Shown here: in pieces, positions 1 through 64,000 of the stretch
How positions within the stretch are numbered: the stretch's first letter is position 1
How the letters are laid out: each line of letters starts with the position of its first letter
Origin: Escherichia coli
Lineage (GTDB): Bacteria; Pseudomonadota; Gammaproteobacteria; Enterobacterales; Enterobacteriaceae
DNA length: 64,000 nucleotides
Reading direction: 5' to 3' (one strand)
NCBI RefSeq assembly: GCF_013315695.1
Contig: NZ_CP054353.1
The notes under the pieces: model-generated
Database searches by the model: none
Told to the model about the DNA's origin: nothing
The model's input: the letters and a program-made list of their open reading frames with translations, nothing else
Position numbers and translations under genes: made by a program

Positions 1-14
1 TAACTGCTCGCTCA
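1..14 (-). CDS. rpoE: 5' end (first codons, MSEQL) of RNA polymerase sigma-E factor; rest of gene lies outside window
   Basis: Reverse complement of nt 1-14 reads ATG AGC GAG CAG TT = MSEQL, the RpoE N-terminus; divergent from nadB as in E. coli. Confidence 0.5.
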
Positions 15-2767
<2,753 letters not shown>

Positions 2768-2898
2768 GAAAATAAAACCTTGCAGGAAAAACAGCGATAG
2801 CACCGGGTGAGAACAATACCCGAGAAGCGATATCCATACAAACAGATGAAGATTGCAGCCGTAACGTCTATAATCAGCGCCCCACACAGAGGTAGAAC

Positions 2899-4233
2899 AT
2901 GACTGTAACGACTTTTTCCGAACTTGAACTCGACGAAAGCCTGCTGGAAGCCCTCCAGGATAAAGGTTTCACTCGCCCGACCGCCATTCAGGCTGCCGCC
3001 ATTCCGCCTGCGCTCGATGGCCGTGATGTACTCGGTTCTGCGCCGACAGGCACCGGTAAAACGGCGGCGTATCTGCTGCCAGCGTTGCAGCACCTGCTCG
3101 ATTTCCCACGTAAGAAATCCGGTCCGCCGCGTATTTTGATCCTCACCCCAACTCGCGAGCTGGCGATGCAGGTGGCCGATCATGCCCGCGAACTGGCGAA
3201 ACATACGCATCTGGATATCGCCACCATCACAGGCGGCGTAGCCTATATGAACCACGCGGAAGTGTTCAGCGAAAATCAGGACATCGTGGTCGCCACGACC
3301 GGACGTCTGCTGCAATACATAAAAGAAGAGAACTTCGATTGCCGCGCGGTTGAAACGCTGATCCTCGACGAAGCAGACCGTATGCTGGATATGGGCTTCG
3401 CTCAGGATATCGAACATATTGCTGGCGAAACGCGCTGGCGTAAACAGACCCTGCTCTTTTCGGCAACGCTGGAAGGCGATGCGATTCAGGACTTTGCCGA
3501 GCGTCTGCTGGAAGATCCGGTGGAGGTTTCTGCCAATCCGTCCACCCGTGAGCGCAAAAAAATTCATCAGTGGTATTACCGCGCCGATGACCTGGAACAT
3601 AAAACCGCATTGCTGGTGCACCTGTTAAAACAGCCGGAAGCGACCCGCTCAATTGTGTTTGTGCGTAAGCGTGAGCGTGTGCATGAGCTGGCAAACTGGC
3701 TGCGCGAAGCGGGCATCAACAACTGCTATCTCGAAGGTGAGATGGTACAGGGCAAGCGTAACGAAGCGATCAAGCGTTTGACCGAAGGTCGCGTAAACGT
3801 ACTGGTTGCAACCGATGTTGCCGCGCGCGGTATCGACATTCCTGACGTCAGCCACGTCTTTAACTTCGATATGCCGCGCAGTGGTGATACTTATTTGCAC
3901 CGTATCGGACGTACCGCGCGCGCCGGTCGTAAGGGAACAGCGATTTCGCTGGTTGAAGCTCATGACCATCTGCTGCTGGGCAAAGTAGGCCGCTATATTG
4001 AAGAGCCAATTAAAGCTCGCGTTATTGATGAGTTACGCCCGAAAACGCGTGCGCCAAGCGAAAAGCAGACCGGCAAGCCATCGAAGAAAGTACTGGCTAA
4101 ACGTGCCGAGAAGAAAAAAGCTAAAGAGAAAGAGAAGCCGCGGGTGAAAAAACGCCATCGCGACACCAAAAATATTGGTAAGCGCCGTAAACCAAGCGGA
4201 ACGGGCGTGCCACCGCAAACGACAGAAGAGTGA
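2899..4233 (+). CDS. srmB: ATP-dependent DEAD-box RNA helicase SrmB
   Basis: 444-aa ORF with Q-motif, GTGKT (motif I), DEAD (motif II), [11 protein letters not shown]; basic C-terminal tail. Confidence 0.95.
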
Positions 4234-4441
4234 TCTTAATTCCGGGTTTAAGCCCGGAATTAAAAGTGCTGGCAAACGCAAAACTGCCTGATGCGCTACG
4301 CTTATCAGGCCTACATGGCTCATGCAATATATTGAATTTGCACGATCTTGTAGGCCGGATAAGGCGTTCACGCCGCATCCGGCATGAACAAAACGCACTT
4401 CGTCGACAAGTTGGGTGCCGGGTTTAAGCCCGGCATTATTT
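4234..4441. repeat. REP/BIME cluster bracketed by two hairpins with identical core CCGGGTTTAAGCCCGG
   Basis: REP-like units gcctgatgcgctacgcttatcaggcctac and gtaggccggataaggcgttcacgccgcatccggcatg; hairpin copies at about 4241-4264 and 4413-4432. Confidence 0.6.
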
Positions 4442-5323
4442 TTATCCCGGCAAAAAACACTCTTCAACACACTGAATAAAAATGTGCATCGCCGGGCTAA
4501 CCGCTTTTCCGGCATGGTGAGCGCACATTGCCGTAATGGTCTGCGACTGTTCGCCAAAAGGCAATTCGATTAATTCGCCACTCGCAAGTTCATTTGCCAC
4601 TGTAAAGCGCGGCAGGTAACTGACCCCGATATTTGCCGCGACACAACGCTTGATGCTTTCGATACTTATAAGCTCAATGGTGTTTTCCACCGTGATCCGT
4701 CGCTGGCGCAGCGTGCTCTCAAATATCTGGCGGAAGACACATTGCGGTTCATTGATAATAAAACTACAGGCGTTATGTCTTCCCTGCTCAGTAAAATCGA
4801 CATCTGCAATTTGCGGTGAAGCCACCAGCACCAGCGATTGTTCACCCAACTCTCGCCGGTTCAGAGCATTATCATTCCCTACGCGATAAAAAACCCCGAC
4901 ATCGGCCTCATCATTCAGTAGCGCATCACGGATCACGTAACAGTTCAGAGACTGCAACGATAAACGCACTTTTGGTGCGCGTTGCCGAAAACGCTGCAAC
5001 ACCTGCGGCATTCGGTAAGAGAGCAACGTTTCGCCTGAAACAACGCGTAGTTCCCCGTCCGGATCCGACTCTTTTTTGGCAGCCTCACGAAGGGTATCCA
5101 TCACTCTGGTGAGTTCATAAATGTGCGGCAGCAGCTTTTTTCCTTCGCGGGTAAGGCACATTCGTCGACCAATTTTCTCAAATAACTGGACTGAGAACTC
5201 CTGCTCAAGCTGCTGAATATGAAAAGTCACCGTCGATTGTGTGCAGCACAATTTTTGCGAAGCTCGCAAGAAGGAACCCTCTTCCACCACGGTTTTAAGC
5301 GTAATAAAACGGCGCAGATCCAT
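4442..5323 (-). CDS. yfiE: LysR-family transcriptional regulator
   Basis: ORF-track call trimmed to MDLRRFITLKTVVEEGSF (293 aa); N-terminal HTH typical of LysR family; divergent from eamB. Confidence 0.85.
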   Translation of the reverse strand: MDLRRFITLKTVVEEGSFLRASQKLCCTQSTVTFHIQQLEQEFSVQLFEKIGRRMCLTREGKKLLPHIYELTRVMDTLREAAKKESDPDGELRVVSGETLLSYRMPQVLQRFRQRAPKVRLSLQSLNCYVIRDALLNDEADVGVFYRVGNDNALNRRELGEQSLVLVASPQIADVDFTEQGRHNACSFIINEPQCVFRQIFESTLRQRRITVENTIELISIESIKRCVAANIGVSYLPRFTVANELASGELIELPFGEQSQTITAMCAHHAGKAVSPAMHIFIQCVEECFLPG

Positions 5324-5425
5324 AACCCCAAACCTATCGAAAATATCGAATTTAGAATGTAAAAACATTCATTTTTTTTAATGTTCCGTGTCGGGTACTG
5401 TCTACCAAAACAGAGGAGATAACAA

Positions 5426-6013
5426 GTGACACCGACCCTTTTAAGTGCTTTTTGGACTTACACCCTGATTACCGCCATGACGCCAGGACCGAACAATATT
5501 CTCGCCCTTAGCTCAGCTACAACGCACGGATTTCGTCAGAGTACTCGCGTGCTGGCAGGGATGAGTCTGGGATTTTTAATCGTCATGTTGCTATGCGCGG
5601 GAATTTCGTTTTCACTGGCTGTTATCGACCCGGCAGCAGTGCATCTGTTGAGTTGGGCAGGGGCGGCATATATTGTCTGGCTGGCGTGGAAAATCGCTAC
5701 CAGTCCAACAAAGGAAGATGGGCTTCAGACAAAACCAATCAGTTTTTGGGCCAGCTTTGCTTTGCAGTTTGTGAACGTCAAAATCATTTTGTATGGCATT
5801 ACAGCACTGTCGACGTTTGTCCTGCCGCAAACGCAGGCGCTAAGCTGGATAATTGGCGTCAGCGTTTTGCTGGCGATGATTGGGACGTTTGGCAATGTGT
5901 GCTGGGCGCTGGCGGGGCACCTGTTTCAGCGATTGTTTCGCCAGTATGGTCGCCAGTTAAATATCGTGCTCGCGCTGCTGCTGGTCTATTGCGCGGTACG
6001 CATTTTCTATTAA
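5426..6013 (+). CDS. eamB: LysE/RhtB-family cysteine/O-acetylserine exporter
   Basis: 195-aa polytopic membrane ORF, GTG start; matches remembered YfiK/EamB. Confidence 0.85.
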   Translation: MTPTLLSAFWTYTLITAMTPGPNNILALSSATTHGFRQSTRVLAGMSLGFLIVMLLCAGISFSLAVIDPAAVHLLSWAGAAYIVWLAWKIATSPTKEDGLQTKPISFWASFALQFVNVKIILYGITALSTFVLPQTQALSWIIGVSVLLAMIGTFGNVCWALAGHLFQRLFRQYGRQLNIVLALLLVYCAVRIFY

Positions 6014-6017
6014 TGAA

Positions 6018-6048
6018 AAAAGCGGAAGAGGTCGCCCTCTTCCGCTTA
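6018..6048. terminator. Bidirectional rho-independent terminator between convergent eamB and grcA
   Basis: Perfect hairpin aagcggaagagg-tcgc-cctcttccgctt flanked by A/T runs. Confidence 0.6.
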
Positions 6049-6067
6049 GTAACTTGCTACTTAAGCC

Positions 6068-6451
6068 TTACAGGCTTTCAGTAAAGGTACGAGCGATAAC
6101 GTCGCGCTGCTGTTCCGGAGTCAGAGAGTTAAAGCGAACTGCATAACCGGATACACGGATGGTCAGCTGCGGATATTTTTCCGGATGCTTAACTGCATCT
6201 TCCAGAGTTTCACGACGCAGAACGTTTACGTTCAGGTGTTGACCACCTTCAACGCGAACTTCTGGTTTCACTTCTACTGGAACTTCACGGTACTCAATGT
6301 CACCCAGTTTGCTTACTGCAACCACTTCGTCTTCTGCAAAACCTGCTTTCGCAACGATGCAACGCGCTTCGCCTTTTTCGCTGTCCAGCAGCCAGAAAGA
6401 GTTCAGCAGATCGTCGTTAGCGGCTTTAGTAATCTGGATACCTGTAATCAT
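6068..6451 (-). CDS. grcA: Autonomous glycyl radical cofactor (pyruvate formate-lyase repair protein)
   Basis: 127 aa from [14 protein letters not shown]...; C-terminal glycyl-radical motif RVSGYAV; ORF-track call has 6-codon extension. Confidence 0.9.
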
Positions 6452-6558
6452 GTGATGCCTCCCCGGCAAAATTATTTGATTTGTTCAGCCTGTCGCGGCC
6501 AATTGGTAAAACCATTGTTGCTTGAGTGTATATATACTCCTCAAACACCCTTGATTCT

Positions 6559-6572
6559 TTGATTTAAATCAA
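6559..6572 (-). promoter_or_regulatory. FNR-type binding site upstream of grcA
   Basis: TTGATttaaATCAA perfect match to FNR consensus TTGAT-N4-ATCAA, about 110 bp upstream of grcA start. Confidence 0.55.
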
Positions 6573-6755
6573 TAAAAACCACATATCGAATGTGGTCACA
6601 AATGGATTTTATTGTTTTACATCAACTTATGCAGGTGTGAAATTTTACCAATTTACATTTTTTTGCATGTCTTTTTGTCTATAAAATGAGCATGATTTTG
6701 TTCTGTAGAAAGAAGCAGTTAAGCTAGGCGGATTGAAGATTCGCAGGAGAGCGAG

Positions 6756-7445
6756 ATGGCTAACGAATTAACCTGGCATGATGTGCTGGCTGAAGAGAAG
6801 CAGCAACCCTATTTTCTTAATACCCTACAGACCGTCGCCAGCGAGCGGCAGTCCGGCGTCACTATCTATCCGCCACAAAAAGATGTCTTTAACGCGTTCC
6901 GCTTTACAGAGTTGGGTGACGTTAAAGTGGTGATTCTCGGCCAGGATCCTTATCACGGACCGGGACAGGCGCATGGTCTGGCATTTTCCGTTCGCCCCGG
7001 CATTGCGACACCGCCGTCACTGCTGAATATGTATAAAGAGCTGGAAAATACTATTCCCGGTTTCACCCGCCCTAATCATGGTTATCTTGAAAGCTGGGCG
7101 CGTCAGGGCGTTCTGCTACTCAATACTGTGTTGACGGTACGCGCAGGTCAGGCGCATTCCCACGCCAGCCTCGGCTGGGAAACCTTCACCGATAAAGTGA
7201 TCAGCCTGATTAACCAGCATCGCGAAGGCGTGGTGTTTTTGTTGTGGGGATCGCATGCGCAAAAGAAAGGGGCGATTATAGATAAGCAACGCCATCATGT
7301 ACTGAAAGCACCGCATCCGTCGCCGCTTTCGGCGCATCGTGGATTCTTTGGCTGCAACCATTTTGTGCTGGCAAATCAGTGGCTGGAACAACGTGGCGAG
7401 ACGCCGATTGACTGGATGCCAGTATTACCGGCAGAGAGTGAGTAA
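6756..7445 (+). CDS. ung: Uracil-DNA glycosylase
   Basis: 229-aa ORF with GQDPYH active-site motif and HPSPLS motif. Confidence 0.95.
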
Positions 7446-7492
7446 ATTTGCGGGAAAATGCCGGATGGCAGAGTTGCCACCCGGCTGATTTA

Positions 7493-8530
7493 TCAGGCTT
7501 TATTCTGACGCCACCATTCGCCAAGAAGAACGCCGGTTGCAACAGAGATATTTAGCCCGGCAACGTTGCCAGTACCATCAATCTTCACGCGCAAATCGTT
7601 CGGATCGCGTGCGGCATCCGGTAACCCTTCATATTCCTGACCCAGCACCAGTACCATTTTCGCTGGCAGACTGGTTTTGAACAGCGGTTTCCCCTGCTCG
7701 CTGGAAGTGGTCACTACGGTGTAACCTGCCTGACGGAAATCATCCAGCACGTTAACAATGTTGTCGCCAGTAATCGGCTGAACGTGCTCTGCGCCGCCTT
7801 CTGCGGTACGGATAGCCGCACCCGACTCCAGCAGTGCCGCATCCTGCACCACAACGCCTTTCACGCCGAAGTGCGCGCAGCTGCGCATCATGCCACCCAG
7901 GTTATGCGGGTTAGATTCGTTTTCCAGCGCCAGTACACAATCCTGCGCGCCTGCCTGGCTTACCCACTGCTGCACGGTTGTACCGTTACGCTTTTTGATC
8001 AGGAAGCAAACGCCGCCGTGATGTTCCGTGCCTGACGCTTTTGTCAGTTCCGCTTCATCTACCACATGGTACGCTTTGCGATTTGCTGCCATCCAGCGCA
8101 AGGCTTCTTTAAAACGCGGCGTTACACTCTGGATAAACCAGGCGCGAACAATCGCTTCCGGACGGCTCTGGAACAGTGCCTGACAGGCGTTTTCTCCGTA
8201 GACGCGGGTTTCTTCCGCACGCTGACGACGCAAAACTTCCGGATCAATAAAACTTTTACCACTGATACCACCGTGATCGGCCTTTTCCGGCGTCTCATCA
8301 CCCGGCGCGCGGGAAACCGTGCGCCACGGCGAATCTTCCCACTTGCGGTCACGGTGCTGACTCTGTTTGTCATCGCGGGCGGGGCGACGGCCACCGTCAG
8401 CACGAGATTTTCCTGGACGCCCGCCCCCTTTCCCGGTACGCGGGTTGTGGGTACGTTTATCAGAATCATCATCACTGCGGACATACATCACTTTGACCTT
8501 GCCGCTTTTACCTTTCATTTCATCGTTCAT
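7493..8530 (-). CDS. yfiF: SpoU/TrmH-family RNA 2'-O-methyltransferase with low-complexity basic N-terminal region
   Basis: ORF-track call trimmed to [11 protein letters not shown] (345 aa); C-terminal SpoU methylase fold motifs. Confidence 0.85.
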
Positions 8531-8736
8531 GCTTTTCTCCACCAGCGCTGCGCGAAGCGCGCAGATTACCCGAAGTCCGCGCGGTTCGCCATGATTTCGT
8601 TCCAAAGCCTGTGTCTATCATACCCATTGAATAAAACAGATTGTTGTCTGGAACAATGTCCCCGATAATATGTAACATATTAGAAACATACCGGCGTCGT
8701 TGCCGATAAGTCTCCTTACTCATCCCGAGGTTAGTT

Positions 8737-9156
8737 ATGAATACCGTTTGTACCCATTGTCAGGCCATCAATCGCATTCCCGACGATCGGATCGAAGATG
8801 CGGCAAAATGCGGACGCTGCGGTCACGACTTGTTTGACGGAGAGGTGATTAATGCGACCGGTGAAACGCTCGACAAATTGCTGAAAGATGATCTACCTGT
8901 GGTGATCGACTTCTGGGCACCGTGGTGCGGCCCCTGCCGTAATTTCGCACCAATTTTTGAAGATGTCGCGCAAGAGCGTAGCGGTAAAGTGCGCTTTGTG
9001 AAAGTGAATACCGAAGCTGAACGTGAATTAAGCAGTCGCTTTGGAATTCGTAGTATACCGACGATCATGATTTTCAAAAACGGTCAGGTTGTCGACATGC
9101 TTAATGGCGCAGTACCGAAAGCGCCGTTTGATAGCTGGCTGAACGAATCTCTTTAA
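8737..9156 (+). CDS. trxC: Thioredoxin 2 (zinc-finger N-terminal extension)
   Basis: 139 aa; N-terminal CxxC...CxxC zinc finger and WCGPC active site. Confidence 0.95.
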
Positions 9157-9162
9157 TCTTAC

Positions 9163-9190
9163 CGGGGCGCATCTTGTGCCCCGTTTTCTC
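9163..9190 (+). terminator. Putative trxC terminator
   Basis: Hairpin ggggcgc-atcttgt-gccccg followed by TTTT. Confidence 0.5.
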
Positions 9191-9224
9191 CTCTGCGACA
9201 ATGGCGTTTTTTCGACGCTCTCTT

Positions 9225-9923
9225 ATGACCGAAAACGCTGTTCTCCAGTTACGCGCCGAGCGTATTGCGCGCGCAACACGTCCTTTTCTTGCCCGCGGTA
9301 ATCGCGTTCGTCGCTGCCAACGCTGTCTTTTGCCAGAGAAATTATGTCTCTGTTCGACAATTACCCCAGCACAAGCAAAAAGTCGCTTCTGTTTGCTGAT
9401 GTTCGACACCGAGCCAATGAAGCCCAGTAATACCGGGCGTCTGATTGCTGATATTTTGCCTGATACCGTTGCGTTTCAATGGTCGCGTACCGAACCCTCG
9501 CTAGATTTGCTGGATCTGGTACAAAACCCGGACTATCAGCCAATGGTGGTCTTTCCCGCCTCGTATGCTGATGAGCAACGGGAAGTGATCTTCACACCAC
9601 CTGCCGGTAAGCCTCCGCTATTTATCATGCTCGATGGTACCTGGCCGGAAGCTCGCAAGATGTTTCGTAAAAGTCCGTATCTGGATAATCTTCCCGTCAT
9701 TTCCGTCGATCTTTCCCGGCTTTCTGCCTATCGCCTGCGTGAAGCCCAGGCTGAAGGCCAATATTGTACTGCCGAGGTAGCCATCGCACTGTTAGATATG
9801 GTCGGCGATACCGGGGCGGCGGCAGGGTTAGGCGAGCATTTTACCCGCTTTAAAACACGCTATCTGGCAGGAAAAACGCAACATCTGGGTAGCATCACAG
9901 CAGAACAGTTAGAAAGCGTTTAA
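9225..9923 (+). CDS. yfiP: DTW-domain protein (tRNA-uridine aminocarboxypropyltransferase family)
   Basis: ORF-track call trimmed to MTENAVLQL (232 aa); Cys-rich N-terminus and DGTW motif (FIMLDGTWPEA). Confidence 0.8.
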   Translation: MTENAVLQLRAERIARATRPFLARGNRVRRCQRCLLPEKLCLCSTITPAQAKSRFCLLMFDTEPMKPSNTGRLIADILPDTVAFQWSRTEPSLDLLDLVQNPDYQPMVVFPASYADEQREVIFTPPAGKPPLFIMLDGTWPEARKMFRKSPYLDNLPVISVDLSRLSAYRLREAQAEGQYCTAEVAIALLDMVGDTGAAAGLGEHFTRFKTRYLAGKTQHLGSITAEQLESV

Positions 9924-9954
9924 AATCATTCGGTCACTTCTGCGGGAGACCGGT

Positions 9955-12615
9955 ATGAGTCAGCGAGGACTGGAAGCACTACTGCGACCAAAATCGATTG
10001 CGGTAATTGGCGCATCGATGAAACCCAATCGCGCAGGTTACCTGATGATGCGTAACCTGCTGGCGGGAGGCTTTAACGGACCGGTACTCCCGGTGACGCC
10101 TGCCTGGAAAGCAGTGTTGGGTGTGTTGGCCTGGCCGGATATTGCCAGCTTGCCCTTTACACCAGACCTTGCGGTTTTATGTACCAATGCCAGCCGTAAT
10201 CTTGCTCTTCTGGAAGAGCTCGGCGAGAAAGGCTGTAAAACCTGCATTATTCTTTCCGCCCCGTCATCGCAACACGAAGATCTCCGCGCCTGCGCCCTGC
10301 GCCATAACATGCGCCTGCTTGGACCAAACAGTCTGGGTTTACTGGCTCCCTGGCAAGGTCTGAATGCCAGCTTTTCGCCTGTGCCGATTAAACGCGGCAA
10401 GCTGGCGTTTATTTCGCAATCGGCTGCTGTCTCCAACACCATCCTCGACTGGGCGCAACAGCGTGAGATGGGCTTTTCCTACTTTATTGCGCTCGGCGAC
10501 AGCCTGGATATCGACGTTGATGAATTGCTCGACTATCTGGCACGCGACAGTAAAACCAGCGCCATCCTGCTCTATCTCGAACAGTTAAGCGACGCGCGAC
10601 GCTTTGTTTCGGCGGCCCGTAGTGCCTCGCGCAATAAACCGATTCTGGTGATTAAAAGCGGACGTAGCCCGGCGGCTCAACGTCTGTTGAACACCACGGC
10701 AGGAATGGATCCGGCGTGGGATGCGGCTATTCAGCGTGCCGGTTTGTTGCGGGTACAGGATACCCACGAACTGTTTTCGGCGGTGGAAACCCTTAGCCAT
10801 ATGCGCCCGCTGCGTGGTGACCGGTTGATGATTATCAGCAACGGTGCTGCGCCTGCCGCGCTGGCGCTGGATGCCTTATGGTCACGCAATGGCAAGCTGG
10901 CAACGCTAAGCGAAGAAACCTGCCAGAAACTGCGCGATGCACTGCCAGGACATGTGGCAATCTCTAACCCTCTCGATCTGCGCGATGACGCCAGCAGCGA
11001 GCATTATGTCAAAACGCTGGACATTCTGCTCCACAGCCAGGATTTTGATGCGCTGATGGTTATTCATTCGCCCAGCGCCGCTGCTCCCGCAACAGAAAGC
11101 GCGCAAGCATTAATTGAAGCGGTAAAGCATCATCCCCGCAGCAAGTATGTTTCTCTGCTGACGAACTGGTGTGGCGAGTACTCCTCGCAAGAGGCACGAC
11201 GATTATTCAGTGAAGCCGGGCTGCCGACCTATCGCACACCGGAAGGAACCATCACTGCTTTTATGCATATGGTGGAGTACCGGCGTAATCAGAAGCAACT
11301 ACGCGAAACGCCGGCGTTGCCCAGCAATCTGACCTCCAATACCGCAGAAGCGCATCTTCTGTTGCAACAGGCGATTGCCGAAGGGGCTACGTCGCTCGAT
11401 ACCCATGAAGTTCAGCCCATCCTGCAAGCGTATGGTATGAATACTCTCCCTACCTGGATTGCCAGTGATAGCACCGAAGCGGTACATATTGCCGAACAGA
11501 TTGGCTATCCGGTGGCACTGAAATTGCGCTCGCCGGATATTCCACATAAATCGGAAGTTCAGGGCGTCATGCTGTACCTGCGTACAGCCAATGAAGTCCA
11601 GCAAGCGGCAAACGCTATTTTCGATCGCGTAAAAATGGCCTGGCCGCAGGCGCGGGTCCACGGCCTGTTGGTGCAAAGTATGGCTAACCGTGCTGGCGCT
11701 CAGGAGTTGCGGGTTGTGGTTGAGTACGATCCGGTTTTCGGGCCGTTGATCATGCTGGGCGAAGGCGGTGTGGAGTGGCGTCCTGAAGATCAAGCCGTCG
11801 TCGCGTTACCACCGCTGAACATGAACCTGGCCCGCTATCTGGTTATTCAGGGGATCAAAAGTAAAAAGATTCGTGCGCGCAGTGCGCTACGCCCCTTGGA
11901 TGTTGCAGGCTTGAGCCAGCTTCTGGTACAGGTTTCCAACTTGATTGTCGATTGTCCGGAAATTCAACGGCTGGATATTCATCCTTTGCTGGCTTCTGGC
12001 AGTGAATTTACCGCGCTGGATGTCACGCTGGATATCGCGCCGTTTGAAGGTGATAACGAGAGCCGGCTGGCTGTGCGCCCTTATCCGCATCAGCTGGAAG
12101 AGTGGGTAGAATTGAAAAACGGTGAACGCTGCTTGTTCCGCCCGATTTTGCCAGAAGATGAGCCACAACTTCAGCAGTTCATTTCGCGAGTCACCAAAGA
12201 AGATCTTTATTACCGCTACTTTAGCGAGATCAACGAATTTACCCATGAAGATTTAGCCAACATGACGCAGATCGACTACGATCGGGAAATGGCTTTTGTG
12301 GCGGTACGACGTATTGATCAAACAGAAGAGATCCTTGGCGTCACGCGTGCGATCTCCGACCCTGATAACATCGATGCCGAATTTGCCGTGCTGGTTCGCT
12401 CGGATCTCAAAGGGTTAGGCTTAGGTCGACGCTTAATGGAAAAATTGATTACCTATACGCGAGATCACGGACTGCAACGTCTGAATGGTATTACGATGCC
12501 AAACAATCGTGGCATGGTGGCGCTGGCCCGCAAGCTCGGGTTTAACGTTGATATCCAGCTCGAAGAGGGGATCGTTGGGCTTACGCTAAATCTTGCCCAG
12601 CGCGAGGAATCATGA
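9955..12615 (+). CDS. patZ: Protein lysine acetyltransferase (acyl-CoA synthetase-like NDP-forming domain fused to GNAT)
   Basis: 886-aa ORF; CoA-binding and ATP-grasp regions plus C-terminal GNAT domain; matches remembered YfiQ/Pka/PatZ. Confidence 0.95.
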   Translation: MSQRGLEALLRPKSIAVIGASMKPNRAGYLMMRNLLAGGFNGPVLPVTPAWKAVLGVLAWPDIASLPFTPDLAVLCTNASRNLALLEELGEKGCKTCIILSAPSSQHEDLRACALRHNMRLLGPNSLGLLAPWQGLNASFSPVPIKRGKLAFISQSAAVSNTILDWAQQREMGFSYFIALGDSLDIDVDELLDYLARDSKTSAILLYLEQLSDARRFVSAARSASRNKPILVIKSGRSPAAQRLLNTTAGMDPAWDAAIQRAGLLRVQDTHELFSAVETLSHMRPLRGDRLMIISNGAAPAALALDALWSRNGKLATLSEETCQKLRDALPGHVAISNPLDLRDDASSEHYVKTLDILLHSQDFDALMVIHSPSAAAPATESAQALIEAVKHHPRSKYVSLLTNWCGEYSSQEARRLFSEAGLPTYRTPEGTITAFMHMVEYRRNQKQLRETPALPSNLTSNTAEAHLLLQQAIAEGATSLDTHEVQPILQAYGMNTLPTWIASDSTEAVHIAEQIGYPVALKLRSPDIPHKSEVQGVMLYLRTANEVQQAANAIFDRVKMAWPQARVHGLLVQSMANRAGAQELRVVVEYDPVFGPLIMLGEGGVEWRPEDQAVVALPPLNMNLARYLVIQGIKSKKIRARSALRPLDVAGLSQLLVQVSNLIVDCPEIQRLDIHPLLASGSEFTALDVTLDIAPFEGDNESRLAVRPYPHQLEEWVELKNGERCLFRPILPEDEPQLQQFISRVTKEDLYYRYFSEINEFTHEDLANMTQIDYDREMAFVAVRRIDQTEEILGVTRAISDPDNIDAEFAVLVRSDLKGLGLGRRLMEKLITYTRDHGLQRLNGITMPNNRGMVALARKLGFNVDIQLEEGIVGLTLNLAQREES

Positions 12616-12725
12616 GTAAGGTACTGGAAATGTTGACCACTTAATCGGGACTGGTGTTATTATTGCCCGCTTATGTCGTCTGCATTGCACAGAGGACCCT
12701 TCAATGAACAGAGAAGAAATGCACT

Positions 12726-14084
12726 GTGATGTTGTCAAAATTTAAGCGTAATAAACATCAACAACACCTTGCCCAACTACCCAAGATTTCTCAATCAGTT
12801 GATGATGTCGATTTCTTTTACGCTCCCGCCGACTTCCGGGAGACGCTGCTGGAAAAAATAGCCAGCGCGAAGCAGCGCATTTGCATTGTCGCCCTGTATC
12901 TCGAACAGGATGACGGTGGCAAAGGCATTCTGAACGCGTTGTATGAGGCTAAAAGGCAGCGTCCGGAACTGGATGTACGGGTGCTGGTCGACTGGCATCG
13001 TGCACAACGTGGACGCATTGGCGCTGCGGCATCTAACACTAACGCTGACTGGTACTGCCGCATGGCGCAGGAAAATCCGGGCGTAGATGTTCCGGTTTAT
13101 GGCGTTCCAATCAATACCCGTGAAGCCCTTGGTGTTCTGCACTTTAAAGGCTTTATCATCGACGATAGCGTACTTTATAGCGGTGCCAGCCTGAACGATG
13201 TTTACCTGCATCAGCACGATAAATATCGCTACGACCGTTATCATCTGATCCGTAACCGTAAGATGTCAGACATTATGTTTGAATGGGTTACACAGAATAT
13301 TATGAATGGCCGCGGCGTTAATCGTCTGGATGATGTTAATCGGCCAAAAAGCCCGGAAATCAAGAACGACATTCGCCTGTTCCGCCAGGAGCTGCGTGAT
13401 GCCGCTTATCATTTCCAGGGCGATGCCGACAACGATCAGCTTTCCGTAACGCCGCTAGTGGGGCTGGGGAAATCGAGTCTGTTGAACAAGACCATTTTCC
13501 ATCTTATGCCTTGTGCCGAGCAGAAACTAACCATCTGTACGCCATACTTCAACCTGCCAGCAATCCTTGTGCGCAATATTATCCAGTTGCTGCGCGAAGG
13601 GAAAAAGGTCGAAATTATTGTTGGTGATAAAACCGCGAATGACTTCTACATTCCGGAAGATGAACCTTTCAAGATAATTGGCGCATTGCCTTATCTCTAT
13701 GAGATCAATCTGCGTCGTTTCCTGAGCCGTTTGCAGTATTACGTCAATACTGACCAGTTAGTGGTTCGGTTATGGAAAGACGACGACAACACCTATCACC
13801 TGAAAGGGATGTGGGTTGATGATAAGTGGATGCTGGTAACCGGCAATAACCTGAACCCGCGCGCCTGGCGTCTGGATCTGGAAAACGCCATTTTGATCCA
13901 CGATCCACAACTGGAGCTTGCGCCGCAGCGAGAGAAAGAACTGGAGCTGATCCGCGAGCATACCACCATCGTTAAGCACTATCGCGATCTGCAAAGTATT
14001 GCCGATTATCCGGTGAAGGTTCGTAAACTCATCCGCCGTTTGCGCCGTATCCGCATCGACCGATTAATTAGCCGCATCCTGTAA
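12726..14084 (+). CDS. pssA: Phosphatidylserine synthase (CDP-diacylglycerol-serine O-phosphatidyltransferase, PLD-type)
   Basis: 452-aa ORF with two HxK(x4)D phospholipase-D motifs. Confidence 0.9.
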   Translation: MMLSKFKRNKHQQHLAQLPKISQSVDDVDFFYAPADFRETLLEKIASAKQRICIVALYLEQDDGGKGILNALYEAKRQRPELDVRVLVDWHRAQRGRIGAAASNTNADWYCRMAQENPGVDVPVYGVPINTREALGVLHFKGFIIDDSVLYSGASLNDVYLHQHDKYRYDRYHLIRNRKMSDIMFEWVTQNIMNGRGVNRLDDVNRPKSPEIKNDIRLFRQELRDAAYHFQGDADNDQLSVTPLVGLGKSSLLNKTIFHLMPCAEQKLTICTPYFNLPAILVRNIIQLLREGKKVEIIVGDKTANDFYIPEDEPFKIIGALPYLYEINLRRFLSRLQYYVNTDQLVVRLWKDDDNTYHLKGMWVDDKWMLVTGNNLNPRAWRLDLENAILIHDPQLELAPQREKELELIREHTTIVKHYRDLQSIADYPVKVRKLIRRLRRIRIDRLISRIL

Positions 14085-14087
14085 TCA

Positions 14088-14117
14088 CAACCCCGTCCTG
14101 TACGGGGTTTGTTTTTT
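14088..14117 (+). terminator. pssA rho-independent terminator
   Basis: aaccccgt-cctg-tacggggtt followed by T-run. Confidence 0.6.
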
Positions 14118-14129
14118 GGAGGCCACGTT

Positions 14130-14453
14130 TTGCGTATTCTTTTTGTCTGTTCGCTATTGTTACTTTCTGGATGCAGCCATATGGCTAACGATAGCTGGAG
14201 CGGGCAGGATAAAGCTCAACACTTTATCGCCTCGGCGATGCTTTCCGCCGCCGGAAATGAATATTCACAGCATCAGGGGATGAGCCGGGATCGCAGTGCC
14301 ATGTTTGGATTGATGTTCTCTGTCAGTTTGGGGGCGTCAAAAGAGCTTTGGGATAGCCGCCCCGAAGGGAGCGGCTGGAGCTGGAAGGATTTGGCCTGGG
14401 ATGTCGCAGGTGCAAGCACCGGCTATACCGTCTGGCAACTGACCCGTCACTAA
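14130..14453 (+). CDS. yfiM: Small lipoprotein YfiM
   Basis: TTG start after GGAGG RBS; signal peptide with lipobox LLSGC; 107 aa. Confidence 0.8.
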
Positions 14454-15748
14454 AGACGCATCCCCTTCCCTTTGCGATGTAGCATCAAAGAAACCAGAAA
14501 CGCCACCACGGCCATCAAGGTCACATACCAGAAGAAGGCTGTTTCCATTCCTATTGATTTCAGCGACAACGCTACGTACTCCGCCGAACCACCAAATATA
14601 GCATTAGCGACCGCATATGACAGACCAACGCCTAATGCGCGAACCTGTGCCGGGAACATCTCAGCCTTCAGTATTCCACTGATTGATGTATAAAAACTCA
14701 CTATCAGCAGGGCACACATCACCAGACCAAAAGCGGCATAAGGCGAGGAAACGTTTTGCAATGCTGAGAGAATAGGAACGGTAAAAATGGCTGCCAGCGA
14801 ACCGAAACATAACATTGAGGTACGGCGACCAATCTTATCCGACAGCGCGCCAATGAGTGGTTGAATAAGCATGAATACAAACAATGCGGCAGTCATAATG
14901 CCACTCGCCACGTTGGCATGCATTCCCGCAGTATTTACCAGATACTTCTGCATATAAGTGGTGAAGGTATAGAAACAAAGGGAGCCCGCAGCGGTAAAAC
15001 CGAGAACCATGATGAATGCACGGCGATTGCGCCATAATCCTTTCAGAGATCCAGCTTCTTTTAAAGCGCGCGTTTCTTGTTGTGAAGTTTCATCTAACTG
15101 ACGACGTAACCACAACGCCACAACAGCTAACACAGCTCCTAACGCGAAAGGAATACGCCATCCCCACTCTCTGAGTGCAGCGTCTTCCATGGTGTGTTGT
15201 AAAACCACGACAACCAGTAGAGCTAGCAGTTGCCCGCCGATCAACGTCACATACTGAAATGATGCGTAAAAACCTTTGCGCCCTTCAACGGCAACTTCAC
15301 TCATATAGGTGGCGCTGGTGCCATATTCTCCGCCAACGGATAATCCCTGGAATAAACGAGCAAGAAGCAATAATGCCGGAGCCCAGGTACCGATTGTTTC
15401 GTAGCCTGGCAAACAGGCGATAACCAGTGAGCCGAAACACATCATACACACCGATAATAGCATCGATTTTTTGCGACCATGTTTATCGGCTATGCGGCCA
15501 AATAGCCAACCGCCTATTGGGCGCATCAGAAATCCCGCAGCAAAAACACCTGCTGTTTGTAGTAGTTGAGTCGTCGTGTTCCCGGAAGGGAAGAAGATGT
15601 GGGCAAAGTAGAGTGAACAGAACGAGTAGACATAGAAATCGAACCACTCGACCAGATTACCTGAAGAGGCCCCCACAATCGCCCAAATGCGGCGACGAGT
15701 ATCACTACTTGTCAGTTTTCTGTCTGCCGTTACAGTACTTTCAGCCAT
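14450..15748 (-). CDS. kgtP: Alpha-ketoglutarate:H+ symporter (MFS)
   Basis: 432-aa 12-TM MFS ORF matching remembered KgtP. Confidence 0.95.
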
Positions 15749-16030
15749 GCCATTATGTCTCCTGCCGTAATCCGATGCTTTTGTCGGTCACTTTTGTTTA
15801 TTTCTTTTGGTAAAGAAAATGTTATGCATTTGTTGCGTATCATTATGCAACCTTAACCATGAATTTAGTTAGCAGGAAAATGGTTATTGAGGAGCTTAAG
15901 GATAAATTTCTGGTAAGGAGGACACGTATGGAAGTAGGCAAGTTGGGGAAACCGTATCCGTTGCTGAATCTGGCATATGTGGGAGTATAAGACGCGCAGC
16001 ATCGCATCAGGCATTTTTTTCTGCACCAAT

Positions 16031-16062
16031 GCAAAAAGGCCATCCTGACGGATGGCCTTCTG
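16031..16062 (-). terminator. rRNA operon terminator downstream of 5S rRNA
   Basis: Minus-strand hairpin aaggccatcc-gtca-ggatggcctt followed by U-run. Confidence 0.7.
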
Positions 16063-16071
16063 CTTAATTTG

Positions 16072-16191
16072 ATGCCTGGCAGTTCCCTACTCTCGCATGG
16101 GGAGACCCCACACTACCATCGGCGCTACGGCGTTTCACTTCTGAGTTCGGCATGGGGTCAGGTGGGACCACCGCGCTAAGGCCGCCAGGCA
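16072..16191 (-). rRNA. rrfG: 5S ribosomal RNA
   Basis: 120-nt match (reverse complement) to E. coli 5S rRNA; tgcctggcggcc...gggaactgccaggcat. Confidence 0.95.
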
Positions 16192-16285
16192 AATTCTGTT
16201 TATCAGACCACTTCTGCGTTCTGATTTAATCTGTTATCAAGCTTACTTATCGATGTCTCTTCCGCCAAAACATCTTCGGCGTTGT

Positions 16286-19189
<2,904 letters not shown>

Positions 19190-19383
19190 TCACAACCCGA
19201 AGATGTTTCTTTCGACTCATCATCGTGTTGCGAAAATTTGAGAGACTCACGAACAACTTTCGTTGTTCAGTGTTTCAATTTTCAGCTTGATCCAGATTTT
19301 TAAAGAGCAAATATCTTAAACATGACTCGTAAGTCATCTTTAACGATATTAAGGTCGGTGACTTTCACTCACAAACCAGCAAG

Positions 19384-19459
19384 TGGCGTCCCCTAGGGGA
19401 TTCGAACCCCTGTTACCGCCGTGAAAGGGCGGTGTCCTGGGCCTCTAGACGAAGGGGAC
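19384..19459 (-). tRNA. gltW: tRNA-Glu (anticodon UUC) in 16S-23S spacer
   Basis: Reverse complement matches GTCCCCTTCGTCTAGAGGCCCAGGACACCGCCCTTTCACGGCGGTAACAGGGGTTCGAATCCCCTAGGGGACGCCA. Confidence 0.95.
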
Positions 19460-19544
19460 GTATCAGTCTGCTTCGCAAGACGCCTTGCTTTTCACTTTCT
19501 ATCAGACAATCTGTGTGAGCACTTCAAAGTACGCTTCTTTAAGG

Positions 19545-21086
<1,542 letters not shown>

Positions 21087-21210
21087 AAAAGTTTGATGCT
21101 CAAAGAATTAAACTTCGTAATGAATTACGTGTTCACTCTTGAGACTTGGTATTCATTTTTCGTCTTGCGACGTTAAGAATCCGTATCTTCGAGTGCCCAC
21201 ACAGATTGTC

Positions 21211-21230
21211 TGATAAATTGTTAAAGAGCA
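21211..21230 (-). promoter_or_regulatory. rrn leader boxA antitermination element
   Basis: Reverse complement reads TGCTCTTTAACAATTTATCA. Confidence 0.7.
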
Positions 21231-21259
21231 GTGCCGCTTCGCTTTTTCTCAGCGGCGCG

Positions 21260-21296
21260 GGGTGTGCATAATACGCTTTCCCGCTACAGAGTCAAG
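21260..21296 (-). promoter_or_regulatory. rRNA operon P2 promoter
   Basis: Minus-strand -35 TTGACT and -10 TATTAT with 16-bp spacer. Confidence 0.7.
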
Positions 21297-21374
21297 CATT
21301 TATTTTTGCTTTCTCTGCCGGAATTCTCAGGAGAACCCCGCTGACCCGGCGGCGTGTTTGCCGTTGTTCCGTGT

Positions 21375-21440
21375 CAGTGGTGGCGCATTATAGGGAGTTA
21401 TTCCGGCCTGACAAGAGGAAAATATAAAAACTTTATCGTT
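21375..21440 (-). promoter_or_regulatory. rRNA operon P1 promoter with A/T-rich UP element
   Basis: Minus-strand -35 TTGTCA (21409-21414), 16-bp spacer, -10 TATAAT (21387-21392); A/T-rich upstream. Confidence 0.75.
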
Positions 21441-21497
21441 CGCTCATTTTTCAGGCAAAACATCTTAAATATAGTCTTTCCCGTCTAACTTATAGAC

Positions 21498-21526
21498 AAA
21501 AACGAGCCCCGAAGGGCTCGTTTTAT
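21498..21526 (-). terminator. clpB rho-independent terminator
   Basis: Minus-strand hairpin acgagccc-ttcg-gggctcgt followed by U-run. Confidence 0.7.
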
Positions 21527-21529
21527 CAT

Positions 21530-24103
21530 TTACTGGACGGCGACAATCCGGTCTTCATTAACTTCCAGGCGAATCACTTTACCCGGAACCAATTCACCAG
21601 ACAGTATTTGCTGTGCCAGCGGGTTTTCGATCTGCTGCTGAATTGCACGTTTCAGAGGACGTGCACCATAGACCGGATCGTAACCGTTCTCGCTCAGCAG
21701 TTTCAGCGCCTCGTCAGAAATGTGGATTTCATAACCACGTTCTTCCAGACGTTTATACAGACGTTTCAACTGAATCTGCGCAATCGACGCAATGTGCTGT
21801 TCACCCAGCGGATGGAAGACCACCACTTCATCGATACGGTTAATGAATTCCGGACGGAAGTTATGGCTTACCACACCGAGCACCAGCTCTTTCATGTGCG
21901 CATAATCCAGTTCACCGAAGCGTTCCTGAATCAAATCGGAACCGAGGTTAGAGGTCATAATGACAACCGTATTACGGAAGTCGACCGTTCTCCCCTGCCC
22001 GTCAGTCAGACGCCCATCATCCAATACCTGCAACAGAATGTTGAAGACATCCGGATGCGCTTTTTCCACTTCATCCAGCAGGATGACGGAATACGGACGA
22101 CGACGCACCGCTTCGGTCAGGTAGCCACCTTCTTCATAACCGACATATCCCGGAGGCGCACCAACCAGACGAGACACCGAGTGTTTCTCCATAAACTCGG
22201 ACATATCGATACGGACCATCGCCTCGTCGCTATCAAACATAAAGTTCGCCAGCGCCTTACAAAGCTCAGTTTTCCCCACACCCGTTGGGCCGAGGAACAG
22301 GAATGAACCAATCGGGCGATTTGGATCCGCCAGCCCCGCACGGCTACGACGAATAGCGTTAGATACCGCATCAACCGCTTCGTTCTGACCAATAACGCGA
22401 TGGTGCAGTTCTTGCTCCATACGCAGCAGTTTTTCGCGCTCGCTTTCCATCATGCGAGAAACCGGAATCCCCGTCCAACGCGCCAGCACTTCAGCAATTT
22501 CGGCATCGGTCACTTTATTACGCAACAGACGCATAGTTTTGCCTTCGAGCTGCGTTGCGGCTTCCAGTTGCTTTTCCAGTTCCGGGATTTTGCCGTATTG
22601 CAGTTCAGACATCCGCGCCAGGTCACCCACACGGCGAGCCTGTTCAATAGCGATTTTCGCCTGTTCCAGTTCCGCTTTAATGGTCTGCGTACCAGAAAGC
22701 GATGCTTTCTCTGCTTTCCACTCTTCTTCTAACTCGGAGTACTGACGTTCTTTGTCGCTCAGTTCTTCGTTGAGCATATCCAGGCGTTTTTTACTGGCTT
22801 CATCAGACTCTTTCATTAACGCCTGTTGTTCCAGTTTGAGCTGGATGATACGGCGATCGAGTCGGTCGAGTTCTTCTGGTTTTGAGTCAATCTGCATACG
22901 AATGCTGGATGCTGCTTCATCGATCAGGTCGATGGCTTTATCTGGCAGCTGACGGTCAGCAATGTAGCGATGAGACAACGTCGCCGCTGCAACAATTGCC
23001 GGGTCAGTAATTTGCACATGGTGGTGCAATTCGTAACGTTCTTTCAGGCCACGCAGAATCGCAATGGTATCTTCAACAGAAGGCTCGGCAACAAACACTT
23101 TTTGGAAACGACGTTCCAGCGCAGCATCTTTTTCGATGTACTGGCGATATTCGTCAAGCGTCGTGGCACCTACGCAGTGCAATTCACCACGCGCCAGCGC
23201 CGGTTTCAGCATGTTTCCGGCGTCCATTGCGCCATCGGCTTTACCCGCGCCGACCATGGTATGTAATTCGTCGATAAACAGGATGACGTTGCCTTCCTGT
23301 TTGGCAAGATCGTTAAGTACGCCTTTTAAACGTTCTTCAAACTCACCGCGATATTTCGCCCCAGCCACCAGCGCGCCCATATCCAGCGCCAGTACGCGGC
23401 GGCCTTTCAACCCTTCGGGCACTTCGCCGTTGATAATACGCTGCGCCAGACCTTCAACGATGGCAGTCTTACCGACGCCGGGTTCACCAATCAGTACCGG
23501 GTTATTTTTAGTACGACGTTGCAGCACCTGAATGGTACGGCGAATTTCTTCATCACGACCAATCACCGGATCGAGTTTACCCTGTTCGGCTCGTTCGGTA
23601 AGGTCGATGGTATATTTTTTCAAAGCCTGACGTTGGTCTTCAGCACCTTGATCGTTCACGCTTTCACCTCCACGCATTTGTTCAATCGCTTGAGTAATGT
23701 TGGCGGTGGTCGCCCCTGCTGCTTTCAGGATGTCGGCCAGCGTGCCGCGAGACTCAAGTGCCGCCAGAACGAACAGTTCTGACGAGATAAAGTTATCACC
23801 ACGTTTTTGCGCCAGCTTGTCGCAAAGATTAAGAACGCGCACCAGATCCTGTGATGGCTGGACATCACCACCAGTACCTTCAACCTGCGGTAAACGATTT
23901 AATGCCTGATTGATATCTGTGCGCAACTGGCCAGCATTTATGCCAGCGGATGTTAATAAAGGACTAACCGAACCCCCTTCCTGATTCAGCAGGGCGCTCA
24001 TTAAATGAAGTGGTTCGATGAATTGGTTGTCGTGCCCGAGTGCAAGTGATTGGGCATCGGCAAGAGCAAGCTGGAATTTATTAGTAAGACGATCCAGACG
24101 CAT
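21530..24103 (-). CDS. clpB: Hsp100 disaggregase ClpB
   Basis: 857 aa from [11 protein letters not shown]; two AAA+ modules with Walker A GEPGVGKT and GPTGVGKT; coiled-coil middle domain. Confidence 0.95.
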
Positions 24104-24139
24104 AACTCCTCCCATAACGGATCAAAGTTGCTACTGGAG

Positions 24140-24172
24140 ATTAAATGAGGTCATCCCTCAATTATTCAAGGT
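24140..24172 (-). promoter_or_regulatory. Putative sigma-32 heat-shock promoter of clpB
   Basis: Minus-strand CTTGAAT -N14- CCTCATTTA resembling sigma-32 consensus CTTGAAA-N13-15-CCCCATNT. Confidence 0.55.
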
Positions 24173-24232
24173 TATTGACCAGATTAATGTGAAAAGAAAA
24201 TCACGCGTACCGGATCGTCTTGATTCTTTAGG

Positions 24233-24964
24233 TTATATCAGCCAAATGAAACTTGCCATACGACCGGTGGTCTTGTCGCGACGATAAGAGAAGAAAGTCT
24301 CATTTTCCGTATATGTACAACGGCCGCCGCCGAAAATTTGTTCAACGCCAACGCTCGCCAGACGCTGTCGGGCAAGGAGATAAATATCCGCCAGATACTT
24401 ATCACCATGCTGAATGAAAGCTGTACTCGCTTTGGCGTCTACTGCCATAAACGCCTCGCGAACCTCCGCCCCCACTTCAAACGCGCGTGGACCAATTGCC
24501 GGCCCTAACCAGGCGAGAATATTTTCCGGATTATCAGCAAAACAAGAAACCGTCTCTTCCAGCACGCCAGAACACAGCCCGCGCCAGCCTGCATGAGCGG
24601 CGGCAACTTCCGTTCCCGTACGATTGCAAAACAGCACAGGGAGGCAGTCAGCCGTCATCACTGCGCAAACCGTGCCGGGCGTATTGCTATAAGAGGCATC
24701 AGCTCGTTTTGAGGCATAAGGTTCGCCAGTAAGCTTAAGCACATCTTTGCCGTGTACCTGCTCAAGCCAGACCGGTTTTGAAGGCAAATTGCCCGCAGCA
24801 AAAAGTCGCTTGCGATTCTCTTCAACGTGATCCGGGTTATCGCCACAATGGGCACCGAGGTTGAGCGAGTCATACGGGGGCAAGCTCACGCCGCCGATAC
24901 GAGTAGAGCTACAAGCCGCAACACCTTTTGGCAGCGGCCACTGCGGGACAATCAGCTTACTCAT
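24233..24964 (-). CDS. pgeF: Peptidoglycan editing factor / purine nucleoside phosphorylase-like YfiH family protein
   Basis: 243-aa ORF matching remembered YfiH; overlaps rluD stop (operon). Confidence 0.9.
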   Translation of the reverse strand: MSKLIVPQWPLPKGVAACSSTRIGGVSLPPYDSLNLGAHCGDNPDHVEENRKRLFAAGNLPSKPVWLEQVHGKDVLKLTGEPYASKRADASYSNTPGTVCAVMTADCLPVLFCNRTGTEVAAAHAGWRGLCSGVLEETVSCFADNPENILAWLGPAIGPRAFEVGAEVREAFMAVDAKASTAFIQHGDKYLADIYLLARQRLASVGVEQIFGGGRCTYTENETFFSYRRDKTTGRMASFIWLI

Positions 24965-25941
24965 AACCAGTCCACTTCATCTTTATGCTCTTCGAAATCG
25001 GCGCGCATCACCTCAATCAGCTCCACCATATCTTGTGGAATAGGCGCATGCCATTCCATTTCGATACCGGAGATCGGGTGATAAAGACGCAGCATGGTTG
25101 CATGAAGCGCCTGGCGGTCAAATTTACGCAGCGTGGAGATAAACGCTTCCGAAGCACCTTTTGGCGGACGCGGACGGCCACCATAAACCGGATCGCCCAC
25201 CAGCGGATGAGTGATATGGGCCATATGCACGCGGATCTGGTGCGTACGTCCAGTTTCCAGACGCAACCGCAGACGCGTGTGCACACGGAAGTGTTCCATG
25301 ATGCGATAGTGAGTCACCGCTGGTTTGCCCATCGGATGCACCGCCATGTGAGTACGTTTGGTCGGGTGGCGACTGATTGGCTCATCCACCGTACCACCAG
25401 CGGTCATATGACCAATTGCGACAGCTTCATACTCACGAGTAATTTCACGCCGTTGCAAAGATTCGACTAAACGCGTCTGAGCCGGAACGGTTTTTGCCAC
25501 AACCATCAGGCCAGTGGTGTCTTTATCCAGACGATGGACGATGCCCGCACGCGGTACATCGGCAATGGGCGGATAATAATGAAGCAATGCATTCAGTACC
25601 GTGCCATCCGGGTTACCCGCGCCAGGATGTACCACCAGGTCGCGTGGTTTATTAATGACGATGATATCTTCATCTTCATAGACGATATCCAGCGGGATAT
25701 CCTGCGGTTCAAAACGCGCTTCTTCTTCAATCTCAGCGTTGATGGCCACCTGCTCGCCACCCAATACTTTTTCTTTCGGCTTATCACAAACTTTGCCGTT
25801 AACCAGCACGCGCTGGTCGAGGATCCATTCTTTTATCCGCGAACGTGAATAATCCGGGAACATTTCGGCCAAAGCCTGATCTAAGCGTTGACCGAGTTGG
25901 TTTTCGGACACCGTTGCAGTGAGCTGTACTCGTTGTGCCAT
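24961..25941 (-). CDS. rluD: 23S rRNA pseudouridine synthase D
   Basis: 326 aa; S4 domain N-terminus and RluA-family catalytic motif HRLDKDTTG. Confidence 0.95.
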   Translation of the reverse strand: MAQRVQLTATVSENQLGQRLDQALAEMFPDYSRSRIKEWILDQRVLVNGKVCDKPKEKVLGGEQVAINAEIEEEARFEPQDIPLDIVYEDEDIIVINKPRDLVVHPGAGNPDGTVLNALLHYYPPIADVPRAGIVHRLDKDTTGLMVVAKTVPAQTRLVESLQRREITREYEAVAIGHMTAGGTVDEPISRHPTKRTHMAVHPMGKPAVTHYRIMEHFRVHTRLRLRLETGRTHQIRVHMAHITHPLVGDPVYGGRPRPPKGASEAFISTLRKFDRQALHATMLRLYHPISGIEMEWHAPIPQDMVELIEVMRADFEEHKDEVDWL

Positions 25942-26075
25942 ATATACTGCTTCTTCGTTTATCGTTGGGGTTTTACGGCTTTGCCGTTTAATATAGTGTG
26001 CTATTGTAGCTGGTCTTAACCGGGAGCAGGAACAGAGAATCTCCCGTATTACATTTTGAGGAAAGTCAAAACGTC

Positions 26076-26813
26076 ATGACGCGCATGAAATATCTGGTGG
26101 CAGCCGCCACACTAAGCCTGTTTTTGGCGGGTTGCTCGGGGTCAAAGGAAGAAGTACCTGATAATCCGCCAAATGAAATTTACGCGACTGCACAACAAAA
26201 GCTGCAGGACGGTAACTGGAGACAGGCAATAACGCAACTGGAAGCGTTAGATAATCGCTATCCGTTTGGTCCGTATTCGCAGCAGGTGCAGCTGGATCTC
26301 ATCTACGCCTACTATAAAAACGCCGATTTGCCGTTAGCACAGGCTGCCATCGATCGTTTTATTCGCCTTAACCCGACCCATCCGAATATCGATTATGTCA
26401 TGTACATGCGTGGCCTGACCAATATGGCGCTGGATGACAGTGCGCTGCAAGGGTTCTTTGGCGTTGACCGTAGCGATCGCGATCCTCAACATGCACGAGC
26501 TGCGTTTAGTGACTTTTCCAAACTGGTGCGCGGCTATCCGAACAGTCAGTACACCACCGATGCCACCAAACGTCTGGTATTCCTGAAAGATCGTCTGGCG
26601 AAATATGAATACTCCGTTGCCGAGTACTATACAGAACGTGGTGCATGGGTTGCCGTCGTTAACCGCGTAGAAGGCATGTTGCGCGACTACCCGGATACCC
26701 AGGCTACGCGTGATGCGCTGCCGCTGATGGAAAATGCATACCGTCAGATGCAGATGAATGCGCAAGCTGAAAAAGTAGCGAAAATCATCGCTGCAAACAG
26801 CAGCAATACATAA
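26076..26813 (+). CDS. bamD: Outer membrane protein assembly factor BamD (TPR lipoprotein)
   Basis: 245 aa; lipoprotein signal LFLAGCSG; TPR-like repeats. Confidence 0.95.
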
Positions 26814-26850
26814 CAAAAACCTGAAACACAAAACGGCAGCCCTTGAGCTG

Positions 26851-28276
26851 TAATGCCGATCAGTTAAGGATCAGTTGACCGATCCAGTGGCTGTGTAAGA
26901 ATCCGGAAACGCTCACTTGTTTCCGGATTTTTTTATGCACATTGGACAGGCTCTTGATCTGGTATCCCGTTACGATTCTCTGCGTAACCCACTGACTTCT
27001 CTGGGGGATTACCTCGACCCCGAACTCATCTCTCGTTGCCTTGCCGAATCAGGTACTGTAACGCTACGCAAGCGCCGTCTTCCCCTCGAAATGATGGTCT
27101 GGTGTATTGTTGGCATGGCGCTTGAGCGTAAAGAACCTCTTCACCAGATTGTGAATCGCCTGGACATCATGCTGCCGGGCAATCGCCCCTTCGTTGCCCC
27201 CAGTGCCGTTATTCAGGCCCGCCAGCGCCTGGGAAGTGAGGCTGTCCGCCGCGTGTTCACGAAAACAGCGCAGCTCTGGCATAACGCCACGCCGCATCCG
27301 CACTGGTGCGGCCTGACCCTGCTGGCCATCGATGGTGTGTTCTGGCGCACACCGGATACACCAGAGAACGATGCAGCCTTCCCCCGCCAGACACATGCCG
27401 GGAACCCGGCGCTCTACCCGCAGGTCAAAATGGTCTGCCAGATGGAACTGACCAGCCATCTGCTGACGGCTGCAGCCTTCGGCACGATGAAGAACAGCGA
27501 AAATGAGCTTGCTGAGCAACTTATAGAACAAACCGGCGATAACACTCTGACGTTAATGGATAAAGGTTATTACTCACTGGGACTGTTAAATGCCTGGAGC
27601 CTGGCGGGAGAACACCGCCACTGGATGATACCTCTCAGAAAGGGAGCGCAATATGAAGAGATCAGAAAACTGGGTAAAGGCGATCATCTGGTGAAGCTGA
27701 AAACCAGCCCGCAGGCACGAAAAAAGTGGCCGGGACTGGGAAATGAAGTGACAGCCCGCCTGCTGACCGTGACGCGCAAAGGAAAAGTCTGCCATCTGCT
27801 GACGTCGATGACGGACGCCATGCGCTTCCCCGGAGGAGAAATGGCGGATCTGTACAGTCATCGCTGGGAAATCGAACTGGGATACAGGGAGATAAAACAG
27901 ACGATGCAACTGAGCAGGCTGACGCTGAGAAGTAAAAAACCGGAGCTTGTGGAGCAAGAGCTGTGGGGTGTCTTACTGGCTTATAATCTGGTGAGATATC
28001 AGATGATTAAAATGGCGGAACATCTGAAAGGTTACTGGCCGAATCAACTGAGTTTCTCAGAATCATGCGGAATGGTGATGAGAATGCTGATGACATTGCA
28101 GGGCGCTTCACCGGGACGTATACCGGAGCTGATGCGCGATCTTGCAAGTATGGGACAACTTGTGAAATTACCGACAAGAAGGGAAAGGGCCTTCCCGAGA
28201 GTGGTAAAGGAGAGGCCCTGGAAATACCCCACAGCCCCGAAAAAGAGCCAGTCAGTTGCTTAACTGACTGGCATTA
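26851..28276 (+). mobile_element. Insertion sequence IS4 (1426 bp) with imperfect terminal inverted repeats
   Basis: Left end taatgccgatcagttaagg, right end gcttaactgactggcatta; single transposase ORF; length matches IS4; no flanking direct repeat. Confidence 0.9.
26935..28263 (+). CDS. insG: IS4 transposase (DDE)
   Basis: 442 aa from [14 protein letters not shown]; matches remembered IS4 transposase. Confidence 0.9.
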
Positions 28277-28303
28277 CAGCCTTCGGGCTGGCATTTTTTA
28301 TGG
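28277..28303 (+). terminator. Orphan plus-strand hairpin + T-tract abutting IS4 right end (likely terminator of an absent rightward-reading gene, eno in K-12 order)
   Basis: cagcc-ttcg-ggctg followed by gcatttttta; no plus-strand gene upstream in window. Confidence 0.4.
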
Positions 28304-28308
28304 TTGAG

Positions 28309-29181
28309 TTACCAGCGACCGGACGCGCCGCCACCGCCAGAAGAACCGCCCCCGCCGCTAAATCCGCCGCCACTTGAGCCGCCACCGGAACCGCTGTTGT
28401 CTGAATGATAACTTCTACCAGATGCTTTTTTCTGAAGTACACATAAACAGGTAAAGACCATAATGGTGGTGAAAGTAAAAAAGAAGAAAAATACAGCAAT
28501 GGAAAAAGTTTTATCGGAGAACAGGAATAAATCTAAAAGATAGATTGCTGAAATACAGACACTGCTTTTACATGCGCGACAAAAATTACTGCCTTGATGA
28601 AAAAACCAGAAAGGGAAGAACATCACTGCAAATACCCAAAAAATAGCAAAGTAATAATGATCACTGGAAGACGCTGATTCAATTTCTGAAGGATTAGCCG
28701 GATATTGGTGTTGTGAAGTGAGTTGGTTATTCAAAGCGTTTATAGCTAGCTCTAATCCCTGAGCTAATTTTTGTTGTTTAAATGCGGGTATCATGTTGCT
28801 ACGGATGATATCTCCAGCCAGAGCATCGGTTACCTTTTCTTCCAGCCCATAACCTACCTGGATGCGGACAGTGCGATCCGACCAGGCAACAATGATCAGT
28901 ATCCCATCATTGCGTTTGGCATCTCCTAAACGCCAATTGTTAAAAACCCTTGTAGCATATTGTTCAATTGTCTCGTCTTTGGTTGTGGGAATAATTAATA
29001 CAGCAATTTGTACTTGGGTATTATTGAAAATAGATTCTAACTTCCGCGTCAGTTCTTTCTTTTCTTGTGAGTTTAAGCTACTCGTAAGATCCGTAACTTG
29101 TTGCTGTAATTGTGGGACAATAGTTGGTTGGGCTGCAACAAAGGAACACACGAATGTGAATATTAGTATGAAATAGCGCAT
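28309..29181 (-). CDS. ygcG: TPM-domain (YgcG-family) membrane protein with Gly/Ser-rich C-terminal tail
   Basis: 290 aa from [19 protein letters not shown] (signal peptide); TM segment; C-terminal [23 protein letters not shown] tail. Confidence 0.8.
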
Positions 29182-29474
29182 TATAAATGTCCCATTAAAG
29201 CTGGATAAATAAATTGACGGCGGCATCGGTAATTTGAGATTCGTTATAATTAAAAACGAACACAGAAAAAATAAGTATAATTTCGGTGAATGTTTTTGAC
29301 ATGATTAAATCCCTTTACTTTATTTATTTCTGACATAATACGTTACTTCCTTTTATTATTAACGATCTGTTTCTCATTTTTCTTTAAACCTGCCTGTAAC
29401 AGAATGTTAATAAGACATGATTGTTGTGGCAGGATCTGCAATAATTAACAATTATCCACTTCACAGAGAATGCT

Positions 29475-30146
29475 ATGCAGTACCCGATTAACGAGATGTT
29501 CCAGACCCTGCAAGGTGAGGGTTACTTTACCGGCGTCCCCGCCATTTTTATTCGTTTACAGGGATGTCCGGTCGGCTGTGCCTGGTGCGACACCAAACAC
29601 ACCTGGGAAAAGCTTGAGGATCGGGAAGTCTCCCTTTTCAGCATTCTGGCGAAGACCAAAGAGAGTGATAAGTGGGGGGCGGCGAGCAGTGAAGATTTGC
29701 TGGCTGTCATTGGTCGTCAGGGATACACCGCGCGGCATGTGGTGATTACGGGTGGTGAGCCTTGCATTCATGATTTGCTGCCACTGACTGACCTGCTCGA
29801 AAAGAACGGTTTTAGCTGCCAGATAGAAACCAGCGGCACTCACGAAGTACGTTGCACACCGAATACCTGGGTTACTGTTTCGCCAAAACTGAACATGCGC
29901 GGCGGCTATGAAGTGTTGTCACAGGCACTGGAGCGCGCTAACGAAATTAAACATCCTGTTGGGCGTGTTCGTGACATCGAAGCGCTGGATGAGCTATTAG
30001 CAACGCTGACCGATGATAAACCACGAGTCATTGCACTGCAGCCGATTAGCCAAAAGGATGATGCCACTCGTTTGTGCATTGAAACCTGCATTGCGCGTAA
30101 CTGGCGTTTGTCGATGCAAACACATAAATATCTAAATATTGCCTGA
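29475..30146 (+). CDS. queE: 7-carboxy-7-deazaguanine synthase (radical SAM, queuosine biosynthesis)
   Basis: 223 aa; radical-SAM Cys motif CPVGCAWCDT; matches remembered YgcF/QueE. Confidence 0.95.
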   Translation: MQYPINEMFQTLQGEGYFTGVPAIFIRLQGCPVGCAWCDTKHTWEKLEDREVSLFSILAKTKESDKWGAASSEDLLAVIGRQGYTARHVVITGGEPCIHDLLPLTDLLEKNGFSCQIETSGTHEVRCTPNTWVTVSPKLNMRGGYEVLSQALERANEIKHPVGRVRDIEALDELLATLTDDKPRVIALQPISQKDDATRLCIETCIARNWRLSMQTHKYLNIA

Positions 30147-30485
30147 TTAAACATTTATAAGCGTTATAAATGGGTGGAACCTGTAAAGACTTCTACTCAT
30201 TTATATTGTTTGTCGCCTCTGAAAACTCATCCATCTTGCCCATCCTGAACTAATCATTATCATTCTCTACAAATTCTGTGGCGTTAATTTTTCGCTGGAG
30301 TGAAAATTATTGCGGTAAAGTTTGGTAGATTTTAGTTTGTATAGAGTTATTTTAAATATTTACCTTTTTAATCAATGGATTAAGTGCTCTTTAACATAAT
30401 GGATGTGTTGTTTGTGTGATACTGTAAAGTTGGTAGATTGTGACTGGCTTAAAAAATCATTAATTAATAATAGGTTATGTTTAGA
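30147..30485 (+). promoter_or_regulatory. CRISPR leader (A/T-rich) of distal array
   Basis: A/T-rich 340 bp ending in motif agttggtagattgt shared with the cas-adjacent leader; immediately precedes first repeat. Confidence 0.6.
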
Positions 30486-31307
30486 GTGTTCCCCGCGCCA
30501 GCGGGGATAAACCAAATACAGGACCAATATTTTGATATATATAATCGTGTTCCCCGCGCCAGCGGGGATAAACCGGTGATTCTGGCAATACTGGCACTTC
30601 CGTTTTGGTGTTCCCCGCGCCAGCGGGGATAAACCGGGCGGTTAACTGGTCCTGTGCGGATATGCGCTGTGTTCCCCGCGCCAGCGGGGATAAACCGATG
30701 TGGAAAGGCGAGCTGAGGGTGGCCTACGCGTGTTCCCCGCGCCAGCGGGGATAAACCGGCTGAGGAAATTGCTAAACCCTCGCAGGATCCGTGTTCCCCG
30801 CGCCAGCGGGGATAAACCGTTGCCGGTACAGCTCCAGCATTAATCCCCACCGTGTTCCCCGCGCCAGCGGGGATAAACCGTTGCGACGTGGTGCGCGCTC
30901 GAGCACAACGTTGTGTTCCCCGCGCCAGCGGGGATAAACCGATGTAAACCCCTCGCGCATCGAGTCAAATGTCGTGTTCCCCGCGCCAGCGGGGATAAAC
31001 CGCCACCTCAGCCTGCGCGCCCGCTGAATATTCCGTGTTCCCCGCTCCAGCGGGGATAAACCGGGACGCGTTCCATCAGGGCGGGTCCAGGGAATGTGTT
31101 CCCCGCGCCAGCGGGGATAAACCGCAGGCGGCGCAGTGGCGCATGAATCCGTTCGCGTGTTCCCCGCGCCAGCGGGGATAAACCGGAGTTTGTGAATTTA
31201 ACAGAATTCCGCGCCCGGTGTTCCCCGCGCCAGCGGGGATAAACCAGCCAATTGCCATATATGCCATCGCCAGCAGCCGTGTTCCCCGCGCCAGCGGGGA
31301 TAAACCA
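30486..31307 (+). CRISPR. Type I-E CRISPR array, 14 repeats / 13 spacers (distal array between queE and ygcE)
   Basis: 29-bp repeat GTGTTCCCCGCGCCAGCGGGGATAAACCG at exact 61-bp period from 30486 to 31279; 32-bp unique spacers; repeat 10 has GCTCC variant; repeats 1, 13, 14 end in A. Confidence 0.97.
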
Positions 31308-31394
31308 CCATATAACCCGTTATCTCTTTCTCAAGTTTTTATATTAGCTGTACTTGTAATAAGCAACATATCCACATAACACCTCATGTTCAAA

Positions 31395-31425
31395 ATAGTT
31401 CCCCATGCCAGATAAGTTCACAATT
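31395..31425 (+). repeat. Degenerate fossil CRISPR repeat
   Basis: atagttccccatgccagataag resembles repeat with internal deletion, about two periods beyond last intact repeat. Confidence 0.4.
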
Positions 31426-31760
31426 ATCGATACAAAAAATCAAATTTAATCAAAGTGTTATTTGTATAATCCTTAAACCGTTAAGAAATTTTAATATATT
31501 ATTTTTTTAATATTAATTAATGCCTGTTAATTTTTTCTTTAGAATAACAGTGTATTTTTTAAGCTTGTTATTCATTGATTAAGTAATAAATCTGGAAGTT
31601 TGTCTTTGTTTTGAGGCTAATGAGTGGTTTTACATAACCGCCTCTATACGCTGTTGATGAATAGTTCTTATGAATAAAGATATCCAGTTCATACTTTAAG
31701 TGAAAATTGATAAAGTGCGATTCGTATTGTCTTTTATTCTAAAGACATCGAGTGTAGTTA

Positions 31761-31898
31761 ATATTCCTTGTAAAAACAGGGATAAACCGAACTAGTTAAA
31801 GTTTTTATTATGTTCCCTGCATCAGCGGGGATAAACCGGACTTGTTATCATTTTTTAAGTTGTCGAACTTATGTTCCCCGCGTCAGCGGGGATAACCA
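31761..31898 (+). CRISPR. Degenerate CRISPR mini-array (3 decayed repeats)
   Basis: atattccttgtaaaaacagggataaaccg / atgttccctgcatcagcggggataaaccg / atgttccccgcgtcagcggggataacc; last two 61 bp apart; abuts ygcE 3' end. Confidence 0.7.
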
Positions 31899-31944
31899 TT
31901 CAGGTATGTTCAGGCCGGGCAGTTTCCCGCCCGGCCTTCCTCAC

Positions 31945-33423
31945 TTACGCATTCGACCAGCTCTGGATCGAATCCGCATTCCCCAATTCCCCATGCATCA
32001 CTTCATACGATTTTTTCAGTATCACATCAGTGTGTTTGGTTAGGTCTTTGAAAATGCCTTTATTCATCGCGTCGTAGCGTTTGGCGTTGCTCTCAACAGG
32101 CATAAAGATATCTTTCACGCGAACCATTTTGTCGACAGCCGTTGCGTAATCCGGATACAGACCAAGCCCTACCGCCGTATTAATCGCCGCCCCCAGACTT
32201 GCACAACCATTAATGGCGTTACGGCGTGCCGGAAGGTTGAACACGTCGGCAAAAATCTGCATAAACAGATCGCTGTTCGAACCGCCGCCAGTAATGATCA
32301 CATGCTTTGCAAAGTGATTCATTTCATTACACATATTGTCGTAATTGTTCTTCAGCGTCAGCGCCACGCTTTCCAGTATCGAACGATATATCCATGCGTA
32401 ATCCATGCTGGAATCAAAGCCGATCATAATCCCGCGTTTGTATGGTTCCCACGGATTGGTCAGCCAGTCCAGCACCGTCATCAGACCATTACAGCCAGGT
32501 GGCACACAAGACGCTTTTTTGTTGAGCAAATCTTCCGGTGAAAGATCCTGTGCTTTGGCATCCTGAATTAACGACTCGCCTAGCATGTCGCGTAGCCAGC
32601 TCACCGTCCACATGCCTTTGCGAATACCGTAACCTTCATACAGCAAGGTTTGCGGAATAGAAGACATAATCGGCCAGTACGCTACCGGATCTTTCGGCAG
32701 TGCTTTACCGTTCATCATCAGCGCGATGTAGGTGCCAAGAGAAATCACCGCCGTTTCATCATCCAGTAATCCGGCTCCCAGAGCTTCTACCGGTTTATCA
32801 CTGGTGGTACAAACAACCGGCAGCCCAGCTGGGAAATGTGTCGCCAGCGCGGCTTGAGGAGTGATATGCCCAAGAACAGTGCCCGGCATTTGCACATCAA
32901 ACAGCATATGACGGGGGATATTAAACTTCTCCATGACTGCGGCATCTTCACTCCATGCCCAGCTCTTATAATCCACCGGCCACTGACCAAAATAGTTGGC
33001 GATATTGTCTTTAAACTCGCCGGTTAAGCGATGCGTCAGATAACCCGAAAAAGAGGTGACATATGCCACGTCAGGATTCGTATGTTCGTAAGGGCGTGTA
33101 ACGCGTGCATCCTGCCAGCTAATCAACGGCGCAGCTGGCGTGCCATCGGCTTTCAATAACGCACGGCAGCAACGGATGGATCCCAGACCAATACCGACAA
33201 TATCTTCTTTATTTCCGGCAAACTGACTCATCAAATCGTGACCGGCAAAACATAATGATGCCCATAAATCGTCGTCAGGATGTTCTGCGGTATCGGCATC
33301 TGGCGTGTGCATCGGCTGCAATAAGCCTTTGCCTTCGCAAACCACATTACCTTCCAGATCATACATCACCACTTTTGTGCTCTGACTTCCGCCATCAATC
33401 CCTATGATGTATTTTTTCGACAT
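31945..33423 (-). CDS. ygcE: FGGY-family carbohydrate kinase
   Basis: 492-aa ORF with FGGY kinase N- and C-terminal motifs (IGIDGGSQSTK...). Confidence 0.9.
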   Translation of the reverse strand: MSKKYIIGIDGGSQSTKVVMYDLEGNVVCEGKGLLQPMHTPDADTAEHPDDDLWASLCFAGHDLMSQFAGNKEDIVGIGLGSIRCCRALLKADGTPAAPLISWQDARVTRPYEHTNPDVAYVTSFSGYLTHRLTGEFKDNIANYFGQWPVDYKSWAWSEDAAVMEKFNIPRHMLFDVQMPGTVLGHITPQAALATHFPAGLPVVCTTSDKPVEALGAGLLDDETAVISLGTYIALMMNGKALPKDPVAYWPIMSSIPQTLLYEGYGIRKGMWTVSWLRDMLGESLIQDAKAQDLSPEDLLNKKASCVPPGCNGLMTVLDWLTNPWEPYKRGIMIGFDSSMDYAWIYRSILESVALTLKNNYDNMCNEMNHFAKHVIITGGGSNSDLFMQIFADVFNLPARRNAINGCASLGAAINTAVGLGLYPDYATAVDKMVRVKDIFMPVESNAKRYDAMNKGIFKDLTKHTDVILKKSYEVMHGELGNADSIQSWSNA

Positions 33424-33449
33424 GATTTTTCTCCTGTAATTTTCTGGAC

Positions 33450-34727
33450 TTACTTGCTGCTAGCCATAGCAGGGGCGCTATCAGCAGTACGAATTTTTTG
33501 GAACAGCAAAAAGGTAAAGACGATCACCATGGCAAGCGCCGCCATGCCCATCAGCCACATATTGCGGTAGGCTTCTGCAGCGGGCAGGGTGTCTTGCCAG
33601 TAGCCGATAATCGGGTAAACGAAGACATCCGGCAGGAATCCAATCACCGAACAAATACCTACCGTGGTGCCCATAATGTAAGACGGTGTTCTCGCTTCGC
33701 CAGGGCAGGCCCAGTACAGCCCGCGTGAGGCGTAACAGGTGAATCCCAGCAGTAAAATCAGGCCAATCCCCATCGCGACCGATTGCGGGTTAGAGTTCGT
33801 GACGAGCAGGGCAGTTAACGCCAGCAAGCCGAGTACGGAAAGGATTTGGATCACGCGGGTAGGGGATTTCACTTTACTGTAGGTGGTGATAATGCCGCCA
33901 AGTGGACCACACAGCGCGCGGAATATTTTGTTGATCACAATCCCCATGTAGCTCGCCGCCACCAGCGACATGCCGTACATTTCGGTGAGATAGTTGGTGG
34001 AGTAACTCAGAATGGCGTAGATGGTGAAGACACCAAAAATCACCATGCTGCAATACCAGGTGGTGCTGATGCGCAAAACGGCCAGGATGTCGCTAAGCTG
34101 GAATGACTGTTTTTCTTCGTTATTGGTATTGCGCAGGTTGTTGTTATCGCTAACAAAAAACCAGCACAGAATCCCCAATAAAATGTAGACCACACTGTAG
34201 ATGATAATGACCGTTTTCAGGCTGGCGCTGTCATCCGGTGCAAAGCGAGAAAAGACCCACATGGTAAACACCGCCAGCGACATTACACCGACGCCGCGCA
34301 GCCCTTCCATCCAGCCCATAATTTTCCCTTGCTCGCTATGATCGCCCAGCAACGATGCGGCTTTAATCGACACCGACCACAGCATTAAAATCGTCGTTAT
34401 CGCAAAGGCGACCTGAATACAGAGCATTACCCACAGCGGTGGATAAGTTGCCATTAACAGACCCAGTAATCCGGTAATGATCATCGCGGAAGTAATCATT
34501 TTGCGATGTGAGAATTTATCGGCAATAACGCCACTGGGCGCATAAAGAATAATAGCTGCAATACCAAAGGTACTCATTATTAAACCTATCTCGGTATTGC
34601 TGAATCCCATAAATTTTGCTATGGGAATTTGATAAATATAACGTAAATAAGCCAGGTCGAAACTAACGCCGCCGCTAAAACTAATTATCGCGAGGGTTAT
34701 CCAACGGCGATATGAGTTGTGTTGCAT
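33450..34727 (-). CDS. yqcE: MFS transporter
   Basis: 425-aa polytopic membrane ORF; co-directional and adjacent to ygcE. Confidence 0.85.
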   Translation of the reverse strand: MQHNSYRRWITLAIISFSGGVSFDLAYLRYIYQIPIAKFMGFSNTEIGLIMSTFGIAAIILYAPSGVIADKFSHRKMITSAMIITGLLGLLMATYPPLWVMLCIQVAFAITTILMLWSVSIKAASLLGDHSEQGKIMGWMEGLRGVGVMSLAVFTMWVFSRFAPDDSASLKTVIIIYSVVYILLGILCWFFVSDNNNLRNTNNEEKQSFQLSDILAVLRISTTWYCSMVIFGVFTIYAILSYSTNYLTEMYGMSLVAASYMGIVINKIFRALCGPLGGIITTYSKVKSPTRVIQILSVLGLLALTALLVTNSNPQSVAMGIGLILLLGFTCYASRGLYWACPGEARTPSYIMGTTVGICSVIGFLPDVFVYPIIGYWQDTLPAAEAYRNMWLMGMAALAMVIVFTFLLFQKIRTADSAPAMASSK

Positions 34728-34750
34728 ATCGTATTCCCATTTGTAATAGA

Positions 34751-34797
34751 CAAAAAAAAGAGAAAAGTAAGCCGCCCTTTCAGGTGGATTACTTTTC
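34751..34797 (-). promoter_or_regulatory. Leader hairpin + U-tract 25 nt upstream of yqcE start (candidate attenuator)
   Basis: Minus-sense gaaaagtaa-N18-ttacttttc followed by cttttttttg. Confidence 0.35.
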
Positions 34798-34905
34798 TCA
34801 GGTCTCTAGTAATTGCAATAAGAAATAACATGGAAAGCAGTGGTGTTGTGTGAGAGTAGTCACGCTTCTGCTTTTTAAAATTATTTGATAATACGAATAT
34901 CACAC

Positions 34906-34921
34906 TGTGATTACGATCACA
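34906..34921. promoter_or_regulatory. CRP-type binding site in divergent yqcE/ygcW promoter region
   Basis: TGTGAttacgaTCACA, perfect match to CRP half-sites TGTGA-N6-TCACA. Confidence 0.6.
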
Positions 34922-34973
34922 TTAGCGCTTATGCCCTTATGCTAAAAATTATATCCAGTTACCAGAGATAATG

Positions 34974-35022
34974 AGAAAGGTAACTTCCCTCTCGCGGGGG
35001 AAGTTACCTTTCTTTTTTTTTT
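34974..35022 (+). terminator. Leader hairpin + T-tract 25 nt upstream of ygcW start (candidate intrinsic terminator/attenuator)
   Basis: Perfect 15-bp inverted repeat agaaaggtaacttcc-N10-ggaagttacctttct followed by T10. Confidence 0.5.
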
Positions 35023-35046
35023 GCCTTACGGAAATTGGAGCTAACT

Positions 35047-35832
35047 ATGTCAATCGAATCTCTCAATGCGTTCTCAATGGATTTTTTCTCCCTGAAAGGT
35101 AAAACAGCAATTGTTACCGGCGGGAATAGCGGTTTAGGCCAGGCATTTGCCATGGCGTTGGCCAAAGCTGGCGCAAATGTCTTTATCCCTAGCTTCGTCA
35201 AAGATAACGGCGAAACAAAGGAAATGATTGAAAAACAGGGTGTCGAAGTTGATTTTATGCAGGTGGATATCACCGCAGAAGGCGCGCCGCAGAAGATTAT
35301 CGCTGCCTGCTGTGAGCGCTTCGGTACCGTAGATATTCTGGTTAACAATGCCGGTATTTGTAAGCTGAATAAGGTGCTGGACTTCGGTCGTGCCGACTGG
35401 GACCCGATGATTGATGTGAACCTGACCGCCGCATTCGAGTTAAGCTACGAAGCGGCAAAAATTATGATCCCGCAGAAAAGCGGTAAAATTATTAATATCT
35501 GTTCATTGTTCTCTTACTTAGGTGGACAATGGTCACCTGCATATTCTGCAACTAAACATGCTCTTGCCGGATTCACCAAAGCTTATTGTGATGAACTAGG
35601 TCAATATAATATTCAGGTAAATGGTATTGCCCCTGGATATTACGCTACCGATATCACCCTGGCGACACGCAGTAATCCAGAAACCAATCAGCGCGTTCTT
35701 GATCATATTCCAGCAAACCGTTGGGGCGATACTCAGGATTTAATGGGCACAGCCATATTTCTCGCAAGTCCGGCATCGAATTATGTCAACGGACATTTAT
35801 TAGTGGTTGATGGCGGTTATTTAGTGCGCTAA
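35047..35832 (+). CDS. ygcW: Short-chain dehydrogenase/reductase (KduD/2-deoxygluconate dehydrogenase-like)
   Basis: 261 aa; Rossmann TGGNSGLG motif; catalytic YSATK. Confidence 0.9.
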   Translation: MSIESLNAFSMDFFSLKGKTAIVTGGNSGLGQAFAMALAKAGANVFIPSFVKDNGETKEMIEKQGVEVDFMQVDITAEGAPQKIIAACCERFGTVDILVNNAGICKLNKVLDFGRADWDPMIDVNLTAAFELSYEAAKIMIPQKSGKIINICSLFSYLGGQWSPAYSATKHALAGFTKAYCDELGQYNIQVNGIAPGYYATDITLATRSNPETNQRVLDHIPANRWGDTQDLMGTAIFLASPASNYVNGHLLVVDGGYLVR

Positions 35833-35901
35833 TCCATAACGGTGGTTTCTGTTTTCTCTTATTAATGATTATTCCATTTTTATTATCAGGAAGGAATTAC
35901 T

Positions 35902-37356
35902 ATGTCTTTATCTCGCGCAGCGATTGTCGACCAGCTAAAGGAAATTGTTGGTGCAGATCGCGTAATTACCGATGAAACAGTATTAAAGAAAAACAGTATT
36001 GACCGTTTTCGCAAATTTCCGGATATTCATGGCATTTATACTTTGCCTATTCCGGCAGCGGTCGTAAAACTCGGTTCCACAGAGCAAGTGTCCCGTGTGC
36101 TGAATTTTATGAATGCGCACAAAATTAACGGTGTGCCGCGTACCGGTGCTTCCGCTACCGAAGGTGGACTGGAAACCGTTGTGGAAAACTCGGTAGTGCT
36201 TGATGGCTCTGCAATGAATCAAATCATTAATATTGATATAGAGAATATGCAGGCGACGGCGCAATGTGGTGTTCCGCTGGAGGTGCTGGAAAACGCGTTG
36301 CGTGAAAAAGGTTACACCACGGGGCATTCACCGCAATCAAAACCGCTGGCGCAGATGGGCGGCCTGGTAGCAACCCGCAGTATCGGGCAGTTCTCCACAC
36401 TCTACGGCGCAATCGAAGATATGGTCGTTGGTCTGGAAGCAGTATTGGCTGATGGCACCGTAACACGTATTAAAAACGTGCCACGCCGCGCGGCTGGCCC
36501 GGACATTCGTCACATTATCATCGGCAACGAAGGTGCATTGTGCTATATCACTGAAGTAACAGTGAAAATCTTTAAGTTCACCCCGGAAAACAACCTCTTC
36601 TACGGCTATATCCTGGAAGATATGAAAACCGGCTTCAACATCCTGCGTGAAATCATGGTGGAAGGGTATCGTCCGTCGATTGCTCGTTTGTATGATGCTG
36701 AAGATGGCACCCAACACTTCACCCATTTTGCCGACGGCAAATGCGTGCTGATCTTTATGGCTGAAGGTAACCTTCGCATTGCGAAGGCGACGGGCGAAGG
36801 GATTGCTGAAATCGTGGCACGTTACCCGCAATGCCAGAGCGTGGACAGCAAGCTGATCGAAACCTGGTTTAACAACCTGAACTGGGGACCGGATAAAGTG
36901 GCTGCCGAACGTGTGCAGATCCTCAAAACCGGCAACATGGGCTTTACCACCGAAGTGTCCGGCTGCTGGAGCTGCATTCACGAAATCTACGAAAGCGTTA
37001 TTAACCGTATTCGTACCGAGTTCCCGCACGCCGACGACATCACCATGCTGGGCGGTCACTCCTCTCATAGCTATCAGAACGGCACCAACATGTACTTCGT
37101 CTACGACTACAACGTCGTTGACTGTAAGCCGGAAGAGGAAATCGACAAGTACCACAATCCGCTCAACAAAATCATCTGCGAAGAAACCATTCGCCTCGGC
37201 GGTTCGATGGTGCACCACCACGGTATTGGTAAACATCGCGTTCACTGGAGCAAACTGGAACACGGCAGCGCGTGGACGTTGCTGGAAGGGCTGAAAAAAC
37301 AGTTCGATCCTAACGGCATTATGAATACGGGTACTATCTATCCGATTGAAAAATAA
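35902..37356 (+). CDS. ygcU: FAD-linked oxidase (alkyl-DHAP synthase/D-lactate dehydrogenase-like)
   Basis: 484-aa ORF with FAD-binding PCMH-type domain features. Confidence 0.9.
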   Translation: MSLSRAAIVDQLKEIVGADRVITDETVLKKNSIDRFRKFPDIHGIYTLPIPAAVVKLGSTEQVSRVLNFMNAHKINGVPRTGASATEGGLETVVENSVVLDGSAMNQIINIDIENMQATAQCGVPLEVLENALREKGYTTGHSPQSKPLAQMGGLVATRSIGQFSTLYGAIEDMVVGLEAVLADGTVTRIKNVPRRAAGPDIRHIIIGNEGALCYITEVTVKIFKFTPENNLFYGYILEDMKTGFNILREIMVEGYRPSIARLYDAEDGTQHFTHFADGKCVLIFMAEGNLRIAKATGEGIAEIVARYPQCQSVDSKLIETWFNNLNWGPDKVAAERVQILKTGNMGFTTEVSGCWSCIHEIYESVINRIRTEFPHADDITMLGGHSSHSYQNGTNMYFVYDYNVVDCKPEEEIDKYHNPLNKIICEETIRLGGSMVHHHGIGKHRVHWSKLEHGSAWTLLEGLKKQFDPNGIMNTGTIYPIEK

Positions 37357-37449
37357 TGTGTGAGGCAGCGTTCCGCGATGACGGGGCGTTGCCTTTTCGG
37401 CTTCTCAGGCGAGAAGCCGTTCTTATTACCGGACAATGAAGGGGTAAAG

Positions 37450-38787
37450 ATGAACACTTCACCGGTGCGAATGGATGATTTACCGCTTAACCGTTTTCAC
37501 TGTCGAATTGCTGCGCTCACTTTCGGCGCGCACCTGACCGACGGTTATGTTCTCGGCGTCATTGGTTACGCCATTATTCAGCTTACGCCCGCCATGCAAC
37601 TGACGCCGTTAATGGCGGGAATGATCGGCGGCTCGGCGCTCCTTGGTTTGTTTCTTGGCAGCCTGGTTCTTGGGTGGATCTCCGACCATATTGGTCGGCA
37701 AAAAATCTTCACCTTCAGCTTTTTGCTGATTACGCTCGCTTCGCTCTTGCAATTTTTTGCCACCACGCCAGAGCATCTTATTGGATTGCGCATTTTGATC
37801 GGCATTGGTCTGGGAGGCGATTACTCAGTCGGTCACACCTTGCTGGCTGAATTTTCCCCGCGCCGCCATCGCGGTATTTTGCTGGGCGCATTCAGTGTGG
37901 TGTGGACCGTAGGCTATGTGCTGGCAAGTATTGCCGGACATCACTTTATTACCGAAAGCCCGGAGGCCTGGCGCTGGCTGCTGGCATCAGCGGCGTTACC
38001 AGCCTTGCTGATTACGCTGCTACGTTGGGGCACGCCGGAATCGCCACGCTGGCTACTGCGCCAGGGGCGTTTTGCAGAAGCTCACGCTATCGTTCATCGC
38101 TATTTTGGCCCGCATGTTTTACTGGGCGATGAAGTGGCAACGGCGACCCATAAACACATCAAAACCTTGTTCTCTTCGCGCTACTGGCGGCGCACAGCGT
38201 TTAACAGCGTCTTCTTTGTCTGCCTCGTAATCCCATGGTTTGTGATTTATACCTGGCTGCCAACTATCGCCCAGACTATTGGACTGGAAGATGCGCTGAC
38301 TGCCAGCCTGATGCTTAATGCGTTGTTAATTGTTGGCGCGCTGCTGGGATTAGTTCTGACGCACCTGCTGGCACATCGCAAGTTTTTGCTGGGAAGTTTT
38401 TTGTTGCTGGCGGCAACGCTGGTAGTGATGGCCTGTTTGCCTTCCGGCAGTTCATTAACGCTGCTGCTTTTTGTTCTCTTCAGCACCACCATTTCGGCAG
38501 TCAGTAATCTGGTGGGCATTTTGCCTGCGGAAAGTTTTCCTACTGACATTCGCTCGCTGGGCGTCGGTTTTGCCACCGCCATGAGTCGGTTGGGGGCGGC
38601 GGTAAGTACTGGCCTGCTGCCGTGGGTGCTGGCGCAGTGGGGAATGCAAGCCACCTTATTGCTCCTGGCGGCAGTGTTGTTGGTTGGTTTTGTTGTGACC
38701 TGGCTATGGGCACCAGAAACCAAAGCACTCCCGCTGGTGGCGGCGGGAAATGTAGGAGGTGCGAATGAACATTCTGTTAGCGTTTAA
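37450..38787 (+). CDS. ygcS: MFS transporter
   Basis: ORF-track call trimmed to MNTSPVRMDD (445 aa); 12-TM MFS. Confidence 0.85.
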   Translation: MNTSPVRMDDLPLNRFHCRIAALTFGAHLTDGYVLGVIGYAIIQLTPAMQLTPLMAGMIGGSALLGLFLGSLVLGWISDHIGRQKIFTFSFLLITLASLLQFFATTPEHLIGLRILIGIGLGGDYSVGHTLLAEFSPRRHRGILLGAFSVVWTVGYVLASIAGHHFITESPEAWRWLLASAALPALLITLLRWGTPESPRWLLRQGRFAEAHAIVHRYFGPHVLLGDEVATATHKHIKTLFSSRYWRRTAFNSVFFVCLVIPWFVIYTWLPTIAQTIGLEDALTASLMLNALLIVGALLGLVLTHLLAHRKFLLGSFLLLAATLVVMACLPSGSSLTLLLFVLFSTTISAVSNLVGILPAESFPTDIRSLGVGFATAMSRLGAAVSTGLLPWVLAQWGMQATLLLLAAVLLVGFVVTWLWAPETKALPLVAAGNVGGANEHSVSV

Positions 38788-39544
38788 AGCCGAACCGGAT
38801 GCCGGAATGCTGGCGGAAAAAGAGTGGCAGGCGGCGGCTCAGGGTAATATTGGACCAGATGTTTCGCTACTGCGAAGTTTACTCGGTGCTGATGAACAGG
38901 CTGCCGCCGCGCTGCTGTTGGCGCAGAGAAAAAACGGTACGTCGATGTCTTTAACCGCGTTGAGCATGGGGGATGAACGGGCGTTGCACTGGCTGCGCTA
39001 TCTCATGGCTCTTGGGTTTGAGGACGCTGTATTGCTGGAGACGGTGGCAGATCTGCGCTTTGCGCCGGAATTTGTCGCTCGCCATATTGCCGAATGGCAG
39101 CGTCAGAATCCGCTGGATCTGATAATTACCGGCTGCCAAAGCAGCGAAGGGCAGAATGGGCAAACGCCATTTTTGCTGGCGGAAATGCTGGGCTGGCCCT
39201 GCTTCACCCTGGTGGAGCGTTTTACTCTCGACGCGCCGTTTATCACCCTTGAACAGCGTACTGAACATGGGCTGCGCTGTTACCGGGTTCGCTTGCCTGC
39301 GGTGATTGCCGTGCGCCAGTGTGGTGAAGTGGCCTTGCCAGTACCGGGAATGCGCCAGCGAATGGCTGCGGGGAAAGCAGAAATTATCCGTAAAACTGTT
39401 GCTGTCGAATTGCCAGCGATGCAGTGTCTGCAACTGGCAAGAGCAGAGCAACGACGCGGAGCGACGCTGATTGATGGGCAAACGGTAGCAGAAAAAGCGC
39501 AAAAGCTATGGCAGAACTATTTACGCCAAAGGATGCAGCCATGA
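38765..39544 (+). CDS. ygcR: Electron transfer flavoprotein beta-subunit-like protein
   Basis: 259 aa from MNILLAFKAEPD; FixA/EtfB-like; overlaps ygcS end. Confidence 0.85.
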   Translation: MNILLAFKAEPDAGMLAEKEWQAAAQGNIGPDVSLLRSLLGADEQAAAALLLAQRKNGTSMSLTALSMGDERALHWLRYLMALGFEDAVLLETVADLRFAPEFVARHIAEWQRQNPLDLIITGCQSSEGQNGQTPFLLAEMLGWPCFTLVERFTLDAPFITLEQRTEHGLRCYRVRLPAVIAVRQCGEVALPVPGMRQRMAAGKAEIIRKTVAVELPAMQCLQLARAEQRRGATLIDGQTVAEKAQKLWQNYLRQRMQP

Positions 39545-40401
39545 ATATCGCAATTGTGACAATAAATCAGGAGAATGCCGCAATAGCGAGCTGGCTGGCA
39601 GAACAGGATTTCAGCGGTTGTACCCTGGCACACTGGCAGATTGAACCTCAGCCCGTAGTGGCGGAACAGGTGCTGGATGCGCTGGTGGAACAGTGGCAGC
39701 GAACGCCAGCGGACGTTGTTCTCTTTCCGCCGGGAACGTTTGGTGATGAACTGTCGACACGGCTGGCCTGGCGTTTACATGGTGCAAGCATCTGCCAGGT
39801 GACTTCGTTAGATATTTCAACCGTAAGCGTGCGCAAATCCCACTGGGGAAATGCGCTAACGGCGACGCTGCAAACAGAAAAACGCCCGCTATGCCTTTCC
39901 CTTGCCCGCCAGGCGGGAGCAGTGAAAAACGCCACATTGCCCTCTGGTATGCAGCAACTGAACATTGTCCCCGGCGCACTTCCCGACTGGCTGGTTAGCA
40001 CAGAGGATCTGAAAAATGTTACCCGTGACCCATTAGCTGAGGCCAGACGGGTGCTGGTGGTGGGGCAGGGCGGAGAGGCAGATAACCAGGAAATCGCTAT
40101 GCTGGCAGAAAAGCTGGGAGCCGAAGTGGGCTACAGTCGGGCGCGAGTAATGAACGGTGGCGTTGATGCCGAAAAAGTGATTGGTATTTCCGGACATCTG
40201 CTGGCACCTGAGGTGTGTATTGTTGTTGGCGCTTCTGGCGCAGCAGCGTTAATGGCGGGCGTATGCAATAGCAAGTTTGTGGTGGCGATTAATCATGACG
40301 CCAGCGCAGCGGTATTTTCACAGGCAGATGTTGGCGTGGTTGATGACTGGAAAGTGGTGCTGGAGGCAATGGTGACAAACATTCACGCAGATTGCCAATA
40401 A
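39541..40401 (+). CDS. ygcQ: Electron transfer flavoprotein alpha-subunit-like protein
   Basis: 286 aa from MNIAIVTINQ; FixB/EtfA-like; ATGA overlap with ygcR stop. Confidence 0.85.
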   Translation: MNIAIVTINQENAAIASWLAEQDFSGCTLAHWQIEPQPVVAEQVLDALVEQWQRTPADVVLFPPGTFGDELSTRLAWRLHGASICQVTSLDISTVSVRKSHWGNALTATLQTEKRPLCLSLARQAGAVKNATLPSGMQQLNIVPGALPDWLVSTEDLKNVTRDPLAEARRVLVVGQGGEADNQEIAMLAEKLGAEVGYSRARVMNGGVDAEKVIGISGHLLAPEVCIVVGASGAAALMAGVCNSKFVVAINHDASAAVFSQADVGVVDDWKVVLEAMVTNIHADCQ

Positions 40402-40547
40402 CGTGTTGCTGGATGATCCTGCCTACGGTTCTGGCCTGGGGACTTGTAGGCCTGATAAGACGCGTCAAGCGTCGCATCAGGCGCTGAATGTCCGATGTGG
40501 CGTACAGCCTACAAATCACACAAATTCAATTCGTTACGATTATCCCG
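40402..40547. repeat. REP element(s) between convergent ygcQ and ygcP
   Basis: gtaggcctgataagacgcgtcaagcgtcgcatcaggc REP consensus-like palindrome. Confidence 0.5.
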
Positions 40548-41123
40548 TCAAAGCAATTTTTTCGCTAGCGTCCAGACCCCGGTATTCGTGGTGGAAAGCG
40601 CCACGACACCTGCGTTAATCGCATTACGCGCATCTTCTTCATCGCACACCAGCCCGCCAGCAATCAGCGGTTGGCGGATTTTCTCCGTCACCCAGCCCAG
40701 CACTTTGGGCATACAGCCAGGCAGGATCTCAATACAATCCGGATTCGATTGCGCAACTTGCTTATCAATGTTGTGAAACGAAATCGAATCAACAATAAAC
40801 AGGCGATGAATACAGAAAAAACCTTCCGCTCTTGCTGCTTTCAGCATTGAGGCTTTGGTACTGATAATGCCGTCCGCCTCGGTCACCAGTTTCAGAAACT
40901 GAATCACCACTTCTTTGTTCGATGCGCCTTCCAGCAAATCGACATGAATAAAGGCATATTTCCCGGCACTTTTAATCTTTTTGACGATATGACTGATGGT
41001 GCAGATATTGCCGTACAACACGGAAATAAACTGGCATTCAGAGTCGATTGCCAGTTGCAGGCTGGCATTATCTTTAACGGCAGCAATCACCGGATTCTGG
41101 CGGAGCAGGTGTAAGAGGGGCAT
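40548..41123 (-). CDS. ygcP: GlpP-family (glycerol-3-phosphate-responsive antiterminator-like) protein
   Basis: 191-aa ORF matching remembered YgcP / GlpP family. Confidence 0.85.
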   Translation of the reverse strand: MPLLHLLRQNPVIAAVKDNASLQLAIDSECQFISVLYGNICTISHIVKKIKSAGKYAFIHVDLLEGASNKEVVIQFLKLVTEADGIISTKASMLKAARAEGFFCIHRLFIVDSISFHNIDKQVAQSNPDCIEILPGCMPKVLGWVTEKIRQPLIAGGLVCDEEDARNAINAGVVALSTTNTGVWTLAKKLL

Positions 41124-41139
41124 AAATTATCCTTATTAT

Positions 41140-41400
41140 TTATCCAAAACGGTAGGTGATGCCGAATCCGGAAGGCGGATAGCGCCACTGTTGTAGTGTT
41201 GATTCGTCGCACAGCAAACGGCAGGTGCCACACTCCAGGCAGCCGCGATAATCAACGCGTAAGTCACCTTCCGGTGTGAGCGAAAAAAGACCAGCCGGAC
41301 AAGCGTTAATCAACCGTTGTACCGTCTGGCGCTCAACGGAGTCAGCCGGAACAATGTGCGGCGCATCGGCAACGCGCCAGAGATTACGGGCTACAGACAT
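41140..41400 (-). CDS. ygcO: FixX-like ferredoxin
   Basis: 86 aa from MSVARNLW; Cys cluster CLECGTCRLLC; overlaps ygcN 3' end. Confidence 0.8.
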   Translation of the reverse strand: MSVARNLWRVADAPHIVPADSVERQTVQRLINACPAGLFSLTPEGDLRVDYRGCLECGTCRLLCDESTLQQWRYPPSGFGITYRFG

Positions 41401-42662
41401 CGAATACTCCTGACAACATCGCCCGCCAGATGCCACAGGCCGTGACGACGTAAATGACGCCAGAGCAACTGGCGCAGCGGCGGAACAGGTTTATCACCCT
41501 GATCCCATAAATCGCGGGAAATATCCTGCATTAACGCAGGCCACGCACGGTACCATCCAGGGCGTTGCAAAAGCGCCGGAACATGCTGATAACGTTGTAG
41601 AACATCCCATAGCAGGCTGCGCTCGACGTTGTGATGATAAAGCGCAAACAGATTTTGCGGCTCGCGGTGCTGGCAGGCGCTTATCAGCGTTTGTGCCGCC
41701 GCCTGCGCGCCAGTCAGCGCCATATCCATGCCGCGCACGGAAATTCCGGTATTGACGCAACTGCGCAACGCATCGCCCACCAGCAGCCAGCCGTTACCGG
41801 CGTATTGCACCGGCATACTGTGCAAGCCACCTTCTGGCACCAGATGCGCACCATACTCCAGTGATTCCGTGTTTTTGATAAGCGGGCGCACTGCCGGATG
41901 CGTTTTAAAGCGAGCCAGCAGCTCGCTTGCCGGAACACGACTTTGCGTAAGGGAAGAGAGCGGGCAAACAATCCCTAACGAGAGCGTTTGTTGATTAGTA
42001 TAAAGAAATGCGCCGCCGGGTAAGTCATCACAGATCCCGCCGCTGAACAGCAACGCTGCGCCTTCGTTATTCTCCAGATGAAAACGTTCTTCAATAGCGG
42101 ATGTTTCCAGCGACAGCACTTCTTTGATCCCCAACGCCATCGCTTCGCCAGCAGGACGAGTCACTAACCCGTGACGCTCAGCCAGGACGCTGTTGGCACC
42201 TTCTGCCAGCACCACATAACGGGCGCGGAGAATATCGTCACCACAAATGACACCACACACCCTGCCGTTTTCTTCATACAGCGCATCTACCGTCGCACCA
42301 GGGATGCATTCGACACCTTCTTTTTCGGCTTCGGCAACCAGCCACGGATCGAACCGTGCACGTAATACGCTCCAGGATTCACCGCCGGGCTGTAAGCTGG
42401 AAAACGTCGTTGCGCCATCCGGCGTTAGCAGAGAAAGACTTTCGTGAGTGATGCGTCGTTCAAGAGGCGCGGTCAGGTGAAACTGAGGGAGGAGTTCCGC
42501 GAGCGCCTGGGTATATAAACGCCCGCCGGAAAGGTTTTTACTGCCGGGAATTTCAGCGCGTTCCAGTAACAGAACGGATAAACCTGCCCGCGCGCAGCGT
42601 AAAGCACAAGCGGTGCCTGCTATACCGGCACCAATAATAATAATGTCGCAGTCGTCTTCCAT
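41391..42662 (-). CDS. ygcN: FixC-like flavoprotein (electron transfer flavoprotein-quinone oxidoreductase family)
   Basis: 423 aa from MEDDCDIIIIGAGIAG (FAD dinucleotide-binding motif). Confidence 0.85.
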   Translation of the reverse strand: MEDDCDIIIIGAGIAGTACALRCARAGLSVLLLERAEIPGSKNLSGGRLYTQALAELLPQFHLTAPLERRITHESLSLLTPDGATTFSSLQPGGESWSVLRARFDPWLVAEAEKEGVECIPGATVDALYEENGRVCGVICGDDILRARYVVLAEGANSVLAERHGLVTRPAGEAMALGIKEVLSLETSAIEERFHLENNEGAALLFSGGICDDLPGGAFLYTNQQTLSLGIVCPLSSLTQSRVPASELLARFKTHPAVRPLIKNTESLEYGAHLVPEGGLHSMPVQYAGNGWLLVGDALRSCVNTGISVRGMDMALTGAQAAAQTLISACQHREPQNLFALYHHNVERSLLWDVLQRYQHVPALLQRPGWYRAWPALMQDISRDLWDQGDKPVPPLRQLLWRHLRRHGLWHLAGDVVRSIRCL

Positions 42663-42739
42663 GTCATGCCCCAGATATCCAGAGCGCAACACCCTAACAT
42701 AGCGTTACTTAAGGGAAATTGACCGCCGACACACTCTTA

Positions 42740-43105
42740 TCATTCGCCGCGATAGATGCAACCTGCGGTGCAGGTTTCTTTCACCATCACCGCACTTAAC
42801 AGCGGAACAACCGGTTTAACCTGATCCCAAATCCATTTTGCTAAAACCTCGCTGGTCGGGTTTTCCAGGCCAGGAATATCATTGAGATAATAGTGATCGA
42901 GGCGATCATAGGTTGGTTTAAACGCTGCTTTCAGTTCAGCGAAATCGATAATCCAGCCCGTATGCGGATCGACTTCCCCGGTAATTTCCAGTCGCACCAT
43001 AAAGGAATGCCCGTGCAGGCGACCACATTTATGTCCTTCCGGGACGTGTGGTAAGCGGTGAGCGGCTTCGAAGGTGAAATCTTTAAATAACGTGGTGGAC
43101 ATCAT
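42740..43105 (-). CDS. queD: 6-carboxy-5,6,7,8-tetrahydropterin synthase (queuosine biosynthesis)
   Basis: 121 aa from [18 protein letters not shown]; PTPS-family His/Cys motif CGRLHGHSF. Confidence 0.9.
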
Positions 43106-43420
43106 AATTTCTCTACAGGACGATAAAACCGCCGTAGAGTACCGGAAAGGCTGTTTTTTCGCATTATCTAAAACGACTTTGTTGCGCAAAATCGCTGATT
43201 TATCTTAATGATTGGCTAAATTCACTTGTTTTTCATTGGGTTGAGTAATCTATTTTGTTGTTAAAGACTATTGCTAAAACAGGTTAGTCGATTTGGTTAT
43301 TAGTTATCGCTATCCCGTCTTTAATCCACACCGTTCACCCCGTTAACCTTACCTTCTCTTCTGTTTTATGGGCGCTGACAGGGCGCAGAAACAGCTTTGC
43401 TTACTGGAACATAACGACGC

Positions 43421-45220
43421 ATGACGACACAGGTCTCACCTTCCGCGTTGCTTCCGTTGAACCCGGAGCAACTGGCACGCCTTCAGGCGGCCACGACCGA
43501 TTTAACTCCCACCCAGCTTGCCTGGGTTTCTGGCTATTTCTGGGGCGTGCTCAACCAGCAGCCTGCTGCGCTTGCAGCGACGCCAGCGCCCGCCGCAGAA
43601 ATGCCGGGTATAACTATTATCTCCGCCTCGCAAACCGGCAATGCGCGCCGGGTTGCTGAAGCATTACGCGATGATTTATTGGCAGCAAAACTGAACGTTA
43701 AGCTGGTGAACGCGGGCGACTATAAATTCAAACAAATCGCCAGCGAAAAACTGCTTATCGTGGTGACGTCAACGCAAGGAGAAGGGGAACCGCCGGAAGA
43801 AGCCGTCGCGCTGCATAAGTTCCTGTTCTCCAAAAAAGCGCCAAAGCTGGAAAACACCGCGTTTGCCGTGTTTAGCCTCGGCGATAGCTCTTATGAATTT
43901 TTCTGCCAGTCCGGGAAAGATTTTGACAGTAAGCTGGCGGAACTGGGCGGTGAACGCCTGCTTGACCGTGTCGATGCCGATGTTGAATATCAGGCCGCTG
44001 CCAGCGAGTGGCGCGCCCGCGTGGTTGATGCGCTTAAATCGCGTGCGCCTGTCGCGGCACCTTCGCAATCCGTCGCTACTGGCGCGGTAAATGAAATCCA
44101 CACCAGCCCGTACAGCAAAGACGCGCCGCTGGTGGCGAGCCTCTCTGTTAACCAGAAAATTACCGGGCGTAACTCTGAAAAAGACGTTCGCCATATCGAA
44201 ATTGACTTAGGTGACTCGGGCCTGCGTTACCAGCCGGGTGACGCGCTGGGTGTCTGGTATCAGAACGATCCGGCACTGGTGAAAGAACTTGTCGAACTGC
44301 TGTGGCTGAAAGGCGATGAACCTGTCACCGTCGAGGGCAAAACGTTGCCTCTGAACGAAGCGCTACAGTGGCACTTCGAACTGACCGTCAACACCGCCAA
44401 CATTGTTGAGAACTATGCCACGCTTACCCGCAGCGAAACGCTGCTGCCGCTGGTGGGCGATAAAGCGAAGTTACAGCATTACGCCGCGACCACGCCGATT
44501 GTCGACATGGTGCGTTTCTCTCCGGCGCAACTGGATGCCGAAGCGCTGATTAATCTGCTGCGCCCGCTGACCCCGCGCCTGTATTCCATCGCCTCCTCGC
44601 AGGCGGAAGTCGAGAACGAAGTACACGTCACCGTTGGCGTGGTGCGTTACGACGTGGAAGGCCGCGCCCGTGCCGGTGGTGCCTCCAGCTTCCTCGCGGA
44701 CCGCGTGGAAGAAGAGGGCGAAGTCCGCGTATTTATCGAACATAACGACAACTTCCGCCTGCCAGCCAACCCAGAAACCCCGGTGATTATGATTGGCCCA
44801 GGCACCGGCATCGCGCCGTTTCGCGCCTTTATGCAGCAGCGCGCCGCTGACGAAGCGCCGGGTAAAAACTGGTTGTTCTTTGGCAACCCGCACTTTACGG
44901 AAGATTTCCTCTACCAGGTGGAGTGGCAGCGCTACGTCAAAGAGGGCGTGCTGACGCGTATCGATCTTGCCTGGTCGCGCGACCAAAAAGAAAAAGTTTA
45001 TGTACAAGACAAACTGCGCGAACAGGGCGCAGAGCTGTGGCGCTGGATCAATGACGGTGCCCACATTTATGTCTGCGGCGACGCTAATCGCATGGCGAAA
45101 GACGTTGAACAGGCACTTCTGGAAGTGATTGCCGAATTTGGTGGCATGGACACCGAAGCGGCGGATGAATTTTTAAGTGAGCTGCGCGTAGAGCGCCGTT
45201 ATCAGCGAGATGTCTACTAA
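43421..45220 (+). CDS. cysJ: Sulfite reductase [NADPH] flavoprotein alpha component
   Basis: 599 aa; flavodoxin-like and FAD/NADPH-binding domains. Confidence 0.95.
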
Positions 45221-46932
45221 TGAGCGAAAAACATCCAGGGCCTTTAGTGGTCGAAGGAAAACTGACAGACGCCGAGCGCATGAAGCTTGAAAGCAACTAC
45301 CTGCGCGGCACCATTGCGGAAGATTTAAACGACGGTCTGACCGGCGGCTTTAAGGGCGACAACTTCCTGCTGATCCGCTTCCACGGCATGTATCAGCAGG
45401 ATGACCGCGACATCCGCGCCGAACGTGCTGAACAGAAGCTGGAGCCGCGCCACGCGATGCTGTTGCGCTGTCGTCTGCCGGGTGGGGTGATTACCACCAA
45501 ACAGTGGCAGGCGATCGATAAATTTGCCGGTGAAAACACCATCTATGGCAGCATTCGCCTGACCAACCGCCAGACGTTTCAGTTCCACGGCATTCTGAAA
45601 AAGAACGTCAAACCGGTGCACCAGATGCTGCACTCGGTCGGTCTTGATGCGCTGGCGACTGCTAACGACATGAACCGTAACGTACTCTGCACCTCGAACC
45701 CTTACGAGTCGCAGCTGCACGCGGAAGCCTATGAATGGGCTAAGAAAATATCTGAACATCTGCTGCCGCGTACCCGCGCGTATGCGGAGATCTGGCTCGA
45801 TCAGGAAAAAGTCGCCACCACCGATGAAGAACCGATCCTCGGTCAGACTTATTTGCCGCGTAAGTTCAAAACCACGGTAGTGATCCCGCCGCAGAACGAT
45901 ATCGATCTGCACGCCAACGACATGAACTTCGTGGCGATCGCCGAAAACGGCAAGCTGGTGGGCTTTAACCTGCTGGTGGGCGGTGGGCTTTCCATCGAGC
46001 ACGGCAACAAGAAAACCTACGCCCGCACGGCGAGTGAGTTTGGTTATCTGCCGCTGGAGCATACGCTGGCGGTGGCAGAAGCCGTCGTGACGACTCAGCG
46101 CGACTGGGGTAACCGAACCGATCGTAAAAATGCCAAAACCAAATACACGCTGGAGCGCGTGGGGGTTGAGACGTTTAAAGCGGAAGTGGAGCGTCGCGCG
46201 GGGATCAAATTTGAACCGATCCGTCCGTATGAGTTCACCGGACGCGGCGATCGTATTGGTTGGGTTAAGGGCATTGATGATAACTGGCACCTGACGCTAT
46301 TTATCGAAAATGGTCGCATCCTTGATTATCCGGGGCGTCCGCTGAAAACTGGCCTGCTGGAGATCGCGAAGATCCACAAAGGTGATTTCCGCATTACGGC
46401 GAACCAGAATCTGATCATCGCCGGTGTGCCGGAAAGCGAGAAAGCGAAGATCGAGAAGATCGCCAAAGAGAGCGGGTTAATGAATGCCGTCACGCCGCAG
46501 CGTGAAAACTCAATGGCCTGCGTGTCATTCCCGACTTGCCCGCTGGCGATGGCGGAAGCGGAGCGTTTCCTGCCGTCTTTTATCGACAACATCGATAATT
46601 TAATGGCGAAACATGGTGTCAGCGATGAGCATATCGTGATGCGTGTAACAGGCTGCCCGAACGGTTGTGGTCGCGCGATGCTGGCGGAAGTGGGCCTGGT
46701 GGGGAAAGCGCCGGGTCGCTACAACCTGCATCTTGGCGGCAACCGCATTGGGACACGTATCCCACGGATGTATAAAGAAAACATCACCGAGCCGGAAATC
46801 CTGGCGTCGCTTGATGAACTGATAGGGCGCTGGGCGAAAGAGCGCGAAGCGGGTGAAGGCTTCGGCGACTTTACGGTGCGTGCGGGCATCATTCGCCCGG
46901 TGCTCGATCCGGCGCGCGATTTGTGGGATTAA
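45220..46932 (+). CDS. cysI: Sulfite reductase [NADPH] hemoprotein beta component
   Basis: 570 aa; siroheme/Fe-S Cys motifs ([19 protein letters not shown]); start overlaps cysJ stop. Confidence 0.95.
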
Positions 46933-46996
46933 CCATCAGCCCGGTCTTGTAGGCCTGATAAGACGCGTGAGCGTCGCATCAGGCAAGGCAAACAGT
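46933..46996. repeat. REP element between cysI and cysH
   Basis: gtaggcctgataagacgcgtgagcgtcgcatcaggc. Confidence 0.5.
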
Positions 46997-47005
46997 GAGG
47001 AACTT

Positions 47006-47740
47006 ATGTCCAAACTCGATCTAAACGCCCTGAACGAACTGCCAAAGGTAGACCGGATTCTGGCGCTGGCGGAAACTAACGCCCAACTGGAAAAACTGGA
47101 CGCTGAAGGCCGCGTAGCCTGGGCGCTGGATAATCTGCCCGGTGAATATGTACTTTCTTCCAGCTTTGGCATTCAGGCGGCGGTGAGCCTGCATCTGGTG
47201 AATCAGATTCACCCGGATATTCCAGTGATCCTCACCGATACCGGTTATCTGTTCCCGGAAACCTACCGCTTTATTGACGAGTTAACGGACAAACTCAAAC
47301 TCAACCTGAAAGTGTACCGTGCTACCGAAAGCGCTGCCTGGCAGGAAGCGCGCTACGGCAAACTGTGGGAACAGGGCGTTGAAGGTATTGAAAAGTACAA
47401 CGATATCAACAAAGTCGAACCGATGAACCGGGCGCTAAAAGAACTGAACGCGCAAACCTGGTTTGCCGGCCTGCGCCGTGAACAATCCGGCAGTCGTGCC
47501 AATTTACCGGTGCTGGCAATTCAGCGTGGCGTATTTAAAGTGCTGCCGATTATCGACTGGGATAACCGAACTATTTATCAGTACCTGCAAAAACATGGCC
47601 TGAAATATCACCCATTATGGGATGAAGGATATTTATCGGTCGGTGATACCCATACAACCCGTAAATGGGAACCCGGCATGGCGGAAGAAGAAACGCGTTT
47701 CTTTGGCTTAAAAAGAGAATGTGGGTTACACGAAGGGTAA
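47006..47740 (+). CDS. cysH: Phosphoadenosine phosphosulfate (PAPS) reductase
   Basis: 244 aa from [11 protein letters not shown]; C-terminal ECGLH motif; ORF-track call has 51-codon upstream extension. Confidence 0.9.
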
Positions 47741-47757
47741 ATATTGCCGGATAAATT

Positions 47758-47796
47758 AAACGCCTCTGTCAGAAATGATGGGGGCGTTTTTATTTT
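47758..47796 (+). terminator. Putative cysH terminator
   Basis: aaacgcc...ggcgttt stem followed by TTATTTT; long loop, modest confidence. Confidence 0.4.
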
Positions 47797-47906
47797 GCGA
47801 GCAGCATTCCTGATTTTAAACGTGAACGTCGTTGGAAGAATTAACAGGTATAGAATGGCGTTGGGTGCTTGAGGCTGTCTGGCGTTAAGCATTCGCGAGG
47901 TTCCAG

Positions 47907-48008
47907 ATGGACAAAAGCCCCAGGCGATATTTCTATCAACCTGAGGCCAGCGTTCGAACCCAAACAATTCGAATGTTAGTCTCTTCTTTGCAGGGAGGCA
48001 AGACATGC
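47907..48008 (+). CDS. mok-like leader ORF translationally coupled to hok-like toxin
   Basis: 33-codon ORF ([34 protein letters not shown]) whose stop overlaps the toxin start (ATGcTGA). Confidence 0.4.
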
Positions 48009-48157
48009 TGACAAAATATGCCCTTGTGGCAATCATAGTGCTGTGTTTTACAGTACTGGGATTCACGCTGATGGTAGGCGACTCGTTGTGTGAGTTGAGT
48101 ATCAGAGAACGTGGTATGGAGTTTAAGGCGGTTCTCGCTTACGAATCGAAGAAGTAG
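48005..48157 (+). CDS. Hok/Gef-family type I toxin (50 aa)
   Basis: [50 protein letters not shown]; single TM helix then conserved SLCE...AYES periplasmic motif; RBS agggagg 7 nt upstream; below 60-aa cutoff of ORF track. Confidence 0.8.
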
Positions 48158-48160
48158 CCA

Positions 48161-48225
48161 CCACGCGGGGGTAAAACCCCGCGTACTGAATTGTGATGGT
48201 TTGGTCTCCTGCACCCTTTTTTAAT
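48161..48225 (+). terminator. 3' structured region of the hok-like transcript
   Basis: GC hairpin acgcgggg-gtaaaa-ccccgcgt, then ggtctcctgcaccc + T6; 3' GCACCC could pair with upstream GGGUGC (47873-47878). Confidence 0.4.
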
Positions 48226-48351
48226 TTATATTGTTTATGTGAATATTATGCCTATGTTTATTATTCATATATATTACGGATGAAAATTATTTGATTATTC
48301 ATAATGTAAATATTTTATTGAACGATATATATCACAGATAATTTTTAATAT
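48226..48351 (+). promoter_or_regulatory. A/T-rich region upstream of cas3 (probable promoter/regulatory region)
   Basis: About 125 bp of >80% A+T immediately upstream of cas3 start; exact promoter not pinned. Confidence 0.4.
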
Positions 48352-51051
48352 ATGCGTAAATATCCTTTAAGTTTACTGAAGGATAAAAATATTGTGACTT
48401 TTTTTGATTTCTGGGGAAAAACCCGACGCGGCGAGAAAGACGGGGGCGACGACTATCACCTTCTTTGCTGGCATTCGCTGGATGTAGCCGCGATGGGCTA
48501 TTTAATGGTTAAAAGCAATTGCTTCGGACTGGCTGACTATTTTCGTCAATTAGGTTTCGCTGACACGGAGCTGGCAGCACAATTTTTCGCCTGGCTGCTG
48601 TGCTGGCACGATATTGGAAAATTTGCCCGCTCTTTTCAGCAACTTTACCTGCACCCACAACTCAAGGTTCCGGAAGGCGCAAGAAAGAATTACGAAAAGA
48701 TCTCTCATTCAACGCTGGGCTACTGGTTGTGGAACCATTATTTAAGTGAATGTCAGGAGTTGCTTCCTTCATCTTCACTCTCTCCGCGCAAACTTAAACG
48801 GGTGATGGAGATGTGGATGCCCATGACTACCGGGCATCATGGTCGACCCCCTGAGCGTATGGATGAACTGGATAATTTTCTGCCTGAAGACAAAGGTGCC
48901 GCACGAGATTTTCTCCTTGCAATCAAGGTACTGTTTCCGCTCATAGAGATCCCCACATTCTGGGATGATGACGAGGGCGTTGAACTTATAAAACAACTTT
49001 CCTGGTATATCTCTGCAACCGTCGTACTTGCAGACTGGACGGGATCGTCAACGCGATATTTTCCACGCGTCGCACAGACAATGGATATTGAAGATTACTG
49101 GCAGAAAACTTTAGTTCAGGCTCAAAACGCCTTAACCGTCTTTCCTCCAAAAGCAGAAAGCGCGCCTTTCACCGGAATTAATACGCTGTTTCCTTTTATT
49201 GAGAATCCGACACCGCTACAGCAAAAGGTGCTGGATCTGGATATCAGCCAGCCGGGACCACAGTTATTTATTCTGGAGGATGTAACCGGCGCAGGTAAAA
49301 CAGAAGCGGCGCTTATCCTGGCGCACAGGTTGATGGCTGCGGGGAAAGCGCAGGGTTTGTTTTTTGGCCTGCCAACAATGGCAACGGCCAATGCCATGTA
49401 CGATCGACTGGTCAAAACCTGGCTTGCTTTCTATTCGCCAGAGTCCCGCCCCAGCCTGGTGCTGGCACACAGTGCCCGAACATTAATGGACCGCTTTAAT
49501 GAATCACTCTGGTCCGGTGATTTAGTCGGGTCAGAAGAACCGGATGAACAAACGTTCAGTCAGGGATGTGCGGCCTGGTTTGCCGACAGTAACAAGAAGG
49601 CGCTACTGGCTGAAATTGGCGTCGGCACGCTGGATCAGGCGATGATGGCTGTGATGCCGTTCAAACATAATAATCTGCGGCTTCTGGGACTGAGTAACAA
49701 AATCCTGCTGGCTGATGAGATCCATGCCTGTGACGCTTACATGTCATGCATTCTTGAAGGGCTGATCGAGCGGCAGGCGCGTGGCGGAAACAGCGTCATT
49801 TTGCTTTCTGCCACGTTATCTCAACAGCAGCGCGACAAACTCGTTGCTGCCTTTGCGCGTGGTATAGAGGGCCAGCAAGAAGCTCCGTTCCTGGAAAAGG
49901 ATGATTACCCCTGGCTGACGCACGTTACGAAATCCGATGTGCATTCACACCGGGTAGCGACGCGCAAAGACGTTGAGCGCAGCGTGAGTGTGGGTTGGCT
50001 TCATAGCGAACAAGAGTGTATTGCGCGTATCGAATCGGCGGTAAGTCAGGGGAAATGTATCGCCTGGATCCGAAATTCTGTCGATGACGCCATCCAGGTT
50101 CATCGTCAGTTACTTGCCCGCGGCGTCATTCCTGCTTCCAGCCTTTCACTTTTTCATAGCCGCTTTGCTTTTAGCGATCGCCAGCGAATTGAAACGGAGA
50201 CGCTGGCACGCTTTGGTAAAGAAGACTGTTCACAGCGTGCCGGAAAAGTCCTCATTTGTACTCAAGTCCTGGAGCAGAGCGTTGACTGCGACCTGGACGA
50301 AATGATTTCCGACCTTGCCCCTGTTGATTTACTGATCCAGCGAGCAGGGCGATTACAGCGACATATCCGCGATATGAATGGCCAGTTAAAGCGTGACGGT
50401 AAAGACGAGCGTCACCCTCCTGAATTGCTGATTCTGGCCCCCGTCTGGGACGACTCTCCGGGTGACGAATGGTTTGGCAGTGCCATGCGTAACAGTGCAT
50501 TTGTCTATCCCGATCATGGGCGAATCTGGCTGACGCAGCGTGTGCTGCGTGAGCAAGGTGCTATTCAGATGCCACACTCAGCCCGGCTTCTGATTGAATC
50601 AGTCTACGGTGAGGACGTAGTAATGCCGGAAGGGTTTGCCCGCAGCGAGCAGGAGCAAGTGGGCAAATATTACTGCGATCGCGCAATGGCTAAAAAGTTT
50701 GTACTGAACTTCAGGCCCGGCTATGCCGCCAATATCAACGATTACCTCCCGGAAAAACTGTCGACACGTCTGGCTGAAGAGTCTGTTTCCCTGTGGCTGG
50801 CTACCTGTATTGACGGTGTGGTGAAGCCTTATGCCACAGGTGCACACGCATGGGAAATGAGCGTTGTCAGAGTGCGCCGAAGCTGGTGGAAAAAACATCG
50901 GGATGAGTTTGCTTTACTGGAAGGGGATGCGTTCAGGCAGTGGTGCGTTGAACAGCGGCATGATCCGGAGATGGCAAACGTGATTTTAGTCACCGATGAC
51001 GAAAGTTGTGGGTATTCGGCTACGGAGGGATTGATTGGCAAGGTTGGTTGA
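48352..51051 (+). CDS. cas3: Cas3 HD-nuclease/helicase (type I signature protein)
   Basis: 899-aa ORF; HD motif LCWHDIGKF; helicase motif I TGAGKTEA, motif II DEIHA; position upstream of cse1; start codon uncertain. Confidence 0.9.
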   Translation: MRKYPLSLLKDKNIVTFFDFWGKTRRGEKDGGDDYHLLCWHSLDVAAMGYLMVKSNCFGLADYFRQLGFADTELAAQFFAWLLCWHDIGKFARSFQQLYLHPQLKVPEGARKNYEKISHSTLGYWLWNHYLSECQELLPSSSLSPRKLKRVMEMWMPMTTGHHGRPPERMDELDNFLPEDKGAARDFLLAIKVLFPLIEIPTFWDDDEGVELIKQLSWYISATVVLADWTGSSTRYFPRVAQTMDIEDYWQKTLVQAQNALTVFPPKAESAPFTGINTLFPFIENPTPLQQKVLDLDISQPGPQLFILEDVTGAGKTEAALILAHRLMAAGKAQGLFFGLPTMATANAMYDRLVKTWLAFYSPESRPSLVLAHSARTLMDRFNESLWSGDLVGSEEPDEQTFSQGCAAWFADSNKKALLAEIGVGTLDQAMMAVMPFKHNNLRLLGLSNKILLADEIHACDAYMSCILEGLIERQARGGNSVILLSATLSQQQRDKLVAAFARGIEGQQEAPFLEKDDYPWLTHVTKSDVHSHRVATRKDVERSVSVGWLHSEQECIARIESAVSQGKCIAWIRNSVDDAIQVHRQLLARGVIPASSLSLFHSRFAFSDRQRIETETLARFGKEDCSQRAGKVLICTQVLEQSVDCDLDEMISDLAPVDLLIQRAGRLQRHIRDMNGQLKRDGKDERHPPELLILAPVWDDSPGDEWFGSAMRNSAFVYPDHGRIWLTQRVLREQGAIQMPHSARLLIESVYGEDVVMPEGFARSEQEQVGKYYCDRAMAKKFVLNFRPGYAANINDYLPEKLSTRLAEESVSLWLATCIDGVVKPYATGAHAWEMSVVRVRRSWWKKHRDEFALLEGDAFRQWCVEQRHDPEMANVILVTDDESCGYSATEGLIGKVG

Positions 51052-51140
51052 GATGTCTGCGACAGGATTCTCTGAATAGTTGATACACAAAAAAGGATGG
51101 ACAACCGACCAGGGATGGTCTTTTTTACGAGAGGATGCGT

Positions 51141-52703
51141 ATGAACTCGTTTTCACTTCTGACAACCCCGTGGTTGCCTGTTCGTTTCAAAGACGGAACG
51201 ACAGGCAAGCTGGCATCAGTCGATCTGGCTGATGAGAATGTTGTCGATATCGCCGCACCGCGAGCAGATTTACAAGGTGCGGCCTGGCAGTTTTTGCTGG
51301 GACTACTACAAACCAGCTTCGCGCCAAAAGATCATCGTCGTTGGGATGATATCTGGGAAGACGGACTGGAAGCTGAAAAGCTACGAGAAGCATTGCTGTC
51401 TTTAGAACATGCTTTCCAGTTTGGGCCTGATTCATCTTCATTTATGCAGGATTTTGAGGCGCTCACGGGAGATAAAGTTCCGGTCGCTTCGCTACTGCCT
51501 GAGATTCCCGGCTCTCAAACGACGAAGTTTAATAAAGACCATTTTATCAAGCGGGGTGTAACGGAATATCTGTGCCCCCATTGCTTAGCATTGGCCTTGT
51601 TCTCTTTACAGTTGAATGCACCCGCGGGCGGCAAAGGCTATCGCACCGGTTTACGCGGCGGTGGGCCGATGACGACTCTCATTGAATTACAGGAATATCA
51701 GGGCAATCAACAAACACCCTTGTGGCGCAAACTGTGGCTCAACGTGATGCCGCAGGATGAAGCCGACTTACCGCTACCCAAAAAATTTGACGATCTGATT
51801 TTCCCCTGGCTAGGCCCGACGCGTACCAGCGAACTGGCCGGTGCGGTGGTAACCCATGATCAGGTCAATAAACTCCAGGCGTACTGGGGAATGCCGCGGC
51901 GTATACGTATTGATTTTAATACCACGACAGTCGGCAACTGCGATATTTGCGACGAGCAGAACGACGCGCTCCTGAGCCTGATGACGACCAAAAATTATGG
52001 TGCCAATTATGCCATGTGGCAGCATCCCTTAACGCCTTACCGTGTACCACTTAAAGAGGGTGGCGAGTTTTACTCCGTTAAACCACAACCGGGCGGTTTA
52101 ATCTGGCGCGACTGGTTAGGCCTTATCGAAACGGGTAAATCAGAAAACAATACGGAACTTCCCGCGCTGGTGGTGAAACTCTTTAATGCCAGCAGTCTGA
52201 AACAGGCAAAAGTGGGCCTATGGGGATTTGGTTATGATTTTGACAACATGAAAGCGCGCTGTTGGTACGAACACCATTTCCCGCTACTGCTCAATAAAAA
52301 AGAAGGCCAGATACCGAAGCTGCGGCTGGCTGCGCAAACGGCTTCACGGATTCTGAGTCTGTTACGGAGTGCATTGAAAGAAGCATGGTTCTCCGATCCA
52401 AAAGGTGCAAGGGGTGATTTCAGTTTTGTGGATATCGACTTCTGGAACAAAACTCAGCATCGCTTCCTGAGGTTAGTGCGCCAAATTGAAGAAGGTCAGG
52501 ATGCGGATGAATTACTCGGCAAATGGCAAAAGGAAATTTGGTTATTCGCGCGTCAGGATTTTGACGAGCGTGTATTCACTAATCCTTATGAGCCCGTTGA
52601 TTTGAAACGCGTCATGACCGCGCGCAAGAAATATTTTACAACATCGGCGGAGAAGCAAAGTGCTAAAGCCGCCAGGGAGAAAAAGCAGGAGGCTGCTGAA
52701 TGA
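51141..52703 (+). CDS. casA: Cascade large subunit Cse1 (CasA)
   Basis: About 520 aa; first gene of Cascade operon after cas3; RBS gagagga before ATG 51141 (alternative ATG 51135). Confidence 0.85.
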   Translation: MNSFSLLTTPWLPVRFKDGTTGKLASVDLADENVVDIAAPRADLQGAAWQFLLGLLQTSFAPKDHRRWDDIWEDGLEAEKLREALLSLEHAFQFGPDSSSFMQDFEALTGDKVPVASLLPEIPGSQTTKFNKDHFIKRGVTEYLCPHCLALALFSLQLNAPAGGKGYRTGLRGGGPMTTLIELQEYQGNQQTPLWRKLWLNVMPQDEADLPLPKKFDDLIFPWLGPTRTSELAGAVVTHDQVNKLQAYWGMPRRIRIDFNTTTVGNCDICDEQNDALLSLMTTKNYGANYAMWQHPLTPYRVPLKEGGEFYSVKPQPGGLIWRDWLGLIETGKSENNTELPALVVKLFNASSLKQAKVGLWGFGYDFDNMKARCWYEHHFPLLLNKKEGQIPKLRLAAQTASRILSLLRSALKEAWFSDPKGARGDFSFVDIDFWNKTQHRFLRLVRQIEEGQDADELLGKWQKEIWLFARQDFDERVFTNPYEPVDLKRVMTARKKYFTTSAEKQSAKAAREKKQEAAE

Positions 52704-53236
52704 GTATTGTAAAAGAGGAGCACAAAGCCACGCTGCGTAAATGGCACGAAGAGTTGCAGGAAAAACGCGGCAATCGTGCCAGTCTGCGGCGTAGCACAAC
52801 GGTTAATGATGTTTGTCTGTCAGAAGGTTTTCGTTCTCTGCTGATGCAGACCCACACGTTGTGGAAAATTGAATCACAGGAGTGGCGTTTTACCGCACTG
52901 GCGCTGGTTGCCGCCGTTGCCGCCAATGTAAAAGCCATTGATGAACGGCAGCCTTTTGCCGCGCAGTTGGCGGCGGTAATGTCTGAGGGGCGTTTTACTC
53001 GCCTGTCGGCAGTCAAAACGCCGGATGAATTACTGCGCCAGTTACGTCGCGCGGTCAAATTATTAAATGGTTCCGTCAATCTTATCTCTTTGGCAGACGA
53101 TATTTTCCGCTGGTGCCAGGAGAGTGACGACCTGCTCAATCATCACCGCCGCCAGCAGCGGCCAACAGAATTTATCCGTATCCGCTGGGCGCTGGAATAT
53201 TACCAGGCTGGCGACGCCGATAACGAACAAAATTAA
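52700..53236 (+). CDS. casB: Cascade small subunit Cse2 (CasB)
   Basis: 178 aa; ATGA overlap with casA stop; position between cse1 and cas7e. Confidence 0.8.
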   Translation: MSIVKEEHKATLRKWHEELQEKRGNRASLRRSTTVNDVCLSEGFRSLLMQTHTLWKIESQEWRFTALALVAAVAANVKAIDERQPFAAQLAAVMSEGRFTRLSAVKTPDELLRQLRRAVKLLNGSVNLISLADDIFRWCQESDDLLNHHRRQQRPTEFIRIRWALEYYQAGDADNEQN

Positions 53237-53250
53237 TAAAGGACTATCTC

Positions 53251-54306
53251 ATGACGACATTTATTCAGCTTCATTTGTTAACCGCTTACCCTGCTGCCAA
53301 CCTTAACCGTGATGACACCGGTGCGCCAAAAACTGTGGTACTGGGTGGAGCAACGCGTCTGCGCGTTTCCTCGCAAAGTCTGAAACGTGCGTGGCGCACT
53401 TCTGCACTTTTTGAACAGGCGCTGGCGGGCCATATTGGTATTCGTAGTGGGCGTATCGCGCGCGAGGCAGCAACTATCATGATTGAGAAAGGAATCGAAG
53501 AAAAAAAAGCCATCGAATGGGCGGCAGATATTGCCGATTATCTTGGTAAAGCCAAAAAAGACAAAAAACCAAAAGATCCGCTCACTAACGCTGAAACTGA
53601 ACAGCTCGTCCATATCAGCCCGGCAGAATTTGACGCCGTAAAAGCGCTGGCCCATCAACTGGCAGAAGAAAAGCGCGCGCCAAAAGAGGACGATCTCGCT
53701 TTGTTACGTAAAGATCGTATGGCGGTAGATATCGCCATGTTTGGTCGTATGCTGGCGAATAAACCCGAGTTTAATGTTGAAGCCGCCTGTCAGGTCGCGC
53801 ACGCGTTTGGTGTCAGTGAAACGATTGTCGAAGATGATTTTTTCACCGCCGTTGATGATTTGCGCCAGGCCTCTGAAGATGCTGGTGCAGGGCATCTTGG
53901 TGAAACTGGATTTGGTTCTGCGCTGTTCTACACCTATATCTGCATTGATAAAGATCTGCTGGTCGAAAACCTCGGCGGTGACGAAGCATTAGCTAATCAG
54001 ACCCTGCGCGCCTTTACGGAAGCAGCGTTTAAAGTTTCCCCAACCGGTAAACAAAACAGCTTTGCCAGCCGTGCCTACGCCTCCTGGGCGCTGGCAGAAA
54101 AAGGCACCGAACAACCGCGTTCTCTGGCGGCGGCTTTCTATGAACCCATTAATGGCACACGTCAGTTAGATGTGGCGGTGCAGCGTATTACAACGCTTCG
54201 CGAAAACATGAATACGGTTTACGAACAGAAGACCGAATGCGCAAGTTTTGACGTGATGAACAAACAGGGAAGCATGAAGGACGTGCTGGACTTTATCTGC
54301 GCGTAA
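53251..54306 (+). CDS. casC: Cascade backbone subunit Cas7e (CasC)
   Basis: 351 aa; N-terminus MTTFIQLHLLTAYPAANLNRDDTGAPK typical of Cas7e. Confidence 0.9.
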   Translation: MTTFIQLHLLTAYPAANLNRDDTGAPKTVVLGGATRLRVSSQSLKRAWRTSALFEQALAGHIGIRSGRIAREAATIMIEKGIEEKKAIEWAADIADYLGKAKKDKKPKDPLTNAETEQLVHISPAEFDAVKALAHQLAEEKRAPKEDDLALLRKDRMAVDIAMFGRMLANKPEFNVEAACQVAHAFGVSETIVEDDFFTAVDDLRQASEDAGAGHLGETGFGSALFYTYICIDKDLLVENLGGDEALANQTLRAFTEAAFKVSPTGKQNSFASRAYASWALAEKGTEQPRSLAAAFYEPINGTRQLDVAVQRITTLRENMNTVYEQKTECASFDVMNKQGSMKDVLDFICA

Positions 54307-54316
54307 GGGGCGGCTT

Positions 54317-55063
54317 ATGAGCCAATATCTGATTTTTCAGCTTCATGGGCCAATGGCATCCTGGGGCGTTGATGCACCCGGTGAGGTGCGTCATACCCAT
54401 GAACTGCCTTCGCGTTCAGCATTGCTGGGGCTGCTGGCTGCCGGGGTAGGGATACGGCGTGATGACACCGAATGCTTAAACGCGTTTAATCGCCACTATT
54501 CACTGGTGGTTTGCGCCAGCCGTAACCCGCGCTGGGCACGGGATTATCACACGGTCCAGATGCCAAAAGAGGTGCGTAAAGCGCGTTATTTCAGCCGTCG
54601 CGAAGAGTTGAGCGACCCTGATCTTCTAAGCGCGATTATCTCCCGGCGCGACTACTACACCGATGCCTGGTGGATGGTGGCCGTGGCAACAACAGCTGAT
54701 GCGCCTTACAGCCTCGAACAGTTGCAGGAAGGTTTACGCCATCCGGCTTTTCCGCTTTATCTGGGGCGAAAAAGCCATCCGCTGGCATTACCCCTTGCGC
54801 CGTTACTGCTTGAAGGTAACGCGTCTGATGCCTTACGTAACGCATACCAACAGTATCAGGATCGTTTCCACGAACTGAAAGTCTCACTCCCGAAACTTCA
54901 GGATGAATGCTGGTGGGAAGGGGAGCACGATGGCCTGGTCTCGAGCAAAATATTACGCCGCCGGGATGTTCCTTTAAATCGTCAGCAGTGGCTGTTTGGG
55001 GAACGCACCGTCAATCAGGGGCCGTGGCTCAGCAAGGAGGAACCATGTACCTCTCAAGAATAA
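54317..55063 (+). CDS. casD: Cascade subunit Cas5e (CasD)
   Basis: 248 aa; N-terminus MSQYLIFQLHGPMASWG...LLGLLAAGVGIRRDD typical of Cas5e. Confidence 0.9.
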   Translation: MSQYLIFQLHGPMASWGVDAPGEVRHTHELPSRSALLGLLAAGVGIRRDDTECLNAFNRHYSLVVCASRNPRWARDYHTVQMPKEVRKARYFSRREELSDPDLLSAIISRRDYYTDAWWMVAVATTADAPYSLEQLQEGLRHPAFPLYLGRKSHPLALPLAPLLLEGNASDALRNAYQQYQDRFHELKVSLPKLQDECWWEGEHDGLVSSKILRRRDVPLNRQQWLFGERTVNQGPWLSKEEPCTSQE

Positions 55064-55691
55064 CCTTACATACCGGTCAGCTTTCGCCTGCGCAGTTGCT
55101 GCATTTGGTGGATCGCGGTGAATATGTGATGCATCAGTGGCTGTGGGATCTTTTTCCTGGCGGCAAAGAAAGGCAATTTCTTTATCGTCGGGAAGAACTC
55201 CAGGGCGCGTTTCGCTTTTTTGTCCTGTCGCAGGAACGCCCGGCGGAAAGTGAAACGTTCACCATCGAATGCCGGTCATTTGCGCCTGAACTGCATACCG
55301 GACAATCCCTTTGTTTCAACCTGCGGGCGAATCCAACAGTCTGTAAAGCGGGTAAGCGCCACGATCTGCTGATGGAGGCGAAACGGCAGGTGAGGGGGCA
55401 GGCGGAAGGAAGAAATGTCTGGTTGCATCAACAACAGGCGGCGCTGGACTGGCTGGCAGCGCAGGGGGAGAGAAGCGGTTTTACACTGCTGGATACCTCG
55501 GTCGATGCCTACCGACAACAGCAACTGCGGCGGGAAAACTCCCGGCAACTGATCCAGTTCAGTAGCGTGGATTATACGGGGATGCTTACGGTCACCGATC
55601 CTGGGTTATTTCTGCAACGTCTGAGCCAGGGGTATGGCAAAAGCCGGGCGTTCGGTTGTGGTCTGATGCTGATCAAACCTGGAGCAGAGGC

Positions 55692-55695
<4 letters not shown>
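55045..55695 (+). CDS. casE: crRNA endoribonuclease Cas6e (CasE)
   Basis: 216 aa from MYLSRITLHTGQ after AGGAGG RBS; C-terminal Gly-rich loop GYGKSRAFGCGLM; overlaps casD 3' end. Confidence 0.85.
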
Positions 55696-56905
<1,210 letters not shown>

Positions 56906-57001
56906 GTTACCCGTTCTTTAAAAATAAGGAAAAGTTTGAATTTAGTTGGTAGATTGTTGTTGTGGAATAAAATTGTTTAAAAACAGATACGTATGCTTAG
57001 T
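56906..57001 (+). promoter_or_regulatory. CRISPR leader of cas-adjacent array
   Basis: A/T-rich 96 bp containing agttggtagattgttg motif shared with distal leader; directly precedes repeat 1. Confidence 0.6.
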
Positions 57002-57212
57002 GTGTTCCCCGCGCCAGCGGGGATAAACCGGCTGGGTACTAGCCAGGGTGAAAGGAAGTCACGTGTTCCCCGCGCCAGCGGGGATAAACCGTCGACAATG
57101 GATAAGTTGACTTCAGGTCTGGGGAGTTCCCCGCGCTAGCGGGAATAAACCGTGCAGTACGCCTGATGACAAACCAGGCATCGGGAGTTCCCCCGCGTCA
57201 GCGGGGAACTCC
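57002..57212 (+). CRISPR. Type I-E CRISPR array adjacent to cas2, 4 repeats / 3 spacers
   Basis: Repeats at 57002, 57063, 57124, 57185 (61-bp period); repeats 3 and 4 degenerate; spacers gctgggtactagccagggtgaaaggaagtcac, tcgacaatggataagttgacttcaggtctggg, tgcagtacgcctgatgacaaaccaggcatcgg. Confidence 0.9.
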
Positions 57213-57233
57213 CAGCTCCCATTTTCAAACCCA

Positions 57234-58271
57234 TCAAGACGCCTTCGCCAGCTCCTTCACCAGCGGTAGCATTATCCGCATAACGTCACGGCAGCGACGT
57301 TCTATTCTTCCAGGAAGCGCCTTATCAATATGCTGTTGATTATCAAGCCTTACATCATGCCAGCTATTTCCTGCAGGGAATGCGGTTGTTTTTGCGCGTT
57401 GCTGATAACCATCCTTATTCCCAAGATCCCAGTTAGTCGCTTCCACCGAAAGTACAGCAATGCCCGCTTTGTCGAATATTTCTGCGTCATTACAACACCC
57501 AGTGCCTTTCGGATAATTTTTATTCAAACCCGGATTGGTCGTTGCGGCAATTCCATGACTACGCGCAATTGCCAGCGCCCTGTCGCGCGTTAATTTCCTT
57601 ACTGCTTCAGGGGTTTTTACACCGCTGTTGAAATACAATTTATCGCCAACAATTAAGTTATCGAGATTAATCACCAGCAGTGTATTTTTCTTTTCGGAGT
57701 CACTCATCCGCTTGAGTAAATTCTCAGCGCCTAATTTCCCTTCCTCTTCGCCGCTGGTCGCCACAAATCGAATACCATACTCGGTAGGCGTATTTTTCAG
57801 GCGTTCTGCCAATTCCAGCATGACACCTAAACCTGCGGCGTTATCATCCATTCCTTGTAACGTCAGCCCGCCGAGATTGGCATCGGCGTCAGCATCGCTC
57901 AGCGGGGCGTAAGTATCCAGATGCGCCATAATGATGATCTGCTGCGGCGCTTTGCCTTCATGAGCGGCAATCACCGTACTTCCCGTCACGTTATGCCAGC
58001 TCTTGCGATTATCGCGGGCGGTATAAATATACCGACTATTAAATGTCCGAATATCACTGCGATAACCCATTTGCTGAAACTGTTGGCGAATATAATCGGC
58101 AGATAACATTTCTGCAGGAGTTCCGGTCATGCGTCCCGGAAAGAAAGTAGCAATATGTCGTGCCTGGGTATTAGCAAAATCGCCAGGTTTAGGTGACGAG
58201 GCGTGTACGGGGAGAATAAAGCATACGCCGAGCGCCAGGGCAGCGGTACGGTGGCGCAATGCGGAAAACAT
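57234..58271 (-). CDS. iap: Alkaline phosphatase isozyme conversion aminopeptidase (M28 family)
   Basis: 345-aa ORF with signal peptide, matching remembered Iap; convergent on CRISPR array end. Confidence 0.9.
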   Translation of the reverse strand: MFSALRHRTAALALGVCFILPVHASSPKPGDFANTQARHIATFFPGRMTGTPAEMLSADYIRQQFQQMGYRSDIRTFNSRYIYTARDNRKSWHNVTGSTVIAAHEGKAPQQIIIMAHLDTYAPLSDADADANLGGLTLQGMDDNAAGLGVMLELAERLKNTPTEYGIRFVATSGEEEGKLGAENLLKRMSDSEKKNTLLVINLDNLIVGDKLYFNSGVKTPEAVRKLTRDRALAIARSHGIAATTNPGLNKNYPKGTGCCNDAEIFDKAGIAVLSVEATNWDLGNKDGYQQRAKTTAFPAGNSWHDVRLDNQQHIDKALPGRIERRCRDVMRIMLPLVKELAKAS

Positions 58272-58522
58272 AGTGAGTCCTTAAATACCATGCAAATTTT
58301 TTTACCGCCATAGTATGAAACTGCCGCTGCGCTAAAACAATTTCAAATCTTCCTAAACGCCCGAAATCCGGTGCCTTAAGCACTTTTTGATATTAGCTTT
58401 GCCAAATCGTTATTCCGTTAAGGAACTACTCATTCTAATTGGTAATTTCATTCGTTCTCTTACGCTCCCTATAGTCGAAACATCTGATGGCAAGAAAATA
58501 GCGGTATTGCAAAGGAACGGTT

Positions 58523-59431
58523 ATGGATCAAAAACGACTTACTCACCTGCGGCAACTGGAGGCGGAAAGCATCCACATTATTCGCGAGGTGGCGGCAGAA
58601 TTCTCAAATCCGGTGATGCTCTACTCTATCGGTAAAGATTCCAGCGTCATGTTGCATCTGGCGCGCAAGGCGTTTTATCCAGGTACGCTGCCTTTCCCGT
58701 TGCTGCATGTCGATACCGGCTGGAAATTCCGCGAGATGTATGAGTTCCGCGATCGTACGGCGAAAGCCTACGGCTGCGAGCTGCTGGTGCATAAAAACCC
58801 GGAAGGCGTGGCGATGGGGATTAATCCATTCGTACACGGCAGCGCGAAACATACCGATATTATGAAAACTGAAGGCCTGAAACAGGCGCTGAACAAATAC
58901 GGTTTTGATGCCGCCTTCGGTGGTGCGCGCCGTGACGAAGAGAAATCCCGCGCTAAAGAGCGAATCTACTCTTTCCGTGACCGCTTCCATCGCTGGGATC
59001 CGAAAAATCAGCGCCCGGAGCTGTGGCACAACTACAACGGGCAAATTAACAAAGGCGAAAGCATCCGCGTCTTCCCGCTCTCTAACTGGACCGAGCAGGA
59101 TATCTGGCAATACATCTGGCTGGAAAATATCGACATTGTGCCGCTGTATCTCGCTGCGGAACGTCCGGTTCTGGAACGCGACGGTATGTTGATGATGATT
59201 GATGACAACCGTATCGACCTGCAACCGGGCGAAGTGATTAAAAAACGGATGGTGCGTTTCCGTACGCTGGGCTGCTGGCCGCTGACCGGTGCGGTGGAGT
59301 CAAATGCACAAACACTGCCGGAGATCATCGAAGAGATGCTGGTTTCCACCACCAGTGAACGTCAGGGCCGCGTGATTGACCGCGACCAGGCGGGGTCTAT
59401 GGAGCTGAAAAAACGTCAGGGGTATTTTTAA
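58523..59431 (+). CDS. cysD: Sulfate adenylyltransferase subunit 2
   Basis: 302 aa; PAPS-reductase-like fold motif SIGKDSSV. Confidence 0.95.
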
Positions 59432-59432
59432 G

Positions 59433-60860
59433 ATGAACACCGCACTTGCACAACAAATCGCCAATGAAGGCGGCGTCGAAGCCTGGATGATTGCGCAACA
59501 ACATAAAAGCCTGCTGCGTTTTCTGACCTGTGGTAGCGTCGATGACGGCAAAAGTACCCTGATTGGTCGCCTGCTGCACGATACCCGCCAAATCTACGAA
59601 GATCAGCTCTCATCGCTGCATAACGACAGTAAGCGTCACGGCACCCAGGGCGAAAAGCTGGATCTGGCGCTTCTGGTGGATGGTCTGCAAGCCGAGCGTG
59701 AACAGGGCATTACTATTGATGTGGCCTACCGCTATTTCTCTACCGAGAAGCGTAAATTTATTATCGCCGACACACCTGGGCACGAGCAGTACACCCGCAA
59801 TATGGCGACCGGCGCATCGACATGCGAACTGGCGATCTTACTGATCGACGCCCGTAAAGGCGTGCTCGATCAAACCCGTCGTCACAGTTTTATCTCCACA
59901 CTGTTGGGGATCAAACATCTGGTCGTGGCGATCAACAAAATGGATCTGGTGGATTACAGTGAAGAGACGTTCACCCGTATTCGTGAAGATTATCTGACTT
60001 TTGCCGGGCAGCTGCCGGGTAATCTGGATATCCGCTTTGTGCCGCTCTCTGCACTGGAAGGCGACAACGTGGCTTCGCAAAGTGAAAGTATGCCGTGGTA
60101 CAGCGGTCCGACACTGCTCGAAGTGCTGGAAACCGTGGAGATCCAGCGAGTGGTGGATGCCCAGCCAATGCGCTTCCCGGTGCAGTACGTTAATCGCCCG
60201 AATCTCGATTTTCGTGGCTACGCCGGAACGCTGGCATCCGGTCGCGTGGAAGTCGGGCAACGTGTCAAAGTGCTGCCCTCTGGTGTGGAATCAAACGTCG
60301 CGCGGATCGTGACCTTTGATGGCGATCGCGAAGAAGCCTTTGCCGGAGAAGCGATCACCCTGGTGCTGACGGATGAAATCGACATCAGCCGTGGCGATCT
60401 GCTGCTGGCGGCAGACGAAGCGTTACCGGCTGTGCAGAGCGCGTCGGTGGATGTGGTATGGATGGCGGAACAGCCGCTTTCCCCGGGCCAGAGTTACGAC
60501 ATCAAAATTGCCGGTAAGAAGACGCGTGCTCGTGTTGATGGCATTCGTTATCAGGTTGATATCAATAACCTTACCCAACGCGAAGTTGAAAACCTGCCGC
60601 TGAACGGCATCGGCCTGGTAGATCTCACCTTTGACGAGCCACTGGTGTTAGATCGTTATCAGCAAAACCCGGTTACCGGTGGGCTGATTTTTATCGATCG
60701 CCTGAGTAATGTGACCGTAGGTGCCGGTATGGTGCACGAACCAGTTAGCCAGGCAACTGCTGCACCATCTGAATTCAGTGCATTCGAACTGGAATTGAAT
60801 GCCCTGGTTCGCCGCCATTTCCCTCATTGGGGTGCGCGCGATTTACTGGGAGATAAATAA
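59433..60860 (+). CDS. cysN: Sulfate adenylyltransferase subunit 1 (GTPase)
   Basis: 475 aa; GTP-binding motifs [18 protein letters not shown]. Confidence 0.95.
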
Positions 60861-61465
60861 TGGCTCTGCATGACGAAAACGTCGTCTGGCATAGCCACCC
60901 AGTAACTCCGCAACAACGCGAACAGCACCACGGTCATCGTGGTGTTGTGCTGTGGTTTACCGGCCTCTCTGGTTCCGGTAAATCAACCGTCGCGGGGGCG
61001 CTGGAGGAGGCGTTACATAAACTTGGCGTCAGTACGTATCTGCTGGATGGCGACAATGTTCGCCACGGATTATGCAGCGATCTCGGTTTTAGCGATGCCG
61101 ATCGTAAAGAAAATATCCGTCGCGTCGGTGAAGTGGCGAATTTGATGGTTGAAGCCGGACTGGTGGTGCTGACCGCATTTATCTCGCCACACCGCGCCGA
61201 ACGCCAGATGGTTCGCGAACGCGTAGGAGAAGGGCGCTTTATCGAAGTGTTTGTCGATACACCGCTGGCGATTTGCGAAGCCCGCGATCCAAAAGGCTTA
61301 TATAAGAAAGCGCGTGCCGGTGAACTGCGCAACTTTACGGGAATAGATTCCGTTTACGAAGCGCCTGAATCGGCAGAAATTCATCTCAATGGTGAACAAT
61401 TAGTAACAAATTTGGTACAGCAATTATTAGATCTGTTGAGACAGAACGATATTATCAGATCCTGA
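60860..61465 (+). CDS. cysC: Adenylylsulfate (APS) kinase
   Basis: 201 aa; P-loop GLSGSGKST; start overlaps cysN stop. Confidence 0.95.
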
Positions 61466-61514
61466 GACACCACCGGGTTTCCATGCCCGGTTCGTCAAAG
61501 TAACAGGATCAAAT

Positions 61515-61838
61515 ATGCGTAATAGCCATAACATTACACTAACAAATAACGACAGCCTTACTGAGGATGAAGAAACCACATGGTCACTGCCTGGTGCCGT
61601 GGTCGGTTTTATCTCATGGTTATTTGCGCTGGCGATGCCGATGTTGATTTATGGCTCTAACACGCTGTTCTTCTTTATCTACACCTGGCCTTTCTTTCTG
61701 GCACTGATGCCTGTCGCGGTAGTGGTGGGGATTGCGCTGCATTCATTGATGGACGGAAAGCTACGCTACAGTATTGTTTTCACCCTGGTGACAGTAGGCA
61801 TTATGTTTGGCGCACTGTTTATGTGGCTACTGGGCTAA
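61515..61838 (+). CDS. ygbE: Small inner-membrane protein YgbE
   Basis: 107-aa ORF with three hydrophobic segments; conserved position between cysC and ftsB. Confidence 0.85.
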   Translation: MRNSHNITLTNNDSLTEDEETTWSLPGAVVGFISWLFALAMPMLIYGSNTLFFFIYTWPFFLALMPVAVVVGIALHSLMDGKLRYSIVFTLVTVGIMFGALFMWLLG

Positions 61839-62031
61839 TTTGTACTTTCTTGTCTCCTCTGTTCATAATTCAAACCGTAACTAATAATGAGATTATGTTC
61901 TGCACGCCCTGGGTATACGTAACAATGGACAAATGTGGTACATTTGCCCGCGTTGTCGCGGTATCCCCAACAGAGGATGTAGAGTCGTCTTCGGATGCAT
62001 GGGATGATGATGCCGTTTTTCAGGGGGCAGG

Positions 62032-62343
62032 ATGGGTAAACTAACGCTGCTGTTGCTGGCTATTCTGGTCTGGCTACAGTATTCGCTGTGGTTCGGTAAG
62101 AACGGTATACATGACTATACCCGCGTCAATGATGATGTGGCGGCACAGCAAGCTACAAACGCGAAACTTAAAGCGCGAAACGATCAACTTTTTGCCGAAA
62201 TTGACGATCTCAATGGCGGCCAGGAGGCGCTCGAAGAGCGTGCGCGTAATGAACTCAGCATGACCAGGCCGGGCGAAACTTTTTATCGTCTGGTGCCTGA
62301 CGCGTCGAAGCGCGCACAGTCTGCGGGGCAAAACAATCGATAA
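62032..62343 (+). CDS. ftsB: Cell division protein FtsB
   Basis: 103 aa; N-terminal TM helix then coiled coil. Confidence 0.9.
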
Positions 62344-62361
62344 ATCAGCCCAGGAATTAAC

Positions 62362-63072
62362 ATGGCAACCACTCATTTGGATGTTTGCGCCGTGGTTCCG
62401 GCGGCCGGATTTGGCCGTCGAATGCAAACGGAATGTCCTAAGCAATATCTCTCAATCGGTAATCAAACCATTCTTGAACACTCGGTGCATGCGCTGCTGG
62501 CGCATCCCCGGGTGAAACATGTCGTCATTGCCATAAGTCCTGGCGATAGCCGTTTTGCACAACTTCCTCTGGCGAATCATCCACAAATCACGGTTGTTGA
62601 TGGTGGTGAAGAGCGTGCCGATTCCGTGCTGGCAGGTCTGAAAGCCGCTGGCGACGCGCAGTGGGTATTGGTGCATGACGCCGCTCGTCCTTGTCTGCAT
62701 CAGGATGACCTCGCGCGATTGTTGGCGTTGAGCGAAACCAGCCGCACGGGGGGGATCCTCGCCGCACCAGTGCGCGATACGATGAAACGTGCCGAACCGG
62801 GCAAAAATGCCATTGCTCATACCGTTGATCGCAACGGCTTATGGCACGCGCTGACGCCGCAATTTTTCCCTCGTGAGCTGTTACATGACTGCCTGACGCG
62901 CGCTCTAAATGAAGGCGCTACCATTACCGACGAAGCCTCGGCGCTGGAATATTGCGGATTTCATCCGCAGTTGGTCGAAGGCCGCGCGGATAACATTAAA
63001 GTCACGCGCCCGGAAGATTTGGCACTGGCCGAGTTTTACCTCACCCGAACCATCCATCAGGAGAATACATAA
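62362..63072 (+). CDS. ispD: 2-C-methyl-D-erythritol 4-phosphate cytidylyltransferase
   Basis: 236 aa; N-terminal [11 protein letters not shown] nucleotide-binding motif. Confidence 0.95.
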
Positions 63073-63551
63073 TGCGAATTGGACACGGTTTTGACGTACA
63101 CGCCTTTGGCGGTGAAGGCCCAATTATCATTGGTGGCGTACGCATTCCTTACGAAAAAGGATTGCTGGCGCATTCTGATGGCGATGTGGCGCTCCATGCG
63201 TTGACCGATGCATTGCTTGGCGCGGCGGCGCTGGGGGATATCGGCAAACTGTTCCCGGATACCGATCCGGCATTTAAAGGTGCCGACAGCCGCGAGCTGC
63301 TACGCGAAGCCTGGCGTCGTATTCAGGCGAAGGGTTATACCCTTGGCAACGTCGATGTCACTATCATCGCTCAGGCACCGAAGATGTTGCCGCACATTCC
63401 ACAAATGCGCGTGTTTATTGCCGAAGATCTCGGCTGCCATATGGACGATGTTAACGTGAAAGCCACTACTACGGAAAAACTTGGATTTACCGGACGTGGG
63501 GAAGGGATTGCCTGTGAAGCGGTGGCGCTACTCATTAAGGCAACAAAATGA
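63072..63551 (+). CDS. ispF: 2-C-methyl-D-erythritol 2,4-cyclodiphosphate synthase
   Basis: 159 aa; [12 protein letters not shown] Zn-binding motif; start overlaps ispD stop. Confidence 0.95.
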
Positions 63552-64000
63552 TTGAGTTTGATAATCTCACTTACCTCCACGGTAAACCGCAAGGCACCGG
63601 GCTGCTGAAAGCCAATCCGGAAGACTTTGTGGTGGTGGAAGATTTGGGCTTTGAGCCTGATGGTGAAGGTGAGCATATTCTGGTTAGAATCCTCAAAAAC
63701 GGCTGCAATACCCGTTTTGTGGCGGATGCACTGGCGAAATTCCTGAAAATTCATTCCCGTGAAGTCAGCTTCGCTGGGCAAAAAGACAAACATGCTGTTA
63801 CGGAACAGTGGTTATGCGCTCGCGTGCCGGGCAAAGAGATGCCCGATCTGAGCGCCTTTCAACTGGAAGGCTGCCAGGTGCTGGAGTATGCGCGGCACAA
63901 GCGCAAGCTGCGTTTAGGCGCGCTGAAAGGTAACGCCTTTACCCTGGTTCTGCGCGAAGTGAGCAATCGCGATGACGTTGAACAACGTCTGATCGATATT
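63548..64000 (+). CDS. truD: tRNA pseudouridine13 synthase TruD (3'-truncated by window end)
   Basis: ATG overlapping ispF stop (ATGA); N-terminus [27 protein letters not shown]; runs off window end. Confidence 0.9.

What the first reader, a model, noticed from the sequence alone, without database searches (positions are those of the whole stretch)
31945..42692. Cryptic ygc catabolic module with its own electron-transfer flavoprotein chain
Ten co-located genes encode an FGGY sugar kinase, two MFS transporters, an SDR dehydrogenase, an FAD-linked oxidase of the alkyl-DHAP-synthase/D-lactate dehydrogenase type, an ETF beta/alpha pair, a FixC-like ETF:quinone oxidoreductase, a FixX-like ferredoxin and a GlpP-like regulator. 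This resembles the fixABCX and ydiQRST arrangement, where a substrate oxidation is wired to a private ETF relay. A perfect CRP site between the divergent operons indicates catabolite-controlled carbon-source use. To my knowledge the substrate and physiological role are unassigned; a phosphorylated polyol or sugar acid is a plausible guess.
Basis: partly seen in the sequence, partly recalled or inferred. Interest (0 to 1): 0.55.

Follow-up and report, generated by a model that had tools for sequence, protein, structure and literature searches.

The report
CRP-plus-antiterminator-controlled orphan ygc catabolic cluster
The ten-gene E. coli ygc cluster is real and still has no assigned substrate; it also carries a previously unannotated pair of mirror-image RNA leader switches, conserved across several bacterial phyla, that probably let its GlpP-like protein turn the genes on, which gives a practical way to find the inducer.

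Summary
The window is E. coli chromosome, and all ten ygc genes are intact at the stated coordinates. The perfect CRP palindrome is at 34906-34921. No substrate assignment was found in the searchable literature.

- There are two CRP sites. Each lies about -41.5 from one of two mirror-image promoters, and the layout is conserved in about 45 enterobacterial loci.
- Each promoter is followed by a ~70-nt leader with a strong intrinsic terminator. A 6-bp stem (P1) competes with that terminator. The element shows compensatory changes and is found in Enterobacterales, Clostridia, Bacilli, Negativicutes and Actinomycetes. It co-occurs with the GlpP-like gene: 58 loci have both, 19 have neither, and 6 are discordant. 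It has the architecture of the B. subtilis GlpP/glpD attenuator but no detectable sequence similarity. It is not in Rfam and not annotated in RefSeq.
- The conserved core is YgcW (SDR), YgcE (kinase), YgcU and YgcP. The ETF and FixCX genes are lineage-specific accessories. YgcU keeps the active-site motifs of alkyl-DHAP synthase.

Elsewhere the core travels with quaternary-amine transporters, MttB methyltransferases and aldehyde/formaldehyde-handling genes. The substrate remains unknown. The regulatory model is well supported by comparison but has not been tested experimentally.

The parts
31945..33423 (-). ygcE, FGGY-family kinase (492 aa), second gene of the yqcE-ygcE operon
   Evidence: PGAP annotation. 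NCBIfam matches to XylB, LsrK and GlpK are all below cut-off. The closest solved structure is the AI-2 kinase LsrK, E 3.5e-29. It co-occurs with YgcU in 36 of the 40 loci that entered the ORF clustering.
33450..34727 (-). yqcE, MFS transporter (425 aa; D-galactonate/anion:cation-symporter-like)
   Evidence: It is the first gene downstream of the minus-strand leader.
34752..34819 (-). yqcE leader element. P1 5' strand ATTACT is at 34813-34808 and P1 3' strand AGTAAT at 34793-34788. The terminator hairpin spans 34799-34760 and the U-run 34759-34752.
   Evidence: Covariance-model hit of 72.3 bits, E 1.7e-16. The terminator folds at -20.5 kcal/mol, z -5.2. P1 forms in the fold truncated before the terminator 3' arm. 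The element is paralogous to the ygcW leader.
34822..34830 (-). Predicted extended -10 (TGtTATTTC) of the yqcE promoter; predicted start site about 34815
   Evidence: It aligns with the ygcW-side extended -10. The conserved (C/T)(A/G)TGnTAnnnn block sits at a fixed distance in about 45 loci. The start site is inferred, not measured.
34849..34864 (.). CRP-type site 2 (TGTGAGAGTAGTCACG, 9 of 10 consensus positions), centred about -41.5 from the predicted yqcE start site
   Evidence: Sites matching 9-10 of 10 positions lie at a fixed offset of -44 to -46 from the leader in 44 of 46 minus-strand (yqcE-side) model matches in enterobacterial loci; the other two are weak matches.
34906..34921 (.). 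CRP site 1 (perfect TGTGATTACGATCACA), centred about -41.5 from the predicted ygcW start site
   Evidence: It is the only exact match in the window, against 0.02 expected. Sites matching 8-10 of 10 positions lie at offsets of -45 to -47 on the ygcW side in 44 enterobacterial loci. It was predicted earlier by PhyloScan (PMC1794230).
34940..34948 (+). Predicted extended -10 (TGcTAAAAA) of the ygcW promoter; predicted start site about 34955
   Evidence: Inferred, not measured.
34952..35022 (+). ygcW leader element. P1 5' strand GTTACC is at 34958-34963, the loop AGAGAUAAUGAGAAA at 34964-34978, and P1 3' strand GGTAAC at 34979-34984. The terminator hairpin spans 34973-35014 and is followed by a U-run ending at 35022.
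   Evidence: It is the best terminator-like site in a 12.5 kb scan, with 19 pairs. It folds at -30.6 kcal/mol, z -6.5. Covariance-model hit of 80 bits, E 1.1e-18. Covariation is shown.
35047..35832 (+). ygcW, SDR oxidoreductase (261 aa, KduD / 2-deoxygluconate-3-dehydrogenase-like)
   Evidence: It is 63-82% identical across phyla and lies next to YgcU in nearly all loci.
35902..37356 (+). ygcU, FAD-linked flavoenzyme (484 aa) with alkyl-DHAP-synthase-type active-site motifs (R195, Y398, H438-H440)
   Evidence: Pfam. Profile search against PDB gives AGPS 1.3e-55, glycolate oxidase 2.2e-35 and LctD 1e-24, and the alignment shows the HHHGxGK..YF.. and PR..GPDI motifs. These residues are invariant in 12 orthologues. 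Orthologues are 64-75% identical across phyla.
37378..38787 (+). ygcS, MFS transporter (469 aa; sugar-porter / aromatic-acid:H+ / NiaP-like)
   Evidence: Overexpression improves NMN production from nicotinamide (PMC8601175).
38765..39544 (+). ygcR, ETF beta-like subunit; overlaps ygcS by 23 nt
   Evidence: the matches are weak and below cut-off.
39541..40401 (+). ygcQ, ETF alpha-like subunit; overlaps ygcR by 4 nt
40548..41123 (-). ygcP, GlpP-family protein (191 aa), the proposed antiterminator acting on both leaders
   Evidence: PF04309 matched over its full length, E 2.8e-62. [quoted passage not shown] Presence of this gene tracks presence of the leader element: 58 loci have both, 19 have neither.
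41140..41400 (-). ygcO, FixX-like ferredoxin (86 aa)
   Evidence: 84 bits against FixX, cut-off 166.
41391..42662 (-). ygcN, FixC/YdiS-like FAD-dependent oxidoreductase (423 aa), putative ETF:quinone oxidoreductase
   Evidence: PRK10015 380 bits, FixC 364 bits, both below cut-off. No leader element lies upstream of it.

Best explanation
The ygc locus is a substrate-inducible catabolic regulon under two layers of control.

**Layer 1, inferred from sequence and conservation.** Two back-to-back, mirror-image promoters each carry a CRP site centred about -41.5 and an extended -10. cAMP-CRP is therefore needed for initiation towards yqcE-ygcE and towards ygcW-ygcU-ygcS-ygcR-ygcQ.

**Layer 2, inferred from covariation, co-occurrence and analogy.** Each transcript begins with a ~70-nt leader that by default folds into a strong intrinsic terminator just before the ribosome-binding site. 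This keeps the cluster silent, or 'cryptic'.
- A 6-bp stem, P1 (GUUACY/RGUAAC), encloses a conserved purine-rich loop (AGAG-N4-5-GAGAAA). P1 uses the same nucleotides as the 5' arm of the terminator.
- YgcP is a GlpP-family protein expressed from the separate ygcNOP unit. It is proposed to bind and stabilise P1 once it has bound its effector, which prevents terminator formation.
- By analogy with GlpK, glycerol-3-phosphate and GlpP in B. subtilis, the effector is most likely the phosphorylated product of the YgcE kinase.

**Enzymology, lower confidence.**
- The conserved core is a transporter, the YgcE kinase, the YgcW NAD(P)-dependent SDR and YgcU. YgcU is a flavoenzyme with the catalytic motifs of alkyl-DHAP synthase.
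- The simplest chemistry is phosphorylation and oxidation of a 1-substituted glycerol-like diol to a substituted dihydroxyacetone phosphate. YgcU then processes this at C1, releasing a triose phosphate and a second product.
- In E. coli-type clusters YgcU, or a reaction coupled to it, exchanges electrons with the quinone pool through YgcRQ (ETF) and YgcNO (FixCX-like).
For: **Shown directly**
- All genes are intact and their families confirmed.
- The two leaders are paralogous. Their terminators fold at -30.6 and -20.5 kcal/mol, with z scores of -6.5 and -5.2.
- In 22 diverse leaders P1 pairs in 99.2% of cells, and 4 of 6 pairs show compensatory changes. Slid controls pair in 19-64% of cells.
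- The terminator stem pairs in 88.8% of cells, with 8 compensatory pairs. Position 28 covaries with both of its partners.
- On 123 distinct model-aligned matches, 93.8% of cells pair and 9 of 11 pairs show compensatory changes. None of 500 shuffles reached this.
- The covariance model finds exactly two hits in the window. In 83 other loci it gives about 115 hits, immediately upstream of ygcW-type (57), yqcE-type (45), BCCT (6), YgcU (4) and MttB (1) genes.
- Element against GlpP-like gene in a locus: 58 have both, 19 have neither, 5 have the element only (4 of them on truncated contigs), and 1 has the gene only.
- CRP-like sites and an extended -10 lie at fixed spacing before both leaders in about 45 loci.
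- The B. subtilis glpD 5'UTR is a proven GlpP target. It has the same layout: the stem GGUC/GACC, the loop CUGAGAUGAGGAGA, and a 3' strand that begins the terminator (PMC9604022 Table S4).
- YgcU keeps the AGPS motifs. His616 and His617 are named as AGPS active-site residues in PMC13019191.
- The core set is conserved at 63-82% identity across phyla.
Against: - There is no experimental evidence. Start sites, termination, YgcP-RNA binding and the effector are all inferred.
- The ygc leader profile does not detect the B. subtilis glpD leader by nhmmer. The link to GlpP therefore rests on architecture and co-occurrence, not on RNA homology.
- P1 alone is weak. It is not in the minimum-free-energy fold of the truncated ygcW leader.
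- One full-length locus (L033) keeps both leaders without a nearby ygcP. One locus (L080) has the protein with only a 24.7-bit match.
- Related sequences inflate the co-occurrence and covariation counts.
- AGPS chemistry is redox-neutral overall, which does not explain a dedicated ETF chain. Conversely, ETF-less clusters argue against obligatory ETF coupling.
- The effector could be glycerol-3-phosphate itself.
Confidence: 0.6

Rival explanations
1. The cluster is a CRP-controlled pathway in which a kinase product (a phosphorylated polyol or sugar acid) is oxidised by a D-lactate-dehydrogenase-type flavoenzyme. That enzyme hands electrons to a private ETF, FixCX-like, quinone chain. The leader hairpins are incidental, and YgcP either acts elsewhere or is inactive.
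For: The gene families fit. GlcD/LctD-type oxidases do pair with ETF; LctD is among the YgcU hits. In anaerobes ETF genes directly follow the YgcU gene.
Against: - The leaders are conserved with covariation across five higher taxa and track the GlpP-like gene.
- ETF and FixCX are missing from many clusters that keep the core.
- YgcU is closer to AGPS than to any D-2-hydroxyacid dehydrogenase and keeps the HHH/Tyr/Arg motifs. The co-encoded GlcD-type paralogue lacks them.
Confidence: 0.13
2. The same attenuator mechanism operates, but YgcP senses glycerol-3-phosphate itself, as canonical GlpP does. The cluster would then be an auxiliary route linked to glycerol or glycerol-3-phosphate. One example is an ETF-linked glycerol-3-phosphate-type dehydrogenase for particular redox conditions.
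For: YgcP is a full-length PF04309 member and aligns along its whole length with Listeria GlpP. The AGPS-like site of YgcU is built for a dihydroxyacetone-phosphate moiety. The FixCX-like link to quinone parallels GlpD and GlpABC; that parallel is established knowledge.
Against: - E. coli already has GlpK, GlpD and GlpABC under GlpR; that is established knowledge.
- YgcE is closer to xylulokinase and LsrK than to GlpK.
- The regulon in other phyla includes BCCT and OpuA transporters and MttB methyltransferases. These make no sense for glycerol.
- The leader RNA differs in sequence from the glpD leader.
Confidence: 0.14
3. The leader is a metabolite-binding riboswitch, or another protein-independent attenuator, and its association with ygcP is only genomic linkage.
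For: The element is conserved in sequence and structure and has the classic terminator/antiterminator layout. No binding data exist.
Against: - The conserved part outside the terminator is only a 6-bp stem with a ~15-nt loop, which is very small for a ligand pocket.
- Loci that use other regulators (GntR, sigma-54 activators, LysR) lack both the element and the GlpP-like gene.
- A proven protein-dependent system has the same architecture.
Confidence: 0.06
4. In E. coli the cluster is an evolutionary remnant that is no longer functional, and its silence reflects decay rather than regulation.
For: The cluster is rarely seen expressed. There are few literature mentions and no phenotype. About 7% of complete genomes lack the control region.
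Against: - All ten ORFs are intact.
- The cluster is present in about 93% of complete genomes at 95-100% identity.
- Promoter, CRP sites and leaders are conserved in detail across genera.
- The core proteins are under strong constraint across phyla.
Confidence: 0.05

Closest known systems
GlpP / glpD, glpFK and glpTQ leader antitermination of Bacillus subtilis
   Same: - The protein belongs to the same Pfam family, PF04309.
- The leaders lie directly after the promoter and carry an intrinsic terminator.
- A short stem with a GAG-rich loop has a 3' strand that starts the terminator's 5' arm.
- The regulator is encoded outside the regulated operons.
- A kinase gene belongs to the regulon.
   Different: - The RNA sequence is not detectably similar (nhmmer gives no hit).
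- P1 is GUUACY/RGUAAC rather than GGUC/GACC.
- The regulon is not glp genes but an SDR, FGGY kinase and AGPS-like set with MFS, BCCT or OpuA transporters.
- In Enterobacterales the element is combined with class II-type CRP sites and occurs as an inverted pair.
- The effector is unknown.
BglG/SacY/LicT-type RAT antitermination (E. coli bgl operon)
   Same: A protein stabilises a small antiterminator hairpin that overlaps a leader terminator in a catabolic operon. That is established knowledge.
   Different: The protein family is unrelated: there is no CAT/PRD domain. The RNA motif is unrelated, with no Rfam match. Control is presumably by a small-molecule effector rather than by PTS phosphorylation.
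fixABCX (with caiTABCDE) and ydiQRST of E. coli
   Same: These are paralogous ETF beta/alpha, FixC-like and FixX-like quartets attached to a specific catabolic operon.
   Different: - All ygc members score below the equivalog cut-offs.
- The quartet is split over two transcription units.
- It is an accessory that many orthologous clusters lack.
- The partner enzyme is not an acyl-CoA dehydrogenase but an AGPS-like flavoenzyme.
- The direction of electron flow is unknown.
Alkyl-dihydroxyacetone-phosphate synthase (AGPS, EC 2.5.1.26)
   Same: AGPS is the best solved relative, at 1.3e-55. The FAD_binding_4 and cap domains, the HHHGxGK loop, the catalytic-region Tyr and the PR..GPDI Arg are all conserved.
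   Different: - YgcU lacks about 155 N-terminal residues of AGPS; the alignment starts at AGPS residue 179, which pairs with YgcU residue 23.
- YgcU sits in a catabolic, transporter-linked operon.
- It is often followed by ETF genes.
- There is no evidence for long-chain lipid substrates.
LctBCD lactate dehydrogenase-ETF complex of Acetobacterium woodii and other ETF-dependent GlcD-family dehydrogenases
   Same: A FAD-linked oxidase gene is adjacent to etfBA genes. In anaerobes a second GlcD-type oxidase and an ETF alpha with a ferredoxin domain follow the YgcU gene.
   Different: YgcU is more distant from LctD (1e-24) than from AGPS, and it carries HHH where GlcD-type enzymes have EHG.

Membership tests
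GlpP-type antitermination system (protein) | Regulator is a PF04309 (G3P_antiterm) protein of about 190 aa | tested here: met
   YgcP residues 12-184 match PF04309 positions 1-173 of 173, E 2.8e-62. It aligns with PDB 3KTS and 1VKF.
GlpP-type antitermination system (RNA target) | The regulated operons begin with a leader that contains an intrinsic terminator | tested here: met
   Both leaders are conserved in all enterobacterial loci.
GlpP-type antitermination system (RNA target) | An alternative structure or binding site overlaps the 5' arm of the terminator | tested here: met
   P1 shares nucleotides 34979-34984 with the terminator. Covariation supports both pairings.
GlpP-type antitermination system (RNA target) | Sequence similarity of the leader to the characterised B. 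subtilis glpD leader | tested here: not met
   nhmmer with the ygc leader profile finds no hit in the glpD 5'UTR. Only the architecture and the GAG-rich loop are shared.
GlpP-type antitermination system (function) | The protein binds the leader RNA and causes read-through when loaded with glycerol-3-phosphate | not testable with these tools
   This needs EMSA, in vitro transcription and reporter assays. Only co-occurrence is available: 58 loci with both, 19 with neither.
Class II CRP-dependent promoter | Consensus TGTGA-N6-TCACA site | tested here: met
   A 10/10 site at 34906-34921 and a 9/10 site at 34849-34864.
Class II CRP-dependent promoter | Site centred near -41.5 relative to the transcription start | tested here: inconclusive
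   The spacing to the conserved extended -10 gives -41.5 for both promoters. The start sites are predicted, not measured.
Alkyl-DHAP synthase (AGPS) | VAO-type FAD domain plus cap domain, with the HHH loop, the catalytic Tyr and the Arg of the PR..GPD segment | tested here: met
   alignment. The residues are invariant in orthologues. His616 and His617 are named as active-site residues in PMC13019191. The Tyr is the position that differs between PDB 4BBY and 4BCA.
Alkyl-DHAP synthase (AGPS) | N-terminal domain and overall length of about 580-660 aa | tested here: not met
   YgcU is 484 aa. The alignment begins at AGPS residue 179.
Alkyl-DHAP synthase (AGPS) | Acyl/alkyl exchange activity on acyl-DHAP | not testable with these tools
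   An enzyme assay is required.
FixABCX / YdiQRST-type ETF module | ETF beta, ETF alpha, a FixC-like flavoprotein and a FixX-like ferredoxin encoded together | tested here: met
   All four are present. All score below the equivalog cut-offs, and they are split between the ygcW operon and ygcNOP.
Any curated RNA family (Rfam 15) | Match to a covariance model at or near the gathering score | tested here: not met
   No Rfam match with E<=1 overlaps the leaders in E. coli, Geosporobacter, Halobacillus or Sporomusa.

The most novel reading that the evidence does not exclude
The conserved trio YgcE, YgcW and YgcU runs ether-lipid biosynthesis in reverse as a catabolic route.
- A water-soluble 1-substituted glycerol (a glyceryl ether) is phosphorylated by the FGGY kinase.
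- The SDR oxidises it at C2 to an alkyl-DHAP analogue.
- The AGPS-type flavoenzyme cleaves it at C1 into a triose phosphate plus the released alcohol or aldehyde.

Outside Enterobacterales the natural substrates would be deacylated betaine lipids. The DGTS, DGTA and DGCC head groups are quaternary amines ether-linked to glycerol. This would account for several observations:
- BCCT and OpuA transporters under the same RNA switch;
- MttB demethylases in anaerobes;
- the ALDH, aspartase-like lyase, class III ADH, Fae and AKR genes in aerobes.

If correct, this would be the first catabolic role for an AGPS-type enzyme and the first pathway for betaine-lipid head groups.
Probability: 0.15. Interest if true: 0.85.

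Novelty: new variant of a known kind. Interest (0 to 1): 0.62.

Why it matters
The ygc genes are among the long-standing orphan 'y-genes' of E. coli. They are present in about 93% of complete genomes, and their core enzymes are 63-82% identical across at least five bacterial phyla or classes, which implies a widespread, conserved and unknown metabolic reaction.

The paired leader switches explain why the cluster is silent in the laboratory. They also turn the open question into an experiment: a leader-reporter fusion, with and without ygcP and ygcE, can be screened against compound libraries to find the inducer and hence the substrate.

The work also points to a GlpP-type protein-RNA antitermination system in a Gram-negative model organism. 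It defines a new, broadly distributed cis-regulatory RNA class that is absent from Rfam and from genome annotation.

Finally, the AGPS-type active site in a catabolic context suggests chemistry not yet described in bacteria.

Tried and rejected
1. **Rfam.** I scanned the E. coli region and three Firmicute loci at E<=1. Nothing overlapped the leaders.
2. **Homology to the canonical GlpP target.** nhmmer with the leader profile against the B. subtilis glpD 5'UTR gave no hit. I therefore claim architectural similarity only.
3. **A third copy of the element.** I looked upstream of ygcNOP, elsewhere in the window and elsewhere in E. coli genomes. The model finds only two hits in the window. The control region occurs once per genome.
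4. **Metagenome scan with a leader pattern.** The pattern also matched the E. coli yqcE leader, so most of the 80 loci fetched were gut E. coli. Of 81 matches, 70 were in ygc-type contexts. Four marine phage-like contigs and two short contigs carry the motif without a terminator, and I treat them as chance matches.
5. **Literature.** Ten searches found no functional assignment. The first search was swamped by 'ygcen' journal DOIs. 'YgcO' in a PTS-Ntr review is a misspelling of YcgO.
6. **Carnitine or choline as substrate.** A C. amalonaticus proteome study on these compounds reports Cai and FixABC. No ygc-type proteins appear in the text or in the supplements held as text. This is weak negative evidence only, because I did not verify that the strain carries the cluster.
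7. **ETF as a universal partner.** Rejected by the gene maps.
8. **A simple regular expression for the motif.** It failed because of the variable loop length. I replaced it with a covariance model.

Full report
**1. What is there**

The window is E. coli chromosome. The flagged stretch is 100% identical to NZ_LR898874 and is present at >=80% coverage in 5060 of 5426 complete genomes. RefSeq annotation mapped onto the window gives ten intact genes in three transcription units:
- yqcE-ygcE on the minus strand;
- ygcW-ygcU-ygcS-ygcR-ygcQ on the plus strand, where ygcS/ygcR and ygcR/ygcQ overlap;
- ygcN-ygcO-ygcP on the minus strand, downstream of queD.

None reaches an equivalog cut-off, so no specific function is assigned.

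**2. The control region is richer than one CRP site**

The 319-bp divergent region holds the perfect palindrome TGTGATTACGATCACA at 34906-34921. It is the only exact match in 64 kb, against 0.02 expected. A second site with one mismatch lies at 34849-34864.

The strongest terminator-like feature in a 12.5-kb scan is not at a gene end. It lies 33 nt upstream of the ygcW start codon: 19 pairs plus a U-run at 34973-35022, folding at -30.6 kcal/mol, z -6.5. A matching hairpin plus U-run lies just upstream of yqcE on the other strand at 34799-34752, folding at -20.5 kcal/mol, z -5.2.

Aligning the two sides shows that they are inverted paralogues. Each has:
- an extended -10-like block;
- TTACYAGAGA, then 3-4 nt, then TGAGAAARGTAA;
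- a hairpin, a U-run and a ribosome-binding site.

In both, a 6-bp stem can form: GTTACC/GGTAAC on one side and ATTACT/AGTAAT on the other. The 3' strand of this stem is part of the 5' arm of the terminator, which is a classic antiterminator/terminator arrangement.

With the extended -10 as anchor, the predicted start sites are about 34955 and 34815. That places each CRP site at -41.5 from its own promoter.

**3. Comparative test of the leader**

YgcU is unusually conserved, at 71-73% identity to proteins from Sporomusa, Alkalihalobacillus and Desulfobacula. A scan of one genome per species returned 80 loci from Enterobacterales, Desulfobacterota, SAR324, Negativicutes, Clostridia, Bacilli and Actinomycetes.

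The region upstream of the SDR gene carries the same element in all of these groups except Desulfobacterota and SAR324. High-GC Saccharopolyspora has GTCGC...GCGAC where others have GTTAC...GTAAC.

Results on 22 diverse leaders (alignment A3):
- P1 pairs in 99.2% of cells, with compensatory changes at 4 of 6 pairs. Slid controls pair in 19-64% of cells.
- The terminator stem pairs in 88.8% of cells, with 8 compensatory pairs.
- Position 28 covaries with both partners: C-G-C in the E. coli type and U-A-U elsewhere.
- The loop keeps AGAG...GAGAA nearly invariant.

A covariance model found about 115 strong hits in 1.55 Mb. There are exactly two in the window and two per enterobacterial locus. In Firmicutes there are additional copies directly upstream of BCCT transporter genes, of the YgcU gene and of an MttB operon. 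On the 123 distinct model-aligned hits, 93.8% of cells pair and 9 of 11 pairs show compensatory change. That alignment is fitted to the model, so it leans towards the structure.

Presence of the element tracks presence of a GlpP-like gene in the locus: 58 have both and 19 have neither. Five have the element only, four of them on truncated contigs, and one has the gene only. Loci lacking both use GntR, sigma-54 or LysR-type regulators instead. These include Alkalihalobacillus, in the same class as Halobacillus, which has both.

In about 45 enterobacterial loci both leaders are preceded by a CRP-like site and an extended -10 at fixed spacing.

**4. Relation to the known GlpP system**

YgcP is a full-length PF04309 protein. 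Its closest solved relatives are two 'glycerol uptake operon antiterminator' structures.

In B. subtilis, GlpP loaded with glycerol-3-phosphate disrupts a terminator in the 5'UTRs of glpD, glpFK and glpTQ, each of which has a GlpP binding site (PMC9604022; PMC10573289). The glpD 5'UTR given in Table S4 of PMC9604022 folds the same way as the ygc leaders:
- the stem GGUC/GACC;
- a 14-nt GAG-rich loop, CUGAGAUGAGGAGA;
- a 3' strand that begins the terminator's 5' arm.

The ygc leader profile does not detect the glpD leader by nhmmer. No Rfam family matches the ygc leaders, and RefSeq annotates nothing there. I therefore file the element as a new sequence class with the architecture of the GlpP attenuator, not as a member of a described RNA family.

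**5. What the module really consists of**

Gene maps of all loci and Pfam-annotated neighbourhoods show the following.
- **Invariant core:** SDR (YgcW, 63-82% identity), YgcU (64-75%), FGGY kinase (46-58%) and usually the GlpP-like gene.
- **ETF:** ETF beta/alpha follow YgcU in anaerobes, often with a second GlcD-type oxidase, and once with a further ETF pair whose alpha subunit has a ferredoxin domain. ETF is also present in E. coli-type Enterobacterales.
- **Clusters lacking ETF:** ETF is absent from the clusters of Halobacillus, Virgibacillus, Thalassobacillus, Saccharopolyspora and Pantoea/Erwinia-type Enterobacteria.
- **FixCX-like genes:** these occur only in Enterobacterales.
- **Minimal cluster:** in Halobacillus it is the GlpP-like gene next to SDR-kinase-YgcU-BCCT.

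The 'private ETF chain' is thus a lineage-specific accessory.

**6. Clues to the chemistry**

YgcU's best solved relatives are alkyl-DHAP synthases (1.3e-55), ahead of glycolate oxidase (2.2e-35) and LctD (1e-24). The alignment covers both domains and conserves three motifs:
- the HHHGxGK loop;
- the Tyr at the position that differs between PDB entries 4BBY and 4BCA;
- the PR..GPDI segment.

These residues are invariant in orthologues. His616 and His617, together with that segment, are described as catalytic in PMC13019191. The GlcD-type paralogue of anaerobes has EHG instead. YgcU lacks the AGPS N-terminal domain.

Kinase, SDR and AGPS-type enzyme are, formally, the steps of ether-lipid biosynthesis run backwards: alkylglycerol to 1-alkyl-glycerol-3-phosphate to alkyl-DHAP to DHAP. 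This is my inference from established pathway knowledge.

Transporters differ by lineage: MFS in Enterobacterales and Actinomycetes, BCCT or OpuA-type elsewhere. Accessory genes recur:
- MttB-family methyltransferases in the same operon in anaerobes;
- a true Fae, an AKR closest to L-glyceraldehyde-3-phosphate and methylglyoxal reductases, and an ALDH in ETF-less Enterobacterales and SAR324;
- an aspartase-like lyase, a betaine-aldehyde-dehydrogenase-like ALDH and a class III-type ADH in Alkalihalobacillus.

Outside Enterobacterales the substrate is therefore probably N-methylated (quaternary-amine-like) and hydroxylated, and an aldehyde or formaldehyde is produced. Deacylated betaine lipids would fit. 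This is speculation, and I give it a probability of about 0.15.

**7. Literature**

- CRP control was predicted in 2007, and yqcE-ygcE is listed as Crp-activated.
- YgcS overexpression helps nicotinamide-based NMN production.
- ygcU is mildly induced by D-serine, but its deletion has no phenotype in that study.
- No paper in the searchable library assigns a substrate or describes the leaders.
- Subscription-only literature could not be searched.

**8. Verdict**

The best-supported explanation is a two-layer switch: class II-type CRP activation plus YgcP-dependent antitermination at two mirror-image leaders. This switch controls an orphan pathway whose signature enzyme is AGPS-like.

What is shown: gene content, sequence features, covariation and co-occurrence. 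What is inferred: start sites, YgcP-RNA binding, the effector (proposed to be the YgcE product), the chemistry and the role of the ETF chain.

Novelty: the regulatory element is a new variant of a known kind, and the pathway remains unknown. Interest: 0.62. The element makes the long-open question of ygc function directly testable with a reporter screen.

Noticed in passing
window ~30486-31307; also ~48352 onward and ~48005-48157: A CRISPR repeat array lies between queE and ygcE. A type I-E cas3 gene and a hok/gef toxin gene lie beyond cysJIH (annotation of the identical RefSeq record).
   Followed up: no
window ~26917-28263: An IS4-family transposase is inserted between eno and ygcG in this strain.
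   Followed up: no
window 40402-40547 (weak Rfam hit at 40449-40522, minus strand): The convergent ygcQ/ygcP gap holds REP-like palindromes. There is a sub-threshold match to naRNA4 (RF02564), 31.9 bits against a gathering score of 59.5.
   Followed up: partly
L033 8839-9129 (Serratia microhaemolytica): Both leader elements are present, but no ygcP homologue was found within 10 kb on either side. It is the only full-length locus with the RNA and without the protein.
   Followed up: no
L080 (rumen Eubacterium MAG): A GlpP-like gene sits inside a rearranged cluster, but the RNA model gives only a 24.7-bit match. This may be a divergent leader class.
   Followed up: no
L006 and L027: Contigs labelled 'Planctomycetota MAG' and 'Chryseobacterium sp.' encode YgcU at 99% and 89% identity to E. 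coli, within enterobacterial-type clusters. This is probably contamination or misbinning of the public assemblies.
   Followed up: no
L033-L049, L081 versus L063-L075: The FGGY kinase of the Serratia, Pantoea, Rahnella and Erwinia clusters is only 43-50% identical to E. coli YgcE. Firmicute kinases are 54-58% identical, although the neighbouring SDR and YgcU follow the species tree. This suggests gene replacement or horizontal transfer of the kinase.
   Followed up: no
L034, L039, L048 (~2386-3101) and L050 6890: A genuine formaldehyde-activating enzyme (Fae, TIGR03126, 139.9 bits against a cut-off of 118) is encoded in the ETF-less enterobacterial clusters and in SAR324. These are organisms not known for tetrahydromethanopterin-dependent C1 metabolism.
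   Followed up: partly
L085 (Geosporobacter) 13249-16796: After YgcU-EtfBA come a second GlcD-type oxidase and a second ETF pair whose alpha subunit has an N-terminal ferredoxin domain. This layout is typical of electron-bifurcating Ldh/Etf-type complexes.
   Followed up: no
L106, L127, L143, L156 (marine metagenome contigs): The P1-like motif ATTACTAGAGGGCACGAGAAAAGTAAT occurs upstream of a terminase-small-like ORF in phage-like contigs that also encode terminase-large and portal proteins. No terminator follows it. It is probably a chance match, but it is identical in four contigs.
   Followed up: partly
window 37378-38787 (ygcS): YgcS is a distant homologue of the niacin transporter NiaP. 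It has been reported to raise NMN production from nicotinamide when overexpressed (PMC8601175). This hints that it can carry small pyridine or cationic compounds.
   Followed up: no

What the first reader, a model, noticed from the sequence alone, without database searches (positions are those of the whole stretch)
34740..35046. Mirror-image leader hairpins with U-tracts in the divergent yqcE/ygcW control region, next to a GlpP-like antiterminator gene
The ygcW leader has a perfect 15-bp inverted repeat (agaaaggtaacttcc / ggaagttacctttct) followed by T10, ending 25 nt before the ATG. The divergent yqcE leader has gaaaagtaa-N18-ttacttttc followed by U8, also ending 25 nt before its start. Both stems share a GAAA(G/A)GTAA core. 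Intrinsic-terminator-like structures between promoter and RBS are attenuators. The cluster encodes YgcP, a homolog of B. subtilis GlpP, which prevents termination in the glpD leader when glycerol-3-phosphate is present. I propose YgcP-mediated antitermination at these leaders; I do not know this to be described. The palindrome could instead be a DNA operator.
Basis: partly seen in the sequence, partly recalled or inferred. Interest (0 to 1): 0.65.

Follow-up and report, generated by a model that had tools for sequence, protein, structure and literature searches.

The report
Conserved antitermination leaders of ygc operons
The two hairpins are real, in-vivo-active leader terminators belonging to a ~75-nt RNA switch that is conserved across bacterial phyla and always sits next to a GlpP-family antiterminator gene, so E. 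coli very probably has an undescribed GlpP-type antitermination system controlling the uncharacterised ygc sugar-like catabolic cluster.

Summary
Each divergent leader (ygcW, window 34949-35022 +; yqcE, 34752-34822 -) holds a strong hairpin plus U-run that ends 25 nt before the start codon.

The two are copies of one element: 5'-(A)GUUACY-AGAGA-N3-4-GAGAAA-RGUAAC...-loop-...YUUUCUC-U8.

- **Conservation.** A covariance model finds the element upstream of 47 of 50 ygcW orthologues and 36 of 36 yqcE orthologues. These span Enterobacterales, Vibrio, Chloroflexota, Clostridia, Negativicutes and Bacilli. Every locus was fetched through its ygcP gene.
- **Alternative helix.** The upstream GUUACY pairs with RGUAAC inside the terminator's 5' arm. 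This helix covaries at three positions. Two GAG boxes are invariant.
- **In vivo evidence.** Published K-12 Term-seq data show abundant Rho-independent 3' ends at both hairpins. They are not annotated there as a regulatory element.
- **Link to GlpP.** YgcP is a full-length PF04309 (GlpP) protein. The proven GlpP targets, the B. subtilis glpD and glpFK leaders, share the design: tandem GAGA boxes, with the second at the base of the terminator.

Best reading: YgcP, with an unknown ligand, binds the nascent GAG-box hairpin and prevents termination. The terminators are shown; the YgcP step is inferred. I found no description of this system in E. coli. It is a new member of a known kind.

The parts
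34949..35022 (+). ygcW leader element, the complete switch: short 5' flank, antiterminator strand, two GAG boxes, terminator hairpin and U-run
   Evidence: Covariance model R1 scores 86 bits, E about 1e-13. The MFE is -35.1 kcal/mol, z = -6.4.
34957..34963 (+). AGUUACC, the 5' strand of the antiterminator helix of the ygcW leader. It pairs with GGUAACU at 34979-34985.
   Evidence: The nascent 36-nt RNA folds into this helix at -6.7 kcal/mol. The six core pairs form in 82-86 of 86 distinct sequences, with compensatory changes at 3 positions.
34964..34978 (+). Loop of the antiterminator: box 1 AGAGA (34964-68), spacer UAAU, box 2 GAGAAA (34973-78). Box 2 is also the base of the terminator's 5' arm.
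   Evidence: The GAG of box 1 and the GAG of box 2 are invariant in 85/85 distinct sequences, while the spacer varies.
34973..35022 (+). Intrinsic terminator of the ygcW leader: 19-bp stem with a 4-nt loop (34973-35014), then U10 (35013-35022)
   Evidence: The K-12 Term-seq 3' end at 2900311(-) maps to the 3' arm of the stem.
34752..34822 (-). yqcE leader element, the complete switch and a second copy of the same RNA
   Evidence: R1 scores 77 bits, E about 6e-12. The MFE is -23.3 kcal/mol, z = -3.0.
34808..34813 (-). AUUACU, the 5' strand of the antiterminator helix of the yqcE leader. It pairs with AGUAAU at 34793-34788.
   Evidence: The G-C to A-U change relative to the ygcW copy is compensated on both strands. 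The U at 34788 is mismatched (U-C) in the terminator stem.
34794..34807 (-). Box 1 AGAGA (34807-03), spacer CCU, box 2 GAGAAA (34799-94) of the yqcE leader
34752..34799 (-). Intrinsic terminator of the yqcE leader: stem 34799-34760 with two internal mismatches, then U8 (34759-34752)
   Evidence: The K-12 Term-seq 3' end at 2900556(+) maps to the 3' arm of the stem.
34940..34948 (+). Putative extended -10 promoter element of ygcW (TGcTAAAAA). It places the transcription start 2-3 nt before AGUUACC.
   Evidence: The TGnTAnnnn pattern is conserved at this position in Enterobacterales. Firmicute loci show clear TTGACA-17-TATACT promoters about 12 nt upstream of GUUAC. The start site itself was not mapped here.
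34822..34830 (-). Putative extended -10 promoter element of yqcE (TGtTATTTC)
   Evidence: Conserved TGnTA pattern in the alignment. This is inferred.
34906..34921 (.). CRP site TGTGATTACGATCACA, about -41.5 relative to the inferred ygcW start
   Evidence: Published ChIP-seq and Footprint-seq. It adds catabolite control on top of the leader switch.
40548..41123 (-). ygcP, the proposed trans-acting antiterminator (GlpP family, 191 aa, intact)
   Evidence: Pfam PF04309, E = 2.8e-62, full length. PDB 3kts, E = 4.6e-28. 28% identity to B. subtilis GlpP, E = 9e-35.
35047..40401 (+). Controlled operon ygcW-ygcU-ygcS-ygcR-ygcQ: SDR, FAD-linked oxidase, MFS transporter, ETF beta and alpha subunits
31945..34727 (-). 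Controlled operon yqcE-ygcE: MFS transporter and FGGY-family kinase

Best explanation
Each leader is a conditional intrinsic terminator, a transcription attenuator of the protein-dependent antitermination type.

Proposed sequence of events:
1. Transcription starts a few nucleotides before (G/A)UUACY.
2. By default the 19-bp (ygcW) or 11+5-bp (yqcE) hairpin plus U-run forms. RNA polymerase releases a leader RNA of about 60-70 nt.
3. When the pathway's inducer is present, YgcP binds the nascent 5' hairpin. The inducer is probably a phosphorylated product of the YgcE kinase, by analogy with glycerol-3-phosphate for GlpP.
4. That hairpin is the helix GUUACY/RGUAAC, whose loop presents the two invariant GAG boxes.
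5. Binding sequesters GAGAAA-RGUAAC, which is the base and middle of the terminator's 5' arm. The terminator cannot form and transcription reads into ygcWUSRQ and yqcE-ygcE.
6. CRP adds catabolite control at the shared promoter region.

Shown here: the terminators, their conservation, the in vivo 3' ends, the competing helix with covariation, the invariant boxes, and the family membership of YgcP.

Inferred: that YgcP is the factor that binds, that binding depends on a ligand, and what the ligand is.
For: Structure and energetics.

Conservation:
- 92 model hits in 49 loci from five phyla-level groups.
- 47/50 ygcW and 36/36 yqcE orthologues carry the element directly upstream.
- Only the two copies occur in the 64-kb window.

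Antiterminator helix:
- 93.7% of cells are paired, against 14.5-54.4% when the 3' partner is slid by 1-3 columns.
- Compensatory changes: G-C to A-U (61 to 23), U-A to C-G (63 to 19), and A-U to G-C in L020.
- The C of GUAAC is paired in the antiterminator in 84/86 sequences but in the terminator in only 32/86.

Invariant GAG boxes in 85/85 sequences, one of them unpaired in both conformations.

Sense-strand G-U bias of 184 to 59.

In vivo: Term-seq 3' ends at both hairpins, Rho scores 0.50 and 0.61 ('No'), intrinsic terminator scores 15.8 and 11.4 (mapped).

YgcP is a PF04309 protein.

Proven GlpP targets share the design:
- glpD: GGUC-CU-GAGAU-GAGGAGA-GACC, leading into the terminator.
- glpFK: UGUG-AUG-GAGAAUCCG-GAGA-CC-CACA.

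The signature 'GAGA-N1-7-GAG at the terminator base' is enriched next to GlpP-family genes:
- glp-type loci: 14 observed against 0.67 expected.
- ygc loci: 80 against 4.
- Window: 2 against 0.
- In 8 of 10 tested glp-type cases the signature precedes a G3P-oxidase/GlpA-like gene.
Against: - There is no direct evidence that YgcP binds RNA or affects these operons.
- All loci were collected through ygcP. Whether the element occurs without ygcP was never tested.
- The ygc-type model does not score the B. subtilis leaders significantly (15.7 bits, E about 0.1 in 11 kb). The link to proven GlpP targets is therefore architectural, not statistical homology.
- In glp-type leaders the flanking helix is not better than a shuffled control (mean 3.94 against 3.60 bp; 118 of 2000 shuffles reach it).
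- The Term-seq 3' ends lie 4-5 nt before the U-run, inside the 3' arm. They are probably exonuclease-trimmed products and do not by themselves separate termination from processing.
- One genome (L075) has ygcP followed by ygcW without the element.
- In E. coli, ygcP lies 5.5 kb away in a separate operon (ygcNOP) that has no such leader.
Confidence: 0.75

Rival explanations
1. Protein-independent riboswitch. The 5' hairpin with its conserved loop would bind the pathway metabolite directly and stabilise the antiterminator. YgcP would then be an enzyme or an unrelated regulator.
For: The architecture, a conserved 5' element competing with a terminator, is what a riboswitch looks like. The boxes are invariant and the helix covaries. 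No binding data exist for YgcP.
Against: - The sensing part is one 6-7-bp helix with a loop of about 15 nt. That is far smaller than known aptamers.
- The helix alone is marginal (-6.7 and -1.4 kcal/mol) against terminators of -35 and -23 kcal/mol.
- No Rfam family matches.
- The element is always accompanied by a PF04309 gene in the loci sampled.
- Family member GlpP is reported to bind the glpD antiterminator RNA when bound to G3P (review text).
Confidence: 0.06
2. DNA operator. The palindromes would be binding sites for a dimeric DNA-binding repressor or activator that acts on the divergent promoters.
For: There are perfect or near-perfect inverted repeats in a divergent control region. The two sites share a core.
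Against: - The sites lie downstream of the conserved -10 elements and are always followed by a U-run on the sense strand only.
- Pairing is kept through G-U on the sense strand (184), three times more often than the A-C pairs (59) that would be G-U on the other strand.
- Loop length varies from 3 to about 14 nt.
- RNA 3' ends map there in vivo.
- The invariant upstream AGAG box and the GUUACY strand have no symmetric partner on the other side of the palindrome.
- No DNA-binding regulator gene is conserved in the cluster.
Confidence: 0.03
3. Constitutive attenuators or sRNA generators. The terminators would simply damp expression, or exist to produce stable leader-derived small RNAs that act in trans, with no dedicated antiterminator.
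For: The ygcW leader 3' end is abundant in LB (40,640 reads). Adams et al. show that other 5'-UTR fragments act as sRNAs or sponges (paper).
Against: - This does not explain the covarying competing helix.
- It does not explain the invariant unpaired GAG box.
- It does not explain the element being duplicated in front of every operon of the cluster in many genomes, nor the linkage to a GlpP homologue.
- A trans role could exist in addition to the switch.
Confidence: 0.08
4. Antitermination by a factor other than YgcP, for example a general RNA chaperone or another RNA-binding protein that recognises the GAG boxes.
For: YgcP binding is untested. ygcP is not adjacent to the leaders in E. coli.
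Against: - The only regulator-like gene conserved with the element from Proteobacteria to Firmicutes is ygcP.
- In Firmicutes ygcP is immediately divergent from, or directly upstream of, the leader.
- Related GAG-box leaders follow canonical glpP genes.
Confidence: 0.06

Closest known systems
B. subtilis GlpP and the glpD / glpFK / glpTQ leader terminators (G3P-dependent antitermination)
   Same: - The regulator belongs to the same Pfam family (PF04309), about 190 aa.
- There is an intrinsic terminator in the 5' UTR shortly after the promoter.
- Tandem GAGA boxes are present, with the second forming the first nucleotides of the terminator's 5' arm.
- A short complementary segment lies upstream of box 1.
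- Catabolite control is superimposed: CcpA in Bacillus, CRP here.
- A kinase gene in the regulon could make the phosphorylated inducer.
   Different: - YgcP is only 28% identical to GlpP.
- The cis element has its own strictly conserved sequence (GUUACY...GAGAAARGUAAC) and a longer, covarying 6-7-bp helix.
- The ygc model does not detect the Bacillus leaders.
- The controlled genes are not glp genes but an uncharacterised cluster of SDR, FGGY kinase, FAD oxidase, ETF and transporters, so the effector is probably not G3P.
- The host is a proteobacterium.
E. coli BglG / B. subtilis SacY-LicT with RAT antiterminator hairpins
   Same: The logic is the same. A catabolic-operon leader terminator is overridden when a protein binds a 5' hairpin that overlaps the terminator's 5' arm.
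   Different: The protein fold is unrelated (CAT-PRD against TIM-barrel-like PF04309). No RAT sequence is present. Control is expected by a small ligand rather than by PTS phosphorylation.
HutP and TRAP (proteins that read repeated NAG or GAG/UAG triplets)
   Same: Recognition appears to rest on repeated GAG motifs separated by short variable spacers in single-stranded RNA near a terminator.
   Different: Only two boxes are present, against 6 for HutP and 9-11 for TRAP. The boxes sit in a hairpin loop. The protein family is different. TRAP promotes termination rather than preventing it.

Membership tests
GlpP-type (PF04309) antitermination system | A regulator with a full-length G3P_antiterm (PF04309) domain is encoded with the regulated genes | tested here: met
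   YgcP matches PF04309 at E = 2.8e-62 over model positions 1-173 of 173. It is linked to ygcW, ygcE and ygcU across phyla.
GlpP-type (PF04309) antitermination system | An intrinsic terminator lies in the 5' leader between promoter and RBS, and short terminated transcripts exist in vivo | tested here: met
   Hairpin plus U-run. Term-seq 3' ends at both hairpins, not Rho-dependent, terminator scores 15.8 and 11.4.
GlpP-type (PF04309) antitermination system | A leader segment that overlaps the terminator's 5' arm can adopt or present an alternative, protein-bound form | tested here: met
   The GUUACY/RGUAAC helix is 93.7% paired, with 3 positions showing compensatory change. The GAG boxes are invariant.
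GlpP-type (PF04309) antitermination system | The cis element resembles the experimentally proven GlpP targets | tested here: inconclusive
   The tandem GAGA-box design is shared with the B. subtilis glpD and glpFK leaders. The signature is enriched near GlpP genes, 14 observed against 0.67 expected. However, the ygc covariance model gives only 15.7 bits on glpD, and the flanking helix is not significant in glp-type leaders.
GlpP-type (PF04309) antitermination system | The protein binds the leader RNA in a ligand-dependent way, and its loss abolishes induction | not testable with these tools
   This needs gel shifts, in vitro transcription and ygcP mutants. No such data were found in the literature.
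Riboswitch | A conserved, structured aptamer is sufficient to bind a metabolite, and a curated family exists or a multi-helix ligand pocket is evident | tested here: not met
   No Rfam 15 match at E <= 1. The only conserved structure upstream of the terminator is one 6-7-bp helix with a loop of about 15 nt. Direct ligand binding itself was not testable.
BglG/SacY-type RAT antitermination | A CAT-PRD antiterminator protein and a RAT hairpin | tested here: not met
   No such gene is in the cluster. The leader sequence is unrelated to RAT, and there is no Rfam hit.
Palindromic DNA operator | Two-fold symmetric conservation that is independent of strand, with no requirement for RNA features | tested here: not met
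   Sense-strand G-U bias of 184 to 59, one-sided U-run, variable loop, and asymmetric conserved flank.

The most novel reading that the evidence does not exclude
The hairpin-presented pair of GAG(A) boxes that abuts the terminator would be the general RNA recognition code of the whole PF04309 (GlpP/YgcP) family. That code has not, to my knowledge, been defined since GlpP was found in the 1990s. The ygc subclass would respond to a new phosphorylated effector from an uncharacterised ETF-linked catabolic pathway. The substrate may be a compatible-solute-like compound, because in some Firmicutes the same leader also precedes BCCT and choline-type transporter genes. The abundant terminated ygcW leader RNA might additionally act in trans.
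Probability: 0.3. Interest if true: 0.75.

Novelty: new member of a known kind. Interest (0 to 1): 0.65.

Why it matters
- **A target for YgcP.** YgcP has carried the label 'putative antiterminator' with no known target. This gives it two precise RNA targets and a testable mechanism. It would add a second protein-dependent catabolic antitermination system in E. coli, beside BglG.
- **A new cis-regulatory RNA family.** The element has about 90 instances in about 50 species of five phyla-level groups and is absent from Rfam. It has a clear terminator/antiterminator switch with covariation.
- **A candidate recognition motif.** The tandem GAG boxes could be what the GlpP family recognises. This can be tested directly on the well-studied B. 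subtilis system.
- **A reporter for an orphan pathway.** Leader-reporter fusions could be used to screen for the unknown inducer of the ygc cluster, one of the larger orphan catabolic clusters of E. coli.
- **A portable part.** The leader and protein pair could serve as an inducible module, as has been done for GlpP and PglpD.

Tried and rejected
- **Rfam 15 at E <= 1.** Nothing matched at the E. coli leaders or at the B. subtilis glp leaders. The only nearby hit is a sub-threshold naRNA4/REP match between ygcQ and ygcP.
- **The ygc covariance model on the B. subtilis glp locus.** The glpD leader scored 15.7 bits, no better than ordinary terminators. I therefore do not claim sequence homology to GlpP targets, only a shared design.
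- **Test for a general flanking helix in glp-type leaders.** It was not significant. I dropped the claim that the helix is universal and keep it only for the ygc class.
- **A further copy upstream of ygcN (the ygcNOP operon).** None was found, so there is no evidence that YgcP regulates itself through this element.
- **Metagenome scan for the B. subtilis glpD leader.** It returned a single short contig without glpP or glpF. This was solved by looking up that contig's GlpK in complete genomes.
- **Literature.** No paper in the searchable library treats ygcP, the ygc cluster's function or a ygcW/yqcE leader. The Thomason TSS paper was not available, so the transcription starts remain inferred.
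- **My first regexes.** They missed the GAGAAAGG variants. I corrected this before any counting.

Full report
**Observation**

The window is an E. coli chromosome segment. Its 320-bp spacer is found in 5,065 of 5,426 complete genomes at 95-100% identity.

Gene order is ygcE and yqcE on the - strand, then ygcW-ygcU-ygcS-ygcR-ygcQ on the + strand, then ygcP-ygcO-ygcN on the - strand.

- The ygcW leader has a 15-bp perfect inverted repeat at 34974-34988 and 34999-35013. It extends to 19 pairs with a 4-nt loop (34973-35014).
- T10 follows at 35013-35022 and ends 25 nt before the ATG at 35047.
- On the other strand the yqcE leader has GAAAAGUAA-N18-UUACUUUUC followed by U8 (34759-34752). It ends 25 nt before the ATG at 34727.

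The structures are not chance:
- The leaders fold at -35.1 and -23.3 kcal/mol, with z = -6.4 and -3.0. None of 200 shuffles folds as well.
- The shared 9-mer occurs 7 times in the window against 0.78 expected.

**One element, two copies, conserved across phyla**

I collected 80 loci from one genome per species through their YgcP/GlpP homologue. I mapped the ygc genes on them.

About 50 loci carry ygcP together with ygcW, ygcU and ygcE orthologues. They come from:
- Enterobacterales (about 20 genera) and Vibrio;
- an Anaerolineaceae MAG;
- Clostridia and Tissierellia;
- Sporomusa;
- halophilic Bacilli.

The sequence upstream of ygcW is strikingly conserved in all of them. It reads (A)GUUACY-AGAGA-N3-4-GAGAAA-RGUAAC-UUCC...loop...GGAAG..YUUUCUC-U8.

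The yqcE leaders are a second copy of the same element.

A covariance model built on 78 leaders finds 92 sense-strand hits at E < 1e-4:
- 47 of 50 ygcW orthologues carry the element directly upstream. The count is 48 if L050 at 39.3 bits is included.
- 36 of 36 yqcE orthologues carry it.
- Further copies sit in front of ygcE, ygcU and, in some Firmicutes, betaine-type transporter genes.
- In the 64-kb window the only hits are 34949-35022 (+, 86 bits) and 34752-34822 (-, 77 bits), apart from their own reverse-strand echoes.

**Anatomy: a terminator and a competing helix**

The terminator stem is supported by covariation. It is 88.5% paired, with 13 of 19 pairs showing compensatory changes, and exceeds all 500 shuffles and all slid controls.

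This 6-7-bp helix has the following support:
- It is paired in 93.7% of cells, against 14.5-54.4% when the 3' partner is slid by 1-3 columns.
- It shows G-C to A-U (61 to 23 sequences). This includes an independent change in the Sporomusa ygcW leader.
- It shows U-A to C-G (63 to 19).
- It shows A-U to G-C in one Enterobacteriaceae MAG, GUUGCC/GGCGAC.
- The C of GUAAC pairs in this helix in 84 of 86 sequences but in the terminator in only 32 of 86. Selection is therefore acting on the alternative helix.

The loop between the two strands carries two GAG triplets that are invariant in 85 of 85 distinct sequences, while the 4-6-nt spacer varies. The first box is unpaired in both conformations. 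That pattern is the signature of a sequence-specific trans-acting factor.

The nascent 5' hairpin is weak, at -6.7 kcal/mol for ygcW and -1.4 for yqcE. The terminators are -35 and -23 kcal/mol. The default state is therefore termination, and a stabilising factor is needed for read-through.

**RNA, not DNA**

The stems tolerate G-U on the sense strand three times more often than A-C: 184 against 59. A-C pairs would be G-U on the opposite strand.

The U-run is always on the sense side. Loops vary from 3 to about 14 nt.

**In vivo evidence**

Supplementary file 3 of Adams et al. 2021 (PMC7815308; Term-seq of MG1655 in LB, OD 0.4) lists two relevant 3' ends:

| 3' end | Distance from start codon | Reads | Rho score | In a Rho region | Intrinsic-terminator score |
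|---|---|---|---|---|---|
| 2900311 (-) | 38 nt upstream of ygcW | 40,640 | 0.50 | No | 15.8 |
| 2900556 (+) | 36 nt upstream of yqcE | 1,557 | 0.61 | No | 11.4 |

Neither carries the table's 'characterized element' note.

On the K-12 sequence both ends fall in the 3' arm, 4-5 nt before the U-run...GUUACC|UUUCU9 and ...CUUACUUUU|CUCU8. I read these as terminated leaders trimmed back to the GC-rich upper stem. Term-seq alone cannot exclude processing.

The spacer also binds RpoD holoenzyme in vitro. It contains a perfect, published CRP site at 34906-34921. That site lies at about -41.5 from the ygcW start inferred from the conserved TGnTA extended -10 element.

**Link to YgcP and GlpP**

YgcP is a full-length PF04309 protein (E = 2.8e-62). 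It resembles the Listeria and Thermotoga 'glycerol uptake operon antiterminator' structures. It is 28% identical to B. subtilis GlpP.

I obtained the proven GlpP targets from the supplement of PMC9604022 and from a complete B. subtilis-group genome:
- The glpD leader reads ...GGUC-CU-GAGAU-GAGGAGA-GACC-ACAGC..., where GAGGAGAGACC... starts the terminator's 5' arm.
- The glpFK leader reads ...UGUG-AUG-GAGAAUCCG-GAGA-CC-CACA-GC....

Both therefore have tandem GAGA boxes, with the second at the terminator's base, and a short complementary segment flanking them. This is the layout of the ygc leaders.

In 27 Clostridial loci with GlpP homologues that are 46-52% identical to YgcP, the same signature occurs 14 times against 0.67 expected. 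It typically lies right after glpP. In 8 of 10 tested cases it lies in front of G3P-oxidase/GlpA-like genes.

Two caveats apply:
- The ygc model does not score the Bacillus leaders significantly.
- In glp-type leaders the flanking helix is not better than a control.

The connection is therefore a shared design plus protein homology. It is not demonstrated RNA homology.

**Mechanism proposed**

1. RNA polymerase starts just upstream of GUUACY.
2. The 5' hairpin can form first because its 3' strand is transcribed before the terminator's 3' arm.
3. Ligand-bound YgcP recognises the GAG boxes and the helix and holds them. GAGAAA-RGUAAC is then unavailable, and the terminator fails.
4. Without YgcP and ligand, the far more stable terminator displaces the weak helix and transcription stops.
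5. CRP gates initiation.

The effector is probably a phosphorylated intermediate made by the FGGY kinase YgcE. This rests on analogy with G3P and GlpK and is inference only.

**Rivals**

- A protein-free riboswitch is unlikely given the tiny sensing part and the constant presence of a GlpP homologue. It is not excluded, because I could not test whether the element occurs without ygcP.
- A DNA operator is contradicted by the strand asymmetry.
- A merely constitutive attenuator or sRNA generator does not explain the covarying competing helix.

**Comparison and novelty**

The system works like B. subtilis GlpP with its glp leaders. It meets the family's testable criteria: the regulator family, the leader terminator and the competing element. 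RNA binding and genetic dependence could not be tested.

I found no description of it:
- Nothing on ygcP, the ygc cluster or these leaders in the searchable literature.
- No Rfam family.
- A comparative-genomics paper states that the GlpP RNA regulon 'was not studied'.

I class it as a new member of a known kind. It also yields a candidate recognition code for the whole GlpP family.

Noticed in passing
window 30486-31002 (at least): CRISPR array with the E. coli type I-E repeat GTGTTCCCCGCGCCAGCGGGGATAAACCG, period 61. It lies between queE and ygcE and is annotated as CRISPR in the matching strain.
   Followed up: partly
window 40449-40522: REP/BIME-like palindromic element between the convergent ygcQ and ygcP genes. 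It gives a sub-threshold Rfam naRNA4 hit of 31.9 bits against a gathering score of 59.5.
   Followed up: no
window 34906-34921: Perfect CRP consensus TGTGATTACGATCACA in the divergent spacer. It is already published from ChIP-seq and Footprint-seq. It sits at about -41.5 from the inferred ygcW start but about -99 from the inferred yqcE start. CRP may therefore act differently on the two promoters.
   Followed up: partly
L052 9789-9858(-), L049 1777-1844(-), L053 9737-9810(-): In three Firmicute genomes the same ygc-type leader also precedes BCCT-family (betaine/choline/carnitine-type) transporter genes or a choline/betaine-type ABC permease gene. This hints that the unknown substrate of the ygc pathway may be a compatible-solute-like compound. 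E. coli's paralogous FixABCX ETF set is tied to carnitine; that last point is from my own knowledge.
   Followed up: partly
L075 10001-11481: In Deltaproteobacteria bacterium Smac51, ygcP is followed by a ygcW orthologue (70% identity) with a GC-rich spacer and no leader element. It is the one clear exception among the ygc-type loci.
   Followed up: no
K-12 L082 positions 111 and 356 (NC_000913.3 2900311 and 2900556): The published Term-seq 3' ends lie inside the 3' arm of each hairpin, 4-5 nt before the U-run, rather than in the U-run. The ygcW leader RNA is very abundant in LB (40,640 reads). It may be a stable trimmed leader RNA with a possible trans role.
   Followed up: partly
L006 and L008, about 125 bp between the yqcE leader terminator and the yqcE start: In Citrobacter youngae and Klebsiella spallanzanii the yqcE leader element lies 149 nt from the start codon instead of about 24 nt. 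This suggests an insertion downstream of the terminator.
   Followed up: no
L001 11741-12438 compared with window 37356-37360: The strain whose spacer is identical to the window carries an IS1 between ygcU and ygcS and a frameshifted ygcQ. The window has neither. The cluster therefore decays in some E. coli lineages.
   Followed up: no

What the first reader, a model, noticed from the sequence alone, without database searches (positions are those of the whole stretch)
34906..34921. Perfect CRP consensus site between divergent yqcE and ygcW
TGTGAttacgaTCACA matches both CRP half-sites exactly with the canonical 6-bp spacer, about 130-190 bp from each start codon. It is placed to give cAMP-CRP control of both divergent operons.
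Basis: seen in the sequence. Interest (0 to 1): 0.35.

Follow-up and report, generated by a model that had tools for sequence, protein, structure and literature searches.

The report
Known CRP site, unrecognised twin leader attenuators
The perfect CRP site is real but already published; it is one half of a mirrored pair of regulatory modules, each with a CRP-dependent promoter followed by a leader terminator that is probably opened by the neighbouring, unstudied GlpP-like antiterminator YgcP.

Summary
TGTGATTACGATCACA lies at 34906-34921 and is the only perfect CRP palindrome in the window. It is already known: predicted in 2007, found by ChIP-seq in ETEC in 2015, reported as CRP-activated with EMSA for yqcE-ygcE in 2021, and footprinted in vitro in 2026 (Kd about 1.7 nM).

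The idea that one site serves both operons is probably wrong. A second CRP-like site lies at 34849-34864. The intergenic region holds two inverted copies of one module of about 150 bp: CRP site, TGnTA -10-like element, RTTACYAGAGA box, hairpin with U-run, Shine-Dalgarno, ATG. If the TG is read as an extended -10, each site sits at -41.5 of its own predicted promoter. The perfect site belongs to ygcW.

The module is conserved in about 15 enterobacterial genera. Both hairpins show covariation, and published Term-seq found Rho-independent 3' ends at both. An alternative pairing closes a loop carrying two GAGA repeats, as in the B. subtilis glpD leader, the known GlpP target. The leader also occurs, without any CRP site, next to ygcP homologues in Listeria, Bacillus and Thalassobacillus.

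The most likely mechanism is CRP control of initiation plus YgcP-dependent antitermination. The YgcP step is inferred, not shown.

The parts
34906..34921 (.). CRP site 1, perfect TGTGATTACGATCACA (centre 34913.5). It is assigned to the ygcW promoter and lies at -41.5 of the predicted start at 34955.
   Evidence: published binding; fixed distance to the ygcW leader in 74 modules
34849..34864 (.). CRP site 2, TGTGAgagtagTCACg with 9 of 10 half-site bases (centre 34856.5). It is assigned to the yqcE promoter and lies at -41.5 of the predicted start at 34815.
   Evidence: It is kept with at most 1 mismatch in nearly all enterobacterial loci and aligns in register with site 1.
34940..34948 (+). Predicted ygcW promoter core, TGcTAAAAA (an extended -10-like element). 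There is no -35 element; the CRP site overlaps that position. The predicted start is about 34955.
   Evidence: Read from the sequence. TGnTA is conserved 17-19 bp upstream of the leader box in 74 modules. The start site has not been mapped.
34822..34830 (-). Predicted yqcE promoter core, TGtTATTTC on the minus strand. The predicted start is about 34815.
   Evidence: the start site has not been mapped
34957..34985 (+). ygcW leader, proposed antiterminator. AGUUACC (34957-34963) pairs with GGUAACU (34979-34985) and closes a 15-nt loop, AGAGAUAAUGAGAAA, that carries two GAGA repeats.
34973..35022 (+). ygcW leader terminator: 19-bp hairpin at 34973-35014 (-31 kcal/mol, z = -7.3) and a U-run of 10 ending at 35022, 25 nt before the ATG. 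The published Term-seq 3' end maps to window 35008.
34788..34813 (-). yqcE leader, proposed antiterminator. AUUACU (34813..34808) pairs with AGUAAU (34793..34788) and closes a 14-nt loop, AGAGACCUGAGAAA.
34752..34799 (-). yqcE leader terminator: hairpin 34799..34760 (-20.5 kcal/mol, z = -4.1) and a U-run of 8 at 34759..34752, 25 nt before the ATG at 34727. The published Term-seq 3' end maps to window 34763.
35047..35832 (+). ygcW, an SDR oxidoreductase similar to KduD. It is the first gene of ygcW-ygcU-ygcS-ygcR-ygcQ.
31945..34727 (-). yqcE (MFS transporter, 33450-34727) and ygcE (FGGY sugar kinase, 31945-33423).
40548..41123 (-). ygcP, a full-length PF04309 protein (glycerol-3-phosphate responsive antiterminator family). 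It is the proposed trans-acting factor for both leaders.
   Evidence: E = 2.5e-62; PDB 3kts, E = 4.6e-28; it co-occurs with the leader

Best explanation
The yqcE-ygcW intergenic region contains two inverted copies of one regulatory module. In each copy a CRP site is centred about 41.5 bp upstream of a predicted start site. The promoter has only a TGnTA -10-like element and no -35, which is the class II CRP-dependent layout. The perfect site (34906-34921) drives ygcW and the 9/10 site (34849-34864) drives yqcE. Each transcript begins 2-3 nt before a conserved leader of about 65 nt. By default this leader folds into an intrinsic terminator about 25 nt before the start codon and releases a short RNA. 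Before the 3' arm is made, the leader can form a short alternative helix (RUUACY with RGUAAY) that uses up the 5' arm of the terminator. That helix presents a 14-15-nt loop carrying two GAGA repeats. I propose that YgcP, the GlpP-family protein encoded 5.5 kb away, binds this structure when its unknown ligand is present and so allows read-through. The ligand may be a phosphorylated product of the YgcE kinase. Expression would then need both cAMP-CRP (no preferred sugar) and the pathway-specific inducer. Shown: the sequence anatomy, its conservation, covariation of both helices, published CRP binding, and published 3' ends at both hairpins. Inferred: the start sites, the assignment of each site to one promoter, and all of YgcP's role.
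For: CRP site: it is exact and unique in the window. Binding is published, and yqcE-ygcE is reported as CRP-activated.

Two modules: the two sides align in register from the CRP site to the ATG. In 74 modules from about 15 enterobacterial genera, 73 have a CRP-like site with at most 1 mismatch. That site lies 43.5-46.5 bp upstream of the box, and TGnTA lies 17-19 bp upstream, while the spacing between sites varies from 36 to 246 bp.

Terminators: stable hairpins followed by U-runs. 98.5% of cells are paired, and 5 pairs show compensatory change. Term-seq in K-12 found 3' ends at both hairpins. Neither lies in a significant Rho termination region, and the intrinsic-terminator scores are 15.8 and 11.4.

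Antiterminator: 98.7% of cells are paired, against 59% or less when the partners are slid. Box, 5' arm and 3' arm co-vary three ways. Further independent compensatory changes occur in L028 and in Listeria/Bacillus.

Link to YgcP: it is a full-length PF04309 protein, and no DNA-binding regulator is annotated in the island. The covariance model finds exactly two copies in the window and a divergent pair in every enterobacterial locus with enough flank. It also hits CRP-less Firmicutes next to ygcP homologues. Thalassobacillus scores 56 bits, and five Listeria loci have weaker hits at the same syntenic place, in front of the same gene set of SDR, FAD oxidase, FGGY kinase and transporter.

GlpP parallel: the experimentally GlpP-dependent B. 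subtilis glpD 5'UTR has the same layout. A short helix closes a 14-nt loop, CUGAGAUGAGGAGA, and overlaps the terminator's 5' arm.
Against: No start site has been mapped, so -41.5 rests on reading the conserved TG as an extended -10.

I found no experiment on binding at site 2 alone. ChIP-seq and EMSA cannot separate sites 57 bp apart.

No experiment links YgcP to RNA. All loci were retrieved through YgcP, so the co-occurrence is one-directional.

One locus, L046 (Serratia microhaemolytica), keeps a ygcP homologue with no leader within 7-10 kb.

Most covariation counts come from two paralogous lineages, so there are only about four independent events. The resemblance to the glpD leader was judged by eye on a single sequence.

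The Term-seq 3' ends lie at the base of the upper stem, not in the U-run. They may therefore be trimmed ends.

yqcE-ygcE mRNA is detectable and CRP-responsive without a known inducer, so that terminator leaks.
Confidence: 0.55

Rival explanations
1. One reading: the single perfect CRP site activates both divergent operons, and nothing else in the spacer matters.
For: One strong site lies between the two genes. CRP binds the region in vivo and in vitro. yqcE-ygcE is reported as CRP-activated.
Against: A second conserved CRP-like site aligns in register on the yqcE side. Each site keeps a fixed distance to its own leader while the spacing between the sites varies 36-246 bp. Site 1 would be at about -98.5 of the predicted yqcE start, out of phase for class I activation (established CRP rules). 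Both transcripts meet leader terminators.
Confidence: 0.15
2. The two short terminated transcripts are the functional products: CRP-dependent small RNAs of about 52-54 nt that act in trans. The terminators are constitutive rather than conditional.
For: Term-seq shows an abundant short RNA ending at the ygcW hairpin, with 40,640 reads classed as 'orphan'. Both terminators are strong.
Against: The hairpins sit 25 nt before the start codons of the only genes downstream, and I found no other conserved promoter for those genes. The conserved, co-varying alternative helix is unexplained by a simple sRNA. In Listeria the same leader heads a single operon. This reading does not exclude the attenuator model; a terminated leader could also act in trans.
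Confidence: 0.1
3. The leaders are riboswitches that bind a small molecule directly, and YgcP is an enzyme or an unrelated regulator.
For: There is a terminator/antiterminator alternative with an invariant loop. The PF04309 fold has structural-genomics entries (3kts, 1vkf) and, from my own knowledge, is a TIM-barrel-like fold.
Against: The conserved part is only about 30 nt: one short helix and a loop, with no multi-helix aptamer. No Rfam family matches it. It co-occurs with a member of the one protein family known to antiterminate such leaders.
Confidence: 0.07
4. The conserved inverted repeats (GTTAC / GTAAC / GTTAC) are DNA operators for an unidentified repressor, and the hairpin potential is incidental.
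For: The box and the stem arms are conserved in sequence beyond what pairing alone requires.
Against: The upper stem varies freely in sequence and length but stays paired. A U-run always follows it. RNA 3' ends map there in vivo. No DNA-binding regulator is annotated in the island.
Confidence: 0.05

Closest known systems
Class II CRP-dependent promoters of E. coli (CRP centred at -41.5, for example galP1 and melAB-type sugar promoters)
   Same: It has the consensus 16-bp core, high-affinity binding (published Kd about 1.7 nM), no -35 element, a TG-extended weak -10, and it precedes a sugar or polyol catabolic operon. Catabolite control is paired with a pathway-specific signal.
   Different: The pathway-specific input appears to be an RNA-level antiterminator rather than a DNA-binding activator or repressor. 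Two copies of the whole promoter-leader unit sit back to back. The start site is predicted, not mapped.
GlpP-dependent leader terminators of Bacillus subtilis glpD, glpFK and glpTQ (GlpP is PF04309)
   Same: The 5'UTR carries an intrinsic terminator just after the promoter. A short helix closes a purine-rich loop with two GAGA repeats and overlaps the terminator's 5' arm. A PF04309 protein is encoded nearby. glpFK combines antitermination with catabolite repression by CcpA, which parallels CRP here.
   Different: The host is a proteobacterium. The regulated genes are not glp genes but an SDR, FAD oxidase, ETF, MFS and FGGY kinase island. The ligand is unknown. The stem and box sequences differ (RUUACY versus GGUC). 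YgcP binding has not been tested.
BglG/SacY-family RAT-terminator switches (E. coli bgl operon; B. subtilis sacB, licS)
   Same: It is protein-stabilised antitermination. A short RNA hairpin overlaps the 5' arm of a leader terminator in a sugar operon, which in E. coli bgl is also CRP-dependent (established knowledge).
   Different: No CAT/PRD-domain protein is present here. The regulator family is PF04309, and the RNA motif is not a RAT sequence.

Membership tests
CRP binding site | Palindromic core TGTGA-N6-TCACA | tested here: met
   Exact match at 34906-34921, unique in 64 kb, 0.02-0.06 expected by chance.
CRP binding site | cAMP-CRP binds the sequence in vitro and in vivo | tested here: met
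   Established by literature look-up, not by computation: ETEC ChIP-seq, Footprint-seq with Kd 1.7 nM, and EMSA on the yqcE promoter fragment.
Class II CRP-dependent promoter | Site centred near -41.5 of the transcription start, replacing the -35 element | tested here: inconclusive
   If the conserved TG is taken as -15/-14, both sites are at -41.5. This geometry is conserved in 74 modules. I found no mapped start site; the one TSS paper I tried was not held.
Class II CRP-dependent promoter | Transcription depends on CRP | tested here: inconclusive
   Reported for yqcE-ygcE. I found no data for ygcW. The Term-seq leader ends are listed only for LB at OD 0.4, not for M63 glucose or LB at OD 2.0, which does not settle the question.
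GlpP-type (PF04309) antitermination system | Intrinsic terminator in the 5'UTR between promoter and start codon | tested here: met
   Hairpins with U-runs 25 nt before both ATGs, with covariation and published Rho-independent 3' ends.
GlpP-type (PF04309) antitermination system | Mutually exclusive upstream structure overlapping the terminator's 5' arm | tested here: met
   The helix of cols 8-13 with 29-34 is 98.7% paired, against 59% or less when slid. Compensatory changes include independent ones in L028 and in Firmicutes. Independent events are few.
GlpP-type (PF04309) antitermination system | PF04309 protein encoded with the regulated genes | tested here: met
   YgcP matches over 173/173 profile positions, E = 2.5e-62. 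The Listeria and Thalassobacillus homologues are adjacent to the leader. One exception is L046.
GlpP-type (PF04309) antitermination system | RNA resembles a validated GlpP target | tested here: inconclusive
   The layout and the GAGA-N3-4-GAGA loop are shared with the B. subtilis glpD 5'UTR. This rests on one reference sequence compared by eye, with no statistic.
GlpP-type (PF04309) antitermination system | The protein binds the leader RNA and causes ligand-dependent read-through | not testable with these tools
   No paper on YgcP function was found.
Any curated Rfam family | Score at or above the gathering threshold | tested here: not met
   The best hits over 34400-35400 are far below threshold, at most 25 bits against thresholds of 39 bits or more, and are to unrelated families.

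The most novel reading that the evidence does not exclude
E. coli and many other Enterobacterales carry a working GlpP-family RNA-binding antitermination system: YgcP plus two twin leader RNAs controlling yqcE-ygcE and ygcW-ygcUSRQ. The gene set, the antiterminator and the leader RNA form one cassette shared with Listeria and Bacillales. Only the catabolite-repression input was exchanged, with a class II CRP site in enterobacteria and a cre-like element at the promoter in Listeria. As far as I could find, this would be the first GlpP-type system described outside Firmicutes. It would also give a conserved RNA motif for a protein family whose RNA recognition is poorly defined.
Probability: 0.5. 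Interest if true: 0.55.

Novelty: new member of a known kind. Interest (0 to 1): 0.4.

Why it matters
The CRP site adds nothing new, because it has been predicted, ChIP-ed, gel-shifted and footprinted. What matters is its context. It explains why a top-ranked CRP site sits in front of genes that stay silent and uncharacterised: initiation is not the limiting step, since both transcripts stop in the leader.

It also gives the orphan K-12 gene ygcP a concrete, testable job and two candidate RNA targets. It explains two unannotated Term-seq 3' ends. It supplies a conserved motif (RUUACY, then GAGA-N3-4-GAGA, then RGUAAY overlapping a terminator) that could define how PF04309 proteins recognise RNA. 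Finally, it may help find the inducer and hence the substrate of the ygc/yqc catabolic island.

Tried and rejected
- **Rfam:** a permissive scan of the region found no credible family.
- **Sigma-70 promoter scan:** the only hit is TTCTCA-18-TATAAT on the minus strand at 34977..34948. It is the same element listed as a predicted yqcE promoter in PMC3946193. Its hexamers are not conserved in other genera, and the hit count is no higher than in shuffles, so I set it aside.
- **Leader peptide:** the ATG at 34971 opens a 43-codon ORF, but that ATG is absent from the yqcE-type copies, so a leader peptide was rejected.
- **Third leader copy:** the model found none upstream of ygcNOP or anywhere else in the window. 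BLAST finds a median of two copies per E. coli genome.
- **Literature gaps:** the 2025 review of RNA-binding antiterminators does not mention GlpP. Supplements of the Footprint-seq and 2021 Crp papers are not held, so I could not learn whether site 2 was detected separately. The dRNA-seq TSS paper I looked for is not held.
- **Coordinate error:** a first coordinate for ygcW was one base off and was corrected.

Full report
**1. The observation**

The 16-mer TGTGATTACGATCACA is at window 34906-34921. It is the only exact match to TGTGAN6TCACA on either strand of the 64-kb window. Dinucleotide shuffles give 0.02 matches, and base composition gives 0.06.

The window is Escherichia coli, 100% identical to strain MSB1_4I over the tested 551 bp. 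The region is present in 5066 of 5426 complete genomes. RefSeq annotation confirms the neighbours: yqcE (MFS transporter, 33450-34727, minus strand) and ygcW (SDR oxidoreductase, ATG at 35047, plus strand).

**2. The site is already known**

PhyloScan ranked the yqcE/ygcW spacer second among E. coli CRP predictions in 2007 (PMC1794230). A CRP ChIP-seq study of ETEC H10407 lists exactly TGTGATTACGATCACA for ygcW/yqcE (PMC4287617). A 2021 study lists yqcE-ygcE as "Crp activation" among transcription units whose promoters bound Crp in EMSA and whose expression followed the Crp pattern, including in a crp null (PMC8085971). A 2026 preprint, Footprint-seq, reports acTGTGAttacgaTCACAtta at K-12 2900412 with an estimated Kd of 1.7 nM. 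That paper calls the site novel only in the sense of being absent from its list of 308 described sites (PMC12871828).

**3.

A 9/10 match, TGTGAgagtagTCACg, lies at 34849-34864, 57 bp from the first site. I aligned the plus strand from site 1 to the ygcW ATG against the minus strand from site 2 to the yqcE ATG. The two sides align in register along their whole length. The shared elements, in order, are:

- the CRP site;
- ATGyTAwwww;
- CARTTACYAGAGA;
- TGAGAAARGTAA, then a hairpin, then TTACYTTTCT and a T-run;
- a Shine-Dalgarno-like AAATNGGA;
- the ATG.

The spacer is therefore two inverted copies of one module of about 150 bp.

**4. Conservation**

Using YgcP as the query I retrieved 64 loci from other species. 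In Escherichia, Citrobacter, Klebsiella, Enterobacter, Yokenella, Mixta, Pluralibacter, Buttiauxella, Serratia, Rahnella, Ewingella, Limnobaculum, Budvicia, Pantoea and Erwinia, both modules are present wherever the contig reaches far enough.

Among 74 enterobacterial modules, 73 have a CRP-like site with at most one half-site mismatch. Its centre is 43.5-46.5 bp upstream of the leader box, and a TGnTA element lies 17-19 bp upstream of the box. The distance between the two CRP sites, by contrast, ranges from 36 to about 246 bp. Each site is tied to its own leader and not to the other site.

If the conserved TG is the -15/-14 of an extended -10, the predicted starts are 34955 for ygcW and 34815 for yqcE. 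Each CRP site is then centred at -41.5 of its own start, the class II position, with the CRP site where a -35 would be. Each is also at -98.5 of the opposite start, which is out of helical phase for class I activation (established CRP promoter rules). These starts are inferred, because I found no mapped start site. On this reading the perfect site belongs to ygcW.

**5. The leaders are terminators**

Between each predicted start and its ATG lies a hairpin followed by a U-run. For ygcW it is a 19-bp stem at 34973-35014 (-31 kcal/mol, z = -7.3), followed by ten U's that end 25 nt before the ATG. For yqcE the stem is at 34799..34760 (-20.5 kcal/mol, z = -4.1), followed by eight U's that end 25 nt before the ATG.

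In an alignment of 64 leaders, the stem is paired in 98.5% of cells. Five pairs show changes on both sides (for example AU 38 / GC 25, and UA / CG), against 70% or less in slid controls. The upper stem changes sequence and length freely in distant genera but stays paired.

Published Term-seq for K-12 lists RNA 3' ends at 2900311 (minus strand, 38 nt before the ygcW ATG, 40,640 reads) and 2900556 (plus strand, 36 nt before the yqcE ATG, 1,557 reads). Both are classed as not in a significant Rho termination region. Their intrinsic-terminator scores are 15.8 and 11.4, where 3 or more suggests intrinsic termination, and no characterised element is noted for either (PMC7815308). The flanking sequences printed in that supplement are exactly the two leaders.

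The ends correspond to window 35008 and 34763, at the base of the GC-rich upper stem, so they may be trimmed ends. They appear only in the LB OD 0.4 data. RefSeq annotates nothing there, and Rfam has no matching family.

**6. An alternative, antiterminator pairing**

The box RUUACY just after the predicted start is a copy of the terminator's 3' arm and can pair with the 5' arm RGUAAY. This helix is paired in 98.7% of cells, against 59% or less when the partners are slid. GC/AU and UA/CG exchanges occur, and the box, the 5' arm and the 3' arm co-vary together. Independent compensatory changes occur in one enterobacterial MAG (box GUUGCC, 5' arm GGCGAC, 3' arm GUCGCC) and in Listeria and Bacillus (box GUUGCU, 5' arm AGCGAC).

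When the nascent RNA is folded only up to the hairpin loop, this helix forms in all five leaders tested. It closes a 14-15-nt loop with two GAGA repeats 3-4 nt apart. Most of the counts come from two paralogous lineages, so the number of independent events is small, about four.

**7. The link to YgcP**

ygcP (40548-41123, minus strand) is a full-length member of PF04309, the glycerol-3-phosphate responsive antiterminator family (E = 2.5e-62). [quoted passage not shown] No DNA-binding regulator is annotated in the island.

A covariance model of the leader finds exactly two copies in the window and a divergent pair in the enterobacterial loci. Nothing else scores above 40 bits in 1 Mb apart from reverse-strand echoes. 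The model also hits Firmicutes, which have no CRP:

- In Thalassobacillus the hit scores 56 bits, lies immediately beside the ygcP homologue, and precedes SDR, FGGY kinase, FAD oxidase and a transporter.
- In five Listeria species, weaker hits of 22-24 bits all fall at the same syntenic position. They lie in front of one operon encoding FAD oxidase, the PF04309 protein, MFS, SDR and FGGY kinase. This is the same gene set that E. coli splits into two operons.

No CRP-like site accompanies these leaders; the best candidates have at least four mismatches.

In B. subtilis, GlpP with glycerol-3-phosphate opens terminators in the glpD, glpFK and glpTQ 5'UTRs, and the glpD 5'UTR is portable onto other promoters (PMC9604022). 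The glpD 5'UTR printed in that paper's supplement has the same layout: GGUC[CUGAGAUGAGGAGA]GACC overlapping the 5' arm of the terminator. I found no paper on YgcP function.

**8. Most likely mechanism**

cAMP-CRP activates two back-to-back class II promoters. Both transcripts terminate in the leader unless YgcP, loaded with a pathway intermediate, stabilises the antiterminator. This gives AND-logic between catabolite status and inducer, as with CcpA plus GlpP at B. subtilis glpFK.

The roughly 26-fold difference in leader read counts fits the perfect site and better -10 of ygcW compared with yqcE. The weaker yqcE hairpin may explain why yqcE-ygcE mRNA is detectable without a known inducer.

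**9. Weak points**

- Start sites are predicted, not mapped.
- Binding at site 2 alone is untested.
- YgcP's role rests entirely on comparative genomics and analogy.
- The loci were gathered through YgcP, so the reverse co-occurrence is untested.
- One locus (L046) has ygcP without a leader.
- The comparison with glpD rests on one sequence.

**10. Verdict**

The finding as written is a correct observation of an already published CRP site, with a partly wrong functional reading. The surrounding architecture appears undescribed. It consists of twin promoter-leader modules with GlpP-type attenuators and a candidate regulator. It is a new member of a known kind and is of moderate interest.

Noticed in passing
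L057-L060, L064 about 8300-8345 (for example L058 just upstream of 8345): The Listeria leaders are preceded by TGTAAGCGTTCTATATACT. This is a cre-like (CcpA) sequence overlapping a TATACT -10, in the place where enterobacteria have the CRP site. It suggests the catabolite-repression input was swapped while the leader was kept.
   Followed up: partly
L033 13874-13963: In Limnobaculum eriocheiris the two inverted leaders appear to have collapsed into one bidirectional hairpin, with an A-run on one side and a T-run on the other, and with no boxes, promoters or CRP sites. This may result from recombination between the inverted copies.
   Followed up: partly
L046 7431-8000: Serratia microhaemolytica keeps a ygcP homologue (70% identity) among different neighbours, including a 1242-aa ORF upstream. 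No leader is detectable even with the model's filters off.
   Followed up: partly
window about 30486-31307: A CRISPR repeat array is annotated between queE and ygcE in the matching RefSeq record (L001 1887-2708). The Term-seq supplement also lists RNA 3' ends in the corresponding K-12 region whose flanking sequence contains what look like CRISPR repeats.
   Followed up: no
window 49650-49665: The only other CRP-like site with one half-site mismatch in the window is TGTGATGCCGTTCAAA. About 1.8 such sites are expected by chance in 64 kb.
   Followed up: no
window 34948-34977, minus strand: A sigma-70-like TTCTCA-18-TATAAT (10 of 12 matches) points towards yqcE from inside the ygcW leader. It is the same element given as a predicted yqcE promoter in PMC3946193. 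Its hexamers are not conserved in other genera.
   Followed up: partly
L057-L064 versus window 40548-41123: YgcP is 54-59% identical between Enterobacterales and Listeria, Bacillus and Thalassobacillus, and the neighbouring gene set is the same. This points to horizontal transfer of the whole cassette between phyla.
   Followed up: partly
window about 29195-29336 (L001 596-737): In this strain the RefSeq record marks a small frameshifted pseudogene next to ygcG, where K-12 has yqcG (cell envelope stress response protein).
   Followed up: no

Follow-up and report, generated by a model that had tools for sequence, protein, structure and literature searches.

The intergenic region between cysH and cas3 in the window—i.e., the whole 64,000-nucleotide stretch of Escherichia coli DNA analyzed here—very probably holds the chromosomal type I toxin–antitoxin locus hokX/sokX of Escherichia, which belongs to the hok/sok family and has its closest K-12 paralogue in hokE/sokE. 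The hokX/sokX element of the cysH–cas3 region is known, annotated, widespread, and ordinary, and is not new. As read from the sequence, the toxin gene in the window is intact and the RNA signals of the family are all present, and mok, an element of the textbook circuit, is absent. The locus occupies the same cysH–cas3/iap site as the hokX/sokX of E. coli that was named for E. coli B, and is the same locus.

The toxin gene, hokX, lies at 48005–48157 on the plus strand and encodes 50 amino acids, including C14, C29, and Y46; both the coordinates and the peptide agree with an earlier note on this DNA. Its Shine–Dalgarno sequence, GGAGG (47994–47998), ends 6 nt before the ATG and overlaps the −35 box of the SokX promoter on the other strand; the strong ribosome-binding site described in that note is indeed there. 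The Hok/Gef assignment, made by eye from the architecture of the ORF, was borne out by a profile search, in which HokX residues 5–46 matched Pfam PF01848 (HOK_GEF) end to end (model positions 1–42 of 42; E=3.5e-11, 43 bits); the toxin is thus full length by this match, and its position between cysH and cas3 is as proposed. Among the residues reported to be conserved in >80% of Hok peptides (preprint 10.1101/2025.08.07.668861), C14, L28-C29-E30, and E39 of HokX align at the corresponding places. In all, 318 homologues were found at E<=1e-3.

The peptide is 100% identical to the RefSeq CDS WP_000956460.1, "Hok/Gef family protein", which is annotated by RefSeq in thousands of genomes. The description of the locus as unannotated was therefore true of the six-frame track used at the time, and of that track only. 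WP_000956460.1 is also the HokX allele of BL21 derivatives (E. coli B), and strain 2014C-3075 carries the same protein and is 100% identical across the 613-bp intergenic query. The locus has entered the literature as well: a "hok sok system" was listed among the elements of the CRISPR-I locus, present in every strain but those with the K-12-type cas-E2 variant (Almendros et al. 2014, PMC3903273); a gene between cysH and iap was reported in 2020 to be a homologue of the hokX of E. coli B (PMC7232551); and a 2025 survey found hok together with sokX beside cysH in 90% of uropathogenic strains, the remainder having sokX alone (PMC12736100). The value of the locus as a discovery is accordingly small, hokX/sokX being in RefSeq, named in papers, and carried by most E. 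coli. For annotation it has more to offer: six-frame tracks with a floor of 60 aa miss hokX, and a cysH–cas3 region called correctly should include hokX and SokX along with their signals.

The product name given by PGAP in RefSeq has remained generic, and the curated NCBIfam cut-offs are missed. The best-scoring NCBIfam model was HokA (NF007290), matched over residues 1–49 (57.7 bits; cut-off 89), and the Hok subfamily model NF007279 scored 41 against 73. We rejected an identity with HokA, since the NCBIfam matches are all sub-threshold and HokE is the nearer protein (78% identity vs. 50% for HokA); moreover, HokA encodes Cys46 directly, whereas HokX has Tyr46. K-12 HokE shares 39 of 50 residues with HokX, among them the MLTKYAL N-terminus, C14, C29, and an AYE(S/P)KK end, as well as the UACG motif in the coding sequence, and the two proteins fall in the same 60% cluster (cluster 46) of a 2026 preprint survey of Hok. 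The loci themselves differ: hokE is found at the ybdK–entD site, followed by IS186 in K-12, and its leader has diverged, with 84 bits against Rfam RF01794 compared to 111 bits for the window.

The UACG motif just mentioned, the Tyr46 codon UAC followed by G, lies at 48140–48143 (plus strand) and matches the recognition motif of TadA, making A48141 a candidate A-to-I site at which Tyr46 would become Cys. The stretch covering this codon and motif, GCTTACGAA, is invariant in all homologues of the consensus alignment. The mRNAs of hokC, hokD, and hokE are reported to be edited from Tyr to Cys at this codon (PMC12214031; preprint 10.1101/2025.08.07.668861), with a level of 40% for hokE (PMC12214031). 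By analogy, hokX mRNA may be edited by TadA at A48141. Since the locus encodes tyrosine in UACG, a cysteine at position 46 would be supplied only by such editing, and the second putative disulfide cysteine would, as for hokE, be an encoded tyrosine converted in the mRNA.

Upstream of the toxin gene, the cysH CDS ends at 47740 and is followed by an intrinsic terminator (47758–47797, plus strand; a 14-bp stem and then a T-run, found in a terminator scan) that separates cysH from the hokX unit; cas3 starts at 48352. The full-length hokX mRNA is predicted to span 47863–48223 on the plus strand, ~360 nt, from a 5' GGGUGC to a U-tract after the fold-back element, based on the start of the RF01794 match, the fold, and the end of homology. 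RF01794 matched 47863–48020 over its complete length (model positions 1–157) with 111.1 bits against a gathering threshold of 59 (E=6e-26), and was one of only eight Rfam families above threshold within the 64-kb window. This model carries the name "sok", and a plus-strand Sok was one reading that we rejected, since the model matches the hok-sense strand at K-12 hokB, hokC, and hokE. At the known K-12 loci, it scored 118 bits for hokC, 110 for hokB, 84 for hokE, and 104 for the sokX remnant, each time on the hok-sense strand. Because the model was built hok-sense and the annotated Sok RNAs lie opposite, the plus-strand match identifies a hok leader. At the other end, the homology of the hokX mRNA between cas-E1 and cas-less strains stops just past the T-run.

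With these profile matches in hand, the notion that the ORF is a chance, biologically meaningless short frame has its small size to recommend it and nothing else. The Pfam and Rfam matches, the 318 homologues, and a variation biased toward third codon positions (described below) all speak against it, and since the profile matches already refute it, we regard it as having practically no chance of being right.

The promoter of this mRNA can be read only in part: a putative −10 box, TAGAAT (47851–47856, plus strand), stands 6 nt upstream of the 5' GGGTGC, with no good −35 box. TAGAAT, TAGGAT, or TAAAAT occurs at an equal distance from GGGTGC in homologues from Klebsiella, Enterobacter, and Citrobacter. 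Both the hokX and the SokX promoters escaped a consensus scan with a threshold of 9/12 matches, so their assignment relies on the sequence as read, its conservation, and the 5' end of K-12 SokX.

The predicted fold of the 360-nt hokX RNA had a z-score of −3.5, and its two ends paired in both the minimum free energy (MFE) and the centroid structures, where 5' GGUGC..GAGGCUG faces 3' GGUCUC..GCACC. The 5' partner is the tac element (GGGUGC plus GAGG; 47863–47874), recovered in consensus and single-sequence folds alike, and the 3' partner is the fold-back inhibition element, fbi (UCUC..GCACCC followed by U6; 48205–48222). When 10 homologous mRNAs, drawn from six genera, were folded together into a consensus, columns 1–6 paired with 352–357 in 10/10 sequences and columns 9–12 with 345–348 in 9/10. 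The earlier suggestion that a 3' GCACCC (48211–48216) could pair with an upstream GGGTGC (47863–47868) has thus been recovered in the MFE, centroid, and consensus folds. A downstream complementary box at the end of the ORF (48133–48158) is predicted to pair with the hok Shine–Dalgarno region (47979–48003) in the full-length fold; likewise, consensus columns 119–143 pair with 273–298, including the invariant hok Shine–Dalgarno sequence (columns 135–139 with 277–282). Because the long-range pairs are nearly all invariant, covariation neither supports nor refutes them. Compensatory changes are present in the local hairpins of the consensus fold.

Two of these local hairpins would bear on the regulation of the mRNA. 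The Sok-target hairpin (47943–47983, plus strand) has at its base a GAGG (47943–47946) that corresponds to the canonical mok Shine–Dalgarno sequence, and its loop, CCCAAACAA, is complementary to the 5' end of SokX. This hairpin appeared in the predicted fold once the last 36 nt of the RNA were removed and the 5' end folded on itself, in line with what the R1 hok paradigm predicts; it also occurs in the consensus fold, where pair 95/111 shows compensatory changes. The second is the GC-rich hairpin of the 3'-UTR (48163–48184, 8 bp), already spotted in the earlier note, which folds as predicted, shows a compensatory pair (304/323), and would be expected to form the 3' end of the processed, active mRNA.

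SokX itself, an antisense RNA of 59 nt, is placed at 47907–47965 on the minus strand, with its 5' end at 47965, by alignment with sokX of K-12 MG1655 (b4701, 2887353–2887411), which is annotated between cysH and cas3 and runs opposite to the two genes. In the leader alignment, the window matches the annotated K-12 SokX without a difference over the whole of 47907–47965, and the earlier note was correct in placing a sokX annotation in the corresponding K-12 region. In the predicted fold of SokX, an unpaired 5' tail precedes a strong terminator hairpin (−23.8 kcal/mol, z = −3.4) and a U-run. Its putative promoter (47973–48001, minus strand) comprises a −35 box TTGCCT (48001–47996), a 17-nt spacer, and a −10 box TAACAT (47978–47973), with +1 seven nucleotides on at 47965. 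The hexamers are nearly invariant across genera and, with 8/12 consensus matches, fall under the threshold of the scan. The features expected of a cis-encoded antisense Sok, i.e., its own promoter and terminator and an overlap with the leader, are thus found in the sequence.

Taken in order, the window shares with hok/sok of plasmid R1 the 5' tac, the Sok-target hairpin with GAGG at its base, the Sok promoter in the leader, the hok ORF, the GC hairpin, and the 3' fbi; R1 hok/sok is borne on a plasmid, whereas the locus in the window is chromosomal. If the R1 paradigm applies, the full-length hokX mRNA would be stable and, owing to the pairing of its ends, neither translated nor bound by SokX. 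Slow trimming of the 3' end back to the GC hairpin would strip off the fold-back element, whereupon the 5' end would refold and the hairpin at 47943–47983 would expose a loop matching the 5' tail of SokX. Abundant, unstable SokX would then pair with the loop, and the duplex would be cleaved by RNase III. The toxin would be produced only on a fall in SokX, inserting into the inner membrane and causing depolarization. As to postsegregational killing, published work cited in the 2026 preprint found that other chromosomal hok loci did not mediate it.

The mok start is where the window parts from this paradigm. In R1, the mok frame opens 7 nt after the GAGG, whereas TCG occupies that place in the window. 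This canonical position (47954–47956) is ~9 nt inside the 5' end of Sok, much as the mokC and mokB starts of K-12 lie within SokC and SokB, roughly 6–10 nt from their 5' ends. Leaders with ATG at 47954–47956, which open a 67-aa in-frame Mok-Hok, were found in Klebsiella, Enterobacter, Pluralibacter, and one E. coli-like metagenomic allele; these lack the ATG equivalent to 47907 and have ATA, AAA, or ACA instead. Conversely, the window, all seven sampled E. coli loci, E. whittamii, an Escherichia clade strain, E. albertii, and two Pseudocitrobacter have TCG, and leaders of this Escherichia/Pseudocitrobacter type have the upstream ATG at 47907. A mok frame running from the Sok-covered Shine–Dalgarno sequence into hok is absent from all sampled Escherichia loci. 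A contig scan for leader types with a strict pattern retrieved 7 loci and so shows that two types exist, not how frequent they are. The K-12 hokE leader resembles that of the window in lacking an ATG where the canonical mok would start, and no mokE is annotated in K-12.

The upstream ORF that begins at 47907 had been read in the earlier note as a 33-codon frame ending inside the hok start codon, as in mok/hok translational coupling. It does end in ATGcTGA across the hok start, its TGA overlapping the hokX ATG, and it is 34 rather than 33 codons long (47907–48011, plus strand). The coupling to which it was likened did not hold up, the overlap being lineage-specific and the canonical mok start being TCG. 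The ORF reaches the hok ATG, as 34 aa, in three sampled loci only (the window, ACN002, and E. coli B); in O157:H7, two B2 strains, AVS0754, E. whittamii, and the clade strain, it has 18 codons and stops 40–41 nt upstream. Across all sampled loci other than those first three, it encodes 18–23 aa and ends 25–41 nt before the hok ATG. Since overlap with hok is limited to some lineages, translational coupling is not a conserved property of this leader. An ATG at 47973, from which 12 codons run to the hok start, was considered as a mini-mok and rejected: the conserved ATG lies within the −10 box of SokX, which explains its conservation and leaves it no weight as a sign of coding.

Expression of hok in the R1 paradigm requires translation of mok. 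Because the canonical mok start is absent, translation of hokX must either start at the hok Shine–Dalgarno sequence or depend on the upstream ORF. We tentatively propose, as a possibility to which we give less than even weight, that in Escherichia hokX, and apparently in hokE too, the mok start has been lost while the toxin has stayed under strong purifying selection, with translation either proceeding from the strong GGAGG independently of mok after refolding of the mRNA or driven by the new upstream ORF, which begins under the SokX terminator region. In the sampled loci, the loss of the canonical ATG and the presence of the upstream ATG coincide fully, in what are essentially two haplotype classes; such a coincidence would fit a start-codon switch.

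The same missing start can be read in another way, namely that hokX/sokX is a regulatory relic whose toxin is never translated and which is neutral or on its way to being lost, like the hok loci of K-12. TCG replaces the mok ATG in every sampled Escherichia locus, as this reading would have it, and chromosomal hok loci have been described as mostly inactive (PMC7232551, PMC12214031, and the 2026 preprint). However, the peptide does not vary as a relic should. Across 12 hokX loci with TCG leaders, we counted 14 distinct synonymous codon variants and a single nonsynonymous one (F15C), and 12 of the 14 variable sites were third codon positions. These counts are strong evidence that the HokX peptide is made and selected, and argue for purifying selection within the very lineage that has no canonical mok ATG. 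In addition, the RNA elements of the window, both putative promoters, and the strong hok Shine–Dalgarno sequence are all intact, and hokE, with a similar leader that also has no canonical mok ATG, gives rise to an mRNA that is expressed and edited in K-12 (PMC12214031).

The single amino acid variant links the window to published toxicity data. The commonest E. coli HokX allele has Cys15 and the window allele Phe15. Among 45 Hok homologues tested in the 2026 preprint, 42 were reported to be toxic; construct 46_982 (LRP171) is the F15C variant of the HokX in the window and was not among the three nontoxic ones, which are other sequences. As this construct differs from the window peptide by one residue, the toxicity result belongs to the F15C variant.

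The distribution of the locus among complete E. coli genomes bears on both readings. The 613-bp cysH–cas3 intergenic region had a match in 5425 of 5426 genomes, and the hokX ORF with its 3' UTR was found in 4220 of them (3419 at >=80% coverage), which answers the question of conservation in close relatives in the affirmative. The other ~1200 genomes, like K-12, have no hokX ORF. The alignment against K-12 called for in the earlier note found the leader and SokX identical and the ORF missing from its ATG on: the two sequences agree from 47863, where the mRNA begins, through the final base of the hok ATG (48007), after which there is no similarity. K-12 has thus kept the leader and SokX and lost the toxin ORF, so that its sokX locus consists of leader and SokX alone, whereas the window retains the ORF.

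In ~800 genomes, the locus breaks off at 48179, close to the loop of the GC hairpin, and in Rosetta/BL21 (E. coli B) the junction is the end of an IS186. The hokX of E. coli B thus has an IS186 end in its 3'-UTR hairpin, whereas the window allele is uninterrupted. Copies of IS186 also adjoin hokC and hokE in K-12. Finally, gene calls on 424 contigs give a variant of 81 aa in which the upstream ORF is fused in frame to hok; judging from its protein sequence, 5 nt near the Shine–Dalgarno sequence are probably missing. Frequent damage of these kinds is what a decaying locus would show. Weighed against the purifying selection on the peptide and the intact signals, the relic interpretation seems to us improbable, at roughly a one-in-four level of belief.

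The position of hokX raises the question of whether it is functionally tied to CRISPR-Cas, either as an addiction module for the cas island or through control of the cas3 promoter. The earlier note had set the toxin beside the cas3 control region; as a matter of position this stands, hokX lying 195 nt upstream of the cas3 start, and no functional signal went with it. In K-12, the replacement of the cas-E module took away the hok ORF from precisely its ATG onward, which also lends the idea some support. However, strains that have no cas-E genes carry an identical locus beside iap, with an unchanged 3' end (see also PMC3903273), and a U-tract closes the hokX mRNA ahead of the AT-rich region upstream of cas3. 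Moreover, in Klebsiella, Citrobacter, and Enterobacter, the closest homologues occupy unrelated sites, next to mutS, an effector gene, and a tehB-like gene. According to the preprint survey, hok genes are not enriched near defense systems (12% observed vs. 9.4% at random). We therefore consider a functional tie very unlikely. None of the HokX-like genes in the Klebsiella, Citrobacter, and Enterobacter loci examined was linked to cysH, and because of this the cysH–cas3 site is Escherichia-specific and uninformative on function. Farther along the window, a pattern search found a CRISPR array of 3 repeats at 57002 that Tandem Repeats Finder had missed.

What the locus may add to the biology of the family therefore lies in its leader rather than in its presence or its neighbors. 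If hokX of Escherichia is indeed translated independently of mok, or driven by the upstream ORF, it would represent a previously undescribed variant of the hok circuit, and, if confirmed, would mean that hok loci are able to run without the mok coupling by which the textbook defines them.

Comparison of the window, which carries a cas locus of the E1 type, with K-12, which carries the E2 type, showed that homology stops precisely at the hokX start codon (48005-48007). In the K-12 sokX region, the sequence is the same as that of the window as far as ...GACATG, and bears no relation to it beyond this point. Since the break falls at the hokX ATG, this comparison indicates that the K-12 cas genes arrived by a module exchange that removed the toxin ORF, while sparing SokX and its promoter. 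As to the antitoxin, the Rfam family RF01794 ("sok antitoxin") matched the window at 47863-48020, three hok loci of K-12 (L028, L029, and L030), and the K-12 sokX region (L003). These matches reveal that the family models the hok-sense leader strand and not the strand of the Sok RNA; therefore, the strand of a match is opposite to that of the antitoxin gene.

We also analyzed variants and relatives of the locus. Some E. coli lineages carry small leader indels through which the upstream ORF becomes an in-frame fusion with hokX, giving gene calls of 81 aa (P0011 and P0002), 82 aa (P0012), and 83 aa (P0013). One such fused variant, named after EHEC, occurs on 424 contigs and, to judge by its protein sequence, lacks 5 nt close to the Shine–Dalgarno sequence. 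In Enterobacter, two HokX-like loci lie in tandem, ~530 bp apart (Enterobacter kobei, L015 2472-2675 and 3001-3153; likewise in L016), and each has a complete leader with the canonical in-frame mok ATG. Two Pseudocitrobacter assemblies (L019 and L023) encode a HokX peptide 100% identical to that of the window, preceded by an Escherichia-type leader, i.e., TCG plus an upstream ATG, which suggests either recent horizontal transfer or contamination.

The locus is interrupted within the GC hairpin of the 3′-UTR (48179) in BL21/Rosetta and ~800 further genomes, and this interruption splits the fold-back element off the mRNA. In the E. coli B derivative, the junction consists of a 56-nt IS186 end (L008 2240-2296); GC-rich palindromes are a known preference of IS186. 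On the minus strand, two long ORFs, one of 152 aa with a GTG start (47608-48066) and one of 92 aa (47936-48214), overlap the end of cysH and the hokX unit. Neither is present in the RefSeq annotation, and both look like shadows of structured, GC-balanced plus-strand features.

Type I-E CRISPR arrays built on the repeat GTGTTCCCCGCGCCAGCGGGGATAAACCG occur twice in the window: an array of 14 repeats lies between queE and ygcE (30486-31307), and an array of only 3 repeats adjoins cas2/iap (57002-57152). An IS4-family transposase gene (26917-28263; 304 bits; context span 16074-32094) links bamD/rluD/clpB and an rRNA operon (16074-21086) directly to ygcG-queE-ygcE. Among 5426 complete E. coli genomes, just one shares this junction, and collinearity with strain 2014C-3075 is absent upstream of ~28.3 kb. 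The junction thus suggests that an IS-rich genome, possibly a Shigella-like one, underwent a large IS-mediated rearrangement.

Within the toxin itself, the Tyr46 codon UAC, followed by G (48140-48143), forms a TadA editing motif that is invariant across all homologues. Editing of this candidate site would convert Tyr46 to Cys46, the putative disulfide partner of Cys29.

Follow-up and report, generated by a model that had tools for sequence, protein, structure and literature searches.

Knowledge of how CRISPR-Cas is regulated in Escherichia coli comes almost entirely from K-12, where H-NS silencing, LeuO, CRP and LrhA act on Pcas. K-12 carries the cas-E2 form of the type I-E system. The cas-E1 variant, found in O157:H7 and in most B1, D and E strains, was described by Almendros et al. 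2014 in mBio (PMC3903273), and an intact hok/sok is one element of the arrangements reported there without being variant-defining. In Salmonella enterica, the cas-STM locus (Typhimurium/Enteritidis) is co-oriented and contiguous in the order cysH-(sopD)-cas3-cse1...cas2, as is the locus studied here, and its CasA is 73-74% identical to the one encoded by this locus. The cas3 gene is counted as an operon member in S. Typhimurium (bioRxiv 2026.02.26.708173). In S. Enteritidis, replacement of cas3 raised all seven genes from cse1 to cas2 by 7-20 fold (PMC7168661), which indicates that transcription entering at cas3 reads through into the downstream genes. Autorepression of casA by a CreR mini-CRISPR was reported for the type I-E system of S. 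enterica ATCC 51960 (bioRxiv 10.1101/2023.03.10.532045).

The window analysed here, by which the whole 64-kb stretch of DNA is meant, is a 100% match to E. coli MS 21-1, in which hok, cas3 and casA to cas2 are annotated. Its cas locus is the published E1 variant, already described and ordinary. We propose, at a probability of roughly 0.55, that cas3 and casA to cas2 are transcribed mainly as one unit from an AT-rich block upstream of cas3.

The E1 locus and its distance from K-12

The full type I-E gene set (cas3, cse1/casA, cse2/casB, cas7e, cas5e, cas6e, cas1e and cas2e) is present in the window. The features downstream of cas3 are as follows.

51141..55695, plus strand: Cascade genes (RefSeq annotation; all NCBIfam type I-E models above curated cut-offs)
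51141-52703, plus strand: casA (RefSeq, NCBIfam)
52700-53236, plus strand: casB (RefSeq, NCBIfam)
53251-54306, plus strand: cas7 (RefSeq, NCBIfam)
54317-55063, plus strand: cas5 (RefSeq, NCBIfam)
55045-55695, plus strand: cas6e (RefSeq, NCBIfam)
55692..56905, plus strand: adaptation genes cas1 (55692-56615) and cas2 (56612-56905) (RefSeq, NCBIfam, identity to K-12)
56906..57214, plus strand: AT-rich CRISPR leader and very short array (repeats at 57002, 57063 and 57124; degenerate repeat at 57186)

The NCBIfam scores exceed the cut-offs for casA_cse1 (607 against 70), casB (105 against 28.5), casC (444 against 178), casD (158 against 69), casE (288 against 45), cas1_ECOLI (380 against 216) and cas2e (133 against 33), as well as for the cas3_core (214.8 against 102) and cas3_HD (87.6 against 43) models of Cas3. 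Two K-12-specific models stay below theirs in the window, PRK09694 (418 < 569) and PRK09693 (105 < 576). The array is of the I-E type, with 29-nt repeats (GTGTTCCCCGCGCCAGCGGGGATAAACCG) spaced by 61-62 nt, spacers of about 32 nt and an AT-rich leader.

Among 5426 complete E. coli genomes, the E1 junction is carried by 2428 and the K-12 junction by 1138. The reverse complement of the cas3E1-R primer (PMC3903273), compared by eye, matches the window at 48434-48453. The cas-E1 strains resemble the window in the cysH-iap site, the gene order and the intact hok beside cysH, and over this region O157:H7, O22:H8 and other E1 strains share 93-95% nucleotide identity with the window.

K-12 shares with the window the subtype, the chromosomal site, the gene order and a near-identical repeat. 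The preliminary description had tentatively taken cas3 and the Cascade subunits for a divergent I-E variant relative to K-12, with a conserved cas1 N-terminus. Pairwise comparison bears this out and extends the conservation to the whole of cas1 and cas2. Amino-acid identity to K-12 is 32% for Cas3, 24.5% for CasA, about 27% for CasB, 32% for Cas7, 37% for Cas5 and 31% for Cas6e, against 84% for Cas1 and 86% for Cas2. At 24-37% identity for Cas3 and Cascade, the operon is clearly not identical to that of K-12. The nucleotide identity of cas1 and cas2 to K-12, about 73-75%, is uniform over both whole genes. No homology was found between the window and K-12 in the control regions, neither upstream of cas3 nor in the cas3-casA spacer, and hok is truncated at its ATG in K-12 but intact in the window.

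The region upstream of cas3

Between cysH and cas3, a toxin locus is followed by an AT-rich block.

47863..48222, plus strand: hok-family type I toxin mRNA (Rfam sok, fold, NCBIfam, RefSeq Hok/Gef family protein)
48005-48157, plus strand: hok coding sequence, 50 aa
opposite roughly 47907-47965: Sok antisense region
48222..48393, plus strand: AT-rich control region, probable cas3 promoter (GC 0.18; sigma-70-like sites)
48371, plus strand: probable cas3 transcription start (G), transferred from EDL933 (Cappable-seq)
48394..51051, plus strand: cas3 with probable revised start GTG 48394, 885 aa (start site, ribosome-binding site, relatives)

The toxin ORF, the Sok region and the 5'-3' fold-back closure typical of hok/sok are all present. 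The Rfam sok family RF01794 matches 47863-48020 at 111 bits (gathering score 59), and in the full-length mRNA fold the 5' GGGUGC pairs with the 3' GCACCC, directly followed by U6 (about 48216-48222; z = -4.05). The Hok-family NCBIfam matches lie below equivalog cut-offs, consistent with a distinct paralogue.

The stretch 48217-48336, with a GC content of 0.17, is the second lowest of 120 nt in the 64 kb, and the position-weight scan places several sigma-70-like sites of the AT-rich block in the top 0.05-0.3% of background. The block evolves at about the synonymous rate and occurs in cas-E1 as two haplotypes, of which the window carries one. An AT-rich region of about 125 bp had previously been noted upstream of cas3, right after the end of the hok-like transcript, as the only one near the operon. 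The region and its position directly after the hok mRNA are real (GC 0.17-0.18), but the extent given was too short, since cas3 probably begins at 48394 and the block thus reaches about 48393; moreover, the CRISPR leader (56882-57001) is also AT-rich, with a GC content of 0.28.

This revision of the cas3 start stems from EDL933, an E1 strain. In sheet 2 of Table S5 of PMC10469882, a Cappable-seq start at 3694696 (-) is listed for every one of the four stationary-phase conditions but for no exponential condition. The cas3 ATG of EDL933 is annotated at 3694715, 19 nt upstream of the mapped start, and the sequence from ATG to start site is identical in the window, where the start falls at 48371 behind a weak -10 (AAATAT) and no -35. 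RefSeq sets the window cas3 at ATG 48352 (899 aa). Since transcription starts downstream of the annotated ATG, the real cas3 start is probably GTG 48394, which is preceded by an AAGGA ribosome-binding site at 48379-48383. The conserved Cas3 N-terminus begins at this codon in the nine relatives compared, and the equivalent codon is the called gene or ORF start in 11 relatives.

On these grounds the cas3 promoter would lie in the block of about 170 bp and 18% GC between the hok mRNA end and cas3, with transcription from about 48371 detectable in stationary phase. Judging from its GC content of 0.18, the block is probably under H-NS-type silencing, as is other AT-rich DNA. That hok read-through instead feeds cas3 transcription or interferes with it is very improbable. 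The two genes are co-oriented, just about 150 nt separate the hok mRNA end from the cas3 transcription start, and that mRNA does not finish in a classical hairpin-plus-U terminator; against this, the 5'-3' closure of the hok mRNA stands directly before the U6, cas3 has a start site of its own, seen in EDL933 in stationary phase only, and the Salmonella, Citrobacter and Klebsiella orthologues have an equal cas3 layout without hok.

The cas3-casA spacer and its hairpin

The spacer between the cas3 stop (TGA 51049-51051) and the casA start (ATG 51141) holds two conserved elements.

51052..51140, plus strand: cas3-casA spacer, 89 bp, GC 0.45
51107-51120, plus strand: small hairpin GACCA-GGGA-TGGTC, followed by T6 at 51121-51126 (sequence, fold, covariation)
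51131-51134, plus strand: casA ribosome-binding site GAGG, 6 nt before ATG 51141, invariant in all Escherichia sequences

A second in-frame ATG, at 51135, directly abuts GAGG and was therefore discarded as casA start. The earlier account of this spacer, a gap of about 89 bp with a weak hairpin and T6 and no obvious promoter block, is accurate: the gap is exactly 89 bp, the stem has 5 bp at about -5 to -7.5 kcal/mol, and both the GC content and the promoter scan speak for the lack of a promoter block. The length of 89 bp is a rare allele, present in 7 of the 2428 E. coli genomes with the E1 junction as against 97 bp in the other 2421, most cas-E1 strains thus differing from the window. The GC content of 0.45 is ordinary, 17% of 89-nt windows being equally low, and the whole spacer folds no better than shuffled sequences (z = -0.62).

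Over 50700-51140, the position-weight scan found nothing beyond the top ~1.2% of background and no -10/-35 pair above background. The same scan finds several sites in the top 0.02-0.1% in the K-12 cas3-casA intergenic region, which measures 414 bp at 29% GC and abounds in promoter-like sites, whereas the window has 89 bp at 45% GC. A K-12-type Pcas region, long, AT-rich and with sigma-70 promoters between cas3 and casA, is absent from the window.

These data bear on the possibility that a dedicated promoter drives Cascade, one that is weak or needs an activator (e.g. LeuO-dependent and H-NS-silenced) and sits either within the 3' coding part of cas3 or inside the spacer; cas3 and casA to cas2 would then form separate units as in K-12. 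We consider this less likely than a single unit, though a serious contender. Within Escherichia, the diversity of the spacer is 0.046, below that of the synonymous sites (0.129 at cas3 third codon positions), and falls to 0.027 in the 3' module 51095-51140; in addition, most strains retain a near-consensus TTGATA at 51080-51085. That hexamer has no -10 at usable distance, however, and the 8-bp indel shifts the spacing downstream of it. Since this indel is tolerated, no promoter needing a fixed spacing can lie across it. Independent control does have precedent in the separate regulation of cas3 and Cascade in K-12, with a promoter for each of cas3 and casA (PMC7019758), and in S. Typhi, with five transcription units (PMC8039139). 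The K-12 intergenic region is not homologous to this one, though, and S. Typhi is not comparable, as its cas-STY cas3 is inverted with a 357-nt gap (PMC7712790) while cas-STM and E1 are contiguous.

The hairpin is conserved across genera: of the 12 sequences compared, 11 have it 16-20 nt ahead of casA, and in Chimaeribacter the distance is 52 nt. Its outer pairs covary (0.413 against 0.136 in shuffles, with 0 of 500 shuffles reaching 0.413; slid controls ≤0.145), so the hairpin is probably not mainly a terminator. Consensus scanning nevertheless marks 51107-51126 as terminator-like, and the stem is followed by T6 in E. coli and E. albertii and by T5 in Intestinirhabdus, as would be expected if most cas3 transcripts stopped here at an intrinsic terminator or attenuator, with Cascade left largely unexpressed or leaky. 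Such a role appears unlikely. The stem has just 4-5 bp at about -5 kcal/mol, an A/T polymorphism disrupts its top pair in 4 of 7 strains, and it is probably too weak to terminate efficiently; the cysH terminator reaches -19.6 kcal/mol. The region shows no enrichment of terminator-like sites (6 observed, 4.8 expected). The T tract is absent after the orthologous, covarying hairpin of Klebsiella, C. rodentium, Cronobacter, Atlantibacter and Pectobacterium, which have a separate strong terminator behind cas3, hundreds of bases upstream, and the position of the hairpin is fixed relative to casA, not to cas3.

Related loci and the number of control regions

The cas3-casA junctions of related loci are of two kinds. 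Short ones, of 11-28 bp, occur in Salmonella cas-STM, C. freundii, C. youngae, Phytobacter, E. kobei and Scandinavium; that of cas-STM measures 11 bp and lacks the hairpin, and sopD, not hok, lies upstream of cas3. In other relatives the cas3-casA region spans 430-860 bp and accommodates a terminator as well as a CreR-type mini-CRISPR and a small ORF. A CreR-like unit of degenerate repeat, spacer and repeat was found in this region in Klebsiella, Raoultella, C. rodentium, Cronobacter, Atlantibacter and Chimaeribacter, each with a PAM-flanked, seed-anchored partial target nearby. Seven relatives in all show these CreR-type characters, K. aerogenes after a 1-nt register correction by eye. The terminator, the mini-array and the target all lie in the part that E. 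coli lacks, and E. coli E1 retains just the final ~50 nt of the long region, i.e. the hairpin and the ribosome-binding site. Within 47701-57000 of the window, neither repeat-like sequences (≤11 mismatches of 29) nor seed-anchored self-target matches of the array spacers were found.

The 89-bp spacer would accordingly be a short remnant of the longer intergenic region kept by relatives, and not a K-12-style control region. The terminator behind cas3, the CreR mini-CRISPR and the stretch where those relatives have their casA promoter appear to be gone from it, and what remains is the conserved hairpin in the 5'-UTR together with the ribosome-binding site of casA. The suggestion that the operon is driven mainly from upstream of cas3 thus gains from the EDL933 start in the AT-rich block, the promoter-poor spacer and the short junctions of relatives; the exclusivity of that region is less secure, since a casA promoter inside the 3' end of cas3 retains some likelihood.

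Cascade is required in molar excess over Cas3. This is awkward for a single mRNA in which casA lies behind cas3, past a hairpin and T6. Under transcription as one unit, the retained hairpin could be a processing or stability site, through which the Cascade mRNA would persist longer, or be expressed more strongly, than the cas3 portion of the polycistron.

A wider reading is offered tentatively, as one that may well prove wrong. The E1 spacer could be the deletion remnant of an ancestral region of about 450 bp that held the cas3 terminator, the CreR mini-CRISPR, the casA-promoter target and a 32-aa ORF; with its loss, Cascade would have ceased to be autoregulated and come under the control of the stationary-phase promoter of cas3, and the retained hairpin would be a functional RNA element. 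If so, the H-NS/LeuO/Pcas picture of K-12 would be inapplicable to the majority E. coli variant. If E1 uses one stationary-phase promoter, with no Pcas and no CreR, predictions of immunity timing made from K-12 should not transfer to natural E. coli, and the same caution would hold for designs built on the endogenous system of pathogenic strains. A small practical by-product concerns annotation: in E1 strains, RefSeq probably begins cas3 14 codons too early.

Control of the cas operon

As proposed in the preliminary description, the evidence best supports a single control region upstream of cas3 (probability of about 0.55), although short of proof. It is favored because of a start site mapped in the AT-rich block preceding cas3, a promoter-poor spacer between cas3 and casA and a comparative series of junctions. 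The MS 21-1 chromosome matches the window at 100%. The RefSeq features are as follows.

cysH, + strand, 5' of the Hok/Gef gene
48005-48157, + strand, Hok/Gef gene
48352-51051, + strand, cas3 as annotated (ATG 48352, 899 aa)
51141-52703, + strand, casA (cse1)
3' of casA, + strand, casB, cas7e, cas5e, cas6e, cas1e and cas2e, in that order
after cas2e, CRISPR array of four repeats, then iap on the opposite strand

The AT-rich block begins at the end of the 360-nt hok mRNA, whose 5' end pairs with GCACCC directly before U6 at 48217-48222 (fold z = -4.05); the Rfam sok family matches 47863-48020 (111 bits). At 48217-48336, GC is 0.17, the second lowest among 120-nt stretches of the 64 kb. The lowest is 31430-31549 (GC 0.16), and more low-GC stretches lie at 28426-30470. 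The region upstream of cas3 had been described as the sole extended A/T-rich one near the operon. The block does follow the hok transcript end, but it is not the only one, since the CRISPR leader of the same locus is AT-rich too (GC 0.28). Within Escherichia, the diversity of the block is 0.142. Among strains carrying E1, the non-K-12 type I-E variant of E. coli, 48226-48345 occurs as two haplotypes, set apart by an indel of 3 bp and by substitutions in clusters: one in MS 21-1, 19KM1803 and RIVM, the other in O157, O22:H8, KFu024 and NIST0056.

In a literature search for cas regulation in EHEC or other E1 strains, every study found used K-12, and the sole experimental transcription data set found in the literature for E1 strains is the Cappable-seq of EDL933 (O157:H7, E1) (PMC10469882). 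Its complete sheet of starts just downstream of annotated start codons includes a cas3 start site at 3694696 on the - strand, detected under each of the four stationary-phase conditions and never in exponential phase (PMC10469882). The annotated EDL933 ATG is at 3694715, and the sequence from ATG to start site is identical to that of the window; the start therefore maps to G 48371, 19 nt inside the annotated cas3 ORF. An in-frame GTG at 48394 lies 3' of AAGGA, and the position of this codon is exactly where, in all nine relatives compared, the conserved N-terminal stretch of Cas3 (V/L/M-x-x-F/Y-x-Y/F-W-G-K) starts. Gene or ORF calls begin at the equivalent codon in 11 relatives, including Salmonella, C. 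freundii, K. aerogenes, Raoultella, C. rodentium and E. kobei. Because of the start site inside the ORF, the AAGGA motif, the conserved N-terminus and these calls, GTG 48394 is probably the true cas3 start, the RefSeq ATG 48352 lying 14 codons too far upstream, and the control region probably spans about 48222-48393. By consensus the promoter at 48371 is weak (-10 AAATAT, -35 absent), which fits a start seen in stationary phase only. The interference between hok and cas3 transcription suggested at first has their proximity as its one argument.

With the last base of the cas3 stop at 51051 and the casA ATG at 51141, six bases 3' of GAGG, the 89-bp distance first reported is correct. The spacer (51052-51140) contains the weak hairpin already noticed, GACCA-GGGA-TGGTC followed by T6, of about -5 to -7.5 kcal/mol versus -19.6 for the cysH terminator. 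The whole spacer does not fold better than shuffles (z = -0.62) and matches no Rfam family. Its GC of 0.45 is ordinary for this window, and the reported lack of an A/T-rich promoter block was borne out by promoter prediction. A sigma-70 weight-matrix scan placed no site of 50700-51140 higher than the top ~1.2% of background, against several at 0.02-0.3% both in the cas3-upstream block and in the 414-bp K-12 cas3-casA region. A stricter consensus scan returned zero sites both in the cas3-upstream block and in 50700-51140. A weak or activator-dependent promoter of casA within the cas3 3' end is a less likely alternative. The usual E. coli E1 spacer measures 97 bp, with an extra copy of the 8-bp near-tandem GATGGAAn that MS 21-1 lacks at 51094-51095. 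Since this indel varies, a promoter needing fixed spacing across 51094-51095 is unlikely. The 89-bp form is a rare allele (MS 21-1 and six others, i.e. 7 of the 2428 E. coli genomes with an E1 junction) and also occurs in E. albertii and Escherichia sp. MOD1-EC7003.

Junctions between cas3 and casA among relatives

The cas3-to-casA junctions of relatives whose CasA is 48-76% identical sort into three classes.

Classes of cas3-casA junctions
Tight, 11-28 bp: Salmonella cas-STM, C. freundii, C. youngae, Phytobacter, E. kobei, Scandinavium
Medium, 89-176 bp: Escherichia, K. indica, Intestinirhabdus
Long, 430-860 bp: K. spallanzanii, K. aerogenes, Raoultella, C. rodentium, Cronobacter, Atlantibacter, Chimaeribacter, Pectobacterium

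Tight junctions are too short for an intergenic promoter. In S. Typhimurium, cas3 is counted as an operon member. Replacement of cas3 in S. Enteritidis raised expression from cse1 to cas2 by 7-20 fold (PMC7168661). Independent units were found in S. Typhi cas-STY, where cas3 is inverted with a 357-nt gap (PMC7712790); this layout is unlike E1 and cas-STM, and S. Typhi was dropped as a precedent for an internal casA promoter.

In long-spacer relatives a small hairpin stands 16-20 nt upstream of casA. With 12 aligned sequences and a stem specified by hand, 78.6% of its cells pair versus 62.5% in shuffles (0/500 reach the observed value), and its covariation score is 0.413 versus 0.136 (0/500; slid controls at most 0.145). 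These figures come from a small sample of 18-19-nt windows picked by eye, in which the inner CCA-nGGA-TGG is sequence-conserved. One pair is GC, AU, CG, GU or UA among the 12 sequences and is never unpaired. Within Escherichia, the diversity of the spacer 3' module (51095-51140) is 0.027 versus 0.129 for third codon positions of cas3. The T tract is confined to Escherichia, Raoultella and Intestinirhabdus, and the hairpin keeps a constant position relative to casA. A role as an element of the casA 5' UTR is more likely for it than one as terminator of cas3.

Mini-CRISPRs and a small ORF in long spacers

Most long spacers have a hairpin after the cas3 stop, strong in the first three inspected. 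On the minus strand a degenerate repeat is followed by a 19-33-nt spacer and then by a repeat that is better preserved. The loci are from Klebsiella, Raoultella, C. rodentium, Cronobacter, Atlantibacter and Chimaeribacter.

cas3-casA regions of comparison loci (own coordinates) with mini-CRISPR and terminator on the minus strand, and examples of a ~32-aa ORF
L014:2165-2664; ORF L014:2512-2610
L051:4017-4500; ORF L051:4348-4446
L052:4039-4500; ORF L052:4351-4449
L053:4006-4500; ORF L053:4349-4447
L055:4072-4500
L017:4495-4994
L018:4136-4997

By scan, the mini-array spacer matches a second site in its own intergenic region at six of seven Enterobacteriaceae loci; in the remaining one, K. aerogenes, a match shows up only with a 1-nt register shift done by eye. 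Matches are partial and anchored at the seed, run 12-18 nt from position 1 and are always mismatched at position 6. The target lies ~100 nt from the spacer (~235 nt in Chimaeribacter) and has a PAM beside it, ATG or AAG in general and ATC in Cronobacter. An autoregulatory mini-CRISPR of the CreR type (Cas-regulating RNA) was demonstrated in one S. enterica I-E locus (bioRxiv 10.1101/2023.03.10.532045). The mini-arrays carry the CreR signature and, judged by sequence, look like further members of that class.

Between the mini-CRISPR target and casA lies a conserved ~32-aa ORF with its own ribosome-binding site (for example MEEKSNRCKRLFCRLMIRLGNKLSVSFQLSVR), which stops about 25 nt before the small hairpin. 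Substitutions between two Klebsiella species are mostly synonymous, and Pfam gave zero matches to the ORF, whose product could be a CreT-like toxin or act as a leader peptide. Homology of the E. coli spacer 5' half to the 3' end of this ORF in relatives was considered and dropped, the similarity being too weak. Neither a repeat-like sequence nor a self-target was found at 47701-57000 of the window. Of the long region, the E. coli spacer retains only the last ~50 nt, with hairpin and ribosome-binding site. K. indica, where the 3'-terminal two-thirds of this ORF persist, is an independent intermediate.

Divergence from K-12 and variation of the locus

Each of the eight Cas proteins scores above its curated NCBIfam cut-off for type I-E, and neither of the K-12-specific models for Cas3 and CasA is reached. 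Alignment showed that the operon is not identical to that of K-12 (E2) and confirmed the suspected divergence of cas3 and Cascade: pairwise protein identities are 32% (Cas3), 24.5% (CasA), about 27% (CasB), 32% (Cas7), 37% (Cas5) and 31% (Cas6e). The conserved genes reach 84% (Cas1), 86% (Cas2), 99% (CysH) and 99% (Iap). Conservation of cas1, first attributed to its N-terminus, is real but not limited to it: from cas1 through cas2 to the leader, identity at the nucleotide level stays flat at 63-80%, mostly 72-78% (100-nt windows), which rules out a recent recombination breakpoint inside cas1. The adaptation genes are under greater constraint.

The E1/E2 dichotomy is already published (Almendros et al. 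2014, PMC3903273), and the locus is the E1 variant described there; the sequence of the E1-specific cas3 primer of that study was read by eye at 48434-48453. K-12 homology past cysH ends at ~48007 (48007-48008), exactly at the hok start codon, and K-12 has the sok/hok leader without the toxin ORF. This codon is the left limit of the E1/E2 segment replaced in K-12. Comparison of the E1 control regions with K-12 intergenic regions gave zero homology. Among 5426 complete E. coli genomes, 2428 carry the E1 junction and 1138 the K-12 junction.

The array at 57002-57214 is very short, with two perfect repeats, one with three mismatches and one degenerate terminal repeat, and thus holds two or three spacers. 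In NIST0056 (L008) cas3 is frameshifted, and several E1 strains (database matches H4, H5, H12) have IS421 inserted in it; should the operon form one unit, such insertions could be polar on Cascade. At 50200-50299 in cas3, between-strain diversity is 0.193 versus about 0.05 in adjacent 100-nt bins; a patch of recombination may account for this, or the way in which the frameshifted allele aligns.

CasA and Cas3 of this E. coli variant are nearer to archaeal proteins from Methanosarcina, Methanolobus and Methanoperedenaceae contigs (37-38% identity) than to those of K-12 (24.5% and 32%). In these loci (L032-L044, from Methanosarcinales and other archaeal contigs) cas3 and casA follow each other in the same order, and their junctions measure 2-22 bp. 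A 7-kb contig binned under a Collinsella sp. MAG (L011, JAIJJM010000114.1) encodes cas3 and casA with 96-97% identity to those of E. coli and probably comes from Escherichia through mis-binning.
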